From Sphagnum compactum (lineage: Eukaryota): a stretch of 64,000 bases of DNA. The stretch spans positions 8,422,213 through 8,486,212 of the forward strand of contig OZ234493.1 in assembly GCA_965153455.1 (NCBI GenBank), read 5' to 3'. Numbering within the stretch: the first letter of the stretch is position 1; every line of letters begins with the position of its first letter. The position numbers and the translations under genes are program-made. The notes under the pieces are model-generated. The model was not told the DNA's origin, did no database searches, and was given only the letters and a program-made list of their open reading frames with translations. Of this stretch, positions 1-64,000 are shown one piece after another.

Positions 1-59
1 TGAGTGTTAGTGTCTCTGTCTTACAGTACGCCATTCCATAGTGTGCTCCTATGTTATGC

Positions 60-241
60 TGTGAAAGGCTTGAAACAAGTGCAGTGTGGGATTAGAAACC
101 CTACAATTGAAGCAAAGCTCATTTTGCCATTTGCCCCTGTCTACAGTACACACCATATAGTGTGGCCCCTTGTTTGTGAAAGGGCCTGAAACAAGTGTGG
201 GATTAGGAGCCTGGTGATTGAAGCAAGCTCATTTTGCCATT
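60..241. repeat. Degenerate direct duplication (~115-bp period)
   Basis: tgtgaaagg..tgaaacaagtg..gtgggattag..attgaagc(a)aagctcattttgccattt occurs twice. Confidence 0.75.
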
Positions 242-2384
242 TGTTTGCATCTACCACTTACGGTTGTAAAAGCAACTTCTATGACTTGCAAGAGAGTTTC
301 TTCCAGCTCACTCACCCACCCTGATCCATGATGGTTGTGGGCCTTGAGATTGTGAACATGAATATCTCCATTTTCTTTCAGCCAATTCCAAAAACAATGG
401 AATAAGATAAACTCATCTTTGTCCTCCTCTCTCCAAACACAAAGATACAGGCTCTCTCTTTTTCTGGATCCAAATAGAGTCTGTTGTATAGCCTCCTGTG
501 TTGACAAAGTGTATGTGAGCATCAAGTTGCTACACACCAGTGTTGGGAAGTTCTTTGATTTTGATAATAACTGCTGGATTGGGACCGGCTCAGTAAGCTA
601 GGTGAATGAGTTTCTTCCACAAGGTGCAATAAGCCAGGTCTTTATTAACATAGCTTTTGCAAAAACTTTTCCTTTTGGTAAATGCTAAGGGTGTTCAATT
701 GAGAACATTCTGAAACTCTAGTGCTTACAACGGGCATTTACCAGTACCTGCATTGTTTGTGAGCCAATGCTCAGTAAAGTGGCTATTCTTGGTTCATAGC
801 TTCCAATATGCTGGTCGTTCTGGCCAGATTCCTCAGCATGTCATTCGACACGAGCTGCTATGGTTAACGCTGGGTCTGCCCAAATTCCCCAACATGATTT
901 GGGACAAGAGCTGCCATCAATAGCTACAAACATAGCTATAATGTTCATCAAAGCCAGTGTGGCCTGGCCAGTATTGTGCGCTGCCAGTAGACACAGATGG
1001 GTTCAAAATTAATAGAGAAATAAAATCCACATAACTATACTACTTCACAGCCGGACATGTAGCTTAAAGTTAATATGTTACAGTTTCACTTGCATCCTCA
1101 CTGTTTCTGCAATGAGGTTATTGCCCAGAACACAAGTTGGGGCTTATACATCGGGCAAGACATCAGTGTGTACCTTTTGCACAAAGAACAACCTTTCCTG
1201 TCTGGAAGTGAAATGACAGCATTCTCTTATCCATGTACACCTCATGAGGATAAGGAGGCAGTTGTCAGTAACTGAAAGCTTCACAAAGGTGCTGCTGTAC
1301 ATGTTATCAGAATGACATTTCTACCATGAATAGCAGCTCTCTATAAAGTAGTTAACTACTCTACAACCAGGGAATGCAACCAACAAATAGCTAATAATCC
1401 AGGAGTTTACAGTCTGAGACCAAGATAATTTAAGACAATTCCTGTGACTGACCTGCAAAAAAACAATTGAGAGAAACTCTTCAAGTGAATGTGTGAAGAA
1501 TGCTCTGGAGCAATCGTAAAGAAATTACTAATACTAAGAGAGAACTGAAAACGTACAAAAAAGCAACTCCATTAATTTATTATAAGGCCTTCAAAGGTCC
1601 TGTGAGGAAATAATGATGATCATCAACAGCCTACAAACTACACACCCATGCCCAATTGAGCCTTCACAAGCAGGTAATCCACTTATGATTCATCACGGAT
1701 GCATGGCCATACATAATACCAGCAAGACCCGATTCCAACCTTTCTCCCATATATATCACACTCAAATGACTCACAACGCTTGCAACCTCCCGTTTCTCTC
1801 TTTTAACTTTCACCTGTACAGATTCGTGGCACTTTCAACGAGGCTCCAGCCAGTGGAGATGAAGTGGCCTTGGGCCAAAATTTCAGTCTTGCACCTCCCC
1901 TTGCAGATAGGTAGGGAGCCTAAAAACTAGTGCCTTGATTGAGAAACATATGTGTTCTATTTTTTATTTGCCGATACATTCAGAAGCAACCTGCCCTGCC
2001 CTTTTGTACAATTCCCTAAGCTTTAGCTGCATTTGCTAAAGACCAACACTTGCACAGTTCTCTACAATTTGTGGAGAGAGATTCACACCAACCAGTAAAT
2101 TGCAGCAGACTTCTTTCACTGGCCATTAAAGCCCTCCTGTGCAGGTGGCCAGAGTTGTGCCTACAACATACACTTGTGAGCTTAGTTCCTCCTCACAAAC
2201 TTCAAAAAAGTTTGCCATCTCTTATGAAACCTCAATGGCACACAAAAACCTTGAATTTGATGTTAAGAGCGCTCAGAGCTTGATTAGGGCTGAAATGGAT
2301 ATAAACCACAGCAGGGCCCACCATCATAGCCCCCTCACCCTGACAACTTCAGGCAGAACGGGTACAAAGCCCAAAGAGACCGTG

Positions 2385-5300
2385 TCACTCTTTCTCTCCC
2401 TCTGGAGACAAAGTGTGCATGAAAGCTTGGCCACCAGAGATACCCCCATACACTAGCCCATCTTTGCTGCTGCTGCTTGCTGAGGGGCTCCCCTGGTGGC
2501 TTCCTCCAATTTGCACATTGACACCCATTGGGAACGGCTCCTACAACAGCCATTCCACACTCTCATTGGTTGCTATCCAGTTGGTTACTTCTTTCACCTC
2601 ACATTGTCCAACTTTCCCACACAGAGAAGTCAGAAAAGGATCAGAATGGACCAATTCCAGATACAACTTCTCAAAATGGGTCTAAGTCTAGCACTGATTA
2701 TTGTTACAATTGCATTTTTCAGGGGGGTGTGATGGCAAAAGACCAACCAATCAGACATTAAAAGGCCTGTAGAAAGTACTGGTAACATACTAGGCAGCAG
2801 GTCAGTTGAATCCATAAACAGTACAAGGCCCACATGATTAATCATTATCATAGCTCATAAGAACTATAGATGGCTGTCTTTTGAGCACAGGTTGAAGATC
2901 AGCTTACATGTGAAAAAGGGAGCACCTAAACAACAGCAAAATATTATAGGTTTCTAAGGTTTCCTGATTGTGGAGTGAAAGTGGATTGCTACAAAGCTGC
3001 TGCCAGATGTGAGTGCATTCTTTGCCAGAGTAGTGAAAGAAAATGTTCTTTAGCAAATCAAAATCCAAGTAACTGTAGCCAAGGTGATAGATAGCTACCA
3101 TATGTATGACATTGTAGAGAAAATTCCACACTTTGAGAGAACTATTGTGTCACTTCCACCCAAACCAAAACAAACACAATGACAATGAGTGCAGTCATAA
3201 CCTTGAGAGCACCACCCACAAAGTATCAGACCATCACCTTGGTAGATATTTAACCATGGGCAAAATAACGGACAAAGGAAGATGGAAGAATCAGGGGTTC
3301 CAAGAAGCATTCTTGACAGCAAACTGTGAAACAGCAAATGAAAATACAACCACCCACTGCAGAAGCCTTCTCTTTGATAATGGAGTCTGCATCTTACGTC
3401 CATACCATACCAAGGAACTTCTGTGCCCAAGTGGTTATCTCAATAGCTCACAAACCAAAAGACTTGTCTGACAATCAGCTAGTCTACCAAACCAGATATC
3501 TATTCTGAAGCAACTTGAAGTCAAGATTCCCATAACCCTCTTTTCAATACCAAAGAGCATGCATTATTGAACTTTGATGGACATATGACCTACATCCTAA
3601 TAAGAGTTAAAAATTGTCTCCATAATCTAAAAAGCAGGACTAATGCAAGAGAAGCAGTGGGATCAAGCACTCTCAAAGCAACAGAAACAGAGATCCCCTG
3701 CCAGTAAGCAGCAACCCACAATGAAAGCACATGCTCTTAAAGACACATAAAACTCACAGGTGAAGGCAGTTGCTAATTCCAGCAGTTGGGGGTACCTGAT
3801 CTCCAACATGTGGCCCCTCTGAATGGAAAAGAATAGGGCGGCATCGCTTATCCTCGTTCATCAGACTGGAGTTCTGAAAATGTGCAACAAGGGCAGCTTT
3901 GCCCTGAATGCGTGCATATGCAAGAGATGCAACTTTCTCACTGTTGAACTTCTCCCATTTTTTCCCATTAAAGGCCTGCCAGTGAGAAGCAACCAGTCCT
4001 CATTAGCCTGACACAGAAAACATGAGCACAAATTCCAGTATGTGCACACATTTCATCCTTCTCTTGCAAGCAATATGTGTTCACATAAGGTAAAACCAAC
4101 ATAAGTCATGAGTCCAAGGCCCCCAGGCAAGTTCCTAAATGTAAATGTCCTGAGACTGGTCCATGATTTGAGGTGTGGTGCAAACCCACCTGATAGAATG
4201 GTACGATACGGGAAGGTGCTATCATGTTGATGAAGGCATAACCCACATTACACTTATTCTGCAATCATGTTCCCCAATCCCTCGCCTTAGCAAAGATGGA
4301 CAAATCAGTGACCCAAATGAAAAACACAAGGTTTGTCCTGTTTTGGTAGCAACTTCTGCATCCTCATGTCTTTTGCATCCACTAACATTGACCAACACAG
4401 ACCACACTTCTACCTTGAAGTCAATTGGCAGATAAATGAAATCGTAAGTTCCACGGTGGTTTTCATCAATGGCTGCAAGCAACATCTTCGATGTGTATCT
4501 GCAAAGCAATCAAATGAAGATCAACTGCCTAGCATAGGTACCTAGTACACTGCAACAATATAGAAACAGCTTTCACAGCTGTGCACAGAAAATGGTCACC
4601 CAATTGAATGCATAGGCTTGTCAGACTACCAAACCCAAGAGTCCAGAATAAGTCACACAGATACAAGAAGAATGTCCTGAAAGGAACTTACTTGTTAGGG
4701 ATGTTTTTTATCATTAAAGTTGTCCTAGGGTCCTCCCCACGCAATATACGGTCCAAGTCCAGTTGATACTGTTTCTTGTTCTCTGCTTGAGCAGTTAGGC
4801 TCTCACCCCTGCGACTCCGACCATGATCATTCAATCCATCCATGGAGCCTGAGACTGGTCCCAGAAGTCCTCCATTCACAAAAATGCGTGCACGTTGTTG
4901 TGGTGACATGACACTCAGACTTGGGGAAGAAGAACTGTGCTCTAAAGCAGGCACCATGTTCATCAAACCATGGCTTCCTCCGATATTGATTGCATGGGCT
5001 CCACTGTTTCCACCGATACCCATGCTTCCACCTGACCCAGAACCCATCAGTGATGATGACTCAGGTGACTCACCTAGATAGCTATGCCGCCTCTCAATTT
5101 GAGAAGGCTCCCCTGCTGGAGCTGAACCAATGTGGTGGCGGGACAAAATTGTGTTCATGAGATTCCCCTGGGATGCAGAGTATGCATTAGATTGCAAATG
5201 CATCTGGCTGTTGTGACTGAAGGACTGTCCAACGGATGATGTATTTGGCCAAAGCACTGGAGGGGAACTTTGTGTGTGTTGGTGGTATGGGCTTGGGTTT

Positions 5301-8300
5301 CCCCACAAAAACTGGTTACCAGACAATGAACCATTCCCATTTGAGCTTGAGCTTGGAAAAAGATATGCCCCTGTACTGGAGACACCTGGCAATGGAACCA
5401 CTCAGAAGAGATTGAATTAACAAGAGGTTCTCAAGGGACAGTGTTAATGCTCTTCCCTCTTTTTCCAGACATGTGCTCTGACATTTGTGTGTGCAGGATC
5501 TTAAGCCCCATACTTGTTGAGTGCCTACAAGCAAGCAAGCAACCTTCAACAATCCTAGAAATAAATTATAATACAACCACACATACAAGTGGCAGCTCAA
5601 AGATCAAGGTGTTTTCAGAGCCAATTCAGAGGAGAAGGAGTAGCACACCTCGGTTGGCATGATCTAAGGACGAGTTGTCATTCAGGCTCCCACTGATCGA
5701 GTGCTGCAAACGACTTCCTTCTCCAAACCCTTCACGGGATCTCAAGGCTGCTGTACTGGAACCAGAAGTACCAGATACTGAAGAAAATAAGTGCCCAGGA
5801 TTTATAAGGCCCTTGCCATATTCTGGGAGAGATTGTGGGTGGTGAGGAGGCAAATGATGTCCCAAACCTATGTGCCCTAGGGAATGGCCAGCTTCCATCT
5901 GGGTTGATTGCGCCACATGACTGCCAATAGTTCCAACTCGAATGGGCGAAGAGATATGAGGAGGCAAGCTGACAGATCCACTCAGAGGCTTGTTGCCCAA
6001 TGTTTGAAAATTCCCAAGTGGTAAAGAGTGATGCATTGGACGTAATGACCCATTTTCAACTGTGGAGCTAACAGAACCCCATATGGTAGGATGGCCTGGA
6101 AGGAATGACAAAATAGCAAATTCTTTCAGTTGTTGATCCCCCAATATTGCCAGAAAAGTTTAGATGCTCTCTCTGACGCCATCTCTAATAAATCTTATAA
6201 TTCCCAGCAACCTGATCCTCTGGTAACTCCTACTTCTCATCTGCATTGGAACCTATCGTGCACATGAAACAATACAAGAAGAAGAAAATGTTTGATGTAA
6301 ACCTGGTGGAGAGCTGTTCAGCGGGGAGTGAGATTGCTGACGAATGGGTCGAATTTCATCTGGTTCTACATCCTGACTTAGCTGCTGCAGCAAACTGATT
6401 CAAAAAAAGTATAAATCAGATACTTCTCTTGAAAAAGGCACATATAAAATTTCAATCTCTCATACCCAGCAGATTGTCTCTCCTATTTCTTCCATCCAAG
6501 GATAAAAGAATAGTAAACAGAAGCAAAACATGACAGTTTCCTGGTGGCTGCAGAACTACTTCTAGAACTAGTGGACTGGATGAAATTATCTGGAGCAAAT
6601 GATCATTGAGTGAGCACTCAGAGAAATCCCATCCACAATCTACTCCATCCGGCCCAGTTGATGCTGTGAGAATATAAATTGTCAGATTGAGGCACACTTG
6701 CTTAAGAAAACTATGGCATGCTCTTGCTTAACCTCACAGAGGCTGGAAATCATCCTCTTGATCCTTTCACCATGATATGAAGCACATGATCCAACTATCC
6801 AGCAAAAAATTATAAGCCGACAATAGCAAACACCTGTGCTTCATATGGCCTTCGCAATTAGCATCCAAACATCGACCTATTTCGACAACGCCTGCATGTG
6901 CTTGGAAGAAGAATGCAAAGCAAAGTACCTGCATCCCCCATGAGGGCTACTGCCTTGTAGGCTAGTTCACTGAAAGACTTAAGAAGGGGACCCGGTTTTC
7001 TGAAGATGACCATGTTTACCTCTTCCAATAATTATGATACATATATGGCCCTATATCATGGGTGGGCTTGGATATGGCAAATATTAGACACTGAATCTCA
7101 TAGACAGTTCAGAATATCTGACACAGATCATAAGAACACAATGGAAGATCTGCAATGTCTGGCAGTAGACATGGAACGTCAGACACACCTGCGCCGGGCC
7201 CCACCAGGGCGACTAGGCTCCAGCTTGATACGCTTCCCAGCTATGTCACTCCTGTTCAAAGCACGCAGAGCTGCCTCAGCTGCCCTCACATCATAGAACT
7301 CAATGAATTTGTGATGCCGCTTGTGTGGTGTCTCTCGTATCTGCAGCAACATGAAAAATTAAAAATGGACAAATTGCTTGCTCTGAGCACTGGAAGGTCT
7401 TGAAGGCTTCAGAGCATCATTGTCCACAAAGACCAAAGTATAATAAAACTATATGTATCTTTCATAAGAATAGAGAAATCTCCATTCTCACAATGAAGAA
7501 GAAACAGCAAGGCTAACACGTCGTCAGGAAGCCACAGAAAGAACCAAACAAGGGGAGACAAAAAACAAACAAAAAACAAAAAACACACACCAGTATGAAC
7601 AAAAGTGCCAGTCTCACACCTGTTCAGGGACCATCAACAGTAGTATGTATGATAGTGACTTAACTATCACAACTTCCCCACTGTTTTCATCAGCTCCCTA
7701 CAGTGGGTAAAGGCCGGTGACAAGCACCATTCTATGAACTGAGTTTCTGCTGCAATTCCGGAAGCAACAGGAAGACTCAGCCATACTACTGGCTAGCAAC
7801 AGACCCCACCACAAAGACCAGACAAAGAAACAAAGAAAGACAGAAAGGGAAAAGAACAGGGAAAGACTAAGAACAAGTGGGCTTACAGAAAGCTCCCCAC
7901 TTACATGACCCGAAGCAAAATCATTCTGAAAATGCCAAAAGCGGAAATTCCAAACAGGAATTTTTCTTTAAGAACCAACCCTCTAGTTCTCTTTAGAAGA
8001 ACTTTTAAAGGGTAGCCTTTTGCCTTCAGAAAGACAATAAGACTGACCATCTGGAAGACAAAAAACTCCTTACAACTAAGTCTCAAGAATCTGTAAAATA
8101 GACTATTGATAACCCCCAGCTTCGCAGTCATTGAGATATTGGAATGAACATGAGGCATTCTAATCATTTCAATACCTGCATACTCTGGTTGAGAGCATTT
8201 GTCAAAAATGTCACAGGATAAACCTTGAGGACTCTGTCTCACAGTTAAATCCAAGAAATTACAAGAGAAGCCTTTAGACGTCAATTCAACTCACAAGAGG

Positions 8301-11300
8301 TTTTTGGGTATATGCCGCTACCAAAAGAGTCTTGGTTAAGGTACATGAAGTTCTCAAAATCTGGAAAATCAGGAACAAAAAGATCATCCACAAACCTACA
8401 AACCAAGGACAAACTATGAAGCACAACAGGACATGTGTTACTCTTCAAGAGACGCTTAATAAAATCAAATTCATAGGTGAAGAGATAGAAATTAGCCAAA
8501 TAGACCGCACAATTTGTACCCATGGGGATACCAATGCATTGTCTATAAACACCCTGACCAAAACAAAGAAACAAATTGTCTAATAAGAAATCCAGCCAAG
8601 AGATCAAATCTGAAGCCTCCGCAACTTTGAAGCTATGAAGATTTTCAAACAAATTGATCTCTGCTTTATTTTTCAGCCACAAAAACCTAAAATTCAAAGC
8701 TGTTTGAAAACTTCAACCATCAAAAACTTAAAACGATGAAGCTTCAGCATCCAATTAAACACTTTATTTATCAGAACTCTCATACGAGCTTTTAGATCCA
8801 CTAGGTCAATTTTAGTGTATAGAGTTGAGAAATCAAAAGACTGCAACAGAAGTGGGGAAGCTTTATCAATTTCAGATCTCGAACGATTAAGATTATTTAT
8901 TACCTCCACCACTCCTGTAGAGTCATTGAGAATCCAACTACTATCACAAGGAACATCTGCTTTTTTGAGTTTAGACACCCAAAGGTCATTGACCGTAGGA
9001 ATCATAGCTTTGAAGAAAGAACACAGCCACTTAGAAACATCACTCAGAGAAGTAGAGCTGGCTGCACAGATAAATCTAGGTTGAATTGGTTTTTTATGAA
9101 ACTTCCAAACCACACAAAGAAACGGGAGACGAGGGCCACACTTAACAGTTTTAAAATTATGAGCCTTATTAAAAGAGAGATGAAAATTCAGAATATCAGA
9201 TTGGGCAAGATTGGAGACCACATATGCACCAACAGGAGACTTAAGCTCAGAGAAAACAGAAGAAACATAAAACTTTTTACAAACAAACAAAAAGTTGTTA
9301 CAACATTTATCCATGTAAGTAATGACAAAGGACCATTGGAGAATCTTTAGGTGATCCAGATCTCCTCAAGGAACAGACAAAGAAGAATCAGAAGAGGTTT
9401 GAACCACGAAGGAAGCACGAGTCCTCTTCTGTACAAACAAAAGAACTTTGGCTTTCCACTCACTTAATATCCCTTGAACTCCTAGAAGCTCTTCTTGCTT
9501 GTTGACAAACTTCTTAAGACCTTTATCAATAGCTTCTTCAATAGACAACATAGACAAGAAGCCACTTCTGAACTTAGTGCCCCTAGAGAAGAGTTCAATT
9601 AGGCTGGGCCTTGAAAGGATATTAAGGTTAGCAGAAATAACATGACCATGATGGGAATCAACAAAACTAGGGAAACGAAAACAAGCACAACCAGAGTGAA
9701 TAATTTTATTAACTTGAGAAGCACGAACAGATCTTCCAAACGCCCCATAGCTGAAAAACTCTTGACCAGAAGTTTTGACATATTTCCAAGCAACTGAGGG
9801 ATGGGACCAAAATCTTCTAACAAAAGGAGGAAGACAATCTAGCACAGAAGGAAGGTTTAAAATGGAAGAGAGATTCAAACCATCCATACGAGAAGAAACA
9901 AAAACAGAGATAATGAGATCTCTGCCTAGGAAAGAGGCACTTGACGAGAAAGAACGAGGAACATTTCTCTCAATAAAAAAGCTCAGAATTTTAGACAATT
10001 GTAAAGCATGGCCAACATCAAGACTGAGAACAGAAGGAGAAAACTCAGACAGCAACAAAAGCATATGAACCAAATTCTTGGTCTTATAAGAAGGCTTCAG
10101 GGCATCATTGTGCACAAAGACCAAAGTATAATAAAACTATGAAGCAAATGACCAGAAGTGTGGATACAACCACTTCACCATCAGATATGAATAATGACTT
10201 CAACTGAATGCCTTACTCTGTTCTAAAACACTCATCCACACAAATGGAACACAAAGAAAAGGCAGCTTACCTCTTTCACCTCTCCATAACCACCAAAAAT
10301 ATGTCGAAGGTCATCATTGGATACAGATGCATCCAGATTAAATACCACTAGGGTACCCTGATTGACATCTTTATCTGAAGGATTATCCTGCACTCACAAC
10401 ACCAAACAACAGTATGATCCTCTGTCAGTGCTGGATGCAAGACTTCAGTCAACAGACTATTCCAAGTTTGAATGTATGAATCAACAATCTGGCAGTGTCT
10501 GAGACACAGACCAACACTGTTCTGATGCCAATGGTACCTTGGGAATTGAGAAATGAATGTCCAATTTGCGTCGCCTGAGTGGTTTATTCTGGAGGGCACG
10601 CATGGCACTGCGTGCTGCCCGGATGTCATAGTATGAAATCATTACAAATCCACGATGCTTACAAGCTGTGTAAAGTGTGCGAATTGCACCATATTGCTGC
10701 CAGAGAAGACACCACAGCTCAAGTCATTACAACAACCAGGAAGAAGAGAGCAGTAAGAACAAGAATAGGGTGAGAGCAGGACTGAGGTGATCCTAAGAAC
10801 AAGAATAGGGTGAGAGCAGGACTGAGGTGATCCTACTTCGAAAAGAGTTCGCAGTTCTGTATCCTCAACATTGCTGTTAATATTCCGGACAAAAAGAGTC
10901 CTAGATGGATGCTCTCCATAAGGATGCTCGCCAGCTACAGATCCTGCAGCATTTGCTGCTGCTTGCTGGCCTGCAGCTCCTCCTGTGATGCTGTCCCCTC
11001 CTCGATTGCCACTCATGTACAAACCCATTGGATCCTGTAAGTCACCCTCAAGTTCCATGCCTCCTCCACTGCTGAAGAGGTCAAAATCCTCTGTCTCTTC
11101 CCCATTGTTTAAGCTCATGATGCCATCAAAATCATCAGTCACACCAGCCAAAAGCTCCTCCTCATCATCTGGGAGAAGGTTACCAATGGTGTGTAATTCA
11201 AGTTCCTGCAATGTACTAAAATCATCATCCCCCTCGAGGTTCCCAATCAAGTGCGAAGCAGGAGTATCCAATGACTGACCAAAGCCTGTGTCTGAACCTG

Positions 11301-11792
11301 ATAGCCTCACTGCAAAACAAATCCTTGGAAAAGTTATGTTGCTGGAAGTGCAGGCACTGCAAGTTTGCACACAGACATCTCAACCCACCAGAAATATATA
11401 CATACCAGACAAGACCTGATGAAGAAGATCTTACATTTGTCTTGGAAGAAAGCTGGAAAAGTGGCAGATAAGCTCCTGGCATCAATCCCACCAGCATACG
11501 AGTCCAAATTCTCAAGGTTCCCATTGATAAGAGGAGACGAGGACAAGCCTGTGATTTCCCTCATTCCACCTATATCGCTTGTGTTGCTCCAAGAGTAGGA
11601 TGAAATACCAGACTGCATTCGTTCTTGTCCAACAACCCCCCACTGATCCAAATTCTGCATCACACTGTGTGGACTTCCCTTTGCCCAATCCTGATTACTT
11701 AGAGACCATTCCTGGTGCCAGGAATCCACATGCTGCCCCATGCCAGTAGGAGGATTTGAGTATCCAGGAGGTGCTCGACTCCCTGTATCCAT
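2385..11792 (-). CDS. AML: MEI2-like RNA-binding protein (RRM1, RRM2, C-terminal Mei2-type RRM3), 12 coding exons, ~993 aa
   Basis: Exons (minus): 11792-11435, 11309-10837, 10696-10538, 10387-10271, 7340-7189, 6394-6303, 6095-5649, 5385-4692, 4498-4414, 4258-4190, 3975-3796, 2540-2385. All introns GT-AG and the frame is preserved. Motifs: GEHPYGEHPSRTLFVRNINSNVED (RRM1), IRETPHKRHHKFIEFYDVRAAEAAL (RRM2), RTTLMIKNIPNKYTSKMLL...YLPIDFKNKCNVGYAFINM...KWEKFNSEKVASLAYARIQG (RRM3). The start codon choice is less certain than the internal exons. Confidence 0.93.
7402..7452. repeat. 51-bp direct repeat, copy 1 (copy 2 at 10090-10140)
   Basis: gaaggcttcag[a/g]gcatcattgt[c/g]cacaaagaccaaagtataataaaactat; 49/51 identical to 10090-10140. 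Confidence 0.95.
7607..7793 (-). other. Putative structured RNA domain in the 3' UTR of the Penelope-like element
   Basis: Manual folding of the minus strand: closing helix GCCAGU/ACUGGC enclosing five hairpins; loops containing AGGGA and UCCCU are complementary. Confidence 0.55.
7901..10089 (-). pseudogene. Disrupted reverse transcriptase ORF of the Penelope-like element
   Basis: One in-frame TGA at 9368-9366 (ORFs 10124-9366 and 9314-8694 share a frame) and frameshifts near 8710 and 8284. Terminal TAA at 7903-7901. Confidence 0.85.
10090..10140. repeat. 51-bp direct repeat, copy 2 (copy 1 at 7402-7452)
   Basis: Same sequence as 7402-7452 with two substitutions. Confidence 0.95.
10754..10835. 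repeat. Perfect 40-bp tandem duplication in MEI2-like intron 2
   Basis: taagaacaagaatagggtgagagcaggactgaggtgatcc at 10754-10793 and 10794-10833. Confidence 0.95.
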
Positions 11793-12778
11793 TTTGTCAC
11801 TTTTCCCTACTCTAAGTTGCAACCTGCCAAGGAAACAACTAACTGTAAATGCCCCCACTGAAAGTTGACCTAAGAACAAAGACATATGTTGTCCATCGCC
11901 ACGAATGCAACAACGTCACAAAACCATCAGAAAAAAGCTTAGCAAAATAGACCGGAGATACTCATTTCAGGCAATTCTACGATCAGCCATGGAACCCTAG
12001 CCCCAGCCAAAGAGACTTCGTTAACACGGGATGATGCAATCCCTCGCAGTGAGTCAAGGACTACAATCAAAACAATGAGGCCAGCCGGTACATAGTCCCT
12101 CGCCACAAAGTTAAAACAACATACAACGGCATCGACAAGCAAAACCTCGAAACCCATTTCCTCATCAGGCCACAACACATTCAGGCACCCCAAAAAATGG
12201 AATCTTCAATACCGACAAGTTCTCCGAATCCACACCACGATGTAGTAGAGAAGGAAAAACCAAACCAAAGCGTAGGTAGTAAGAACCTAAGGACATCCTA
12301 ATCTATAGGTAACGGATAAGGTTCAGGAGTTTGCTAGTCATCTAAGTAGGTAGAGGCCAAAAGTAACCAAAAAAAAAACCCATCAGCACATACATATAAA
12401 TATCTCAAGCTGCTGCTGCTGCTGATTCAAAATCAGAATCACAAAAAGCATCATCTTGTCTTCCTCGGACTCGGATCCGAATTAGCAAATGAGACACCCA
12501 AAACAAAACGAAACCAAAAAAAACCATAAAACATACCATCATGGCAAACAAACCCCTGACACAGAGAGACATATAGACGTACAGAACAGACAGACAGATA
12601 AGGGAAGAGAACAGCAACCTCGGAGAGCAGCAACCGGAGAGGAAAGTAGGTACCTTTTTACTCAAAGAAACCATCTGTCACGGCAGTTGATGGAATAATG
12701 CTCCCGGAGCTCCAGTCCTTATCGAAAGAAGAAGGACAGCCATAGGTGAAGAGCAGGAAAAGCAGCAGCCGTAATGAA

Positions 12779-13504
12779 GAGAGAGAGAGAGAGAGAGAGA
12801 GATAAAGAGAGAGCAGCAGCGAAGACAGGAGAACAACAAGCGCTAGCGCGAGTGCGTATGGGGATTTTTGGTTGCGGGAATCGAGAAAGCGAAGGGAAGA
12901 GGGGGAGAGAGGGGGCGGGGGGGGGCGGGGGGGAGGAGACGGGGGTGCGAAGGGAAAGAGTGCGCGTGCGTTGAGAATGCGTGCGTATGGTGGAGAGCGT
13001 GGTTTTGGGGGTGGTAAGTAAATTTGGCATCGTAATGTACGCCATCCATTCAGGTACCTAGTGGCTTAGCTTTGGTTTTTCGCTACGGTTTTTTTCTTTT
13101 TTTTTCTTTTTTTAAACTACGTTTGTTCCCCGTTTTTCGTGTTCTCACGTTCCTTACGCGTTTCCCAAACCCAAACCAAACCGAACGGAACGAACGAATA
13201 AATACACCATGTGCTACCTATCTATCATTCATTCATTCATTCATTTATTCATTCATTTGTGCTTCTTCTCCTCTTTTTACTACTGCTACAACTACTGTTG
13301 TTCCCGGTTCTTTTTGGTTTTTGTTCTCACGTTCCTTACACCTTTTCCAAACCAAACGAACAAACACCACCATGTGCTTCTCCTCCTTCTTTTTCTTTCC
13401 CTTTCCAACCAACCAACCAACCAGCCAACCCAACCCAACCAACCGTCCCCCTCGCTGCGCGATTATTATTGCAAAAGAAACAGGCAAGCAGGCAGGCAGG
13501 CAGG
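12779..13504. repeat. Microsatellite and G-tract cluster around the MEI2-like 5' end
   Basis: (GA)n ~12779-12802, G runs 12901-12945, (TCAT)n ~13226-13256, (AACC)n ~13406-13444, (CAGG)n ~13481-13504. Confidence 0.85.
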
Positions 13505-14100
13505 CTGCTGCCATCACCCTTCAAAACCGCCAAGTAGGTACCTACCTTGCTAGCTAGCTAGTTCGGTAGATAAGTTTTTTTTAATTAAATAAATTACCCC
13601 TAGTTCTTGACCTACAGAACTTGACCTACAGTTTATTTTTTTTACCCCTAGTTCTTGACCTACAGTGTGAGTGAAAGTAAGTTTTGCTTCCATCATCATC
13701 GCCCTTTGAAACCGCCACGCAGGTGACTAGGTAAGTAGATAGGGTTTTCTTTTTTTTTACCCCCTGAAGTCCTGCGCACCGCCTACTGCCTTGAGGCTTG
13801 AAAAACTGGCCTCGAGATAGGTACATACATAACCGGTTGCTCCATAGAAATTGGTGACGTGGCATCACCCCCATCGGCTGGTAGGTAGGTAAGTAAGTAG
13901 TTCAGGTTGATAGATAGTTGTTGTTTTACAAACAACGTTGCAAGAACGTTTGACAAGATTTGTAATGTGTTTTGGAGGAACGCTTACTTACCAAGCATCA
14001 TCATAACAAGCTTGCAAAACATTTCAGGAAACGGAAATGCTTGCACTTGCGAGTGTCTCCTCATGTCATGTTTTTTGGTCGTGATAACTGACAAGCACAC

Positions 14101-14320
14101 TGAGGTGTGTCTTCTTTCTCCAAACTTCAAACTCGCATCCAAATAAACAAAAATACAAAAGTGAAAAAAAAAACACTTTATTTTTATTATACAAAATAAT
14201 AATGAAAACAGAAAACACATAAAAATATAAAAGATAAAAGTTTTTTTTAAAAAAACTAAAACATGAACCAAACATTGTTGAAATAACACACCTGTGCATT
14301 AGGCACGGGGTTCAAACTTG
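14101..14320 (+). mobile_element. 3'-terminal fragment of a non-autonomous Helitron
   Basis: Near-identical to 63659-63882. Ends with hairpin cctgtgc-attag-gcacggg, then gttcaaaCTTG|T (CTAG in the other copies). Confidence 0.8.
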
Positions 14321-14983
14321 TTTTTATTTAAATTTCAAAATACTCCAACTTCACACCATGTAACCACCCTCAACCAGGGACACTATCAAATTAGGCCCGC
14401 CCACCTCACCCACCTTGGTGGCTTAACCTCGTGAGAGCCTTTATTCTGTTAATGCCCATGGCCTCTCACTAAGGCATTACCTTACACTAAGTTCTTTGCA
14501 CCTACTACAGTGGAAAGCAAGCAGGCTGCTACTCTGAAATTTTCCAAATAGGTAGGTACGTAGGTAGATAAATTATTATAGGTTTTTTTGTCCTCTCAAC
14601 TTCTTAACAATGGGTAGAGGCTACTACACAGCCATGAGGCTTGAAAATAGCCAGAGAGACAGGTAGGTAGTTGATCTCCCCCTCCCCTCCTCCCCCACCC
14701 CCAAAGTTCTTCCATATGAGTGTAGTGGAAGTCACAAGGGATTTAGGTCTAGGGTTATGCCCAAGACCATGCATGGGCTTTGCCTGAATAAGGGCCCACA
14801 TGAGGCATAATGCTTGTCGGGGTATCATAGGGAGGGAAAAAAAAACAAAAGCAAGAATTTTTAGAAAATTTGTAATGCTCTTGGCTTATTCAAAATGCTG
14901 GACCTTCTTAAGTGAAGGAAATTTTGCAGTGTGTAACATGCCCTTCAAACTACCCTACCAAAAACAGCCACAGGTCTTTACAA

Positions 14984-15059
14984 AATCTACCAAATGTGGG
15001 GATTTATTTGTGTACCAAATGTACACAATCTACCAAATGTGGGGATTTATTTGTGTACC
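14984..15059. repeat. Short direct duplication
   Basis: aatctaccaaatgtggggatttatttgtgtacc occurs twice. Confidence 0.9.
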
Positions 15060-15237
15060 GAAGAATGGCTACCTATCTTGAGGATGGGGCTCAGTGGCTG
15101 GTGGTTCTGAGCTTGGTCTGACCAATGGCCATTTTCTGACATGAATTGACACTGGGAGAGAGATTCTGTCACATTATTATTTATTACCAACTTTGTAGAC
15201 TACTTGCTAGACCTGGAGCTTGCAATTATGGTTCTAA

Positions 15238-15453
15238 AGGTGTGTTCACACATGATGTTAAGTCAGTGTTAAAAGAAAAATCTAGGTGGCATCCTAAGTG
15301 GCATGCAATGATAAATTGGTGATAATTTTAATGTTAAGTGAATATTACTTAACATAAAATCTTAATGGTAAGTTGGTTTTTAAGTCCTAAATGACTAGCA
15401 TGATGTTAGTGGACTCAAAACACTAGTCCCTAACACCGAGTGTGAATGCACCT
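15238..15453. mobile_element. Tourist (PIF/Harbinger)-like MITE, ~216 bp
   Basis: Terminal inverted repeats aggtgtgttcacac / gtgtgaatgcacct. Flanks TAA and TGA form an imperfect TWA-type TSD. AT-rich non-coding interior. Confidence 0.65.
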
Positions 15454-16879
15454 TGAGTGCTAGTTGTGTGTGTGCATTGGAATGACCTCTTGGTCCTAAG
15501 AAAAGCTTGTTAGGTTGATAAGTAGGTAAGTCATTAACTTGGGGTGAAAGGCAGAATCTCCAAGAAGGTAGTGATTTGAGCCCCCCATTAAAAGGAAGCA
15601 AAATGGTATATAAGGTTGTTTGATTAAGCTATAGAAAGAAAGAAGCATTTAAGACCAATAATCAAATTTATATGCTAGGTAAAGCCCCCAGGGTGGGTGC
15701 ATTCCCAAAAATTAGGGGCCCTAGAATGTGGTCCTCCATCTGGGCCCACATTTTGGAATGTCCCTCACATGTGGGCTTTGCCCATTGTAAAATCACTAGG
15801 GTAACCTTATCATGAAGGTAAACATCTCTAGATCATGATACGAGGTGAATAGGTCAGGAGGCATAGGAGGCCAAGGGTTCTTACAGCTACTCCTTAAAGG
15901 TGGGAAGGATCTTAGGCCTAGAAGTAGGTGCAAGATGCCTCCTCTTTAGTTGAGGTTTTTTATGTTGTAGAGAGGTTCCCATACGAGTGGGTTCTCTTGA
16001 GGGAGGAGTGCCCTACGGCATGAGCCTGAGGATGTTCCCAAACCTCCAGAGAATACACGAGTACAAGAAGAACCTCCCCTTATGCAAACAACTCTTTCTT
16101 TTTTTTTCTAGCTTTTTTTTTCTTGTTTAGGGTAAACAGGCTGGTGACTGAACACTTAGTGTCTCAGTCACCTCTGTCTCACTCAATCTGCCTCCTTTCC
16201 ACGTACAAGCTGAAGATAAAATATAGCCCCCTAGAAAACACACCCATGGTCATTTAAATCCCTCAAAACTGGTCAAAAATGAGGAAGATACACTCCTTCA
16301 AAGTTTGGGCGGGGTGGGCGGGTTTAATTGATTTTTAAAAATGGATCATACACATGGCAGCCCATGATGGCTTGTTTAGTCACCTAAAACCAAACACTAA
16401 CTTGGGCACCAACAAATGCTATCTACCCAGCTATCAAATTGGATGAAAATTTGGATGGAAATTTTCCTCAAAATAAGCATTCACTTTTGCTCATAGGGCT
16501 AAAATTGCATTCAAATTCAAGTTTAGAGATCGATGGTTATGGGTAAACATATTCCCATTCACCAAATCCGTCGCCCTTCCCAAATGTTTGTGGGCACAGA
16601 TTTTTCATCACCCCCACCAAGCATCCGACTCTCTATCACATTGCATATCTCTTTCTCTCTCCAACTCTCTTAAACTCTCTATGGGCGCAATTTTTTGTCA
16701 CCTGCACCAAGCATCTAACTCCCATTCACATTGTTTTTTCTAAGCTTCTTTGAGTTCCTATTTGCTTGACGCTCTAAAGGTATTGTTTGTCTTTGGTTTT
16801 TGTTTGCATGTTTATACAACTAATGTTCCCTCTCTCTGTGATCAATGCCCCTTTCTCCAAACGTTTTGAGCTTTTGCAA

Positions 16880-17780
16880 CTCCTGGTAATGGCAATGCAT
16901 CCCTTCTCTCCTCTCTCTCTCTTCTCCTGCACCTACAATCATGGCGCCTCATCCCGTCTCTACTCTCTTTCTTTCAACTCTCACACCTATAACAATGGCA
17001 AAAGTCTTTTCTCTACTCTCTCTTTCAACTCTTACATTTTTCATATATTTCATCTTTTGCACCTACAACCATGGCACTACGTCCGTTCTCTACTTTTTTT
17101 CTTTTCTCTCTCTTGTTTCACCCCTACAACGATGACAATGTGTCCCTTCTCTACTCTCTTTCTTTCAGCTCTTTTGTCTCTCCACTCTTTTTCATCTCTC
17201 ACACCTACTGGCCTTGGCAATGCATCTCTCTCATCTTTCAATTGTCTTTGAGCTTAGAGCTCAAAGCTTACCTGTTGTTGGCAATGGCGATCGGCACTCC
17301 TCCTCTTTCAACTATTTTAAAGCTTGGAACTTTGAGCTTGCCTACTACTTATGATGGTGATCAATGCCCCTTTTTTTACTCTCACCTTTTTCAAAGCTTG
17401 AAGTTCTAAACTTCTTGCTAACGATGGCAATCCACCCCCCTTCTTTCCTTTCTCATATCTCTCAAAGCTTATAACTCTCTTGTTGTTGGCAATCCACCCC
17501 CTTCTCTTTTCTCTCATCTTTTTCAAAGCTTTGAGCTCTCTTGTTGTTGGCGATGTCGATCCACCCCCTTTCTCTCCTCTTTCATCTCTCAAAGAGCTCT
17601 AATCTCTTTTGTTACTAGTGATGGCAATCCACCCCCCTTCTCTCCTCTCTCATCTCTCTCAAAGCTTTGAATTCTTTTATTATTTCTAAGCTCAAAGTTC
17701 TAAATTTTCATCTTATTAATGATGGCGATCCACCCCCCCTTTCTCCTCTTTCAACTTTTTCAAAGCTAAAAGTTCTTTTG
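16880..17780. repeat. Degenerate CT-rich minisatellite array (~55-70 bp units)
   Basis: Repeated ...gatggc(a/g)atccacccccc-ttctctcctctctcatctctctcaaagctttgagctc... units. Confidence 0.8.
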
Positions 17781-18499
17781 TTGTTTTTTTTTTCTTAACC
17801 ATCTCAACGACTACGATTGATGTGCTTTTTTTCCTCTAGACCCAAACCCAAATTTGTTGATATATTTTATTCATTTGTTGCGCAACTATTACATTTTTCT
17901 CAACTATTATTCAACTATTCCTCAACTACTAACTTTCTCTCAACTACTATTACCTTCTTTCATCTAGTGTTCAATTGTTATATTTCTTTCATCTATTGTT
18001 CACCTGCACTACCTTTCCTTCAACATCTAGCCAATTACTTCCTCTTTCAATCATTGGAAGGTAACAATCTTGATGTTTGGCATCCTTGTGCCTATTACTT
18101 AGCCCATGCCTGCAACCTTGCATGTTGTTGAGCCCATTTTGTGCAACCTAGATTCACCCCCATGTACTTGCATAGATGTGCTTGAAGACATGCTTGAAAA
18201 TCATGGTGAAAATGGTCACCCATTTGAGTAACACGTGTTGGAGTTCAAGCTGGAGTGAATTGTGTTTTAGCACAGTTTTTAGGAGTTTTTCGAGTTGTTC
18301 ATTCTATTGTGGAACCCATTTCTATTGCTGGTTTGGCTCGCTTGTCTTCCTTCTCCTTTCACTTGCATGTTTTGATTTCCTCGACAACTACCTTTTCCAT
18401 TGTTTTTCTCCTTAAGATGTTTAAGTATTTAGAACTAATCACAAAATGTCATTGAGAATAATCAATTAATGATTTTTTTCCCTTGGTGTGTCTTGCAAG

Positions 18500-20043
18500 T
18501 AAATGAAGCAATGACAATAAGTTATGCACCTTCATGGATTTTTGGGTCAAATTTGGAGACAACTAAGTTTCCTATAACAACTCTCGAATATTTTTAAGAC
18601 TACCTTCATCATGGTTTACAACATCAATTTTTGTTGGCTTCTAGTTTAATACTATAACGTTATGGGGCATATCTACATAGTAGCATTGGTCATTTTGTGA
18701 CATGTAGATAGGTAGATCTTCAAATCTTGAATGTTGATATGTTTCAACTATATGGAAAAGTTTTACAATAATAGATTCCTCCCCCCATCAAAGATACTTT
18801 AAGTTTCTTCCTTTGTTGTGTAATCTTCTTCATTCCCTACATTGCTCATGTTTGTTGTAGTGTAAACCTTTGATGGTTTACTCTTGTTATCCATTGCCTT
18901 TGGGTTCAAAGGCCATATACATGTAATTCTAAACCCAGACTTGATGTTTTGTTTTATGAATGATTGCTTTATGTCTCGGTCTACCCATCCAGCTATTTTA
19001 CTCGGTTCCATGTGATTATTTCTAGACATAGTTGCATCCTTGACCTTTCTAAATGTTGTTTTAAAAGGTTTGAAATAAGACAAATCTAATGGTTGTAATG
19101 CATGTGATGTGTGTGATGGCAATGTGATCATGTTTAACCCAAATGTTTTTGCTTATTCTATTGCTTTGTAAGGTAACACGGTTGCCATGTCCATCCAAAA
19201 TTAACAAGTGTTGGTTGTTGAAGGACACTCCACTTGGAACTGATTTGTTAAAAAAAACTAAAACTCTTTAAACAGGAAAATAATCATCCATGTTTTTGTT
19301 TTTGTTTTTTGCATTGCCATACAAGTACCTGGTTTGCAAAGTTTAATGTAATCATCCTTTAATATCTCACCTTTGAAGATGTAAAAACCATATAGAACAC
19401 CCTTGCAGCATTGACTACACAATTTACAATTAACCATTCCTAAGATTTTGGGATGATGCTGTAAACTGCATTAGATCATTTCCTAGCCAAAACTTTTGCT
19501 CCAAACTACCTACTAGTTTAAATCCCTATTTCAACAAAATTCCATATATGATCAAAACTATAATTATGTTAGTTATACAATGATTACAAATTGATGTAGA
19601 AAGAGTTGCATGAATTAGGTGTCATCCCCAAAGTTTTACAAACTTATAATCTTTATGCATATCGTATGTTAACTTCTAGATGTTTACGTTTGAACCAATA
19701 TCACCAACTATTACATGGTATTGCATCCTGGAATGATATAGCTTTTGTCTATGTTAACTTTGCAACTTTCATCTTCAATTGTTGTAGACCAATGGATAGT
19801 CCACATTCCTGCATTACTAATGTTCAATGTAATCACAGTTGTATCTTCTTCTTTTGTAAGCACACCTCCTAGCCCCATCTTCTCGAATCTAGTTATTCCA
19901 TTTAGGTGGTTAACAAGGGAGTTCATTGGGATGTTCCATGACTTGCTGACCCTCCTTATGGAATGTGTCCCTCTCTCAATAACATCCATTACTTCTTCCA
20001 ACACTTCATTTGTCCACATACCTTTTCTAGTTTTTGAAGGCAT
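18500..20043 (-). mobile_element. Decayed pogo/Tigger-like (DDE_1) transposase
   Basis: N-terminal psq-type HTH (KGMWTNEVLEEVMDVIERGTHSIRRVSKSWNIPMNSLVNHLNG) and the pogo-family motif LPSHTSHALQPLDLSYFKPFK; many stops and frameshifts. Element ends not identified. Confidence 0.85.
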
Positions 20044-22088
20044 TCAATTCAACTGTGGTGTTGATTTTTTGTTTTGTGGGTCAATAACAAGGGGAAGATT
20101 TTCCATGTTAATTACAAGGTCTATTGCTTGCAAATCCAACATGCTACTTTGTCTCCTATGAAAGACTATCAAGTTCATGATTGCATATCTCTTCCTAATC
20201 CCAGCTTTAGCAACTTGTTGGAGTGCGTTTTAACCCCACCAAAGGGATGTTTTTTTCTTCCTTGTAAACAACCCAAGAATCCAAAAAGCGTAGGAAATTT
20301 GGAAATTTTGCTATAGCATGTTCTAATATTGCTACAATAGAGTATGATAACTTATAAAATTCTACAAAATCATCCCAATCTAAATCATCTTCTGTTGTTG
20401 TGCATGCAGTGGGGAGAAATGTGTAGGAACGATTTATATATTTAACTATTTTCTAACTTTTTTCAAGCTCTTTGATGCAACATTTCGACCTATGGATTTT
20501 TTAATCGAACGGTAATTCAAATTTTTTGGAACCTTTGATTGTAAATTTGGTCTACAAGTTCAACTTATATGTCTAATGTTGATCCCTATTCTACATGCTT
20601 TACTTTCACCTTTTCCAAATCTATTTTAGAACCTAATTTTTGTTCTTTTACATGATTTACTTTCATCTTTCGTTCTACTTTTGAACATAGCTTTTGTTCT
20701 CTTATTTGCTCTACTTTCTCTTTTAGACCTATTTTTTGCAAGTAAACTCTTAGACTTGGACTATTGTTCTTTACATGTTCTACTATCATTAGCAAATCAG
20801 AATTCCTCAACATTACAATATTAAGAACTAAGAATTATAAGCAGAGTTGGAATTGTTTTTCTACCCTTGTTCATAGAAAGGACATACTTGGAGCCCAAAT
20901 TAGAAGTAGAAAATGACGTACACATTTGATGTAAGTTTTGTTGCAATTTAAGTTTTGAATTATGCCTCCTTTTTTTTGGAAGGAAAGAATGCTCAATTTT
21001 TATGCATAGTCAAAATCTTTGAAGACTCTCCTCTAGGGCTAATAAATGTGGTGCCCTGAATGATTCAAAGAAAGGATGTCCTTTGATGATTCTTGTGCAT
21101 TAATTGTATCCTTGTTAGGTTTAAAATATTAATGAGCAATTTCATGCATTTTAATGTGAGTTTAAAACCCCATAACCAAACAACCAATTTTTTATTTGCA
21201 TTTTGCTTATGTTGGTTCTTTGAAAAATAGTTAAACCCACCCAAGTATATGCATTAGAATGGGCCGGTCCTCTCCCATAACCAAACATGGCTACATATAC
21301 AATGTGTTAATCCTTTCCCATAACCAAACATGATTACATATGACATTGTGCCTTTTTTTTTTGGCTATTTCTTTTTCCCATGCCCATAACCGCACACACA
21401 AAAAAAGATTTCATTTGGATTACATGAAAAGACCGAACATACTTTTTCAATACTACGCATTCGATCATAGGGTTGCATTCAAACGTTTGCACAAAGGACC
21501 GCGACCATTCACTGGCGTTGGTCTGCACAAGAGGGGTGTTCGGTTATGATTAAATTCACCCCATCTTGACTTTAGTATAAATCAAAGCTTGAAATACTAG
21601 TGTGACTCATATGTAAGGGACCAGGATTATTTTTCATTATTATTAATTTTTGGTGATGGAAATCTTTGATTGGCCAATCTCAAAAAAAATTAATCAACTT
21701 TGGATAAAGTGGGATACTATTGGGAACGTGAGAATCCTTTTTGAAAACTCAATGGGAACAAAATGAGAACACATTTGGAACAACACAAATCCCAACACCA
21801 CCTCCCCCTTGGGTACTTGCTGGCTCATCTCATTGGTTGTCAAGAATTTCTGTGCCTACCTTTGTTCCTTATCATTTTTAGCCTAGGCAATTACAAGGGC
21901 ACAAATTGTGGGACATGTATAGTAGTGTGATTTATGTTCATTAATTGTGGGGACCCCCAAAGCTTAATATATGTTTTTTTTGGGTACCTAATGGGCCTCT
22001 TTGATTTATTTCCCCATTATAAATATATTCTGAAAATTTGGGAGATTGCTTAATATAAAAGTTCCATTCTAAAAACATGGAAACCCAA

Positions 22089-22290
22089 AATTGGCCCACC
22101 TATATAGGTTGTAAGAGGACAACGTTAGGCAAAGCATATGGGACAAAGTGAGGTGCTATTCGGACCACCACATTGAGAAATTTGGGAACATGTTAGGAAC
22201 TTATTGGGGAACGAGTACAGTGGGAACAACAAAAAGCCCAAAAAAATCCAAAACCCCCCCCCTCCTCCCACCCAAAAGAAAATGTGAAAT
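22089..22290 (+). repeat. Dispersed GGGAAC-rich repeat family A
   Basis: Core ttggcccacctatataggt...caaagcatatggga(t/c)aaa.tgaggtgctat...gggaac. Related copies at ~21700-21900, ~27210-27500 and inverted at ~32570-33440. Confidence 0.75.
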
Positions 22291-22999
22291 TTTGAAAAAA
22301 AAAAAAAAAAAACATTTTCAAAGCAAAAATAATTTGTGAATGAAAGTAGAGAATTTTATTGGAATATTCCTTTTCGAGCTGAAATCTTCAATTTTAATTA
22401 ACTATTTGACAAACATGTGTTGAGATTGCACTTGTATTATGGTAGTCGAAGTTTAGTTGACATGATGACAATAATTAACATGTCGAAGGGCACAAATAGG
22501 ATTTTGAACAATGATGTTATCATATTGGAGGTGTAATATAAAGACGATTTTATGAAGGATTGATGGACTTGGAAATGTTATTCTTTTTGTTTTAAAAAAT
22601 GAATTAAATATGTTTTTTTGCTCTATGGAACAAAATACATATGTTTAAGGAGTGTTTGGAATTTGCATTTGAAAGAATGTATGGAAGGTAAAGGTATGGA
22701 ATGGCATTGAAGTCTTTTTTAATTATGTAAAAACTACATGTTATTATAGAGAGACCGACAAACCACATCTCGAGAACTTGATGGGAACACAAAAAAACAA
22801 AAGTTCCTCTTCCACACTCCCCCCAAAAAACCTAAAAGAAAACATTAAACCCTTCCCCAAGCTTCTCATTGGTTGCATGAAATTTTTATTTCCAAAACAA
22901 TTGTCAAATTTTATTTTTTAAAATTGGCCAACAATGAAAGAATCCATTGCAAAGGAAAAAGAAACACATCAATCATTCACCAAAGTGGGGATCACCACA

Positions 23000-25500
23000 A
23001 TGTGTTCATATCACAAACATAACTAATGAAGCCCTTATGGGGCATGTCATGACACCATTTAAGATACATGTCCATTATAACACAAATTAGATCATTCTTG
23101 CCCCAATTATTATCAAACCCCTAAGATATTTCCTCTCTCAAAATGAGGATAATGCAATTAACCTTGAGCACCTATCCCAAGCCACCCACCATAGTCTAAT
23201 AAATTTTCCCATATTATTCCCTCGACTTGAGTGGCATGCCACCTCTTTTTGTTAAAAACAAAATTATTCATCCAAACAATAAAAAAAATTGCCCCCTTAA
23301 GTAAGAACCAAAGACCTACCATGTTGTTGAAACATCTTTAAAATCTAGTAGTGAAATGTAGTTCCCCAATTGCATTAAAGATGCTTGTTGAAATGGTTTT
23401 GTTCCACACACCATGCGCTTCATAATCTTGTGCCTAGTTCTAGGTATGCGCAACATTGGGCATGCATGCATTCCCAAAACCTATGTATGATGTATTATTT
23501 CCCAATCTTGCATAGAAGGCAACATAAACCAACCAACTTATCCACCCTTACCTTTATCCACACATTTATGGCAATAGCCTTGTTCCAAATGCCCATATGA
23601 AGCCAACCTCTTTCTTATTGCATTGCTTGTTCCAAATATGGGACCATCACAATTTAAAATCAAATGAAAAAAGTTTTGCCCATCTTTTCTCAACAAATTT
23701 GCCTTAGGTTTAAAAGTCTAAGCATTTTTCCTTCTCCATAGAATAGTAAATGTGATAAAAGGCTCCTCACTTTTCTAGGAATAAAACCTCGGATCAATCT
23801 CCAAGGCTTTCACCTTGCCATAATACACAAGGAAATGTACCTTTTTGAGGCTCTTAACGACTTCAACTACTTTAACATGTGCCACATTTTGGATTTAAAT
23901 GCAAAGATACCCCAATTCTATATCCTCGTTTTTGAAAAGTGTTAGAATTTTAGATTGAAGCCTTATAGAATGTAGGTTCACCTCTTTTAAAATGTGTAAT
24001 TGTTATTCCACATCATTGCATTGAGATTTTTAAAAAGTGGAAATTTGACAAACGAAAAAAAGGCAAAGACCTATTATTCACAAACATGCCTACCCACTTT
24101 CATGCCAAGGAGTGATTGTTGTGTGCTCTTAACAACCTTCCCCACTTGTCTTCCAACTTGGTAGTAATTTTTGTACACCTAGTTAATTCTTCCATGGACA
24201 ACATGAATTTTCACCCTATCTCCTCATTGGTTGCAAACATGCCTTCAACAACCACATAGATGTCAATAATAAAAATTTAGCCTATGGAATGCAACTTGGC
24301 ACTCTATCTTTTGAAAGGCCTTTGGCCCAAAGTTGAACCATTGCATTCCACCAAAAGCTAATTGCCAAGACATGTCCTTAAGAGTTCTTGGGCTAGCATG
24401 TTTCAACTCCTTTGTCATCTTAGTCCAAGTTTTTCCGATTCAATTCCTAAAGGCTAAACAAGGGGCACTTTTATGATTTACTTGTACACAACATTCAAGG
24501 TCGAGAGCTCATTTACAATGTACATATGTAGTTGAAATCTCTTTAGTTTAAATCTTAGGAGCTCTTGAAGATTGGAATCCCTTGGTTCAAAAACATGCAA
24601 CACCCATTTTCTATAACATTCATTGGATCCTCCAAACCTAGGTCCTCCTTCATTTGTTTTCTTACAACATTGATCTTAAACTACACATTGATAGTTGTTA
24701 GTTGAACCAACCCATAGAAAATTTTCCAAGACTTTTGTTATTATTTTTTGGATGCCCTTTTTGGTACTGTACCTCCCCATTCACTAACAAAATATCAAAG
24801 GGTGAAGAAAATGATGTTATTGACTACCACATTCCTTCCTAAGAGATAAAGCTTTGTAGCCGATCAATAGCTAATGTTCTAGTGAATTTCGATTAGTAGG
24901 AACTTCTTTATCTTTACAAATTCCATAAAAAGGTCAAAAAGTGTCCCAAGGAACTTAGGATTACTTCTAAGGAGGTCCATGTCCATTTGAATGTTTCAAT
25001 CCATTCAAGTTTTTGTTTTTGTTTACCTTTGATCCAAAAACAACCGATTAAGACTCATTACTATGAAAGCCAAAAACATAACTAAATACCTTCAATACTT
25101 GTGCGAACAAAAACATGCTAGCTCATATGGTTTTTGTTGTAAAACTTATGTCATCAATGTATTAAACTATTAATTAAACCCCTCCCCTTTGAATTTTGCC
25201 AACTTCAAATTCTTCACATGGATCATCACATTAAGGGCTTGTTCAATGATTAGGAAAATGTAGGGAGTTATAAGGCACCCATGTTGTACTCCTTGTTCAA
25301 TTATAAACCTTTAGAAGTTTTCCCATCCAACACAATGTTGGCATTGACTTTTAGAAACAAAAATTTCATCATATTAACACACTAAACCAAGACCCTGATC
25401 TTGTTCATGCAATTAAAAATAAAATCCCAATCTAGTTTGTTATGAACCTTTGAAAAATCTAGCTTGAGAAAAACAATTGATTGCTTGGATTTCTTGGCCC
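23000..25500 (-). mobile_element. Decayed, 5'-truncated LINE (L1-like RT plus C-terminal Cys/His region)
   Basis: Minus-strand remnants KSKQSIVFLKLDFSKVHNKLDWDFIF (~25490-25420), GVQHGCLITPYIFLIIEQALN (~25290-25230), YIDDISF (~25160; YADD motif) and HRFWECMHAQ (~23485-23455). The lower-coordinate (3') boundary is approximate. Confidence 0.8.
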
Positions 25501-26149
25501 ATGAATGTTGACTAATTATGGCTAATAGTTTCCACTAGGGTTGGCTATAGATGTAACTAAAGGGCTTTTGTTATAAAACAATTGCATGTGATGTTTTGGT
25601 GCCCACTTGCATACTCTTGCCATATTATTCTTCTTATGAATCATCATAACAAATCATTTATTTTCTTTTTTATAATCGTTATGGACCTTCACAAAGTTAC
25701 ATTGTTTACCTAGCTAGTTAGTTTGCAAGCTATCCTTATGAGCGAATGGGAGGGCAACTCCATTCTTATTGGCTTCACCACCATTTAGATTTGCCCTCTC
25801 CCCTTTTTTCATAGAACCACTACCTCCCTATGTAGGAAACTTCATTCTTGATGTCACTCATTTATTTGCCTTCCCTTTATAACTAACAAGTTGAAAACAT
25901 TGTTTAATATGGTGTGAGGAATCAAAACAAAACTTGGAAGGGATGAAACAAAAGTCATAGTTCGCAAGTATTGCCATCAATTTATTAGTGGTTTCATTTT
26001 TAACCACCAATGATGTCTCCCACCCTTCCCCAACTTCCAATGTTACATAATAGTGTTGTTTCATCGTGTCGATGCTTTTTTTTGTCAAAACTCAATATGG
26101 TGTGAAGTTCAAAAACTATTTTCCCAATTGAAATTTTGAAAGCAAACCA

Positions 26150-26520
26150 AAAATTGGAATCAAAAGGTGAATGTTTATTTCTTATAAAGTTTACCATCAC
26201 TTAAATAATTTTAAAAATACAACATCTTAGCCCTAACAAGTAATTAAACATAATCTTACCACCCTTACATTATGATTTAGATCAGCAAATAAAAAATTGA
26301 AAATAAAATATAAATGTTTATTTCTTACAAAATTCACAATTAGTTAATAGTATTGCAAATATAACACCTTAGCCCTAACAAACAATTAAACACAATCTTA
26401 CCACCTCTACATTATGATTTAGATTAGTAAACCAAGAATTGAAGACAAAAGGTGAATGTTTATTTCTTACAAAGCTCACAATCATTTAATAATCTTGCAA
26501 ATACGACATTTTAGCCTTGA
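26150..26520. repeat. Tandem repeat, ~143-bp unit, ~2.5 copies
   Basis: aatgtttatttctta.aaa...cttagccctaacaa...aatcttaccacc..tacattatgatttaga recurs. Confidence 0.85.
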
Positions 26521-27209
26521 TTACTTCTTGGTTTACTTACACCAAACATTCAATGTCTTTAGGAATAACAAATGCATAACTATGATTGTACCATAGGGGC
26601 AACACCTCTTCGAGTGTGGCTTTCGTAGCTTTAAGGTCAAGATTCATCATTTGTTAAAAAAAAAAAAAAACTTTCACGTCTTTTTTATTGTTAGGTCACC
26701 CTTTTCAACTAACAAACATTTCATGGGCCTTCAACATTTTGCCACACACAATTGGCAAAAGATTTGCCACCTACATGGCCTCGAACCATTTTCCAATTCC
26801 ATCCTAGACCTTTTTTGTGTCATGACAAAAATGCACCCTCACCACTTTCAATTATGAAAGGCCTCCTACAAGCACCACCTTTGCTACAACACTCCATTTC
26901 ACAACCTTAAACCAATGCACTTCAAACCTACCCAAAAACCCAAACACAAAACAACCCCAAAAAAAACACACAACAAAGTCTACTATGAAAAAACACATTA
27001 CACAATTATTTGGAGATGATGCCATACATCTATGCCCCAATCAAAAAGGCACAAGAGGTGTAATGACTTGTCACACCCTATGTTCCAAAGCTCCATATCC
27101 TTCATAATGGATTTGTTTGTCACCATTTTCAACTTTGATTAATATTAAAATTTAAAAAATCAAGCTTTAGAAAGCCCCGAAATATATATCTATGTTGCAA
27201 TCTCCTCCA

Positions 27210-27500
27210 TTGGGCCATTTATATAGGTTACAATAGTAGAACTTAGGGCAAAAGATATGGGATAAAATGAGGAACTATTGGGAACATGTTGAGGAACACA
27301 TTGAGAACCTTTGGGAAACATGTAGGGAACTCATTGAAAACTTGATGGGACAACATTGAAAACACATTGGGAACAACAAATTTCCAACACTCCACCCTTT
27401 CCCCAAAAGAAAAAAACCCTAGGCCTCCTTGGGTGGATGCTACCTCACTTCATTGGTTGCAAGAATATTTTTTGCCTACCTATGTTCTTTGCCATTTTTG
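27210..27500 (+). repeat. Dispersed repeat family A copy
   Basis: tatataggtt...caaaagatatgggataaaatgagg.actattgggaacatgtt..., similar to 22089-22290 and 21700-21900. Confidence 0.7.
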
Positions 27501-28199
27501 GGTGTATATAGGAACCTCAATTAAAATCAGTACATAGATTTTTGGTTTTGCCAACAACTAAGGTATGTGAACCTTAAATGGATAGTTTGTTAAGTTTTCC
27601 CAATAATAAACAAAATTAAATATGGATTTTTTCCCTTCTGGTTAACAAATGGATCAAATGTTGAAATCAGTTAGAATTTTTTTGACCAAGGATGAATTAA
27701 TTTTCAAGTACATACATCAAAAGTGACATATAAGTGGGGCATATTTGGATAGTTGTCAAGGCTACTTGTGTGATGTTTTTTATTGTGTGCACACATTACA
27801 AGTTAAAAATGTGACAGTTATGCATGTTAATATGCATATCTAATAGGCCTAGATGGTGATACATACGTGACAAAATAATGACACATGTTGCGTTGGGAAT
27901 GGAGTTCATTACATTATAATAAGGTTTTTAAGCAAACATAATACCAACTTTAGACTTTCTTTGAATGGATACATGCCATGCCCAAAACTAACACCAAGTA
28001 ATATGAACTCAATACAAATGTCACATATTTTTGACTACTACTTAGCCTTATAAGGTGTGAAAAAGGTCGTTTTGACCCAAAAATGGTTGTTGGTTCCCAC
28101 GTTTTCTTCTTTATGTTTCCTACGAAGAAAAAAAATACAACAATTACAACTCTAATGTTCTAATCATTTGCAATGTTCTATCTACACCTACCTCATTCT

Positions 28200-30310
28200 A
28201 AAGCGATGGCCAAGAACACTTTGATGTAGCTCATAGTGGTTGCATGGAGTGTGAGTACTTTTGGTTTGCTTGCATGAATCTTAGTAGAATTTCAACAAAT
28301 TGTAGCACTTCACAAGATTGGTAAATAACACAACATGGGTCTCATTGGCTATATCCATTAATCGATTAGTTTCAAATCATTACATTCACTTCCTATTCGC
28401 TTTGCTTTCCTTTTTTCCATCACAATCTTCATGTTGTGGCCACATATAAGAAGCATTAAGCCATAAAATGGAACGGTGTAAGAATTTGGTGAAAGTCTAG
28501 CTCGGATCATTACATGGAATGTGTCCCTTTGCTTTGCAATGCTTTTTGTTAACCAAGCTTCATCAAACCTTCTTTTTGCTTCTCTATCTAAAAGTTGTTA
28601 ACGTTTTGCTTCTACTTTGTCTATTTTGTTTAAGATCCCCCCTTTTTTTTAGCAAGTTGTTTTTGCCTCCTATTGTCCCTTTCTCTAGTAGCTACTTTCT
28701 TCCTAGACACCTTCTCATGTTCTAAAGTTATTAAATAATGTTTTGATGTCATCATGATTGATTTTCTACAATCAATCAGTGGTTCCTCACCTAACTACTT
28801 CCAAGGTCTACTAATTTTTATTTTAGGAAGTAGAAAGAATTGAGAAATCGATGGCATGGGGTTGTTGCTATGTGCATGGGAATTGATTTTGGCTATAGTG
28901 AACACATTCAATGGTGTGTGAACTTGTTGAATTTGGTGGTCAAACCCTAAATTTGACCCAATTTTTGACAAGCTATGATTTTAGTTGCATCCGCCATTTG
29001 ATTCGTCATCCTTTTCATCATTGCGTCCATCTGCACCACTACCTTCCAAGTCAACAAAATAGTGGCATGTCTTTTGCACATCATTAGACATAAATGTTCC
29101 CTATATTCGCAAGTTGTCAACCGCAACCGAACCTATGTTAGTTGGTTTTTGTACATCTTTGAAGTTCTTAAAAGGATGCATCTTACCTTGCATCGCATTT
29201 GAGTTTAATGGCCATATGCTAGTTGTTTCAAACCCCTTTCAAATGTTGCTTGGTGTGAGATTTTTTTTCAAAGCCAATGAAACCCATTGAGCCAAATCTT
29301 ATTTCTTTGCAACTCTCCTTTTATTTGCTAATGTTCAAACATCTCAATATTATCGGAACGTAGTTTTGAACGGCTTGAAACAAGATACATCCAATCATTG
29401 CACTACGTGAGATGTATGTGATGGCAAAATATTAGGTGTAGCCCCATTCTCTTTACAATTTGGACATTGTTGACTGTGACATGGGAGTTGTGGCAGCCAA
29501 AAATTAGTAACTGTCTATTTTCTAAAGACATGTTGCCCCCGCATGCTTGCACTATTGCAATGAAATGAGAAATCCATGCATGTGGTTGCATTACCATAAT
29601 AGAGCCACTCTCACATCGCTCAATGTAATTTTTTGGAATTGTTTACCTTTAAAAATGTAGAAACTAGGAATTGATTTTCCATGTGCATTGATGTAGGACA
29701 ACATTAACAACCACTTTTGTTCATATGGAGTAATGGAATGCACGAATTTGGATCCAACCTTGGTGAACACAAATGTGCCACCATTATGACCAACATGTGC
29801 ACTGGATTCATCACAATTCCATATCTTGCTTGTAGTGTAGTTGTGTAGATCATAAGCTTGCTACAAGTTGTCATAGAATATCACAACATTGCTAGGGTAT
29901 AGTCCTTTTGCACGCCCAACTTCAAGGCCTTAAGCTACACACAATGACAGGTCTGGGTTATGTTTCCTAAACCACTGCAACCAACCCCAACTTAAGATTT
30001 TGTTTTTGAAGGGAGTCAACCTTTCTTGTGTCACTTTTGTTACCTTCAGCCACAACTATGTCAAAGTGTTGGGATGCCGTATCCTTTGCATTTGTTTGAT
30101 GTAGTTTACAAGTGTAGCTTCTTATACACTTTCAAACACCCCTAACTTTCCTCTACATCTATGTCTAGTTAGTGTCACACCATTTAAGTGATTTCTTAAA
30201 GAGGTGATAGGGACACCCCATATCATGTTGGAGACACAATCTTTGATCCACTTTCAATAGCCAACATTTCATTCTGTACGTCAACGTCAGACCAATTGCC
30301 ATTTTTTTCA
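28200..30310 (-). mobile_element. Second decayed pogo-like (DDE_1) transposase
   Basis: GNWSDVDVQNEMLAIESG...TSLRNHLNG (psq HTH), ENRQLLIFGCHNSHVT (degenerate LLILDGHxSH) and LDVSCFKPFKTTF; multiple stops. Boundaries approximate. Confidence 0.8.
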
Positions 30311-31968
30311 ATATTTGTTTTCATGCACGTTGTCTGGTTGAATTCCATTGTGATGCATGCTCATTTGATGCTTGTGAATTCATGTGAAACTCTACACTTG
30401 AATCTTGGTGTGTAGCTTGCTAGTTCACAATGTACACATATTGGTGGGGTTCGTGGTTGTCAAAGCCCGTGTAACTTAGATTGGTTGGCTACGTCCAATC
30501 ATGTTGGAAGGTCACAACAGGTAGGCTTTCCTCACCTTGGGCCTGTTGTTCATAATTTGCATCATCTTGGCCATCTTCTTCATTGTCAGTTTGTTGAAAA
30601 TGCAAGCTTGTCTTCGGTTTCCTGATTTTTAGTCTCAGGTTGAAGCTTGAAATTTGGAATGTTGTCAAATCTGTAACAAGCAGAAAACTCAATGTGCAAA
30701 AAACTAAATCGTTTCTCACAAGTTGCGAAGTTTGCAGCCTCAGATACAACTTGATGAGTTTGTTTTTAGTTATGTGAAAGATAACTACTAATTTTGAAAT
30801 AGACAAACATTTTTTCTTTCTCTATTTCAAACAATTCCTTAACTAAATTAATTATCTTTTGAAAGTGTGCTGATCAAGGTTCAAAATTGACGACCATTTG
30901 CTCTTAATAAAGCATGCATTATTTTTTTAATAAACATTCGCCACCTTTGTAGTAAAGTTCAAAAATGTGTGTTGAATGGCTTGGTTTTGTGTTCATTCAT
31001 GATTGAATGTATGTTTTGAATGAGTTAATTGTGCCTTGAAAATAGCCTAATTAGTTGAGCAAATAATCTCATAATATTTTGAAATTAATTAGAAAGCAAC
31101 CTTTGTAATAACACATTAAATTTAAAAAAAAGTTGAGTCTTTGCGACCAAACCATTGGCACTCTTTCACCACAAGAATAGCTGCTGATCCTTTTAGTTAC
31201 ACTGAATTTGGTATTTGGGCCCACCTTCAGTCCTAAATATGTTAAGAACATGGGTAATTATGGTATGTTAATTAAGCAAACTGTTTTAAGCCAAACATCT
31301 CATGCTTTTAACAGGCAAAAATAGGTGTGCAATTTAAGGTTCATATTCCTTACTTTTAACTGGACATACATGAACCCAGTCTCATATAGTAGAACAGGGA
31401 ACTTATATTACCAAATCAGATTCTTAGAATAAGAGCCTTGAATTGTTTTTAGGAGTTAAGTTCAATTAATGACCTTAAACATTGTAATAGTATCCTAGGG
31501 CTGTCCATAGGTGCAAAGAAAAAAATAGAATTATGATAGAATTGTGAATAGAATTATTATAGAATTCTGATAAAAAAAATAGAATTATGATAGAATTGTT
31601 TATGATATAATTTGAAAAAATATGAATAAAAGATCATGTAATAGGTGTATAACTGATAATACAACCTATATTGTTTTCAACCAAGCATTTGAGAATCAAA
31701 CCCTTATGCATATAATTGCTGGTTATTATTTATTATAAAAAAAACCAACCAAATTGATAATTAGATGTATTACTTTGACAATGAAATTGAGAACCAATGG
31801 GTTTTAATTTAAAAAAAAATTGGATGACCTTGCCTTGATGCAGGCTAATATTAATTGTGTAAAGGGTATTAGCCTTAGGATGAGGGCAATATTGGGATAA
31901 GAGCCTACACCTAAAGGCAATAGCTTAGTGTGGACCTGATTTTGGTCATGGCCTTTGTCCAAGAGCCT

Positions 31969-32156
31969 TTAGGGTAAAAATTCCCACCTAGAATTCCTTT
32001 AAATTACCAATGGCATATTAGGGTAAAAATTCCCACCTAGAATTTCTTCAAAATTACCAATGGCATATTAGGGTAAAAATTCCCACCTAGAATTTTCTTC
32101 AAAATTACCAATGGCATATTAAGGTAAAAATTCCCACCTAGCATTTTTTTCAAAAT
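31969..32156. repeat. Tandem repeat, 49-51 bp unit, ~3.7 copies
   Basis: ttagggtaaaaattcccacctagaatt(t)cttc(a)aaattaccaatggcata repeated head to tail. Confidence 0.95.
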
Positions 32157-32859
32157 ACACAAGGCAAGACTTTTTAGTGTAGGTTTAGTTTGACCTCTCA
32201 TTAAAAGTCACCTCAAACCGACGTTTTCTAGGAGAAGCTATTTTCTAAATGGGTCTCCGTCCGTGTGCCTTACATTCTAATGACAAATTCCTTAAGTTTG
32301 GACTATTGTTCTTAGACATCCAAATGGGTTTCATTTTCCCCCTTTGCTTGATAATACTAAGTCTTGGGCTTATTTCAGTCACATGCTCCTTAAGTATGTT
32401 GCACCCTTGGTTCGCAAAAACAAAAAAACAAGGCATCACAAACACGCTGGCCCTGCCAATAGATAAGATGTTGTATGTACATCTATCTACTGTACAACTA
32501 GGGTTGTGACAAGCTTACAACCTTGGCATTCGACCGAATGGGTTTTATTACAAGTTTTCAAAATGTTTTGTAAATTCCCAATGTGTTCTTTAAGACATAC
32601 CCAATAACACCTCATTTTTTATCCCATATTGTTTGGCCATGGTTCAACTTCCATATATATATATATAACTTGTAAAGAGTGGGGCAATGAGAATAATGAC
32701 AAAACATGCTTCTATCTTAGGCCTCTATGTTGGGAAGTTCCCCCATGTTCAAAAAAGATTTGTGATTGAGAAGGATAAAAAAGAAAACTGAAGGTGCCTT
32801 GCTTTTTTCCTTTTATAAGTTTTGGGGGAGAGGGGGGGAGAGAAGGATTTTTTTTCATT

Positions 32860-33140
32860 TTTCCCTGGTTCCCAATATGTTCCCTTTAAGTTTTCAATGG
32901 GTTCCCATCAAGTTCCCAATATATTCCCCAAGTTCTCAATGTGTAATCCAACATGTTCTCCATAGCACCTCACGTTTATCCCATATGCTTTGGCAAATGT
33001 TGCTCTCCTTTCACCTATAGAGGTGGGCCAATGGGGAGGAACTCTATACCTCAAAAGAGAACCTTCAATTTTGGGGAGCCTACATAGTATTAATTTTTTT
33101 GAGTGATGGGCCAATCAAATTGGCTCGCTGCAAAAAAAAA
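32860..33140 (-). repeat. Dispersed repeat family A copy (inverted)
   Basis: Reverse complement of the 22089-22290 core (tagcacctcac.tttatcccatatgctttggc...cacctatagaggtgggccaa). Confidence 0.75.
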
Positions 33141-33718
33141 AAAGAAGGGTAAAATTTGAACTTGGGAGGCACCTCAGGTGGACAAATGGTATTTTCAAAC
33201 AACTTTACTTTTACGAGGATAATTTTTCATGCAGCCAATGAGAAGGCTCCACATGTAATTAAGCAGGCCCAATTTTTTTTTTCCTATTGGGTTTGGTGAG
33301 GGATTGGGGGATCTTTTTTGATTTTTTTTCTCCTGAACGTGTTCCCATCAAGTTCTCCAAGTTTTGGCAACGTTCCCACCACTGTGTTCCCCCAAAATGC
33401 TCCCAATAGCGCCCACCACATTTTTTCATCCCAATATATGCTTTTGGTGAAAGTTGAATTTTGAGTAATTTTCGTCACTGGAAATTAATTTTAAAATTTA
33501 AATATATATTTTCTCACACAAATTGAGCACTATTGTCAAGGGGCCTGTTCACACTTGCGCCAGCAGCACAAAACTAAGAACTCACGACTGGAGGTGAGTG
33601 GTGGTTAAAGGATCTGGTTCTAGAAGGAGACCGGATGCAAGTCCGGGTTCTGGCGAGACCAGTACCCCAGGTGGAGTTCCTATTTAGGGTCTGGTGACCC
33701 AGCCCTTTTATATATATA

Positions 33719-34685
33719 CTAGTTTGAACCCCGTGCCTAATGCACAGGTGTGTTATTTCAACAATGTTTGGTTCATGTTTTAGTTTTTTTTTAAAAAAAT
33801 TATCTTTTATCTTTTTTATTTTTATGTGTTTTTTGTTTTTATTATTATTTTGTATAATAAAAATAAAGTGTTCTTTTTTCACTTTTGTATTTTTGTTTAT
33901 TTGGATGCAAGTTTGAAGTTTGGAGAAAGAAGACACACCTCATTCTTTTTCAAGTAGGGTTTTTCTTCATTATTATAAGTTTTATTTTTTCTTCTTTTCT
34001 ACTCTTTATTTGGTTTCTTCTTTTTTGTAGTTTTTTTTCTTTTAAAATGATTTTACTGTATTTCCCTTTCCTTGTTTCATTTGTTTCCATTCCTTTTTTA
34101 TAGTTTTTGTGTTTTTACTTTTTTTTGTTTATGTTTGTTTCATGTTTTAATTTTTTCTATTCTTATTTTGTCTATCTTCATTTTTTTTCTATCTTTATGC
34201 GTTTATTTATTTATTTAGTTTCTAGTTTCTTTTCCAAAAAAATTCTAGTTTTTCTAATATGTTTTATAATAAAAATAATTAAAAAAACTTTTTTATTTTT
34301 GTTTGATTAGATGCAGGTTTGAAGTTTGGAAAAAGAAGACAAACCTCATTTTTTTTTCAAGTATGGTTTTTTTTCCTCTTTTTTTTGCTCTCTGTTTTGT
34401 TTCTTATTTTATGTCTTCTATTTTTTAATTTTCTTTTAAGATTATTTTACTGTGTTTCCCTTTTTTGTTTCTAAACGGACGTAAATTGTAAACAGTTTCA
34501 TGTTTAAGTGTTTACAAAAAGTTTCTAATTGTTAAAGTGTTTTTCTGTTTTTATTTTTTTTCTAGTTTTTTCCCTTTTTAAAATATATATTTGTTCTGTT
34601 TGGATGGATGACGGGATGGATGACGGACGGACGGATGGATGGAAAGCTTCATTTCATCCCGACGTTCTTTACTATATGTAATAAA
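33719..34685 (-). mobile_element. Non-autonomous Helitron, ~970 bp
   Basis: Inverted near-copy of 62812-63882. 3' end CTAG at 33722-33719 followed by T, with a GC hairpin ~11 nt upstream. No TSD or TIR. 5' end ...ttattacatatagtaaag; canonical TC not clearly preserved. Confidence 0.8.
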
Positions 34686-34699
34686 AATTATTATTATTA

Positions 34700-35000
34700 T
34701 TGGCGAAATTTCGCCAAAAAGCGAAATTAATTTTTTTTTTAAGAACTCGAAATTGAAGTGATTTTGGAGGTTTTCAATCGCCAGAATTGAGGGGGAGAAA
34801 AAAAATACTAAAAACTACCAAAATTTCTCTATTTGGTTTTCAAAGTGAAGCCAAAAATATCGAAGGATGGGATTAAAGTTTTGTATTTCATATATGGTTT
34901 GGCTAAATCTTCGTAGGAGTGATCACCACTTTTTTTTAACATCTTTCCTATGCATGATCGCCACTTTGGCTAAAACCAAAAATTCCTTACAAAAAAAAGA
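34700..35000 (+). repeat. Dispersed repeat family B, starting with the 18-bp palindrome ttggcgaaatttcgccaa
   Basis: Blocks gccaaaa.tat.gaa.g.at, gctaaatctt and gatcgccactttggct are shared with 56250-56490 (+) and 62050-62330 (-). Confidence 0.65.
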
Positions 35001-36180
35001 AAAAAAAGCGCTGGGACTCCGACTCTGGGCCCAGTTGTTTTGGCTGAGACTGGTTCAGGTCAGGTCAGGCCCAGTTTTTATTATATCCAGTGGACACTTG
35101 CGGTCGAGTTACGGTTAACCGGACCTGGGCAACATTGGTGAGTGTACGTTGTATATCTTCTTCCTGTTACTAGATGCTGCTGCTTCTGCTGCTCCATAGC
35201 TCGCTCCCTTCCCTTCAGCGGCATCGCGATCTCAGAGAGAGAGAAAGAGAGAAAGAGATCCGCTTCAAGACTTCGTGCAATCAGGCGGACTTCTTCGATC
35301 TTCCAATTGCCAGGGAGGGAGGGAGGGAGGGGACGCAGGCAGGCAGGCAGTCAGGGAAACGACATCATCAGCTCGAGTGTGAAGGTTCGGGATCATTGCA
35401 TTAGTGCATTACCCCGCATCAATTTCAGACAACATTTGCTGCAACGCTCTGTTGTTGTTGTTGATGTTGTTCCTGCAATTGTAAATAAGGAAGCTCTTTT
35501 TTTTGGCATTATATTAGCATGCATCAAGGGATTATTGTTATTACCTTGCATTGATTTCAGACACTTCCGTTTTAATAATCTCGACATATCTTGTTTCAAC
35601 GCTCTTGTTGTTGTTCTTCCTCCTGCAATTTTGAATCTGGAAGCTCTTCTTTCTTGGCATTCTATTAGCAGGCATCAAAGCTCCTATCAATGCTTTACCG
35701 TGTGAAGCTTCTTCTTCTTCTTCGGGTTTAGTTTTGTCCGCCGCATAGGTACCCGTCAGACACGCGAGAGTACTTACTTTCAGACACTCCCAGTTCTTCA
35801 CAAACTTCATCAGATCATGGCTCACAACGCTAAGACTTGCTGCAAACACATCTTCTTGAGTCCATCTCTCAGGCAGCATACATAGATATATGTTTTTTTT
35901 TGGCCTTGTTCGCCACTTTTCTTTAGGCTGCAAAGAGCGATATACATATATATATTTTTGTCTTGTTCGCTGTCTTTTCTTTAGTCTGCAAAGAAAGCGC
36001 CATATCCAAAGGAGGAATTCCTATTTTGCGGCCGTCAATATGTGCATCTAGCAGGAAGCTGCTCATAGTTTTATGTCTGATTTTATTAACGTCTTCGTCG
36101 TCTTTTGTTGTGGCATTTTGGTGCGCACTAACAAAAGCGCGATTGTTCAGGAAAAACATTGTTCCAGAGCAGCAGTGGAG

Positions 36181-36333
36181 ATGGCAAATGATGGAGTAGT
36201 AGGGCTCGTGTATGATGCTCGAATGTGCGCGCACCAGAACGAGAGCAACAGCGAGCATCCGGAGCAGCCAGAACGAATCAGCTCCATCTACCAGTGCTTG
36301 AAATCTGCGGGCATTGTCGCCAGGTTTCTTCTA

Positions 36334-36364
<31 letters not shown>

Positions 36365-39300
36365 ATTCCATAACACAAAACAGCATACATTATTACTGAC
36401 TTGATATGATTATACTTATTGCAGCCCAGAGTTCTACAAAAGACTTGGCAAAGTTGTGCAAGCTTTTGTACAGTAAAAGGGTTGTTGAGTTTTTTTTGGA
36501 ACCTATGTAGCTGCTTCTGGGGCAGGCTCTGAGGAGCTGCTCAATATCTTTGCCATTTCTACAAATTTCTAACTCTGTGAGTTCTTTTACAGTATAGTAG
36601 CTGTCTATTGTTTTCGAACTCTTTCTCTGTGTGCTTCTCAGACAGCTATCACTTTGGGTTGTGATCATGGTGTGGAAGTCTACTGTGAAGTACTGCTAGG
36701 GCAGACCACCTGATGTGAAAAATGTGTCGATTTTATTGAGGATTCTCACCTGTGGGTATTGCATGTTTACGAGTTTCTGGGAAAAAAAATTAGTGGTCAA
36801 TGTGGTCCAAAGATTTCATATTGGAATTTAGCAGTCTCCAGCGTGCAGTGATTTTTGGAAGATTTAGAAAAATCCTGTTCATATCATTGAGACTTCTTTG
36901 TGACAATTTTACTCAGATTGAGCTTGCATACTGCTTTTCTCAGCATTTTGGCGCAAATGTCCTCTTGCTCGCCCTTAAACATATTTTCAAATTTGACAAT
37001 GTGTTGTTGCTGCACTTGATTGGCTGTGGGTGTGGGTGCAACACTCTTTGCTCTCATCTTGTTTGATCTTTTTTTGGGCAGATGTGTGAAGGTGGAAGCA
37101 AGGGAAGCAACAGATGAGGAACTGAGGAGTGTGCACACTGAGAGTCATGTTGAATTGATGAAAGCAGTGAGCAGCAGGACCTATGGTAGGCATGGGCGCA
37201 AAGGAATAGCAAAACGCTATAATTCAATCTACTTCAACGAGGGTTCCTCTGAGTCGGCCCTCTTGGCTGCTGGGTCAGTCATTGAGGTTGTGATCTAACC
37301 TTGTTTTCAGTTCTGGATTGTATCAATTTTCAAACCTACCAAGACTATGTTGTATTGAATTTTGGGGATGTGAATTGTGAATAGAGCTTTGCTAATGTGC
37401 CAAGCACCTTATAGACCTGTGAATCATTTGCAGGTTTCTGATCAGGTAGCACAAGGGAAGCTGAAAGCAGGAGCTGCAATTGTCCGACCGCCTGGGCATC
37501 ATGCAGAGGCTGATGCAGCTATGGGCTTCTGTCTCTTTAACAATGTTGCGATTGCTGCACATCTCCTTGTTCATAAGAAGGTACTACTTGGTTCCAAGGG
37601 GACAAAGAACAACTTAAGTAGGAACAAGGAGGCACTTGTGAAGATGTGCTAAAATATCCTTCTTGTTCCATCTTAAGTGCTTGTGTTAATCTTACCATGT
37701 AGTTTTTTGTTTGTGAATTGTGTTCAGAAACAATTAGGAGTGCAGAAGTTGCTGATAGTAGACTGGGATGTACATCACGGCAATGGCACCCAACACATGT
37801 TCTGGAGTGATCCCCAGGTCTTATATTTCTCTGTTCATAGGTATGCCTTTATAAATAACTTGCACACTTGTGCACATGGTAAATGAGGTCGAGGATGGAC
37901 AAACAAGCATCAGTTTATCTTAGAGTGAAACTCTGGTCAGGCGCAAGTATTACTGTTTATGTGCTAATATTTTCACCTGCAATTTATCCCTAATCTGGTG
38001 TGGCTTTTGAGAATGTGCTCTAGGTTCGACGATGGTTCCTTTTACCCAGCAGGAGATGAGGGCAATTATGACCATGTTGGAGTAGGCAAAGGAGCAGGTT
38101 ACAATATCAACGTTCCATGGCCACATAGCCAGTTTGGAGATGCTGATTACTTGGCAGTGTGGGAGCATGTGCTCATGCCTGTTGCCCGCAAATACAACCC
38201 TGACATGGTCTTGATCTCTGCGGGTTTTGATTCTGGTCAGTGTAGGAGTCTTCATACATGGAGTGAACTCACTTCTTGGTCAATCTCCACCACAGAAAGG
38301 ACATTTCTGTTTAAATTACTCATTAAGTTCTTGAGAAATTACCATGACAACATTGCCAAAGTACTTAGTTGCTGGCAGAGGTGGTGCAAACTGTTGGCAA
38401 TATATGAGTTGTAATTTCAGGTGTGTGTTGCAGCGGAAGGGGATCCACTGGGTGAATGTCGAGTGACACCAACAGCATATTTTAAGATGACAAAACAGGT
38501 GATCATCTCTCCCTTGTTGGCAGGTTTGTAGGAGCTGGGCAAGGAGAGTAAAATAGATTAAGTGTGTTGCTGACTCTTGTGTGGTCTCCTAACTAGTAAT
38601 TTTGTGATCCAGTTGATGGAGATAGCAGAAGGTCGGGTTGTGATTGCGTTGGAGGGAGGTTACAATCTAACATCAATCTCCAACTCCTATCTAGCATGCA
38701 TGCATGCGCTGTTGGGTGATGTGTTTTTGGAGAACCCCACTCACTTGAACAATCTTTTGGCACCAACCTTGCCTCTGATTGAAAAAGTATGATTGCTGGT
38801 CCATACTTAAACTCACCATTTGTAGAGCTTGTTCTTCAGTTTGGAGGAAAAAGTGATGCATTGTGGATACCGAATCAAGGCTTGAGCATTGGTTGTCTAA
38901 ACTATTGAGTACCAGATAAGTCCAGAGAATGACATTCTTGAAACTTTCTGAATATCTGAGTGTCATCTGAGATCAGAATTGTTTGGGACCCTTGATGGCA
39001 TGGCCCAATCTTTCCACATCATCAAATTATCATGGTTGCACTGTAGCTGATCAACCCGTGCTGAAGGTCTTCAACACTTATGATCATATGCACTTTGCAT
39101 TTTGAATCCCATTGTACAATTTTCTGAACATTAGGACATTAGCAGCTCACTCCCTGAAAACTAGTGTATGATGACCAAGGTAAAAAACATGATTGATCCA
39201 TTTGCAGGTACAGAATGAACTTCAGAAATACTGGCCTGTTCTCAGCATAAATCAAAAGGTATCTTGTCCAAGACCTATTGCAGGACAAGTTCTTTCTTGT

Positions 39301-41989
39301 GTCTTCAAATATTGGAGACTGGTTTTTCATGTTGGGTCTTTTCCAATTGAATTGACCTTGATAGTTCATTTTGTTCACTGGATCATTCGGTTGAAACTTT
39401 TTGTTTCCTGTGTGCAGGAGTTAGCCACTGTGGACATTGAAAGGGAGTTGGCTGAAAAGGAAGAGATACAGCTCAAACCAGAGGTTGAATATTCAGTCTC
39501 TGAGGAGATGCCCATCACGGATCTCATTGAGCTTCTTGCCAAGTTATCAACAGATGGCCATGTGGCAACTGATGGGACTGAGGCCTTGTTGGATTCTTAT
39601 AACCAACCAAATAGTCCACAGGGAACACAACCTGAAAACTTGGATGCAGCAACATCATCAGTCCCAGATCTTCCTGGTGGGAAAGACCCAACCAATTTAA
39701 AAGTAGGACCTGAGATCATTTTCAGCGAGACAGGGGATATAAATCTGCTGGATAAGGATTCTGAGGAGCATACGCTGGAAATTGAAATGGGGCAAACAGC
39801 ACAGGGTAGCAATGACTTCATACATAACTCATCAGCAATGGTGGATTACAATCTGTTAGAAGATATTAGCTCTAAAGGTGGTGGTAAGTCTTCTGTCTGG
39901 GCTTTGTGGCTGAAATGTCAATTTTGATTGTATGTTGATCATGAGTCATGGCCTTTTCTTGATTCATAATGTTGTGAGTTGATTGGTGCAGATGAGGGAG
40001 CTAGAAAGGCAGCTTTATCGAATATGGAGGAAACAGCAAAACCGGAGTCAAGTAAAGAAGTCATGTGTCAATCTGTGGATGCGATTTTTCCTTCAAGCAC
40101 GACAAATGGTGTTGATAACATTCAGGACAGCCACAAGTTTGCAACCAAAGTTGGTCACAGCTCAGAGATTGTGCATACTTCAAGTGCTGTAAGTAGAGAA
40201 GAGCAGGTTCTTGCTACCAGGGAAGGTACTGAGAACAGCTATGTGTGGTATGCCTGCTATGGTTCCAACATGTGGCTACCGCGGTTCATGTGCTACATTC
40301 AAGGTGGTCAGGTACATTGGAGAAAAAACCTCTCAAATCTATACAAAACCCAGACCTGAGTCTTTATGGATCCTCTGCCTTATTCCAACTTCGGAGACAT
40401 ATGTGCTTCAGAAATTTAAGATCATGTTTCACTATTCCAACTTCTGAGTTTTGATTCAGCATTACTGATGAAATGAACTTGATCAGACCACCAATTTTCT
40501 CCGAAGTCTTCTCTATGGTGGAAATTTGTTGAATAATTTGCCCTTTGGGGGTATAACAGGCTCAGTGCTGGAGGGAAGAACTCTTGACTGGCAAGACTTC
40601 TTTTCACTCTTCATACACAATTTCCAGTGTGGAACCTTCATCCATGTCTTGAGAGTCAGAGACCATGAATCAATCTGTATAGGACTAGTTTGGAAAATGA
40701 GAGAAAAGAAGAACCAGAAGATGAAATTTTCAGGATTAGGTAAAGATTGGGTAGTATGTCCAGCTATTATCAGGGAAAAATTTAAGCTGAGGCTGGTCTT
40801 TTGGAATGATGGTTGCAGGTAGAAGGAATGGTAGACTGTTGCATTGGATGCAGGGACCCATCTCCTCCCCTAGCATCCCTCTGGTTGACAATACCCAATC
40901 GACTGTTCTTTGGTCGCAACTACTCCTACACCTGGGGCATTGGAGGGGTTGCCTTCATTGACCCACTTCCTGAAGGGGATGTCAAATCCCATGTCCGAGC
41001 CTACAAAATCACGTAAGCCTGCAAAACCTCCAGATGTATTCCAATGCAATTGAACACCAGTAGTGATGGTTGAAGACAAAACAATATCTACAGAGACAAT
41101 TGAAGCCAGTATAGTCATCATATGTGGCATGTTGAGTGTGGGATTATGACGATGTCCTCATCTGCAACCTGAATGTCTGAGCCCCTCTCCTGTCATATCT
41201 TATGGAGGACAATGATGAGGCTTCAATGTTTCTGGCTGGATTGCTATGCTCTGTAATTTGTGGGGAGCAGTTTGGAGCAGTTCAAGGACATATTTCATCA
41301 AGAGAACTGCATTGAAGGCATTCCAAATCAGGAATTTCCCATAGATGCTAACCTCATTCAAAGTCTGAAGAATGGTCGGCCAGCAACATCTTACACCATT
41401 TTTGAGGTATCATTTTTATGACCTGGACATATGCTAGGTTGAAGACTTGTCTAAGGAAATTACCCTTCTTCTGTTTTATAATATTCAATGCAGGGGAATG
41501 TGATATGGTTCAACTTCATTCATCATTTGGAGGGCATCACTGCTGGACCAGGATGATCTTCTATTGGCTGGTTGCTTTTGTGCAGGATGGGTGGTATGGA
41601 ACTATCATATACTTGGGAGATCAGGATGGCCTGCCTATTCTCAGTTTCACGTATATCTCTTTTTCCTTATGCCAATGTTGTCTGTAACTAGGGAAATGGA
41701 ATATGTTATGATCATTTTATCTTGCACAATAGACAAAAATTTGCACAGTGAGAGAACAGTTTGATGCATTTGAAAATTTCCATGGATACTGATTCCCTCA
41801 GACAATATCAGGTGTTCTCTGGATGACATGGCAAAATTTAGATCTGGGGACCTTGATGTACATGGACCCTCAGCAGCATATGAGCAAGCTATTGTCCGAG
41901 GCTTGATTGAGAACATGGACCTCTCCAAGGAGCAAGCCCAAGACTACATTGTAGGTGCCAGGTGTCCAAATCCCACTCCTGGAATGTGA
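36181..41989 (+). CDS. HDA5: Class II histone deacetylase, HDA5-like, with C-terminal YGSN (GGCT-fold-like) domain; 14 exons, ~822 aa
   Basis: Exons: 36181-36323, 37082-37286, 37434-37580, 37728-37840, 38024-38235, 38434-38498, 38613-38786, 39208-39258, 39418-39883, 39992-40311, 40819-41012, 41271-41406, 41586-41650, 41812-41989; all GT-AG and in frame. Motifs [54 protein letters not shown]-terminal [23 protein letters not shown]...RLFFG...WGIGGVAF resembles angiosperm HDA5. Confidence 0.93.
36334..36362 (+). repeat. C29 homopolymer in HDA5 coding intron 1
   Basis: 29 consecutive C starting 10 nt after the donor site. Confidence 0.95.
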
Positions 41990-42977
41990 TTTTTTTCAAG
42001 TGGTGCCATAATTATGATTGCCATGCCCAACCATAGAGTTGATAGGAGGTTTTGTGGTTGTTCTCTGAGCCCATGTACATATATGCAGTGTGACAACGTG
42101 AATGTAACTTGGACCACCATGCCTAACAATACTTGATTTGATTTCCGAGTTGTCAATTCACATATTTACAAATCAATGAACTGTCAATTGAATTGGGTTA
42201 GAGCAAACCAGGGACTCCACACAATTGCTATTCTGCTGTTTAATTGTCGATCTGATTATTACTTTTGATTCGGCGTACACTAAAAGTTTTTTGGTTCATA
42301 ATTTGGAATAGTAGTTGTGTGGAATTTATTTTTTCATAGGTTCATATTATATGAATATGAATGTTGTCTGTTTAAATTATATATACATATATATAAAAGA
42401 TGCAAGATTTTATTATGGATAAAAATTTATTTTGTTTATTCATATTTTAAAATTATTTTAAATGCATGACATCTATATGTTTAAATAGTATGAATCTATG
42501 AAAAAATAGATTTTGTATTAAATGTTATTGTCAAATTATGACTAAAGAAGGGGTAAGGAAGGTGGGTTTAGGCTATTGTGGTATTTTCGAAGGAGAGAAC
42601 ATGACAACAAGTGAGTCCCATTTACAATTCAGATCACAAGATGATATGGGAAGACATAAATATCACAAGATCAAAGATGATACATATTGCGAACTCGTTT
42701 GTTGTCATGTTCTCCCCTTAAGAAATCATCATGCATCCCCCAACCTATTCACTTGCATTCATGTTACAAACCCATTGTCCATTGTATCTTTTACTGCAAA
42801 GTTAAAGGTTTTCCTATCCTTCAACTACTTCCAGCACTCACTTCTTTGTGTGGTTACATACTCAGTCTTCCCACTAACCCTAACCATTTGATGTGGCGGT
42901 AGGCATTTTCGGATGACCGAAATAGTCTGGATGCATTCACACCTTGAGTATATTTGGTAATCCGAGTCCTCTTGCCC

Positions 42978-43171
42978 GGCCACATGTTGCAGCTAGGTAC
43001 CTATCAAGGCCCATCCTCTCTAACAGTTAGTCCTTTAGGGAAAGCACCCAAGGCCATTTTTTTGCAGCTAGGGCCCCAGTTCCTACCTATCAGGGTCCCT
43101 TCTCTCCATAGTTTGTCCTTTAGGGGAAGCACCCAAGGCCAAGGCTGGCCACATGTAGCAGCTAGGTACCT
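42978..43171. repeat. Tandem-duplicated module (~2.3 units) upstream of ClpR1
   Basis: ggcca....tgcagctagg..tacctatca.gg..c...tctc....agtt.gtcctttaggg.aagcacccaa repeated. Confidence 0.8.
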
Positions 43172-43368
43172 TAGCTCACAGCAGCCGTAGCAGAAGCTTC
43201 TTGGGGCTTTGTGTTCTCTGAGCTTTCACATGGCCGCTCGCTGTGTGTATCTACATCTGTCAAGGATATTGAGGGGATTCTTTGGGTTTTGGAGTCTTTG
43301 GGAGTACCCAACAAGAAGAGCAGAAGGAAGTGGGGAGTGAGGAAACAAATTATAGAGGGGAGCACGAA

Positions 43369-45119
43369 ATGGCTATGTCCCTGACAGCTGCACAAGGCGT
43401 TGAAACAGCAGCGGCATCATCGGGTCTGGGGTTGAGTTTTGAGAAGCGGAATGCGGGACCCAAAAGATCATTTGCGTTGGGAGAGATGACTAGGATAATT
43501 GTTTCTGTAGATGGATTCTTCGGAGACACCCAATTCCTTGAGGCAAGAGGAAGAGGAGGAGGAGGAAGATACAGAACTAAGGTTAGGGTTAGTGGGAAGA
43601 CTGAGCGAGTGAATGGGGTGCGAGCTCGGAATTCTTCTTCATTTTCTTCTTTCGATCATATACCCAAGCATTTCAGGGGTGATCATCTGAAGGAATTAGG
43701 GTTGAATGAGAATTTTAAGAACGTGCCACGACATTTGTATGGGTTGAATCCCGCACAGATGGATATGTTTATGAACGAGGATAGTCCCATGAAGAGGCAG
43801 GCTGAGCGGGTCACTGAGAACTCTATCTCCTCAGCACAGAACTACAAAGAAGGTAACCTACAGCCGAAAAAATTCTTCCCCTTGTTGTTCTAAAGAGGGA
43901 GATTTCTCTAGCTCTTTTGTTTTTGGAGACAAACATTATTTTGTTGTCTTAGCCATTCAGAGGTTGCTTGTTAGTCTTCTCTGTCAGCAGTTTCTCTGTC
44001 AGTGTTTCAATATTCAATTGGATTCTATTAAGGTGTTTTCAGAACTTTTGTTGAATTCCGTGGAAATGATTGATTTGGCTCACAGTTGGACAGGAGTCTG
44101 GTTTTTGGAAAAACATTCATTATTATGGATTTTATGGGTTAGGGTTTGTGAATTGCAGATTTCATTGCCGGTTTTGTTGAGATGTAGCTGCTGAGGAAGC
44201 ATCAGGAAAGTTGCATTCAGCATGTGTCTCTATGCATTGGTTACTGCCCTGCTTTACTGTATAGTGCAAATTACAGAATCACTTCTGTGCTACCAGCTCC
44301 TTAAATACCTACTCATTGCTGCAATTTCTTTTTGGTGAAGGTACGGGGCTATGGAGTCTTACAGGTCTTGAGAATGCACCCTCAAGATTAAGTATGAGTG
44401 TAAGCATGTATCGTGGAGGGGGTGGATATGGCCGACCAAAAACTGCACCGCCTGATTTGCCATCCCTTCTTCTCGATTCCCGCATCTGCTATCTTGGCAT
44501 GCCCATTGTGCCTGCTGTCACAGAACTCATAATTGCAGAGCTCCTTTGGTTGGATTATGATAACCCTGGCAAGCCCATTTACTTTTACATAAATTCCCCT
44601 GGTACTCAAAATGATAAAAGGGAGAGCATTGGATTTGAGACTGAGGCATATGCAATTGCAGACACAATCGCTTATGTCAAGCCAAAGGTGTTCACTGTAA
44701 ATTGTGGTATGGCATTTGGTCAGGCAGCTATGCTTTTATCAATTGGGGACAAAGGCTACCGTGCAGTCCAACCAAATTCTGTAACTAAGTTGTACTCCCC
44801 AAAAGTGAATCAATCTAGTGGGGCTGCTATCGACATGTGGATCAAGGCTAAGGAGCTGGATGCAAATACTGATTACTATATTGATCTTTTGACAAAAGGT
44901 ACAGGGAAGCCACGCGAGGAAATTGCACATGATATTCAGAGGCCCAAGTATTTCAGGGCACAAGAAGCAATTGATTATGGCCTTGCTGACAAGGTCATTG
45001 AGAGCCGGGGTGTGGCAATGGAGAGAAGAAACTATGATGAGATGCTTGCACAGTCAAAAGCTGCACGACAACAGTATGCCAGGCCTGGGAGCCAGTCAGC
45101 TCCAGCTGGAGGTCGATAG
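43369..45119 (+). CDS. CLPR1: Plastid Clp protease non-catalytic subunit ClpR1; 2 exons, ~420 aa
   Basis: Exons 43369-43852 and 44341-45119. Transit-peptide-like N-terminus, ClpR1-type extension FDHIPKHFRG...QMDMFMNEDSP, SMSVSMYRGGG and PPDLPSLLLDSRICYLGMPIVPAVTEL. Catalytic Ser and His positions are substituted (MAFGQAA; TKLYSP), as expected for ClpR. Confidence 0.93.
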
Positions 45120-46547
45120 AATTTGTTGAAGCTGCCATAACAAGCATTTCAAGCTTGTTGATTTGAGTCATGTTGTCTGGTCTTTGTATGAAAGTCGGGA
45201 GACAGCCTGGAGCACAACCAACATGGGTGTATTGAGCAAGTTATGATTGAGGTCAGGTTGTATTGGATGCAACTAAAGAGTTGAGTCTGCTGTACACCTT
45301 TCTGCTGCATCAAATGTTTGTAATGTTTGAATTGATCACACTCCAGGTTGAGCTAGAACATCAAGCCATATGTGCAACAATTGATGGCCGACAGTAAGCA
45401 TCCAAATTCTGATGCTGATCTCTGCTCTGTGAAAATCTATAGACTGTACTATACACATGTCATGTTTATAGATTTCATGATTATGTTTCCTACACTGTCT
45501 TGCATAAATTCAGGTTCTCCTCTTACATAAACTTGGCCACAGTTCACCAACATTACATTGCATGTCTGGTGCAACCAAACAGAGGATATTTTGGTAGGCC
45601 TCTTAAAAGAGTCTCAACTTGCATTTCTGCATCACAACCTAAGACTGCTTTGATCCAAACACAAGGGACATACAAGCACTATTGATCAATTATCATGGTT
45701 GGTATGTCACCAAGAGCTTCCAATATGCACACTCTGCCAACAGCAGCTCGGTACTTGAGTTTTCCCAACTAGGATATTTGAGTAAATAGAAGATTTACAA
45801 AACCCAGAACTCATACAACTTGCACCAGATTCAGCATTGAGTTTTTCCTGCTGCAGTGTTCTGCAGCTGTCAACAAATTTCTCAAAATCCAAATCATTGA
45901 AATTTCCGCTTTTGAATTGGCAGCAGTGTGGCAACACCAACTAAAACCATGAGTCATTGAAAAAAACCCAACCAATCATGGCGGCTTAGCATTTTCAGCA
46001 CCAAGAAAACAAATGTGAAAACCAGATTAAGTGATCAGTTACAAAATCTGCTGCATTGGCACTCACTAATCAGATACAAATTTTCTTTTGAAGCCTTAGA
46101 ATGACAGAGAATCTTAAATGAAGTTGAAGAAATGCCTGCAAGAGCTTCAGTCACCAATAAAACCCCCCAAAAAAAATTTCCTCGTTGCTGATGATTGTAA
46201 ACAATTCAAATAAGTCGGTCACATTTTAATTATCACTTTGTCTATTCTTCCTGCTCCCCTCAAAAAAAAGTGTATGACAATTCTCTCCCCACTGACAACA
46301 ACAACCACCCCAAGGATTTAATAATCCAGAGGAAAAAGCCTTGAGAAACTCGTGCTTGATATGGCTGTGGCATCATCTAGAGGAAAAGCCTTGAGAACTT
46401 TGTGCTTGATATGGCATGAAGATCTTATGCTTTTCTCCCTCGATAAGAATCCATCTATCCTGAGACTTTCCCTCTGTCACAAAGACCAAAAGACTCTTTG
46501 GCTAATGAAAGGTGAAGAAGAGCTCCTTTACTTGACAGACAGACAAA

Positions 46548-47144
46548 TCAGAAAGCCAAGTATCTCCGTGAAAACTGCTTGGCACCTACCAAGCCTCCAG
46601 CAGCAATACCTCCCAGTGCTCCAGCTATGGCTGCAGTTCGAAAGCCAGCAGCTGCCTTGTATGCAGCCCCAGTGGCAAGGCCTGCCATGATGTTGTTGAG
46701 GATATCATCAGTGCCTCGCAAGTAGTAGGTTCCGGATTCCATCCCTGCATACAGAAGGCCCAGAATCCCGAACGTGTTGCCTGTGCTTCTACCCCTATGG
46801 CCTGAAGCATTCAACAACCTGTTGACACGGATCTTGAGCGTGTCTCCTTCTTCTCTGGACCTCAAACCCTCACCAAACCCTCTGATTCCTCCGAAAGCAG
46901 CCCCGGATAAGTACCCACAGCCTGTGTAGTATGTCAGATTCTCACTCAAGTTCCGTCTCTCTACTGCTGCCTCATCCGGAAACAGATGCTCTGGTTTCGT
47001 CGGCAGACGGTAGACGCTTTCTATAGACTTGAGATCCGCTGCTCCGTAAAGATCAGCGTATGGATTGTACAGCCGTCCTCCTCCCCCTGTATCCTCCGAG
47101 AAGACAGTTCCAGTTTGCGAACTTTGATTCTCGTCCTTCATCAT
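46548..47144 (-). CDS. TIM23: Mitochondrial inner membrane translocase subunit TIM23, intronless CDS, ~198 aa
   Basis: RLYNPYADL...VYRLPTKPEHLFPDEA...ENLTYYTGCGYLSGAAFGG...LKIRVNRLLNASGHRG...GLLYAGMES...AGLATGAAYKAAAG (plant Tim23 pattern). First in-frame ATG at 47144. Confidence 0.92.
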   Translation of the reverse strand: MMKDENQSSQTGTVFSEDTGGGGRLYNPYADLYGAADLKSIESVYRLPTKPEHLFPDEAAVERRNLSENLTYYTGCGYLSGAAFGGIRGFGEGLRSREEGDTLKIRVNRLLNASGHRGRSTGNTFGILGLLYAGMESGTYYLRGTDDILNNIMAGLATGAAYKAAAGFRTAAIAGALGGIAAGGLVGAKQFSRRYLAF

Positions 47145-47830
47145 CTTCTTCCCCTCCTTCTCCTCCTCGGAACTGACAAGCAGATGCGACTGGTGATGAT
47201 GTACCCTTGGATCTCTTGTTCCCCTGTTGAATCGTTTCCTCTCTCCGCGGCGGCGGCGGCGCCGGCAACCAACCGCGACCACCTCCGATCTGCCCCACAA
47301 AATCCCAGAGCTTTTACCACCTCTGAATCTCTTTCCTCTTCCTCCTCGAGCCTCTGTTCTTCACCACCCACGACTCTCAAATTGTCGTTGCAAGCTGATC
47401 AAACCCTAAAAATCGAATATCTGATCATGGGAAACTCCTCACAGAGACGCAGCAAACTCAAACCCGCAAATCTAATGTGTATACGTAAAAATGAAAGAGA
47501 GTGAAAAAGAATCTACAGAAGTTAAGGAAGAAGAAGCGTGTGGCAATAAACCCACTTGACGACGACGATACCACCAAACTACGTCAAACCTCTGCTGCAT
47601 ATGTGATTTCAAACCTAGAGGGAGAGAGAAGAAAAAACAACAAAACAAAACAACAGTGAGCGAGGTCGATCTTTTCGGTTTTTACCAAATGTAAATGGAC
47701 GGCCGTGACAGGAACCAGAGAGAAACGTATCGATCAAGGAAAAGGGACAAAGAAGTAGAGACGCCGAGCAGCAGCCGCCGTTTTCCCCGCCAAGGAAGCA
47801 CGGCATGCAGCAGAACGCGAGAGGTTGCAA

Positions 47831-47836
<6 letters not shown>

Positions 47837-47862
<26 letters not shown>
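47837..47862. repeat. (CT)n microsatellite upstream of TIM23
   Basis: About 13 CT units. Confidence 0.9.
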
Positions 47863-48239
47863 ACGGGCAGGAAAAAAGGAAAAGAGACGAGACGGGTGAC
47901 CCGGGGAAGCCCCGGCCCGGAGGGTGGGGTTTCCGGAAAGAGGAGTTTTTGGCCAGTCGAGTGTGCAAGTTGCGTGGCTGCCGCGTGTTCAGAAAAACTA
48001 ACTTATATTGCCCTTTTACTGGATTTATTTTTACATTATATCATTTTCACAAATGTTGAAATTTTCCACCCCCAACAAAAATAAATAAATAAATAATCAA
48101 AGAAAAAAAGAATTTCAAGCAAAATGTTGAATCTTCAAAGGAATATTCTACAAGGAAAAATCTCAAAATCAAAATTTCAAAATTAAATAATTATTTAACA
48201 GACATGTGTTGAACTCGTCCCGGAACTACTACTACGAAT

Positions 48240-48597
48240 GGGCCACAGTGAACGAGCACCAACAAGGCGTACCACGAAGGATGGATGATAAGTGGTCAGG
48301 AAACAGTTTTCTGTTGGGTTCCAGTTCGGTAGCTAACCATAGTGGTTAGCTCAGTTGGTAGGTTGTTAGTAGGTAGGTAGTAAAAATAGCTTTTATCTAT
48401 GTATAAACCATCTACTTACTTATTAGTTACCTATTTTCTTACCTATAATCTACCTAATACATGAGACGTATTTCTTACAGAATTGATTACCAAGGTTTGA
48501 ACCAAATATTAACTCAGTTGATGAGGTTCATCCACTACTGACTAATAACAGCCATCCAGTGGATGGTGCGCTGGTGGGTGCTGGTTCACCGTGGCCC
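48240..48597. mobile_element. MITE, ~358 bp, with ~35-45 bp imperfect TIRs starting GGGCC (PIF/Harbinger-like)
   Basis: Left gggccacagtgaacgagcaccaacaaggcgtacca versus reverse complement of the right end gggccacggtgaaccagcacccaccagcgcacca. No clean TSD. Confidence 0.75.
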
Positions 48598-48879
48598 AAA
48601 ACAATGTTAGTTTTCATGTGGTCCCCGCATTTTGAAAGAATGTTCACCAAAGTGTTAGGGCTACACTTGTGAAATTTTGAGTTCATTTTTCATGGAACAC
48701 TTCTTATTTTTTAACTCTTGTGGGTTTTGAACTTTGAACCAGTTGAACAAGTTGTTCAGTCTGTAAACCTGTCTTCACCCTGTCTTTGGACCTCCTTTCA
48801 CCCCCCCCTATCCCCTCTTTCAGTGGTATCCACAAAGTAAAGACATTTTAATGAATCTCAGTATGAAATGCTGATACTC

Positions 48880-49050
48880 AGCATTCAATGCACAAGGGTC
48901 GAGACTAATTATAGTAGTTGTACAGTTAGGAGCAGCGAAAATATATGTAGCAGCAGCACTGGAGGCGCTCAGGAAAACGGAAAGACGGGATGAAACTCAG
49001 TTTACCACCAAAATTGATGGTTTTCTGAGTTTCATCCCTCGTTGAATGCT
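48880..49050. mobile_element. Short dispersed element with 9-bp TIR and internal hairpin
   Basis: agcattcaa...ttgaatgct termini; perfect 14-bp stem 48987-49000/49025-49038; inverted copy at 62572-62715. Confidence 0.65.
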
Positions 49051-49679
49051 AATTTACTTTTTTGAAGGTTTTTTTTTCTAGTTCAGCCCTGACTCCTAGT
49101 GTAAGCCCTTGGGGGGCTGATTTCAACTTTTCCACCAATAGGAATGCTTGATTTGGGTTGGACATCGGCCCCAACTCCTCCTCGTGTAAAGTGGGCCTTA
49201 TTATACTAGTACCTAGTTTGTCATCCATTTTTCATCCAATCAAGTACTTTTCAATTGATTATAAATTCCAAAGATGATGATTCATTGGAGCTGGTAGGTA
49301 CCACCCTTCCTTATATTAGGGATGCCCATGGGTTACTAGTTACTTACTACCTTACCTACCAACTTGGGTACCTAGCATAGAAGAAGAATCTAGACTCTCA
49401 AAGAAAGGCTACAGGTAAGGTGATTACTTATTGGGTTATGTACTCTTTTTTACTATGTGTATGTTGATTTTTTTTCCACTTGGATACTTGCTAAAAATGG
49501 TCATGATGTGGGCCATCACAAATATGTGACAATATTTTGGCAAATTGTTTGGTTATCAAATTGTATGTGCAAGTGACCCAAGTAAGATTTTTTCTTTTTT
49601 TTTGTTTTGACATTAGAATTCATCATGTAGGCTTGGAGTTTCACCATTTCATAAGATTAGGGTTATTAGCAAACATCTT

Positions 49680-50790
49680 GGGTGGTTGATACCAAAAGTG
49701 ATGGCGACATCTTATGCAATAGTAGCATTAGTAAATATCATGAGAAGCTTTTTACTTATTGGATTACATGTTCTTCTCTATTGTGTGTATGTTGATTTAT
49801 TTTTTTTTCACATGATTACTTGTTGAAAATTAAATCTTGATCCAAGAGTACTTGACAAATGGTGGATATGTGTATTATTTGAATTTTCTAGATTAACATA
49901 AATGTTGAACTTCCTAGAAATGTTATTCAAAGATGATGAGTCTCATCGTGAACATTTTTGGTTTGATTACTTCTTTATAGAACAAAGTTCAATTAAAGTG
50001 ATATTGTCCAGACACATTTGTTTTTCTTGTTTACTTTTAGTGTAATTTACATGTACTTGTAAGTTGTAAGTTATGTTTTCTTTACAATTTATGCTAATTT
50101 ATTTTGTGTGATGTGAGTACTAAGGATCAACAATTTGTTGATATGTTGTCAACAACACATGTTTTATCAATGATAGGCGACAAGACATAAAAATGGGTCC
50201 CTACTTTCTAGGACCATGATTTTTGTTGCATTGCCTTTTTTTTTTTTCCCCCGCAAAGGGTGTGCACCATTATTGGAAACTAGAAGATAAAACTTGAATG
50301 TGTAGCAACAAAAGTTCTTGAACTTCAACAATTTTTTTGGATATTTGCATAAGATCAAACCAAGTCTTCTACATGGTGATCTTTGGGTAAATTATCTATT
50401 CATGCTTGTTGATGATTTTTTTGGAATTTTGAATTGGAAATGGCAACACTAAAAATCTGGTTGTTGTAATAGAAAAGTACATTTGACATTATTTAAAGCA
50501 AATATATTGGAATTTTTTTTTGGATATGGAAAGTCCAATAGGGGTTAGGTTGTGTTTGTGGTTGTGATTTTGCTATAATTATTTATTGAAGTGCAATTTG
50601 TGTGTTTAAATGTGGCAAGTGGATGAAAATATGAACGTTATGGGATGTTGTTAGAATCGTTACTTGTGAATGCAACTTGCAGTGGCAATTGCAGGTATTA
50701 AAAGAGGTATATTGTTTCTTAAATTTCAATTGTATAAAAAGTTGGTTTAGCATTTGCAATTGTTAACAATAAATTGAACTCAAAATGTGA
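49680..50790 (+). pseudogene. Probable decayed fructosamine/ketosamine-3-kinase gene fragments
   Basis: KIKPSLLHGDLW at 50351-50386 followed by a GT donor. Weaker remnants IPKVMA (~49690) and SGN (~50681). Stops and frameshifts throughout. Confidence 0.5.
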
Positions 50791-53700
50791 ATAACTCCAA
50801 GATGGTGTATGCCATGTCCTTTTCTCTTTCTCTATAAGAGTTTGATGTCTCTATGCTTAAGAATCTACATATGCAACAAATCCACCATCCTTATGTTTTA
50901 TTGAAAAGTTTGTGGAATTTGAAGGTGTAATGGTTCTGTAATTGTGTGATTATGATTTGAGCTTGTAATTGTGTAATGGCTTTGTAATTATGTAATTCTA
51001 GAGTTTTTTTTTCAAAACTTTTTGGAATATTTAGGAAAAAATAATTTTGAAACTTTGTTTCTTTGCTATTAGGTTTTGTTTCTACGAGTTATTCATTGCA
51101 TAATGTTAATAGAATAGAAGGTTGCAATTGAGGTACATAATTCTACAATGGATGGACAAGTAAGTTGTTTGGAACTAGGTAGAATACATGATGTTAGTTT
51201 GGGATATAATTATGTACGTTAATTCTTTTAGGGTTAATTGTTTATTGAAATTTTTTTGTAAATGTAATCGTTTGTAGGTTATTCTTGTTTCTAATTGTTT
51301 GCAGTTTACTTAAAGATTTATATTTTTGCATGCTTCTTTTGCAATTTCCATTTCTTCATCTTGCTTTTGGTAGGTAAATTCTAGGAAATGTTAATTATGT
51401 AGTTTGATCAATGTTTGTGCCTATCTCAATTAGATCCCTTTTTAATTTTTCTCTTTTCAAATGTTTAATTAACAATTTTAGAACACGCGTCTTTTACAAC
51501 CTAAAACCTAAACCATGCACTCCATCATAAATTATCAATTTGTAGAGAGATTAACTTTAATTTAATCTAAACCTTAAACCTTAACTAAATTTTGTGTCCT
51601 GCCTAAATCTTGAGCCTTACCCTAAAAGAAATATGTACTTGAAACCTAAATATTAAAGTTGAACCTTAACTTTTTTCTAATTAGGCCTAAATCATGAACC
51701 CTAAAAGTTGAGGCCTAGGACTTAAACCATTTAATTATATAAGATTTTTTTGGTTATACTATTGTGTGTCCAATTCTTTTCTTAGGTTTTATTTAAGTCT
51801 ACAATTTAATTTCCAAAGTGTTATACTTTTGTATGATTATTTTTTTAAGTATAAACAATGGTGAGTTTTTCTTTTTGATTATTTATATATTTGTTCTATA
51901 TTCTTTGGTTTTATTTGTTCTTGTTATTTTTGTTTGTATGGACAACAAACAAGTTGCTTGTTGGCAATTTTGCAATTATAATTGTTTTTTCATGGTATAT
52001 TTGTATATTTTGTTCTCATTTTGTCTATTGTCATTTTTTGTGTTTTCTATTTTTTATACATATGATTTATGTTTTTTTGTTGTTTATAACTTCCTTTTGT
52101 TTTATTTTGCAAGATTATGTGTATTTCCTTGTTTTTACAACTAACTTAGATGCTAGTTTGAACAAAAATAAATGACCAAGGTCCATTCACAGTTGGGGTA
52201 TCAAAAAAAGGAGAAAAGACTAGGACTTTCTTAAGGTTACTTTCTACAAATATTGTTTACATGAAACAAATTTAAGTAAAAAAAACTTGAATGGTCCAAA
52301 ATACGACAATTCATGTGGTGGTGGTGATTTTTCACATGTGTACATAGTTGTGCATGAATATTTTGATTTGCAAGAAGAAATGCAAAAAATGCCAAAATGG
52401 GTTTTAAAAATCAACTAAACATGTTCTTTGCATGATTTTCTTACACATGTGACATGCATCTAAAGTTAATTTTTTTGAACCTAATGAATATATAAAAACT
52501 AGCCAAATGATTTAATAAAGGAATCATTTCCCTTGCAACCCTTTGTTTCAAATTTTGAATATTGTGAAATTATCATATGATTTTTTCTTCATCAAATTGA
52601 CTTAATGAACATGGAGTTGCATAGAGGGAAAACATGGTTATCTTATACATAAAATTTGAAATCAATTGCATCATTTATGCACTCCTTTTGCATTCTTTTA
52701 TAAAAGAATTGTTATATGGACAACTAATTGTAAATTGGTCAAGGACTCAAAAGGATTTTTATAACATCCAAAAATTATTGGATTTTTTTTAAAGCTTTTT
52801 TTCTCAATTTCTAATGATTACACAATAATACGCCATAGTTGCAATATATTGGACATTATGAAAAAATTATGGCAAAGGTTCTAACGATTGGAACTACTTT
52901 TATTAAACAACTTTATAGATCCCTTCCTTGTTTCATTGGGATTTGTTGCTACTCATTTGATTTAGGCCTTCATTTAAGGACATAATTTAGAAAAGGTGAT
53001 CTTATTTTCAAAAACAAGATGAAACATATTGATTCTGGTTGTTTTTTGTATGTTTTCTAACCTGGGTGTGGGTGCATAAAGGGCATGGGCTACAATGGGC
53101 AAAATCCAATATGGATTGAGGATCAAATCCCCTTCATGTCACTTTGTGCTTTTTATTTTGTCCTTTTTTTATGTGACCTTTGTTTGGTTCTATTTTTGTG
53201 CAAAGCTTTCTCCTTATTGGGATGTTTTTCCCTTATTTGATTTGGAATAGTTGTTGGTTGCACATAGGGTTTTGCACATTTAGGTTTATGGTCCTTGTGA
53301 ATGTAAATGGTTGAAGTTTTTTTTGTTTTTGTAATTAGACTAAGAATCAAGCATCATCAACATAATGTTATGTGATTTTTGATGTACATTCATGGATAAA
53401 AACAACTTGCAAGTCTCACAAAAGATTTTAAAGATGAATGTACATGGTTGAGAGCTTTGGTTAATGAAGTGTTCTCTATTGAATCTTGTAAAAAAGTTGC
53501 AAGGGATGAAAAGCTTGTAGATAATAGTATAGAAGGTAGGAATGGGGCTTAAGTTGTAATAACATAATTAGCAAGGTAATAATAATAATTTAGATAGGAA
53601 GATTTTTTTCAACATCACCAACAAATGAAAATTTCACCATTGAAGAGTCATTTCCTTCCACTATTTAGTTGAAAGATGAAGGTAAGCCCTAGCTTGGTCG

Positions 53701-56249
53701 ACATTTTAATGTTTTATGCTTGTAGGTTGAAAATTCAATCTTGCAAAACATTCATGGTGTTGTATACAAAACCAATGCAGTTGAAATTATAATTTGGGTT
53801 TAATTCCTGAAGTAGATATTGACTAAGCCTTGATGTCAAGTTTCCTCAAGGAATATAAGAAAGTGAATTGAATGTTGAAACCATCCTGCAAATGTGTATT
53901 TAAACACATGTTTTTGGAAATTTATATACGTGTTCACTCTTGGTACTTACGACAATAATCCTTTTTGTAGAAATATACAAACAAGTGAATGCATCATTGA
54001 CATACCAAATGTAGTTGACTTGGTTTTTCCTTCATCTTTCTTAGCTTGAAAGTTTTCTTCCATCATTCACTTATTCTAAAGTACCAATGAGATGGTCAAA
54101 GTTGTTAAATATATCATTTATGGGAACTTAATTATGTTCTTTGCCATCCATATTTTTGTGTTGCATATAGTGAGGAAGGCAAACATCATAATAAAGAAAG
54201 TCATTTTAAATTTACATTTTTTTCATTGAATTTAGTTGCAAAATAACAAGTAACCCAAGTCATTCCCTTATGGCTCTTTTTCTTTTTGTAAGGTCCCAAT
54301 TGGTCTATATGTTAGTAAAGTAACATATGTGTGTGGGAGAGGCTAATCAATGGAACAAGTTATATGACTTCAAGAAATAGTTGTAGTAAGGTGTTCAAAT
54401 ATGGATAATGTATCTAACTTGGTCACATTGTTTTTGGCCTTTTCTTTTGTCCAAATTAAGAAAATTGAAGACATCTTGGACCTTGTTCAATGCTAAGATC
54501 AACATCTTTGCAACACCTTCCACATGTGTTGATTTCCTTTTCTCACTTGTATACAAAATTTGGTGTCTTGTAATTGAATTTCACAACAAAAAACAAATGG
54601 GTTGTGAATGGTGCTTTTGCAACATTTTTTTTTTGGTATGGTGAAGTTCATTGATTGTATAAATTTTGACATGTATAAGATATGGCCACTCTAACAATAC
54701 ATGTGTCAAAGGTCCTTGTCTAGAACTATGGAATATTCATATTTTTGTGGCTCTTGATATGTTTGACTTTTTGCACAATAAATACTTCTTACCAACAAGA
54801 TATTATATGATGTTTTTATCCTAGATACAAATTGTGATGGAAATGCATTTGCAAAATTATTTTAGTATGTTTACTCAAATTAACAAAAAGTTTAAAAAAT
54901 ATGGAATATCTAGGTAGGTTTTAGGTTCAATGGTAATTGTCAACTTGGATATTGCAAGTGATGGATTGGATGAAAATTTTATTTTGGGTTACAATTGCTC
55001 TATTCTATTGTTCATATTGTTGTTCTTTTGTAGATGGAGAGCTTTAACCAAGTCATGAAGGGCTTGCTTTGAAGGAATGTCAGGAGTTTCTAGTTTTGGT
55101 GTTCATAAAGGTTATCATGTCAAATTCAAATGTGTATGTGACATTTTGTTAGTAATGTGGTCACAAATACAAGGGCGGTGCTTCTACTTCTAGGCCAAAG
55201 ATAGGCACCTTCAATACTCATTCATGTTTTGCCTCAACTAGTTGTTATTAAGGTTTTCTTTTCATTATTTGCCATAAACGTGCAAGGAAGATTCATGAAG
55301 TAGCTATTAGAATGTTAAGAAAGCTCGTGAAATATGATACATTGTTAGGTTCTATAATCAGCTTGAAGTAGTTCGTGTCCTAAAAAAAGGCACAAAAGTT
55401 GAATGTTTTATTTGAGCTAGTAACCTCTCGTGTTGAAGCACTTGTTGCCACCATTCTACATTGTGCAAATTCCAATAGTCGCATAAACTCAAAGCTTGAA
55501 AAATGGTGTAGCCACATGAACATACAACATTATGCAAGTTCTTGTCATAGAGTTATGAACATACACAAATTCTCATATCCACATCTAGAGAGATAAACAT
55601 ACTTGGGTGTGGCCAATTAAATGCACCTACCCAAATTAAAAAGAACCTCTTTGGCATGCCACCACACATGAATCGAAGCCATCCACCTTACTTGTGAAAT
55701 CCTTAAAAAAAACATTGGTTTGGAGGGGTCAACATAAATCAATAAAAGAAGTGTCATCAATGAAGCTTTAAAATATGCATATTACATTTTTCCGCTTCAA
55801 ATTGCCATTCAAAAGGTTAATGTTTTACAAATCAAATGAATCAAAAGGCCATTCTCTTCGAATTATGTTTCAAGAAGCATCAAAATAAAATTAATAAACC
55901 TAACAAACATGTAATGTAATGAATGAGATGGGTTAACGAATCCAAAATGGTTTTAACCTTTACATGTTCATATATGAATATATGTCATCACCAAAAATGA
56001 TGTATTTTGGCACTAAACTTAATTCTTAAATTTTCCATTAAGACACAAGTGTGCCACATTTTTAAAGAAATTGGAGATTTCATCAATGTAACAAACTTTT
56101 AAAAATAGCTCATATATTCATGAAATACATCAATCATTAAATGGTGAAAAAAAGGGTGCATTTGTAATGCTAGAAGGCATAACAAGTAGCCTTATTTGTG
56201 CTAGCACAACTAGCCTTAAAATAGCTAAATTAAAATTAAAAATTAAAAA

Positions 56250-56490
56250 ATGAAATAATTTGTAAGAGTTTCAATTGCCAAAAGTGGGGAAAATTTAGTA
56301 AAATTTGCGAAATTCCTTTTTTTCCCCCCCCAATAAGTAGCCAAAATTATGAAAGTATCATTAATAATTTGTACTTCATATCTAGTTTATTGCCAGATTT
56401 GACTAAATCTTTCCCGGGATGGTCATCACTTTTGCTACATCTTCCTATGGATGATCATCACTTTGGCTGGATCACAAAATTCTTTAAAAA
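56250..56490 (+). repeat. Dispersed repeat family B copy
   Basis: Similar to 34750-35000. Confidence 0.6.
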
Positions 56491-57574
56491 ACCGCTGATA
56501 ACAACATGCTCAAAATGACCATAAAATGCTTAATTTTTTTGTTCTTTATCCTTCACTTTGATACACAATGGATGGAATTATTCAACATCATCAATTATGG
56601 GTGGAATTATTCAACATCATCAATTATGGATGAATTGGATGTTCATGGATGACCTCTCTGTAAGCAATAAGTATCTAAATAACTCTGGTGAGCATTCCAT
56701 TTTTTGAAACAACCCAAAACAATGGAGGAAAAAATATACCGGGTGACATGCCTAATTGCACTTAAAAAATAAATTGGAACGGGTCTTTACATATCTATGA
56801 AATTGTAGAAAAACTACAATTTTGGCTGCAACAACCCAACACTGGTATACATTGGTTTAGAAAACCCATCCAGCTTATGTTGATCTAGTCTGCATCACAA
56901 GCATCAAACACAATCTTGGATCAAGCAATTTTGGCTACAAATTGTTGAAGTTCAACACTTGATGTCTGATATGCAATTTGCTACCATTTGTGCCACTTAA
57001 AATTTTGCACTAATGAGACTTCCGCTTGAACCAGTGTTGATACCTGAATAGTATAAGAAGAAAAAAAAACTCTACAATTATTACTATCTGGAACTGCCAA
57101 CCACAACTTTGACAAATTATTAATAGCAGCCTGGACTTTTATTTTGGGAAAAAGAAAAAGAAAAAGAAAAAGAAACTCAGTACCCAACTGGTCCTACTTT
57201 TGTCAAAAAGATGTTATGACCACAAACCTGGCTGTCAAGTCATCACTCACATGCACGCCATAGATATCGGGTTCTGGAGATTGCAACATATAAAATAACA
57301 TAGATAATCAGCAACTGCCTACCATGACAGCACCTCTGTTTCCTTTCAGCAGAGACAACATTATGATCCTTCTGAACACTCTACTTCATCAGGCAAGAGA
57401 GTTCACGAAAATGAAAAATGGTGGGTCACATATGAGTTCAACCAGGTAACCAGGTAAAGTTCAATCACTTTACAGCTTGTAAAGTGTTAGTGAAAATCTG
57501 GCAAGAAATGAACCCTGAATAGGTTGATTGCATTGAGTTGTGCAGCAACTTTATCTTTCTGTGTAGTCTCCCAT

Positions 57575-60250
57575 CTAGCAACCAGGGCCAGAACAAAACC
57601 TGGCTGTGACTTCAAGTATCTGCGCCTCTAGATTTTCCAAACTCCCTGCGTCCCTACCTGTCATCTGCATCCAAATACAATAAGCAATTAAAAGTCTCTG
57701 CCAAAGGCCATACATGAGCACCCACATTCCTAGATGCAAAATTTGTGCTGGCTATGCACATCAACATTTCTTGATTTATCCAACATGGACAACACTAGAA
57801 ACACGTAGGAATTCTAGAGAGGGACTCAGAGGATATTCCTTTCATGAACAGAAGAAAGAATGCACCGTGTCTGCTGATGATCAGACAATTACTATTTTCT
57901 TCTCGTAATTACATACTGGCTCCTTCGACAGAAGGACACCTTTTCACCATTGTGACATGGTTTATTATATTCTTTCCCAATGGAGAAGCCTCTCAACATG
58001 TAAACTTTTGGATCAGTGACATCTTGCATGTACCATGTGACAGACAAAATACACTACTTACAGTTTGGCCATATTGTTGTACAAGCACTTGTGATCAACT
58101 GTAATGGGACTGACAGAGCATAAAAAAAGATTTCGGAAGAATTTCTCAAACCTGTGCAATAAAAGTGCAAGTTGCCTGCTCAGATCCATTGATGGCTGTA
58201 ATGTTGGAGTAGATGATGTTCAGACCCAATGCATCAAGGGCTTTGCTGAGTTGCAATAGTGACCCTGGTTTTCTTTGGCATGAAACTTGCACATTGTACA
58301 TTCCTTCCAGTTCTGATACTGAAATCTGCCCAGCAAAAAAATTGTCAGGTTAACACAGCTCTTGGAATTTGTCCTCAATATTTCATCTTCTGTGAAAAAT
58401 ACCATGTATCTTCTTCTATACATGACACATAAGATTCATTAGTTTTGACAAAACCTGGTTGCTTTGGTGGGGCTGGTGGTCAACAGCAGCATGTGGCTCT
58501 TGGTTTTTGTGGTTAAGGTAGTAGACATTGTCTTTAGCTGTGCCTTGATATTCTCCATTTATACCTCCATTGACTTCATCATCCTCAGATTGGCCACCAT
58601 TAACAATGTTTGAGCTTCTTTTCTCCACACTCAAAAATGAGATCATCTTCTCATCCTTCACAACGTCATCCTCAAGCATTTTCAGTTGCTCCTCAAGATT
58701 CTGCAAGTATGTGATCGCATCTGCCAAAATTGAAGCTTTGTCCATCTGCACCAATAACACATGCTATTTCAGCACAGCAGCTTGGTCAGAGATTCACAAA
58801 TCTGATAGCAGAGAACATAGTCAATATATCTAGTCTTTGTCAAAGGACCATCCCAGACCTGAACCCATTGGAACTGGTGTTCGTGATTTTGCATCTGAAT
58901 TTGAGTTTGAATTTGAGTTTTTGAGATTCCTCTTGTGAAAACACCATGACAGTTTGGGGTATTCACCAATTTGTAGTCCAATCAGGACATATGCCACATC
59001 TAGTCAGATACTGGGTGACTGCCCCTGTATGTGGATGGCATAGATGAGTACATCCTAACCAAATCTAGTTTGGTCACACTTCCCAATCTCCAGATTTGAA
59101 ATGGGAAAATACAAAGAGTAGGAGACACAGCCAGTTTCCTCTCATACAATGGCCTGTTCATAGCCTCTGTAATCAACACCTGACATCAGGTAAGCAATGA
59201 GAACCCACCCAAAATGGAATAGTTTTTTTGTGGTTGAATCTCAAATCTCACCTTGCTGATGATGGGCACAACTGATCGCAATCTGTACAAGCTTTGATTA
59301 AGTTTCTTCCTTCGATTGCGTTCTGACACAAGATTTCTGGACATAAAAGTTCCTGCCAATATTTGCTCAAACCCACCCTCAATCTCCTCATGTTCCTCCA
59401 GTTGATCCATTGCAGATTCCCATATATCATCTTGTCCAGTGTTGTTTTGTGTTCTCTCACTACCCATGTGGTTCCCTTGTGGATATTGTCTACAATCTTG
59501 AGGTTCAAGACTTTCTGCAAGTTGCCTAGCAGTCATGTTATGGTCAGGAGGAGATCCATGCAGACTGGACTGGGACTGACATAATTTGATACCTGCAGCA
59601 GTGTGAAATTGATTGCACCACGATCCCTGCATCTCAACACGACCAGGAAGACTTTTGCAGGTTGCATTCCTCAACGAAATTCTCTCTTGGACTGCTGCAA
59701 AGCCCTTGTTCTCATCAGACCGAGTTTGAAAGTTCCTACTCTGTATCTGCTCAGAACCATGTGATTCAGTGCAGGATGTAACTAAAGCAGGTAAAGGTGC
59801 ACAGACTTGATCATCCCTAGTGGCATCCAGTGGACATAAGTTATGTTTGCTTATTGTATTCCTTACAGCTGGATGTAGTGGTCTGTTCTGCAATCCAGCA
59901 GCCTGTCTGCACCTTGACGATTCCATAGTGCTAAGGACTATGTTCAGGATTTCTCCAGAGACATAATTTGTCCCTGAGGAATTGTTTGGAAGCACCACAG
60001 GTGAAGAAGATAAGACTGGAGACTCTAGCTGTTGTGTGCAAAAATCTTGTGGTACAAACATAGGGTCTCTACCAAATTGCACTGGCAGAGGCACATTTGC
60101 AGCAGATGTTCTGAGAGATTGCTCCACTCCCGTCAGACTTTCCCATGTCTCTTCCCTTGGGCCATCCCCACTGGCCATTCCTGGGCATTTTTCCAGACAC
60201 ACCAAAAGCTCCATGTTAGAGATGGGGGCTACTACTGCAGACAAGCCCAT
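57575..60250 (-). CDS. bHLH transcription factor with C-terminal ACT-like domain (subfamily III, bHLH27/35-like basic region); 4 exons, ~517 aa
   Basis: Exons 60250-59252, 58745-58455, 58325-58152, 57664-57575, all phase 0 and GT-AG. bHLH SRNLVSERNRRKKLNQSLYRLRSVVPIISK|MDKASILADAITYLQNL; ACT-like YNVQVSCQRKPGSLLQLSKALDALGLNIIYSNIT. An in-frame TAG lies just upstream of ATG 60250. Confidence 0.88.
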
Positions 60251-61204
60251 AATGTGAAACTAGTTTTAGGATTCCACTCATAGACTGAATTCTTCAATCA
60301 GGTCCAGAAATTTCTGCAGCCCAGCAAGGCCAGACACATGATGGGTACGTTGAAAACTCAGGGTTTGCTGTTGCCTTCACCATGAAAAGATGGTTGGATG
60401 CAACAAGGCTGTGTTTCACACTGTATTGAAGCTGTGTGAAAACCTGGGGGCTTCAGTCCTTGGATGAAGAGCCATAAGGACAAAGGGACACTCAGTTATG
60501 CTTGCTCAACAGTACTTCACAACACATTTCTGCAAAGAATACAATCAGGTGACGGCAGACTTGCAGCTAACCTTGCACAGGTTGACAATGGTGGGGAGTG
60601 GACCTAGACAGGGGGAACTGCTCTCTTGAGTCAATAAAGCTGTGCCAATCACCAGCTTGTGCTCTATTTTCAGAGCTGCAGCCACCCACAAAATCAAAGA
60701 CATGTTCAACCATACACTTGAAGAAGTCATTTGAAACTTTTGAGCATTTGTGTGGCAATAACTCAAGGTGGCTTGCTCTGCTCCATCATGATGTCAGGGC
60801 CCCCTATAGGATCCTTGAGAGTTTGAAAGGTAGATACCGAGGCCTAATTAAAGCTGTGACTAACAATAATGGTGCCCAGAGTTGACAACTTCTTTGCCAG
60901 CTCCTGCTGCTGAAGGTGCGAATCTGTTTGACATATGTGACCTTAAGATCCTCCAGTCTCTTCCCCCTTCCACTACAAATCAAGCTATTTTGTTCAAAAA
61001 AACATTATTTCATGAACACACACCTGAGCAGCTGCTCTGGGTAACAGCAACTAGTTTAGCCTCAACTCCTGTGATACTTGTGATGCAATCTTCAACTTTC
61101 TTGTTGATCAATCAACATCTGCAGGCAAGGAAACAAAACCCACATGAACTGTGATCAAAGGTCAAATATACCCTGCTCCATCACCTGTCATTTAAGACTT
61201 AATC

Positions 61205-61640
61205 CTTAAATCCAATCTTCAATTTTGCAAAACAACAAAAGCATAGTGCGGCAGCAATTTGACCTGCAAGCTCTTCTGAAAGGAAAGACCACTAAGTCTT
61301 AAAATCCAATTTTCAATTAGTGCCACTTTTGCAACAAAAAGAGAACACAAAAGACTAGTGAAGCATCGTCATTTGAGCTGCAACAGCTCTTCCAAAGAGA
61401 AAGACCTAAGTCTTCAATTCAATCTTCAATAGGCCTCTTTGCTGCTGCAGCAGCAGCAGCAGCATCAGCAGGAAAGAGGACACAAAAGCATACTACAACG
61501 TTTATTTGAGCTGCTGCAACTCTTCCAAACAGAAAGTCCCAAGTCTTAAATCCAAAATATTCAATAGGCGTCTTTACTGAAGCAACAAGAAAGAGGACTC
61601 AAAGCATAGAGTGCTGCTGCAGCAGCAGCAAGCTCTTCCC
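61205..61640. repeat. Degenerate tandem repeat (~4 units of ~95-135 bp) in the inferred 5' UTR intron of the bHLH gene
   Basis: cttaaatccaat.ttcaat...caaaagcata...tttgagctgcaa..gctcttcc...gaaagacc..aagt recurs. Confidence 0.75.
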
Positions 61641-62049
61641 ATCCCAATTATCATCTAGGTCAAAAAGCTTGCATTAACAACCCTATTGAAATTTTTTTCT
61701 CTCTAAAAAAGAAGCAAAACTCCAGAGAGTAGCTAGAAGAGCAAAGAGTTAACCTTCCAAACTGCATAAATCCAAATGATAGGATCACCTGGAGCTTGAA
61801 CTCTGGAGCTTGAAATGTGGATGCACCACGCATCTCTCCCTCTCCTCCCGCGGCACACACAGAGAGCAGAAGAAAAGCACCAAGAAAAAAAACCCTAGAA
61901 ATAAATAATAATAATTTCAATTTCAATTTTAAATTAATTAAATTAAAAATAGAGCTCTTCTAGGGGCTACTTTTTGCTACAAATAGTTACTACAGGGGCC
62001 CGCAATGATTTTTTATATTTTATTTTATATTTTATTTTTCCTGTTTTTG

Positions 62050-62330
62050 CTCTTTCCAATTTTGTGATTTAGATGAAGTGGCGATTGTGGCGATTATCCA
62101 TAAGATGATTTAGTCAGATTTGGCGACAAGAAAATATCAAAGTAAAAAAAAAAAACAATCTTTAGCATCCTTCTATAATTTTAGCCACTTGGGATAGAAT
62201 CTAGTAATTTGTTTCAAAAAATTAGATTTTTTTTTCAAATTTTTGGTGACTTAAAAAACTTCAAAAAACACTAAATTTTTGCCAATTTGATTATTTATTT
62301 TTTGCCATTTGGCAAAAAAATTTGCCCAAA
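62050..62330 (-). repeat. Dispersed repeat family B copy (inverted)
   Basis: aagtggcgat, gatttagtcagatttggc and catccttctataattttagc are reverse-complement matches to blocks in 34850-34975. Confidence 0.6.
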
Positions 62331-62571
62331 AAAACACTGTGTAACAAGTGCAGCTTCAAACTCATGTGTCTCCAATAATGGATGAATTTTGAAGATAGAC
62401 TCCATGCAGATTTTGTGGACATTCTTCCCTATCCATCCATTGACACAATATTCCAGAATGGAATTTGATTAGATATGTAATTCCCATTTTTTTAAACTAC
62501 CCTCTACCCAAGGACAATAGAGTTATCCGTAAAGTAAGAAAAACACAGCACCAGAAGAACCCTGAGTTTAA

Positions 62572-62715
62572 TAGCATTCAATAGGGGAGGAAACTCATAA
62601 AAACCACCAATTTTGGTTGTAAACTGAGTTTCATCCTGTCTTTCCTGAGCGCCTGCACTGCTGCTACATATATTTCCACTGCTCCTAACTGTACAATTAC
62701 TATAATTAGTCTCGA
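62572..62715. repeat. Inverted copy of the 48900-49051 hairpin element
   Basis: Reverse complement matches gagactaattatagta.ttgtacagttaggagcag...gaaactcagtttac.accaaaattg.tggtttt.tgagttt...ttgaatgcta. Confidence 0.85.
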
Positions 62716-62811
62716 AGTGCCAAGATTGGTTGAGTTTTCCACAAGCTTCTATAGCTTGCTATTGTAAGAGGTGTAACAAGTTGTTTGGGTGGTGGGTTTT
62801 TTTCTTTTGGG

Positions 62812-63882
62812 TTATTACATAATGTAAAGGGCGTCGTGGTCGTCAGGCGTGGTCTGGCGTGGTCGTCAGGCGTGGTCGTGATGAAATGAAGCTTTTTTCA
62901 TTCATCATCTGACCCGTCCATCCCCCGGCAACGTCGTGGTCGTGAAGCTTCGGGATGAAATCAAGCTTTCCATGCAGACGTCGGGATGAAATGAAACTTT
63001 CCATCCGTCCGTCCGTCCGTCATCCATCCCGTCATCCGTCCCGTCATCCATCCAAACAGAACAAATATATATTTTGAAAAGGGAGAAAACTAGAAAAAAA
63101 ATAAAAACAGAAAAACACTTTAACAATTAGAAACTTTTTGTAAACACTTAAACATGAAACAAAAAAGGGAAATACAGTAAAATAATCTTAAAAGAAAATT
63201 AAAAAATAGATGACAAAAAATAAGAAACAAAACAGAGAGCAAAAGAAAGAAAAAAAAAACCATACTTGAAAAAAAAAAGAGGTTTGTCTTCTTTTTCCAA
63301 ACTTCAAACCTGCATCTAATCAAAAAAAAAATTATTTTTATTATAAAACATATTAGAAAAACTAGAATATTTTTTGGAAAGAAAATAGAAACTAAATAAA
63401 TAAAGGCATAATTTTTAAAAAAAATGAAGATAGACAAAATAAGAATAGAAAAAATTAAAACATGAAACAAACATAAACAAAAAAGTAAAACACAAAAACT
63501 ATAAAAAAGGAATGGAAACAAATGAAACAAGGAAAGGGAAATACAGTAAAATCACTTTAAAGAAAAAAAATTACAAAAAAGAAGAAACCAAATAAAGAGT
63601 AGGAAATAAGAAAAAATAAAACTTATAATAATGAAGAAAAACCCTACTTGAAAAAGAATGAGGTGTGTCTTCTTTCTCCAAACTTCAAACTTGCATCCAA
63701 GTAAACAAAAATACAAAAGTGAAAAAGAAACACTTTATTTTTATTTTACAAAATAATAATAAAAACAGAAAACACATAAAAATAAAAAATAAAAAAGATA
63801 AAAGTTTTTAAAAAAAACTAAAACATGAACCAAACATTGTTGAAATAACACACCTGTGCATTAGGCACGGGGTTCAAACTAG
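62812..63882 (+). mobile_element. Non-autonomous Helitron, ~1.07 kb
   Basis: 3' hairpin cctgtgc-attag-gcacggg (63853-63871), then CTAG (63879-63882) followed by T. Body nearly identical to 33719-34685. The 5' part carries extra cgtggtcgtcagg repeats. Confidence 0.82.
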
Positions 63883-64000
63883 TTAATGTTTAAAGGTGAT
63901 GTGTGGTGACAATGTCATTTGGGGTGTGGGGTAGCTCCATCGATAAAACAAGAAAACAAAATGGAAAAAAATGAAGAACTTACTTGCACAATACGACCGA

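What the first reader, a model, noticed from the sequence alone, without database searches (positions are those of the whole stretch)
7607..7793. Multibranch RNA with possible kissing loop and alternative fold in the PLE 3' UTR
Seen on the element sense strand: GCCAGU (7793-7788) can pair with ACUGGC (7612-7607), enclosing five hairpins. (A) long stem CUGAGU/ACUCAG plus CUGUUGC/GCAGCAG. (B) GGUG/CACC. (C) CCCACUGU/ACAGUGGG with loop AGGGAGCUGAUGAAA. (D) UGUGAUAGU/ACUAUCAUA. (E) CUGUU/AACAG with loop GAUGGUCCCUG. Loops C and E can pair (AGGGA/UCCCU). A mutually exclusive long hairpin (AGGGA..AACAGUGG / CUACUGUU..UCCCU) is also possible. The domain is flanked by U-rich tracts. Established: this clade reportedly lacks the canonical hammerheads of other PLEs. 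Inference: a candidate novel ribozyme, or an RT-recognition domain for a telomerase-related RT.
Basis: partly seen in the sequence, partly recalled or inferred. Interest (0 to 1): 0.75.

Follow-up and report, generated by a model that had tools for sequence, protein, structure and literature searches.

The report
Rearranged hammerhead-like module in moss retroelement
The stretch is a decayed copy of a conserved, folded RNA module in the tail of a very abundant moss Penelope-like retroelement, and its conserved parts are those of a hammerhead ribozyme laid out in a rare rearranged order, which could explain why this retroelement group seemed to lack hammerheads.

Summary
The fold energy is modest (z = -3.0) and equally good on the other strand. 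I fetched 121 related copies. Covariation supports hairpins A, B, C and D. It does not support the closing stem, hairpin E, the C/E kissing loop or the alternative hairpin. A different long-range helix, P1 (7785-7782 with 7647-7644), closes the domain.

The element is a 5'-truncated, frameshifted Penelope-like element (PLE) of the N-terminal-endonuclease (Naiad/Chlamys) type. It lies in an intron of a Mei2-like gene and is flanked by a 51-nt duplication. Its 3' part is a high-copy repeat shared with short non-autonomous elements (T2).

The most conserved letters are GUC, GAAAC and GGGAG-CUGAUGA-AGUCA. They supply all hammerhead core nucleotides in the order S-G-C, the "type-SGC" permuted hammerhead of Eckert et al. 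2023. No Rfam family matches.

There are three weaknesses:
- Stem II is only 2 bp in the main family.
- Stems I and II show no compensatory changes, because my search fixed one side of each.
- No cleavage data exist.

The window's own copy has lost stem II and part of B. I rate it a candidate permuted hammerhead module (about 0.42). The main rival is a non-catalytic tag recognised by the reverse transcriptase (about 0.35).

The parts
7456..10089 (-). Decayed, 5'-truncated Penelope-like element copy (about 2.6 kb) inside an intron of a Mei2-like gene
   Evidence: RT-like frames. Homologues with N-terminal GIY-YIG plus RT. In-frame TGA at 9368-9366 and two frameshifts. The family's common 3' end is at 7456: 54, 47 and 45 contigs have loose ends there in the three DNA runs.
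10090..10140 (-). Upstream copy of the 51-nt flanking direct repeat (target-site duplication)
   Evidence: blastn: 51 nt, 96% identical to 7402-7452; intron sequence.
7402..7452 (-). Downstream copy of the 51-nt flanking direct repeat
7644..7785 (-). Conserved structured core of the 3' UTR module, from P1 5' strand to P1 3' strand (idx 9-150)
   Evidence: On A2 (24 copies of four subfamilies) 87.4% of cells are paired against 34-44% with slid partners. Covariation score 0.196 against 0.162 +/- 0.008, reached by 0 of 500 shuffles.
7782..7785 (-). P1 5' strand, UAUG; pairs with 7644-7647 (CAUA)
   Evidence: Pair U9-A150 reads CG:9, UA:8, UG:1 on A1 and CG:12, UA:5, UG:3 on A2.
7775..7780 (-). 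Hairpin A outer stem, 5' strand CUGAGU; stem III 5' side in the hammerhead reading
   Evidence: 94-95% paired with 7739-7744.
7773..7774 (-). Predicted cleavage site, GUC|U, between 7774 (C17) and 7773
   Evidence: By analogy only. This position is C in 79 and U in 3 of 82 copies tabulated, never G. No cleavage data.
7769..7773 (-). UUCCU (family consensus UUCCC): stem I 5' side, complementary to GGGAG at 7694-7698
   Evidence: 93-99% of cells paired; one-sided C/U changes only.
7749..7768 (-). Inner hairpin of A; the linker between stems I and II in the hammerhead reading
   Evidence: The top three pairs are kept in 20-23 of 23 rows with letters, with compensatory GC to AU and UA to CG changes. 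The bottom pair G26-C45 is kept in only 12 of 24.
7739..7747 (-). GAA-ACUCAG: hammerhead GAAA plus stem III 3' side
   Evidence: GAA is intact in 19 of 24 rows of A2.
7712..7732 (-). Hairpin B, peripheral; 8 bp in the consensus, degraded in the window
   Evidence: The window differs from the family consensus at 7731. T2 elements have about 65 nt of other sequence here.
7677..7707 (-). Hairpin C. Its stem CCCAC(UG)/(CA)GUGGG would tie the far ends of stems I and II; its loop carries GGGAG-CUGAUGA-A-(GUCA)
   Evidence: Stem 87-93% paired. The 23-mer is identical in subfamilies whose flanks differ, but it was the search pattern.
7687..7693 (-). CUGAUGA, the hammerhead core box
7682..7685 (-). Stem II 5' side. 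The family has GUCA; the window has AACA and so has lost it
   Evidence: Nearly all contig depth in all four runs reads the consensus letters at 7684 (T>A) and 7685 (T>C). These two positions were N in my search pattern.
7648..7671 (-). Hairpin D, with conserved loop UAAGUC (UAGUCA in T2)
   Evidence: 4 of its 9 pairs show compensatory changes on A2, for example GC:9, AU:8, GU:5 and UA:13, CG:6.
7620..7640 (-).
   Evidence: 81% paired; 4 of 5 pairs depart only by unpaired cells.
7607..7612 (-).
   Evidence: 78% paired, no compensatory change. No complement in T2.

Best explanation
The stretch is one dead copy of a roughly 190-nt RNA module that sits in the 3' UTR of a very abundant moss Penelope-like element and in short non-autonomous partner elements.

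Shown:
- The module folds on the sense strand into a multi-helix domain: P1 closes hairpins A, B, C and D.
- Its most conserved 'loop' letters are exactly the hammerhead core.
- Hairpin A carries CUGAGU-C|UUCC(C) and, on its other strand, A-GAA-ACUCAG.
- The loop of hairpin C carries GGGAG-CUGAUGA-A-GUCA.

Inferred: in intact source copies the C loop docks into the opened interior of hairpin A. GGGAG pairs with UUCCC (stem I). GU(CA) pairs with the letters just before A-GAAA (stem II). The outer stem of A is stem III. The stem of C holds the far ends of stems I and II together. This is the S-G-C block order of the 'type-SGC' non-circularly permuted hammerhead, and the RNA would cut itself after GUC, between 7774 and 7773. 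It would serve the same unsettled processing role that ordinary hammerheads have in other PLEs. The whole folded module is also what the partner elements borrow in order to be copied.

The window's own copy has lost stem II (AACA instead of GUCA) and two pairs of B, so it is most likely inactive.
For: (1) Block order and register: the S block starts at 7780, GAAA at 7747 and CUGAUGA at 7693 on the minus strand. All core letters are present: C3-A9, G12-A14, the A15.1-U16.1 pair and C17. One spacer A lies on each side of stem II (spacers 1,1 in 50 of 55 sites).

(2) A strict S-G-C descriptor (stem III 6/6, stem I 5/5, stem II at least 2) is met at 51 sites, and at 55 sites in 52 of 121 loci if stem II is not required. 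54 of the 55 lie at the domain. The same descriptor finds a mean of 0.01 sites per dinucleotide shuffle of the 64-kb window; 2 of 200 shuffles had any.

(3) GUC, UUCC, GAAAC and the stem III strands were not part of my search pattern. They are kept in subfamilies (M, M2, T3, T2) whose linkers and flanks differ.

(4) Letters 44-45 pair better with the unselected letters 109-110 than with the inner-hairpin partners. C45-G109 holds in 18 of 24 rows, and 44-110 reads A-U 12 plus G-U 10 of 24. Against that, G26-C45 holds in 12 of 24 and 27-44 in 18 of 24.

(5) Where block G reads UGAC, stem II reaches 4 bp with GUCA. One search shows TGAC in 6 of 24 A2 rows (L028, L048, L068, L080, L103, L106), and 8 of 24 rows pair at both outer stem II positions. 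L027, L029, L032 and L062 read the same by eye.

(6) The published type-SGC description matches: a helix tying stems I and II, and 0-44 nt between stem III and that helix. Here that gap is 31 nt and holds hairpin B (PMC10085705, sections 13, 14 and 18).

(7) Context: canonical PLEs carry hammerheads near the 3' end. This clade was reported to lack them, yet some members were tagged 'HHR_core' or 'HHR_half_core' (PMC8557442).

(8) The 3' part is a high-copy repeat. Summed contig depth is about 20,000-35,000 in the 3' part, 1,200-8,000 over the body and about 30-40 in the flanks in run X1; the tool warns this is not a copy number. It is also present in RNA-library contigs.
Against: - No compensatory change supports stems I, II, III or the tying helix: 0 double-sided changes, and all 500 shuffles do as well. 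One side of stems I and II was fixed, or nearly fixed, by my search pattern, so this is untested rather than refuted.
- In the main, autonomous family stem II is only G-C plus G-U: 49 of 55 sites have 2 contiguous pairs and none has 4.
- A relaxed descriptor demanding 4 bp finds only L027 and L106 at the domain, and is no better than chance (3 sites against a mean of 2.3 in 40 shuffles).
- Position 10.1/11.1 would be an A.A mismatch or two 1-nt insertions.
- The linker between stems I and II is about 16 nt, not the published ~3. It forms a hairpin that itself shows covariation and competes for the stem II strand.
- Copies with a changed G109 show no compensation at C45.
- No pile-up of 5' ends at 7773 appears among the loose ends listed. 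That list is cut, and contigs cannot show RNA ends.
- No Rfam model matches. I do not know whether Rfam 15 holds a type-SGC model.
- There are no cleavage data of any kind.
Confidence: 0.42

Rival explanations
1. The module is a non-catalytic recognition tag. The folded 3' UTR domain (P1, A, B, C, D, with conserved loops) and the shared 3'-terminal motif are what the element's reverse transcriptase/endonuclease binds to start copying at the target. The short T2 elements carry the same tag to hitch a ride, as SINEs do with the tails of their partner LINEs. The hammerhead-like letters would be a relic or a coincidence.
For: - The module is shared by RT-bearing copies and by 350-400-nt elements with no RT within up to 2 kb upstream: 11 of 11 T2 loci with long flanks.
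- T2 copies have their own target-site duplications (about 12 nt in L040, about 20 nt in L088).
- T2 and the main family share the terminal motif GGAGNUUUCUCU...AGAUA.
- Depth is strongly biased to the 3' part.
- Covariation supports the non-pseudoknotted fold, including the inner hairpin of A that competes with stem II.
- The most successful family has the weakest stem II.
Against: - It does not explain why the conserved single-stranded letters are exactly GUC, GAAA and CUGAUGA, in correct register with complementary arms. A strict descriptor match is expected 0.01 times per 64 kb by chance.
- It is not exclusive with catalysis.
- No PLE RT-RNA recognition element has been defined in the passages I read.
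Confidence: 0.35
2. One reading: a new ribozyme class or switch made of a six-pair closing stem, five hairpins, a C/E kissing loop and a mutually exclusive long hairpin.
For: All segments are present in the window. The MFE z-score is -3.0. The kissing pair is 93% paired on A1.
Against: - The closing stem is 78% paired with no compensatory change, and hairpin E is 81% paired with none.
- UCCCU and the 3' strand of the alternative hairpin are absent from T2 elements.
- Two pairs rest on the window's private AA at 7685-7684, present in 1 of 20 rows.
Confidence: 0.03
3. Nothing functional: a repeat whose stems and motifs are chance features carried along with a successful element.
For: The energy z-score is the same on both strands. 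Most copies are near-identical, so conservation within the main family says little.
Against: - Compensatory changes occur in B, D, P1 and the inner stem of A across subfamilies (0 of 500 shuffles reach the observed score).
- G-U pairs favour the sense strand.
- Motifs are kept in subfamilies whose flanks differ.
Confidence: 0.05

Closest known systems
Type-SGC (non-circularly permuted) hammerhead ribozymes; HRIMA-1 motif and variants (Eckert, Friedrich, Weinberg and Weinberg 2023, PMC10085705; I read sections 7, 13, 14, 15, part 1 of 18, and searched passages)
   Same: Same 5'-to-3' order of blocks: S (cleavage site), G (GAAA), C (CUGAnGA). All core nucleotides are present. Stem I and stem III arms are in register. 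A fourth helix ties the outer ends of stems I and II. The gap between stem III and that helix (31 nt) lies within the published 0-44 nt.
   Different: - The published examples came from metatranscriptome contigs that also hold hairpin ribozymes. The passages I read name no retroelement or plant host.
- Here the stem I to stem II linker is about 16 nt and forms a hairpin (published: typically 3 nt).
- Stem II is 2 bp in the main family.
- 10.1/11.1 is A.A.
- Extra helices (P1, B, D) surround the core.
- Cleavage is untested.
Canonical type I hammerheads in the pseudo-LTRs of Penelope, Neptune, Nematis, Hydra and some Chlamys/PLE-X elements (Cervera and de la Pena 2014, PMC4209133, listing and abstract only; Craig et al. 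2021, PMC8557442, passages)
   Same: Same kind of host element and the same place, near the 3' end. Same core letters.
   Different: Those have the block order C-G-S with a three-way junction, and Rfam models and RNAmotif descriptors find them. This one is found by neither. Craig et al. report no canonical motif in Naiad and most Chlamys elements.
Retrozymes and other non-autonomous partners of PLEs (bioRxiv 10.64898/2026.07.22.740005, passages)
   Same: Short non-coding elements that share the ribozyme-bearing terminal region of a PLE and presumably use its enzymes.
   Different: Animal non-LTR retrozymes are tandem arrays with type I hammerheads. The T2 elements here are dispersed single copies with target-site duplications and the rearranged motif.
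LINE/SINE pairs that share a 3' tail recognised by the LINE reverse transcriptase (recalled, not looked up)
   Same: An autonomous and a non-autonomous element share a structured 3' region and terminal motif.
   Different: That system involves non-LTR elements of a different RT clade. No catalytic core is involved.

Membership tests
Type-SGC hammerhead ribozyme | Blocks in the order S (site), G (GAAA), C (CUGAnGA) on one strand | tested here: met
   The S block starts at 7780, GAAA at 7747 and CUGAUGA at 7693 on the minus strand. The same order is seen in 55 sites in 52 of 121 loci.
Type-SGC hammerhead ribozyme | Invariant core nucleotides: CUGAnGA, GAA, the A15.1-U16.1 pair, and position 17 not G | tested here: met
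   All are present in the window and in the family consensus. Position 17 is C in 79 and U in 3 of 82 copies. GAA is intact in 19 of 24 A2 rows.
Type-SGC hammerhead ribozyme | Stem III flanking the site and GAAA | tested here: met
   6 bp, 94-95% of cells paired. It is almost invariant, so there is no covariation.
Type-SGC hammerhead ribozyme | Stem I directly after the site and directly before CUGAnGA, with covariation | tested here: inconclusive
   UUCC(C/U) against GGGAG is 93-99% paired. GGGAG was fixed by my search, so only one-sided C/U changes could be seen.
Type-SGC hammerhead ribozyme | Stem II directly after CUGAnGA and directly before GAAA | tested here: inconclusive
   59.6% of cells paired over 4 positions. 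It is 2 bp in 49 of 55 sites and 4 bp in none under strict rules. It reaches 4 bp only in UGAC-type copies. In the window it is 0 bp.
Type-SGC hammerhead ribozyme | Helix joining the outer ends of stems I and II | tested here: met
   The stem of hairpin C is 93% paired. Its 3' side was fixed by the search.
Type-SGC hammerhead ribozyme | Short (about 3 nt) linker between the stem I and stem II sides | tested here: not met
   About 16 nt, folding as a hairpin. The authors accept long insertions only if they fold as a hairpin (section 7).
Type-SGC hammerhead ribozyme | Site-specific self-cleavage abolished by mutating the core G | not testable with these tools
   The runs laid were contigs, which cannot show RNA ends.
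Canonical hammerhead (types I, II, III; Rfam models) | Three-way junction with block order C-G-S, G-S-C or S-C-G | tested here: not met
   The order is S-G-C. There is no Rfam match at E up to 10 on 7590-7810, none in 6500-13500, and none at E up to 1 in 16 related loci.
Penelope-like element, N-terminal-endonuclease (Naiad/Chlamys) clade | RT homologous to proteins with an N-terminal GIY-YIG domain, plus a CxC linker motif | tested here: met
   40 homologues at E of 1e-3 or better, the best at 1e-52. GIY-YIG lies within residues 27-199 in 5 of 5 scanned, and RVT_1 at 536-731 in one. GCACF is present in the window frame. The endonuclease part itself is missing from this truncated copy.
Penelope-like element, N-terminal-endonuclease (Naiad/Chlamys) clade | Long, variable target-site duplications; tandem or pseudo-LTR arrangements | tested here: inconclusive
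   A 51-nt duplication flanks the window copy. T2 copies have about 12 and about 20 nt. L046/L047 hold two motifs 657 nt apart. No pseudo-LTR is seen at the window copy.

The most novel reading that the evidence does not exclude
The PLE clade said to lack hammerheads (Naiad/Chlamys, which dominates many invertebrate genomes) in fact carries hammerheads in the non-circularly permuted S-G-C order, invisible to the standard descriptors. This moss family and its SINE-like partners would then be the first retroelement-borne, eukaryotic genomic examples. The published 'HHR_half_core' tags on animal Naiads would be the same thing.
Probability: 0.25. Interest if true: 0.85.

Novelty: new variant of a known kind. 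Interest (0 to 1): 0.68.

Why it matters
Hammerheads are a hallmark of Penelope-like elements, yet the largest clade seemed to do without them. That has been used to argue that the ribozyme is dispensable or parasitic.

A permuted hammerhead in the same place would reopen that argument. It would move the recently found non-circular permutations from unidentified metatranscriptome RNAs into a plant genome, with a clear genetic context: an autonomous element plus non-autonomous partners. It would also give a concrete, cheap test, a cut after GUC at 7774.

Even if the module is not catalytic, it is a well-defined, covariation-supported cis element for studying how a telomerase-related RT picks its template.

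Tried and rejected
- Canonical hammerhead (types I, II, III), hairpin-ribozyme loop A, twister, pistol, hatchet and HDV-like ribozymes were considered by eye, and Rfam scans found nothing.
- Box C/D or K-turn reading of UGAUGA...CUGA: no terminal stem complementary on both sides. Dropped.
- tRNA-like A and B boxes for a pol III SINE: no match by eye.
- Stem II formed by the inner hairpin of A, with CUGAUGA supplied in trans: rejected on strand connectivity.
- D-loop to downstream-loop 4-nt complementarity, and the palindromic apical loop of A as a dimer site: noted, but too short to test.
- MAFFT plus RNAalifold on T2 alone gave no usable consensus.
- nhmmer over all held DNA found 20 further, mostly decayed block-C copies. 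None shows compensation in stem I.
- The relaxed S-G-C descriptor with a 4-bp stem II was no better than chance.
- The Craig et al. supplement does not contain the motif strings, and no moss family is curated there. Sequence lines may be wrapped, so absence is weak evidence.
- The whole genome, earlier findings and the records behind the loci were not available.
- Run shares of about 0.5 of words in several coded organisms were not used to infer divergence or habitat.
Full report
**Coordinates.** I number the element's sense (minus) strand as idx = 7794 minus the window coordinate. Thus idx 1 is the G at 7793 and idx 187 the C at 7607.

**What surrounds the stretch.**
- The minus strand of 11380-7300 carries exons of a Mei2-like RRM protein gene, with a weak Pfam RRM_1 match.
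- One intron runs from about 10271 to 7346. An RNA-library contig joins 7340 to 10272, which is the spliced form (table 5c).
- Inside this intron, in the same orientation, lies a retroelement copy from about 10089 to 7456.
- It is flanked by a 51-nt direct repeat of intron sequence (10140-10090 = 7452-7402, 96% identical), which I read as a long target-site duplication.
- Its reading frame runs 10136 to 7901. It is broken by an in-frame TGA at 9368-9366 and by two frameshifts near 8700 and 8285.
- The laid contigs show that the family consensus has another letter at 9367 and one more base at 8281. These are therefore private defects of this copy.

**What the element is.**
- A read-through of the first 481 residues finds 40 proteins of 848-1348 aa (E from 1e-52 to 7e-10).
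- In 5 of 5 that I scanned, a GIY-YIG domain lies within residues 27-199. In one, RVT_1 lies at 536-731.
- With the GCACF (CxC) motif in the window frame, this is the permuted domain order of the Naiad/Chlamys clade of Penelope-like elements (PLEs) (Craig et al. 2021, PMC8557442, passages).
- The endonuclease part is missing here, so the copy is 5'-truncated.
- The finding therefore does lie in a PLE 3' UTR, 108 nt after the stop codon and about 150 nt before the element's end.

**Is the observed fold more than chance?**
- The energy is -66.1 kcal/mol, z = -3.0, with 1 of 200 shuffles as good. The complementary strand scores the same (z = -3.08).
- Energy is thus a weak argument, and the decision has to come from relatives.

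**Relatives.**
- No genome is held for the window.
- Public runs that hold the stretch include DNA runs of eight coded organisms and RNA runs labelled plant or moss metagenome.
- I laid four runs, all as contigs. In run X1 the summed depth was about 30-40 in the flanks, 1,200-8,000 over the element body and 20,000-35,000 over 7458-7873. The other runs showed the same shape. The tool warns that this is not a copy number, but it shows a high-copy family whose 3' part is much commoner than its body.
- Many contigs end their match at 7456, which is the family's 3' end. Many others diverge exactly at 7739 and 7784, the two borders of hairpin A.
- Nearly all contigs differ from the window at 7684, 7685, 7731, 7520 and 7810.
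They hold 123 motif instances.
- By flanks they fall into four groups:
  - M, the window's family: 63 of 101 instances with enough flank, 57 of them unique.
  - M2, a diverged sister family.
  - T3.
  - T2.
- In M copies the RT frame ends 205 nt before the motif, as in the window. 46 of 123 instances have RT-like DNA nearby.
- T2 copies have no RT within up to 2 kb upstream: 11 of 11 with long flanks.
- T2 copies share only about 350-400 nt with each other and have their own target-site duplications.
- T2 copies end in the same terminal motif as M, GGAGNUUUCUCU...AGAUA. T2 is therefore a short non-autonomous partner built almost wholly of this module.

| Helix (idx) | Cells paired | Compensatory change |
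|---|---|---|
| A outer stem (14-19/50-55) | 95% | almost none; nearly invariant |
| B (8 bp in the consensus, 62-69/75-82) | 91% | yes; one pair reads AU:9, GC:5, GU:5 |
| C (7 bp, 87-93/111-117) | 92% | one-sided only |
| D (123-131/138-146) | 88% | yes, at 2 pairs |
| E (154-158/170-174) | 81% | none |
| C/E kissing pair (95-99/164-168) | 93% | one-sided only; absent from T2 |
| Alternative hairpin (109-116/151-158) | 83% | one-sided only; absent from T2 |

- Two pairs, U94-A110 and A110-U157, exist only in the window because of its private AA at 7685-7684 (1 of 20 rows each).
I call it P1. It is 97.5% paired, and its first pair reads C-G in 9 rows and U-A in 8.
- For the revised model on A1, 90.6% of cells are paired against 37-47% for slid partners. 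The covariation score is 0.183 against 0.162 +/- 0.006, reached by 1 of 500 shuffles.
- On alignment A2 (24 copies including eight T2), the core of P1, A, C and D gives 87.4% paired against 34-44% slid. The score is 0.196 against 0.162 +/- 0.008 (0 of 500). Four of D's nine pairs change on both sides.
- These shuffle counts are not probabilities, because the copies are related. The slid controls and the several independent pair types point the same way.
- G-U pairs are 12-13% of paired cells, so the antisense strand would pair in only 75-78% of cells. That is the argument for a sense-strand RNA.

**What the conserved letters are.** Across all four groups three stretches barely change:
- AUGG-CUGAGUC-UUCC, the 5' half of hairpin A;
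- ACA-GAAAC-UCAG, its 3' half;
- CCCAC...GGGAG-CUGAUGA-AGUCA-GUGGGG, hairpin C with its loop.

The third was my search pattern, so its constancy is partly by selection. The first two were not selected. CUGAUGA, GAAA and GUC are the hammerhead core.

The register is right:
- GUC ends the 5' strand of a 6-bp helix, and GAA-A opens the 3' strand of that helix. This is stem III, with the A-U pair next to the core.
- The five letters after GUC (UUCCC) are complementary to the five before CUGAUGA (GGGAG). This is stem I.
- But GAAA comes before CUGAUGA and after the cleavage site. No type I, II or III hammerhead allows that order, and no Rfam model matched.

A full-text search found the explanation. 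Eckert et al. 2023 (PMC10085705; sections 7, 13, 14, 15 and part 1 of 18 read) describe and validate 'type-SGC' hammerheads:
- The blocks S (site), G (GAAA) and C (CUGAnGA) occur in that non-circular order.
- One side of stem I is linked to one side of stem II.
- An extra helix ties the other sides together.
- The gap between stem III and that helix is 0-44 nt.

Mapped onto our module, the extra helix is the stem of hairpin C, the gap is 31 nt and holds hairpin B, and stem II would form between the letters after CUGAUGA-A (GUCA, idx 109-112) and those before A-GAAA (idx 42-45).

**How well it fits.**
- A strict descriptor (blocks in order, stem III 6/6 with at most one G-U, stem I 5/5, position 17 not G) is met at 55 sites in 52 of 121 loci. 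54 of the 55 are at the domain.
- 50 of the 55 have the same one-letter spacers on both sides of stem II.
- In 200 dinucleotide shuffles of the window the same descriptor, with stem II of at least 2, gives 0.01 sites per shuffle.
- These sites are copies of one family and not independent. The point is only that the arrangement is not the kind of thing random sequence offers.
- Stem II is the weak part. In M and M2, block G reads CAGC (56 of 82 tabulated), giving only G109-C45 and U110.G44.
- 49 of the 55 sites have exactly 2 contiguous pairs and none has 4.
- Where block G reads UGAC, all four pairs form with GUCA. On A2 that is L028, L048, L068, L080, L103 and L106, and 8 of 24 rows pair at both outer stem II positions. 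L027, L029, L032 and L062 read the same by eye. Each of those old copies has some other defect.
- A relaxed descriptor asking for 4 bp is no better than chance (3 sites against a mean of 2.3 in 40 shuffles).
- On A2 the four hammerhead helices are paired in 94% (III), 93% (I), 60% (II) and 93% (tying helix) of cells. Not one change is double-sided, and every shuffle does as well.
- That is what one expects when one strand of stems I and II and of the tying helix is fixed by the search. It means the hammerhead-specific pairings are compatible but not demonstrated.

Two observations lean towards the hammerhead reading.
- Positions 109-110 were N in my pattern. Even so, C45 pairs with G109 in 18 of 24 rows, and position 44 (A or G) pairs with U110 in 22 of 24. 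The competing bottom pairs of the inner hairpin of A hold in 12 and 18 of 24.
- The three top pairs of that inner hairpin, which carry its covariation, can coexist with a 2-bp stem II as a hairpin insertion in the linker.

**The window's own copy.** It reads AACA where the family has GUCA. It has lost two pairs of B, and its ORF is broken. It fails the descriptor unless stem II is waived. Whatever the module does, this copy probably no longer does it.

**Mechanism, and what is inferred.**
- Shown: a conserved sense-strand fold; its sharing between an autonomous PLE and short partner elements; a complete hammerhead core in S-G-C order with stems I and III and the tying helix in register.
- Inferred: docking of loop C into hairpin A, and self-cleavage after GUC.
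- I put this at about 0.42. The role would be whatever hammerheads do for PLEs, for example trimming read-through or tandem transcripts to unit length. Craig et al. call that function unclear.
- The main rival, at about 0.35, is that the module is a non-catalytic tag bound by the RT. It explains the sharing with T2 and the covarying inner hairpin. It does not explain the identity and register of the conserved letters. The two readings can both be true.

**Novelty.**
- A full-text search for 'type-SGC' with 'hammerhead' returned only Eckert et al..
- A search for Penelope-like, moss and ribozyme returned nothing describing this.
- In Eckert et al., the words Penelope and retrotransposon occur once each, in a single reference-list entry.
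- Craig et al. tagged some animal Naiads 'HHR_core' or 'HHR_half_core' and curated no moss family.
- Papers outside the held library may exist. bioRxiv supplements, and PDFs among the supplements, could not be read.

Noticed in passing
window 11380-7300, minus strand: A Mei2-like RRM protein gene hosts the element in an intron (about 10271-7346), in the same orientation. An RNA-library contig joins 7340 to 10272, so the intron with its 2.6-kb insert is spliced out.
   Followed up: partly
window 10140-10090 and 7452-7402: A 51-nt direct repeat of intron sequence (2 mismatches) flanks the element. This is an unusually long target-site duplication, in line with the long, variable duplications reported for PLEs.
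   Followed up: partly
window 9366-9368, about 8281 and about 8706: The in-frame TGA and the frameshifts are private to this copy. Nearly all laid contigs read another letter at 9367 and one more base after 8281. The TGA is therefore a mutation, not a selenocysteine codon of the kind described in some Naiads.
   Followed up: yes
loci L018, L028, L040, L048, L062, L063, L074, L080, L103, L106 and others: T2 is a 350-400-nt non-autonomous element family made almost entirely of the module. Its start lies near AUGUCUCUUGAGUGCUAGCCA, it has its own target-site duplications, and it shares the main family's 3'-terminal motif.
   Followed up: partly
L046 2001-2023 and 2658-2680 (= L047): Two motif instances lie 657 nt apart on one contig. 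This may be a partial tandem (pseudo-LTR-like) arrangement of 3' parts.
   Followed up: no
L094, about 40-60 nt after the motif: One copy has AAACCCTAAACCCTA, the reverse complement of the plant telomere repeat, in place of most of hairpin D.
   Followed up: no
window 7763-7756 (apical loop of hairpin A) and its equivalents in the loci: The loop reads UUCCGGAA, a perfect palindrome, in the window. In other copies it reads UUCCAGAA or UUCUGGAA, which are reverse complements of each other. It could be an RNA-RNA pairing site. Not tested.
   Followed up: no
window 7636-7624 and T2 equivalents: UGAUGG followed within 1-3 nt by CUGA is kept in both the main family and T2, although hairpin E around it is not. 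This resembles a K-loop (box C'/D') by eye only.
   Followed up: no
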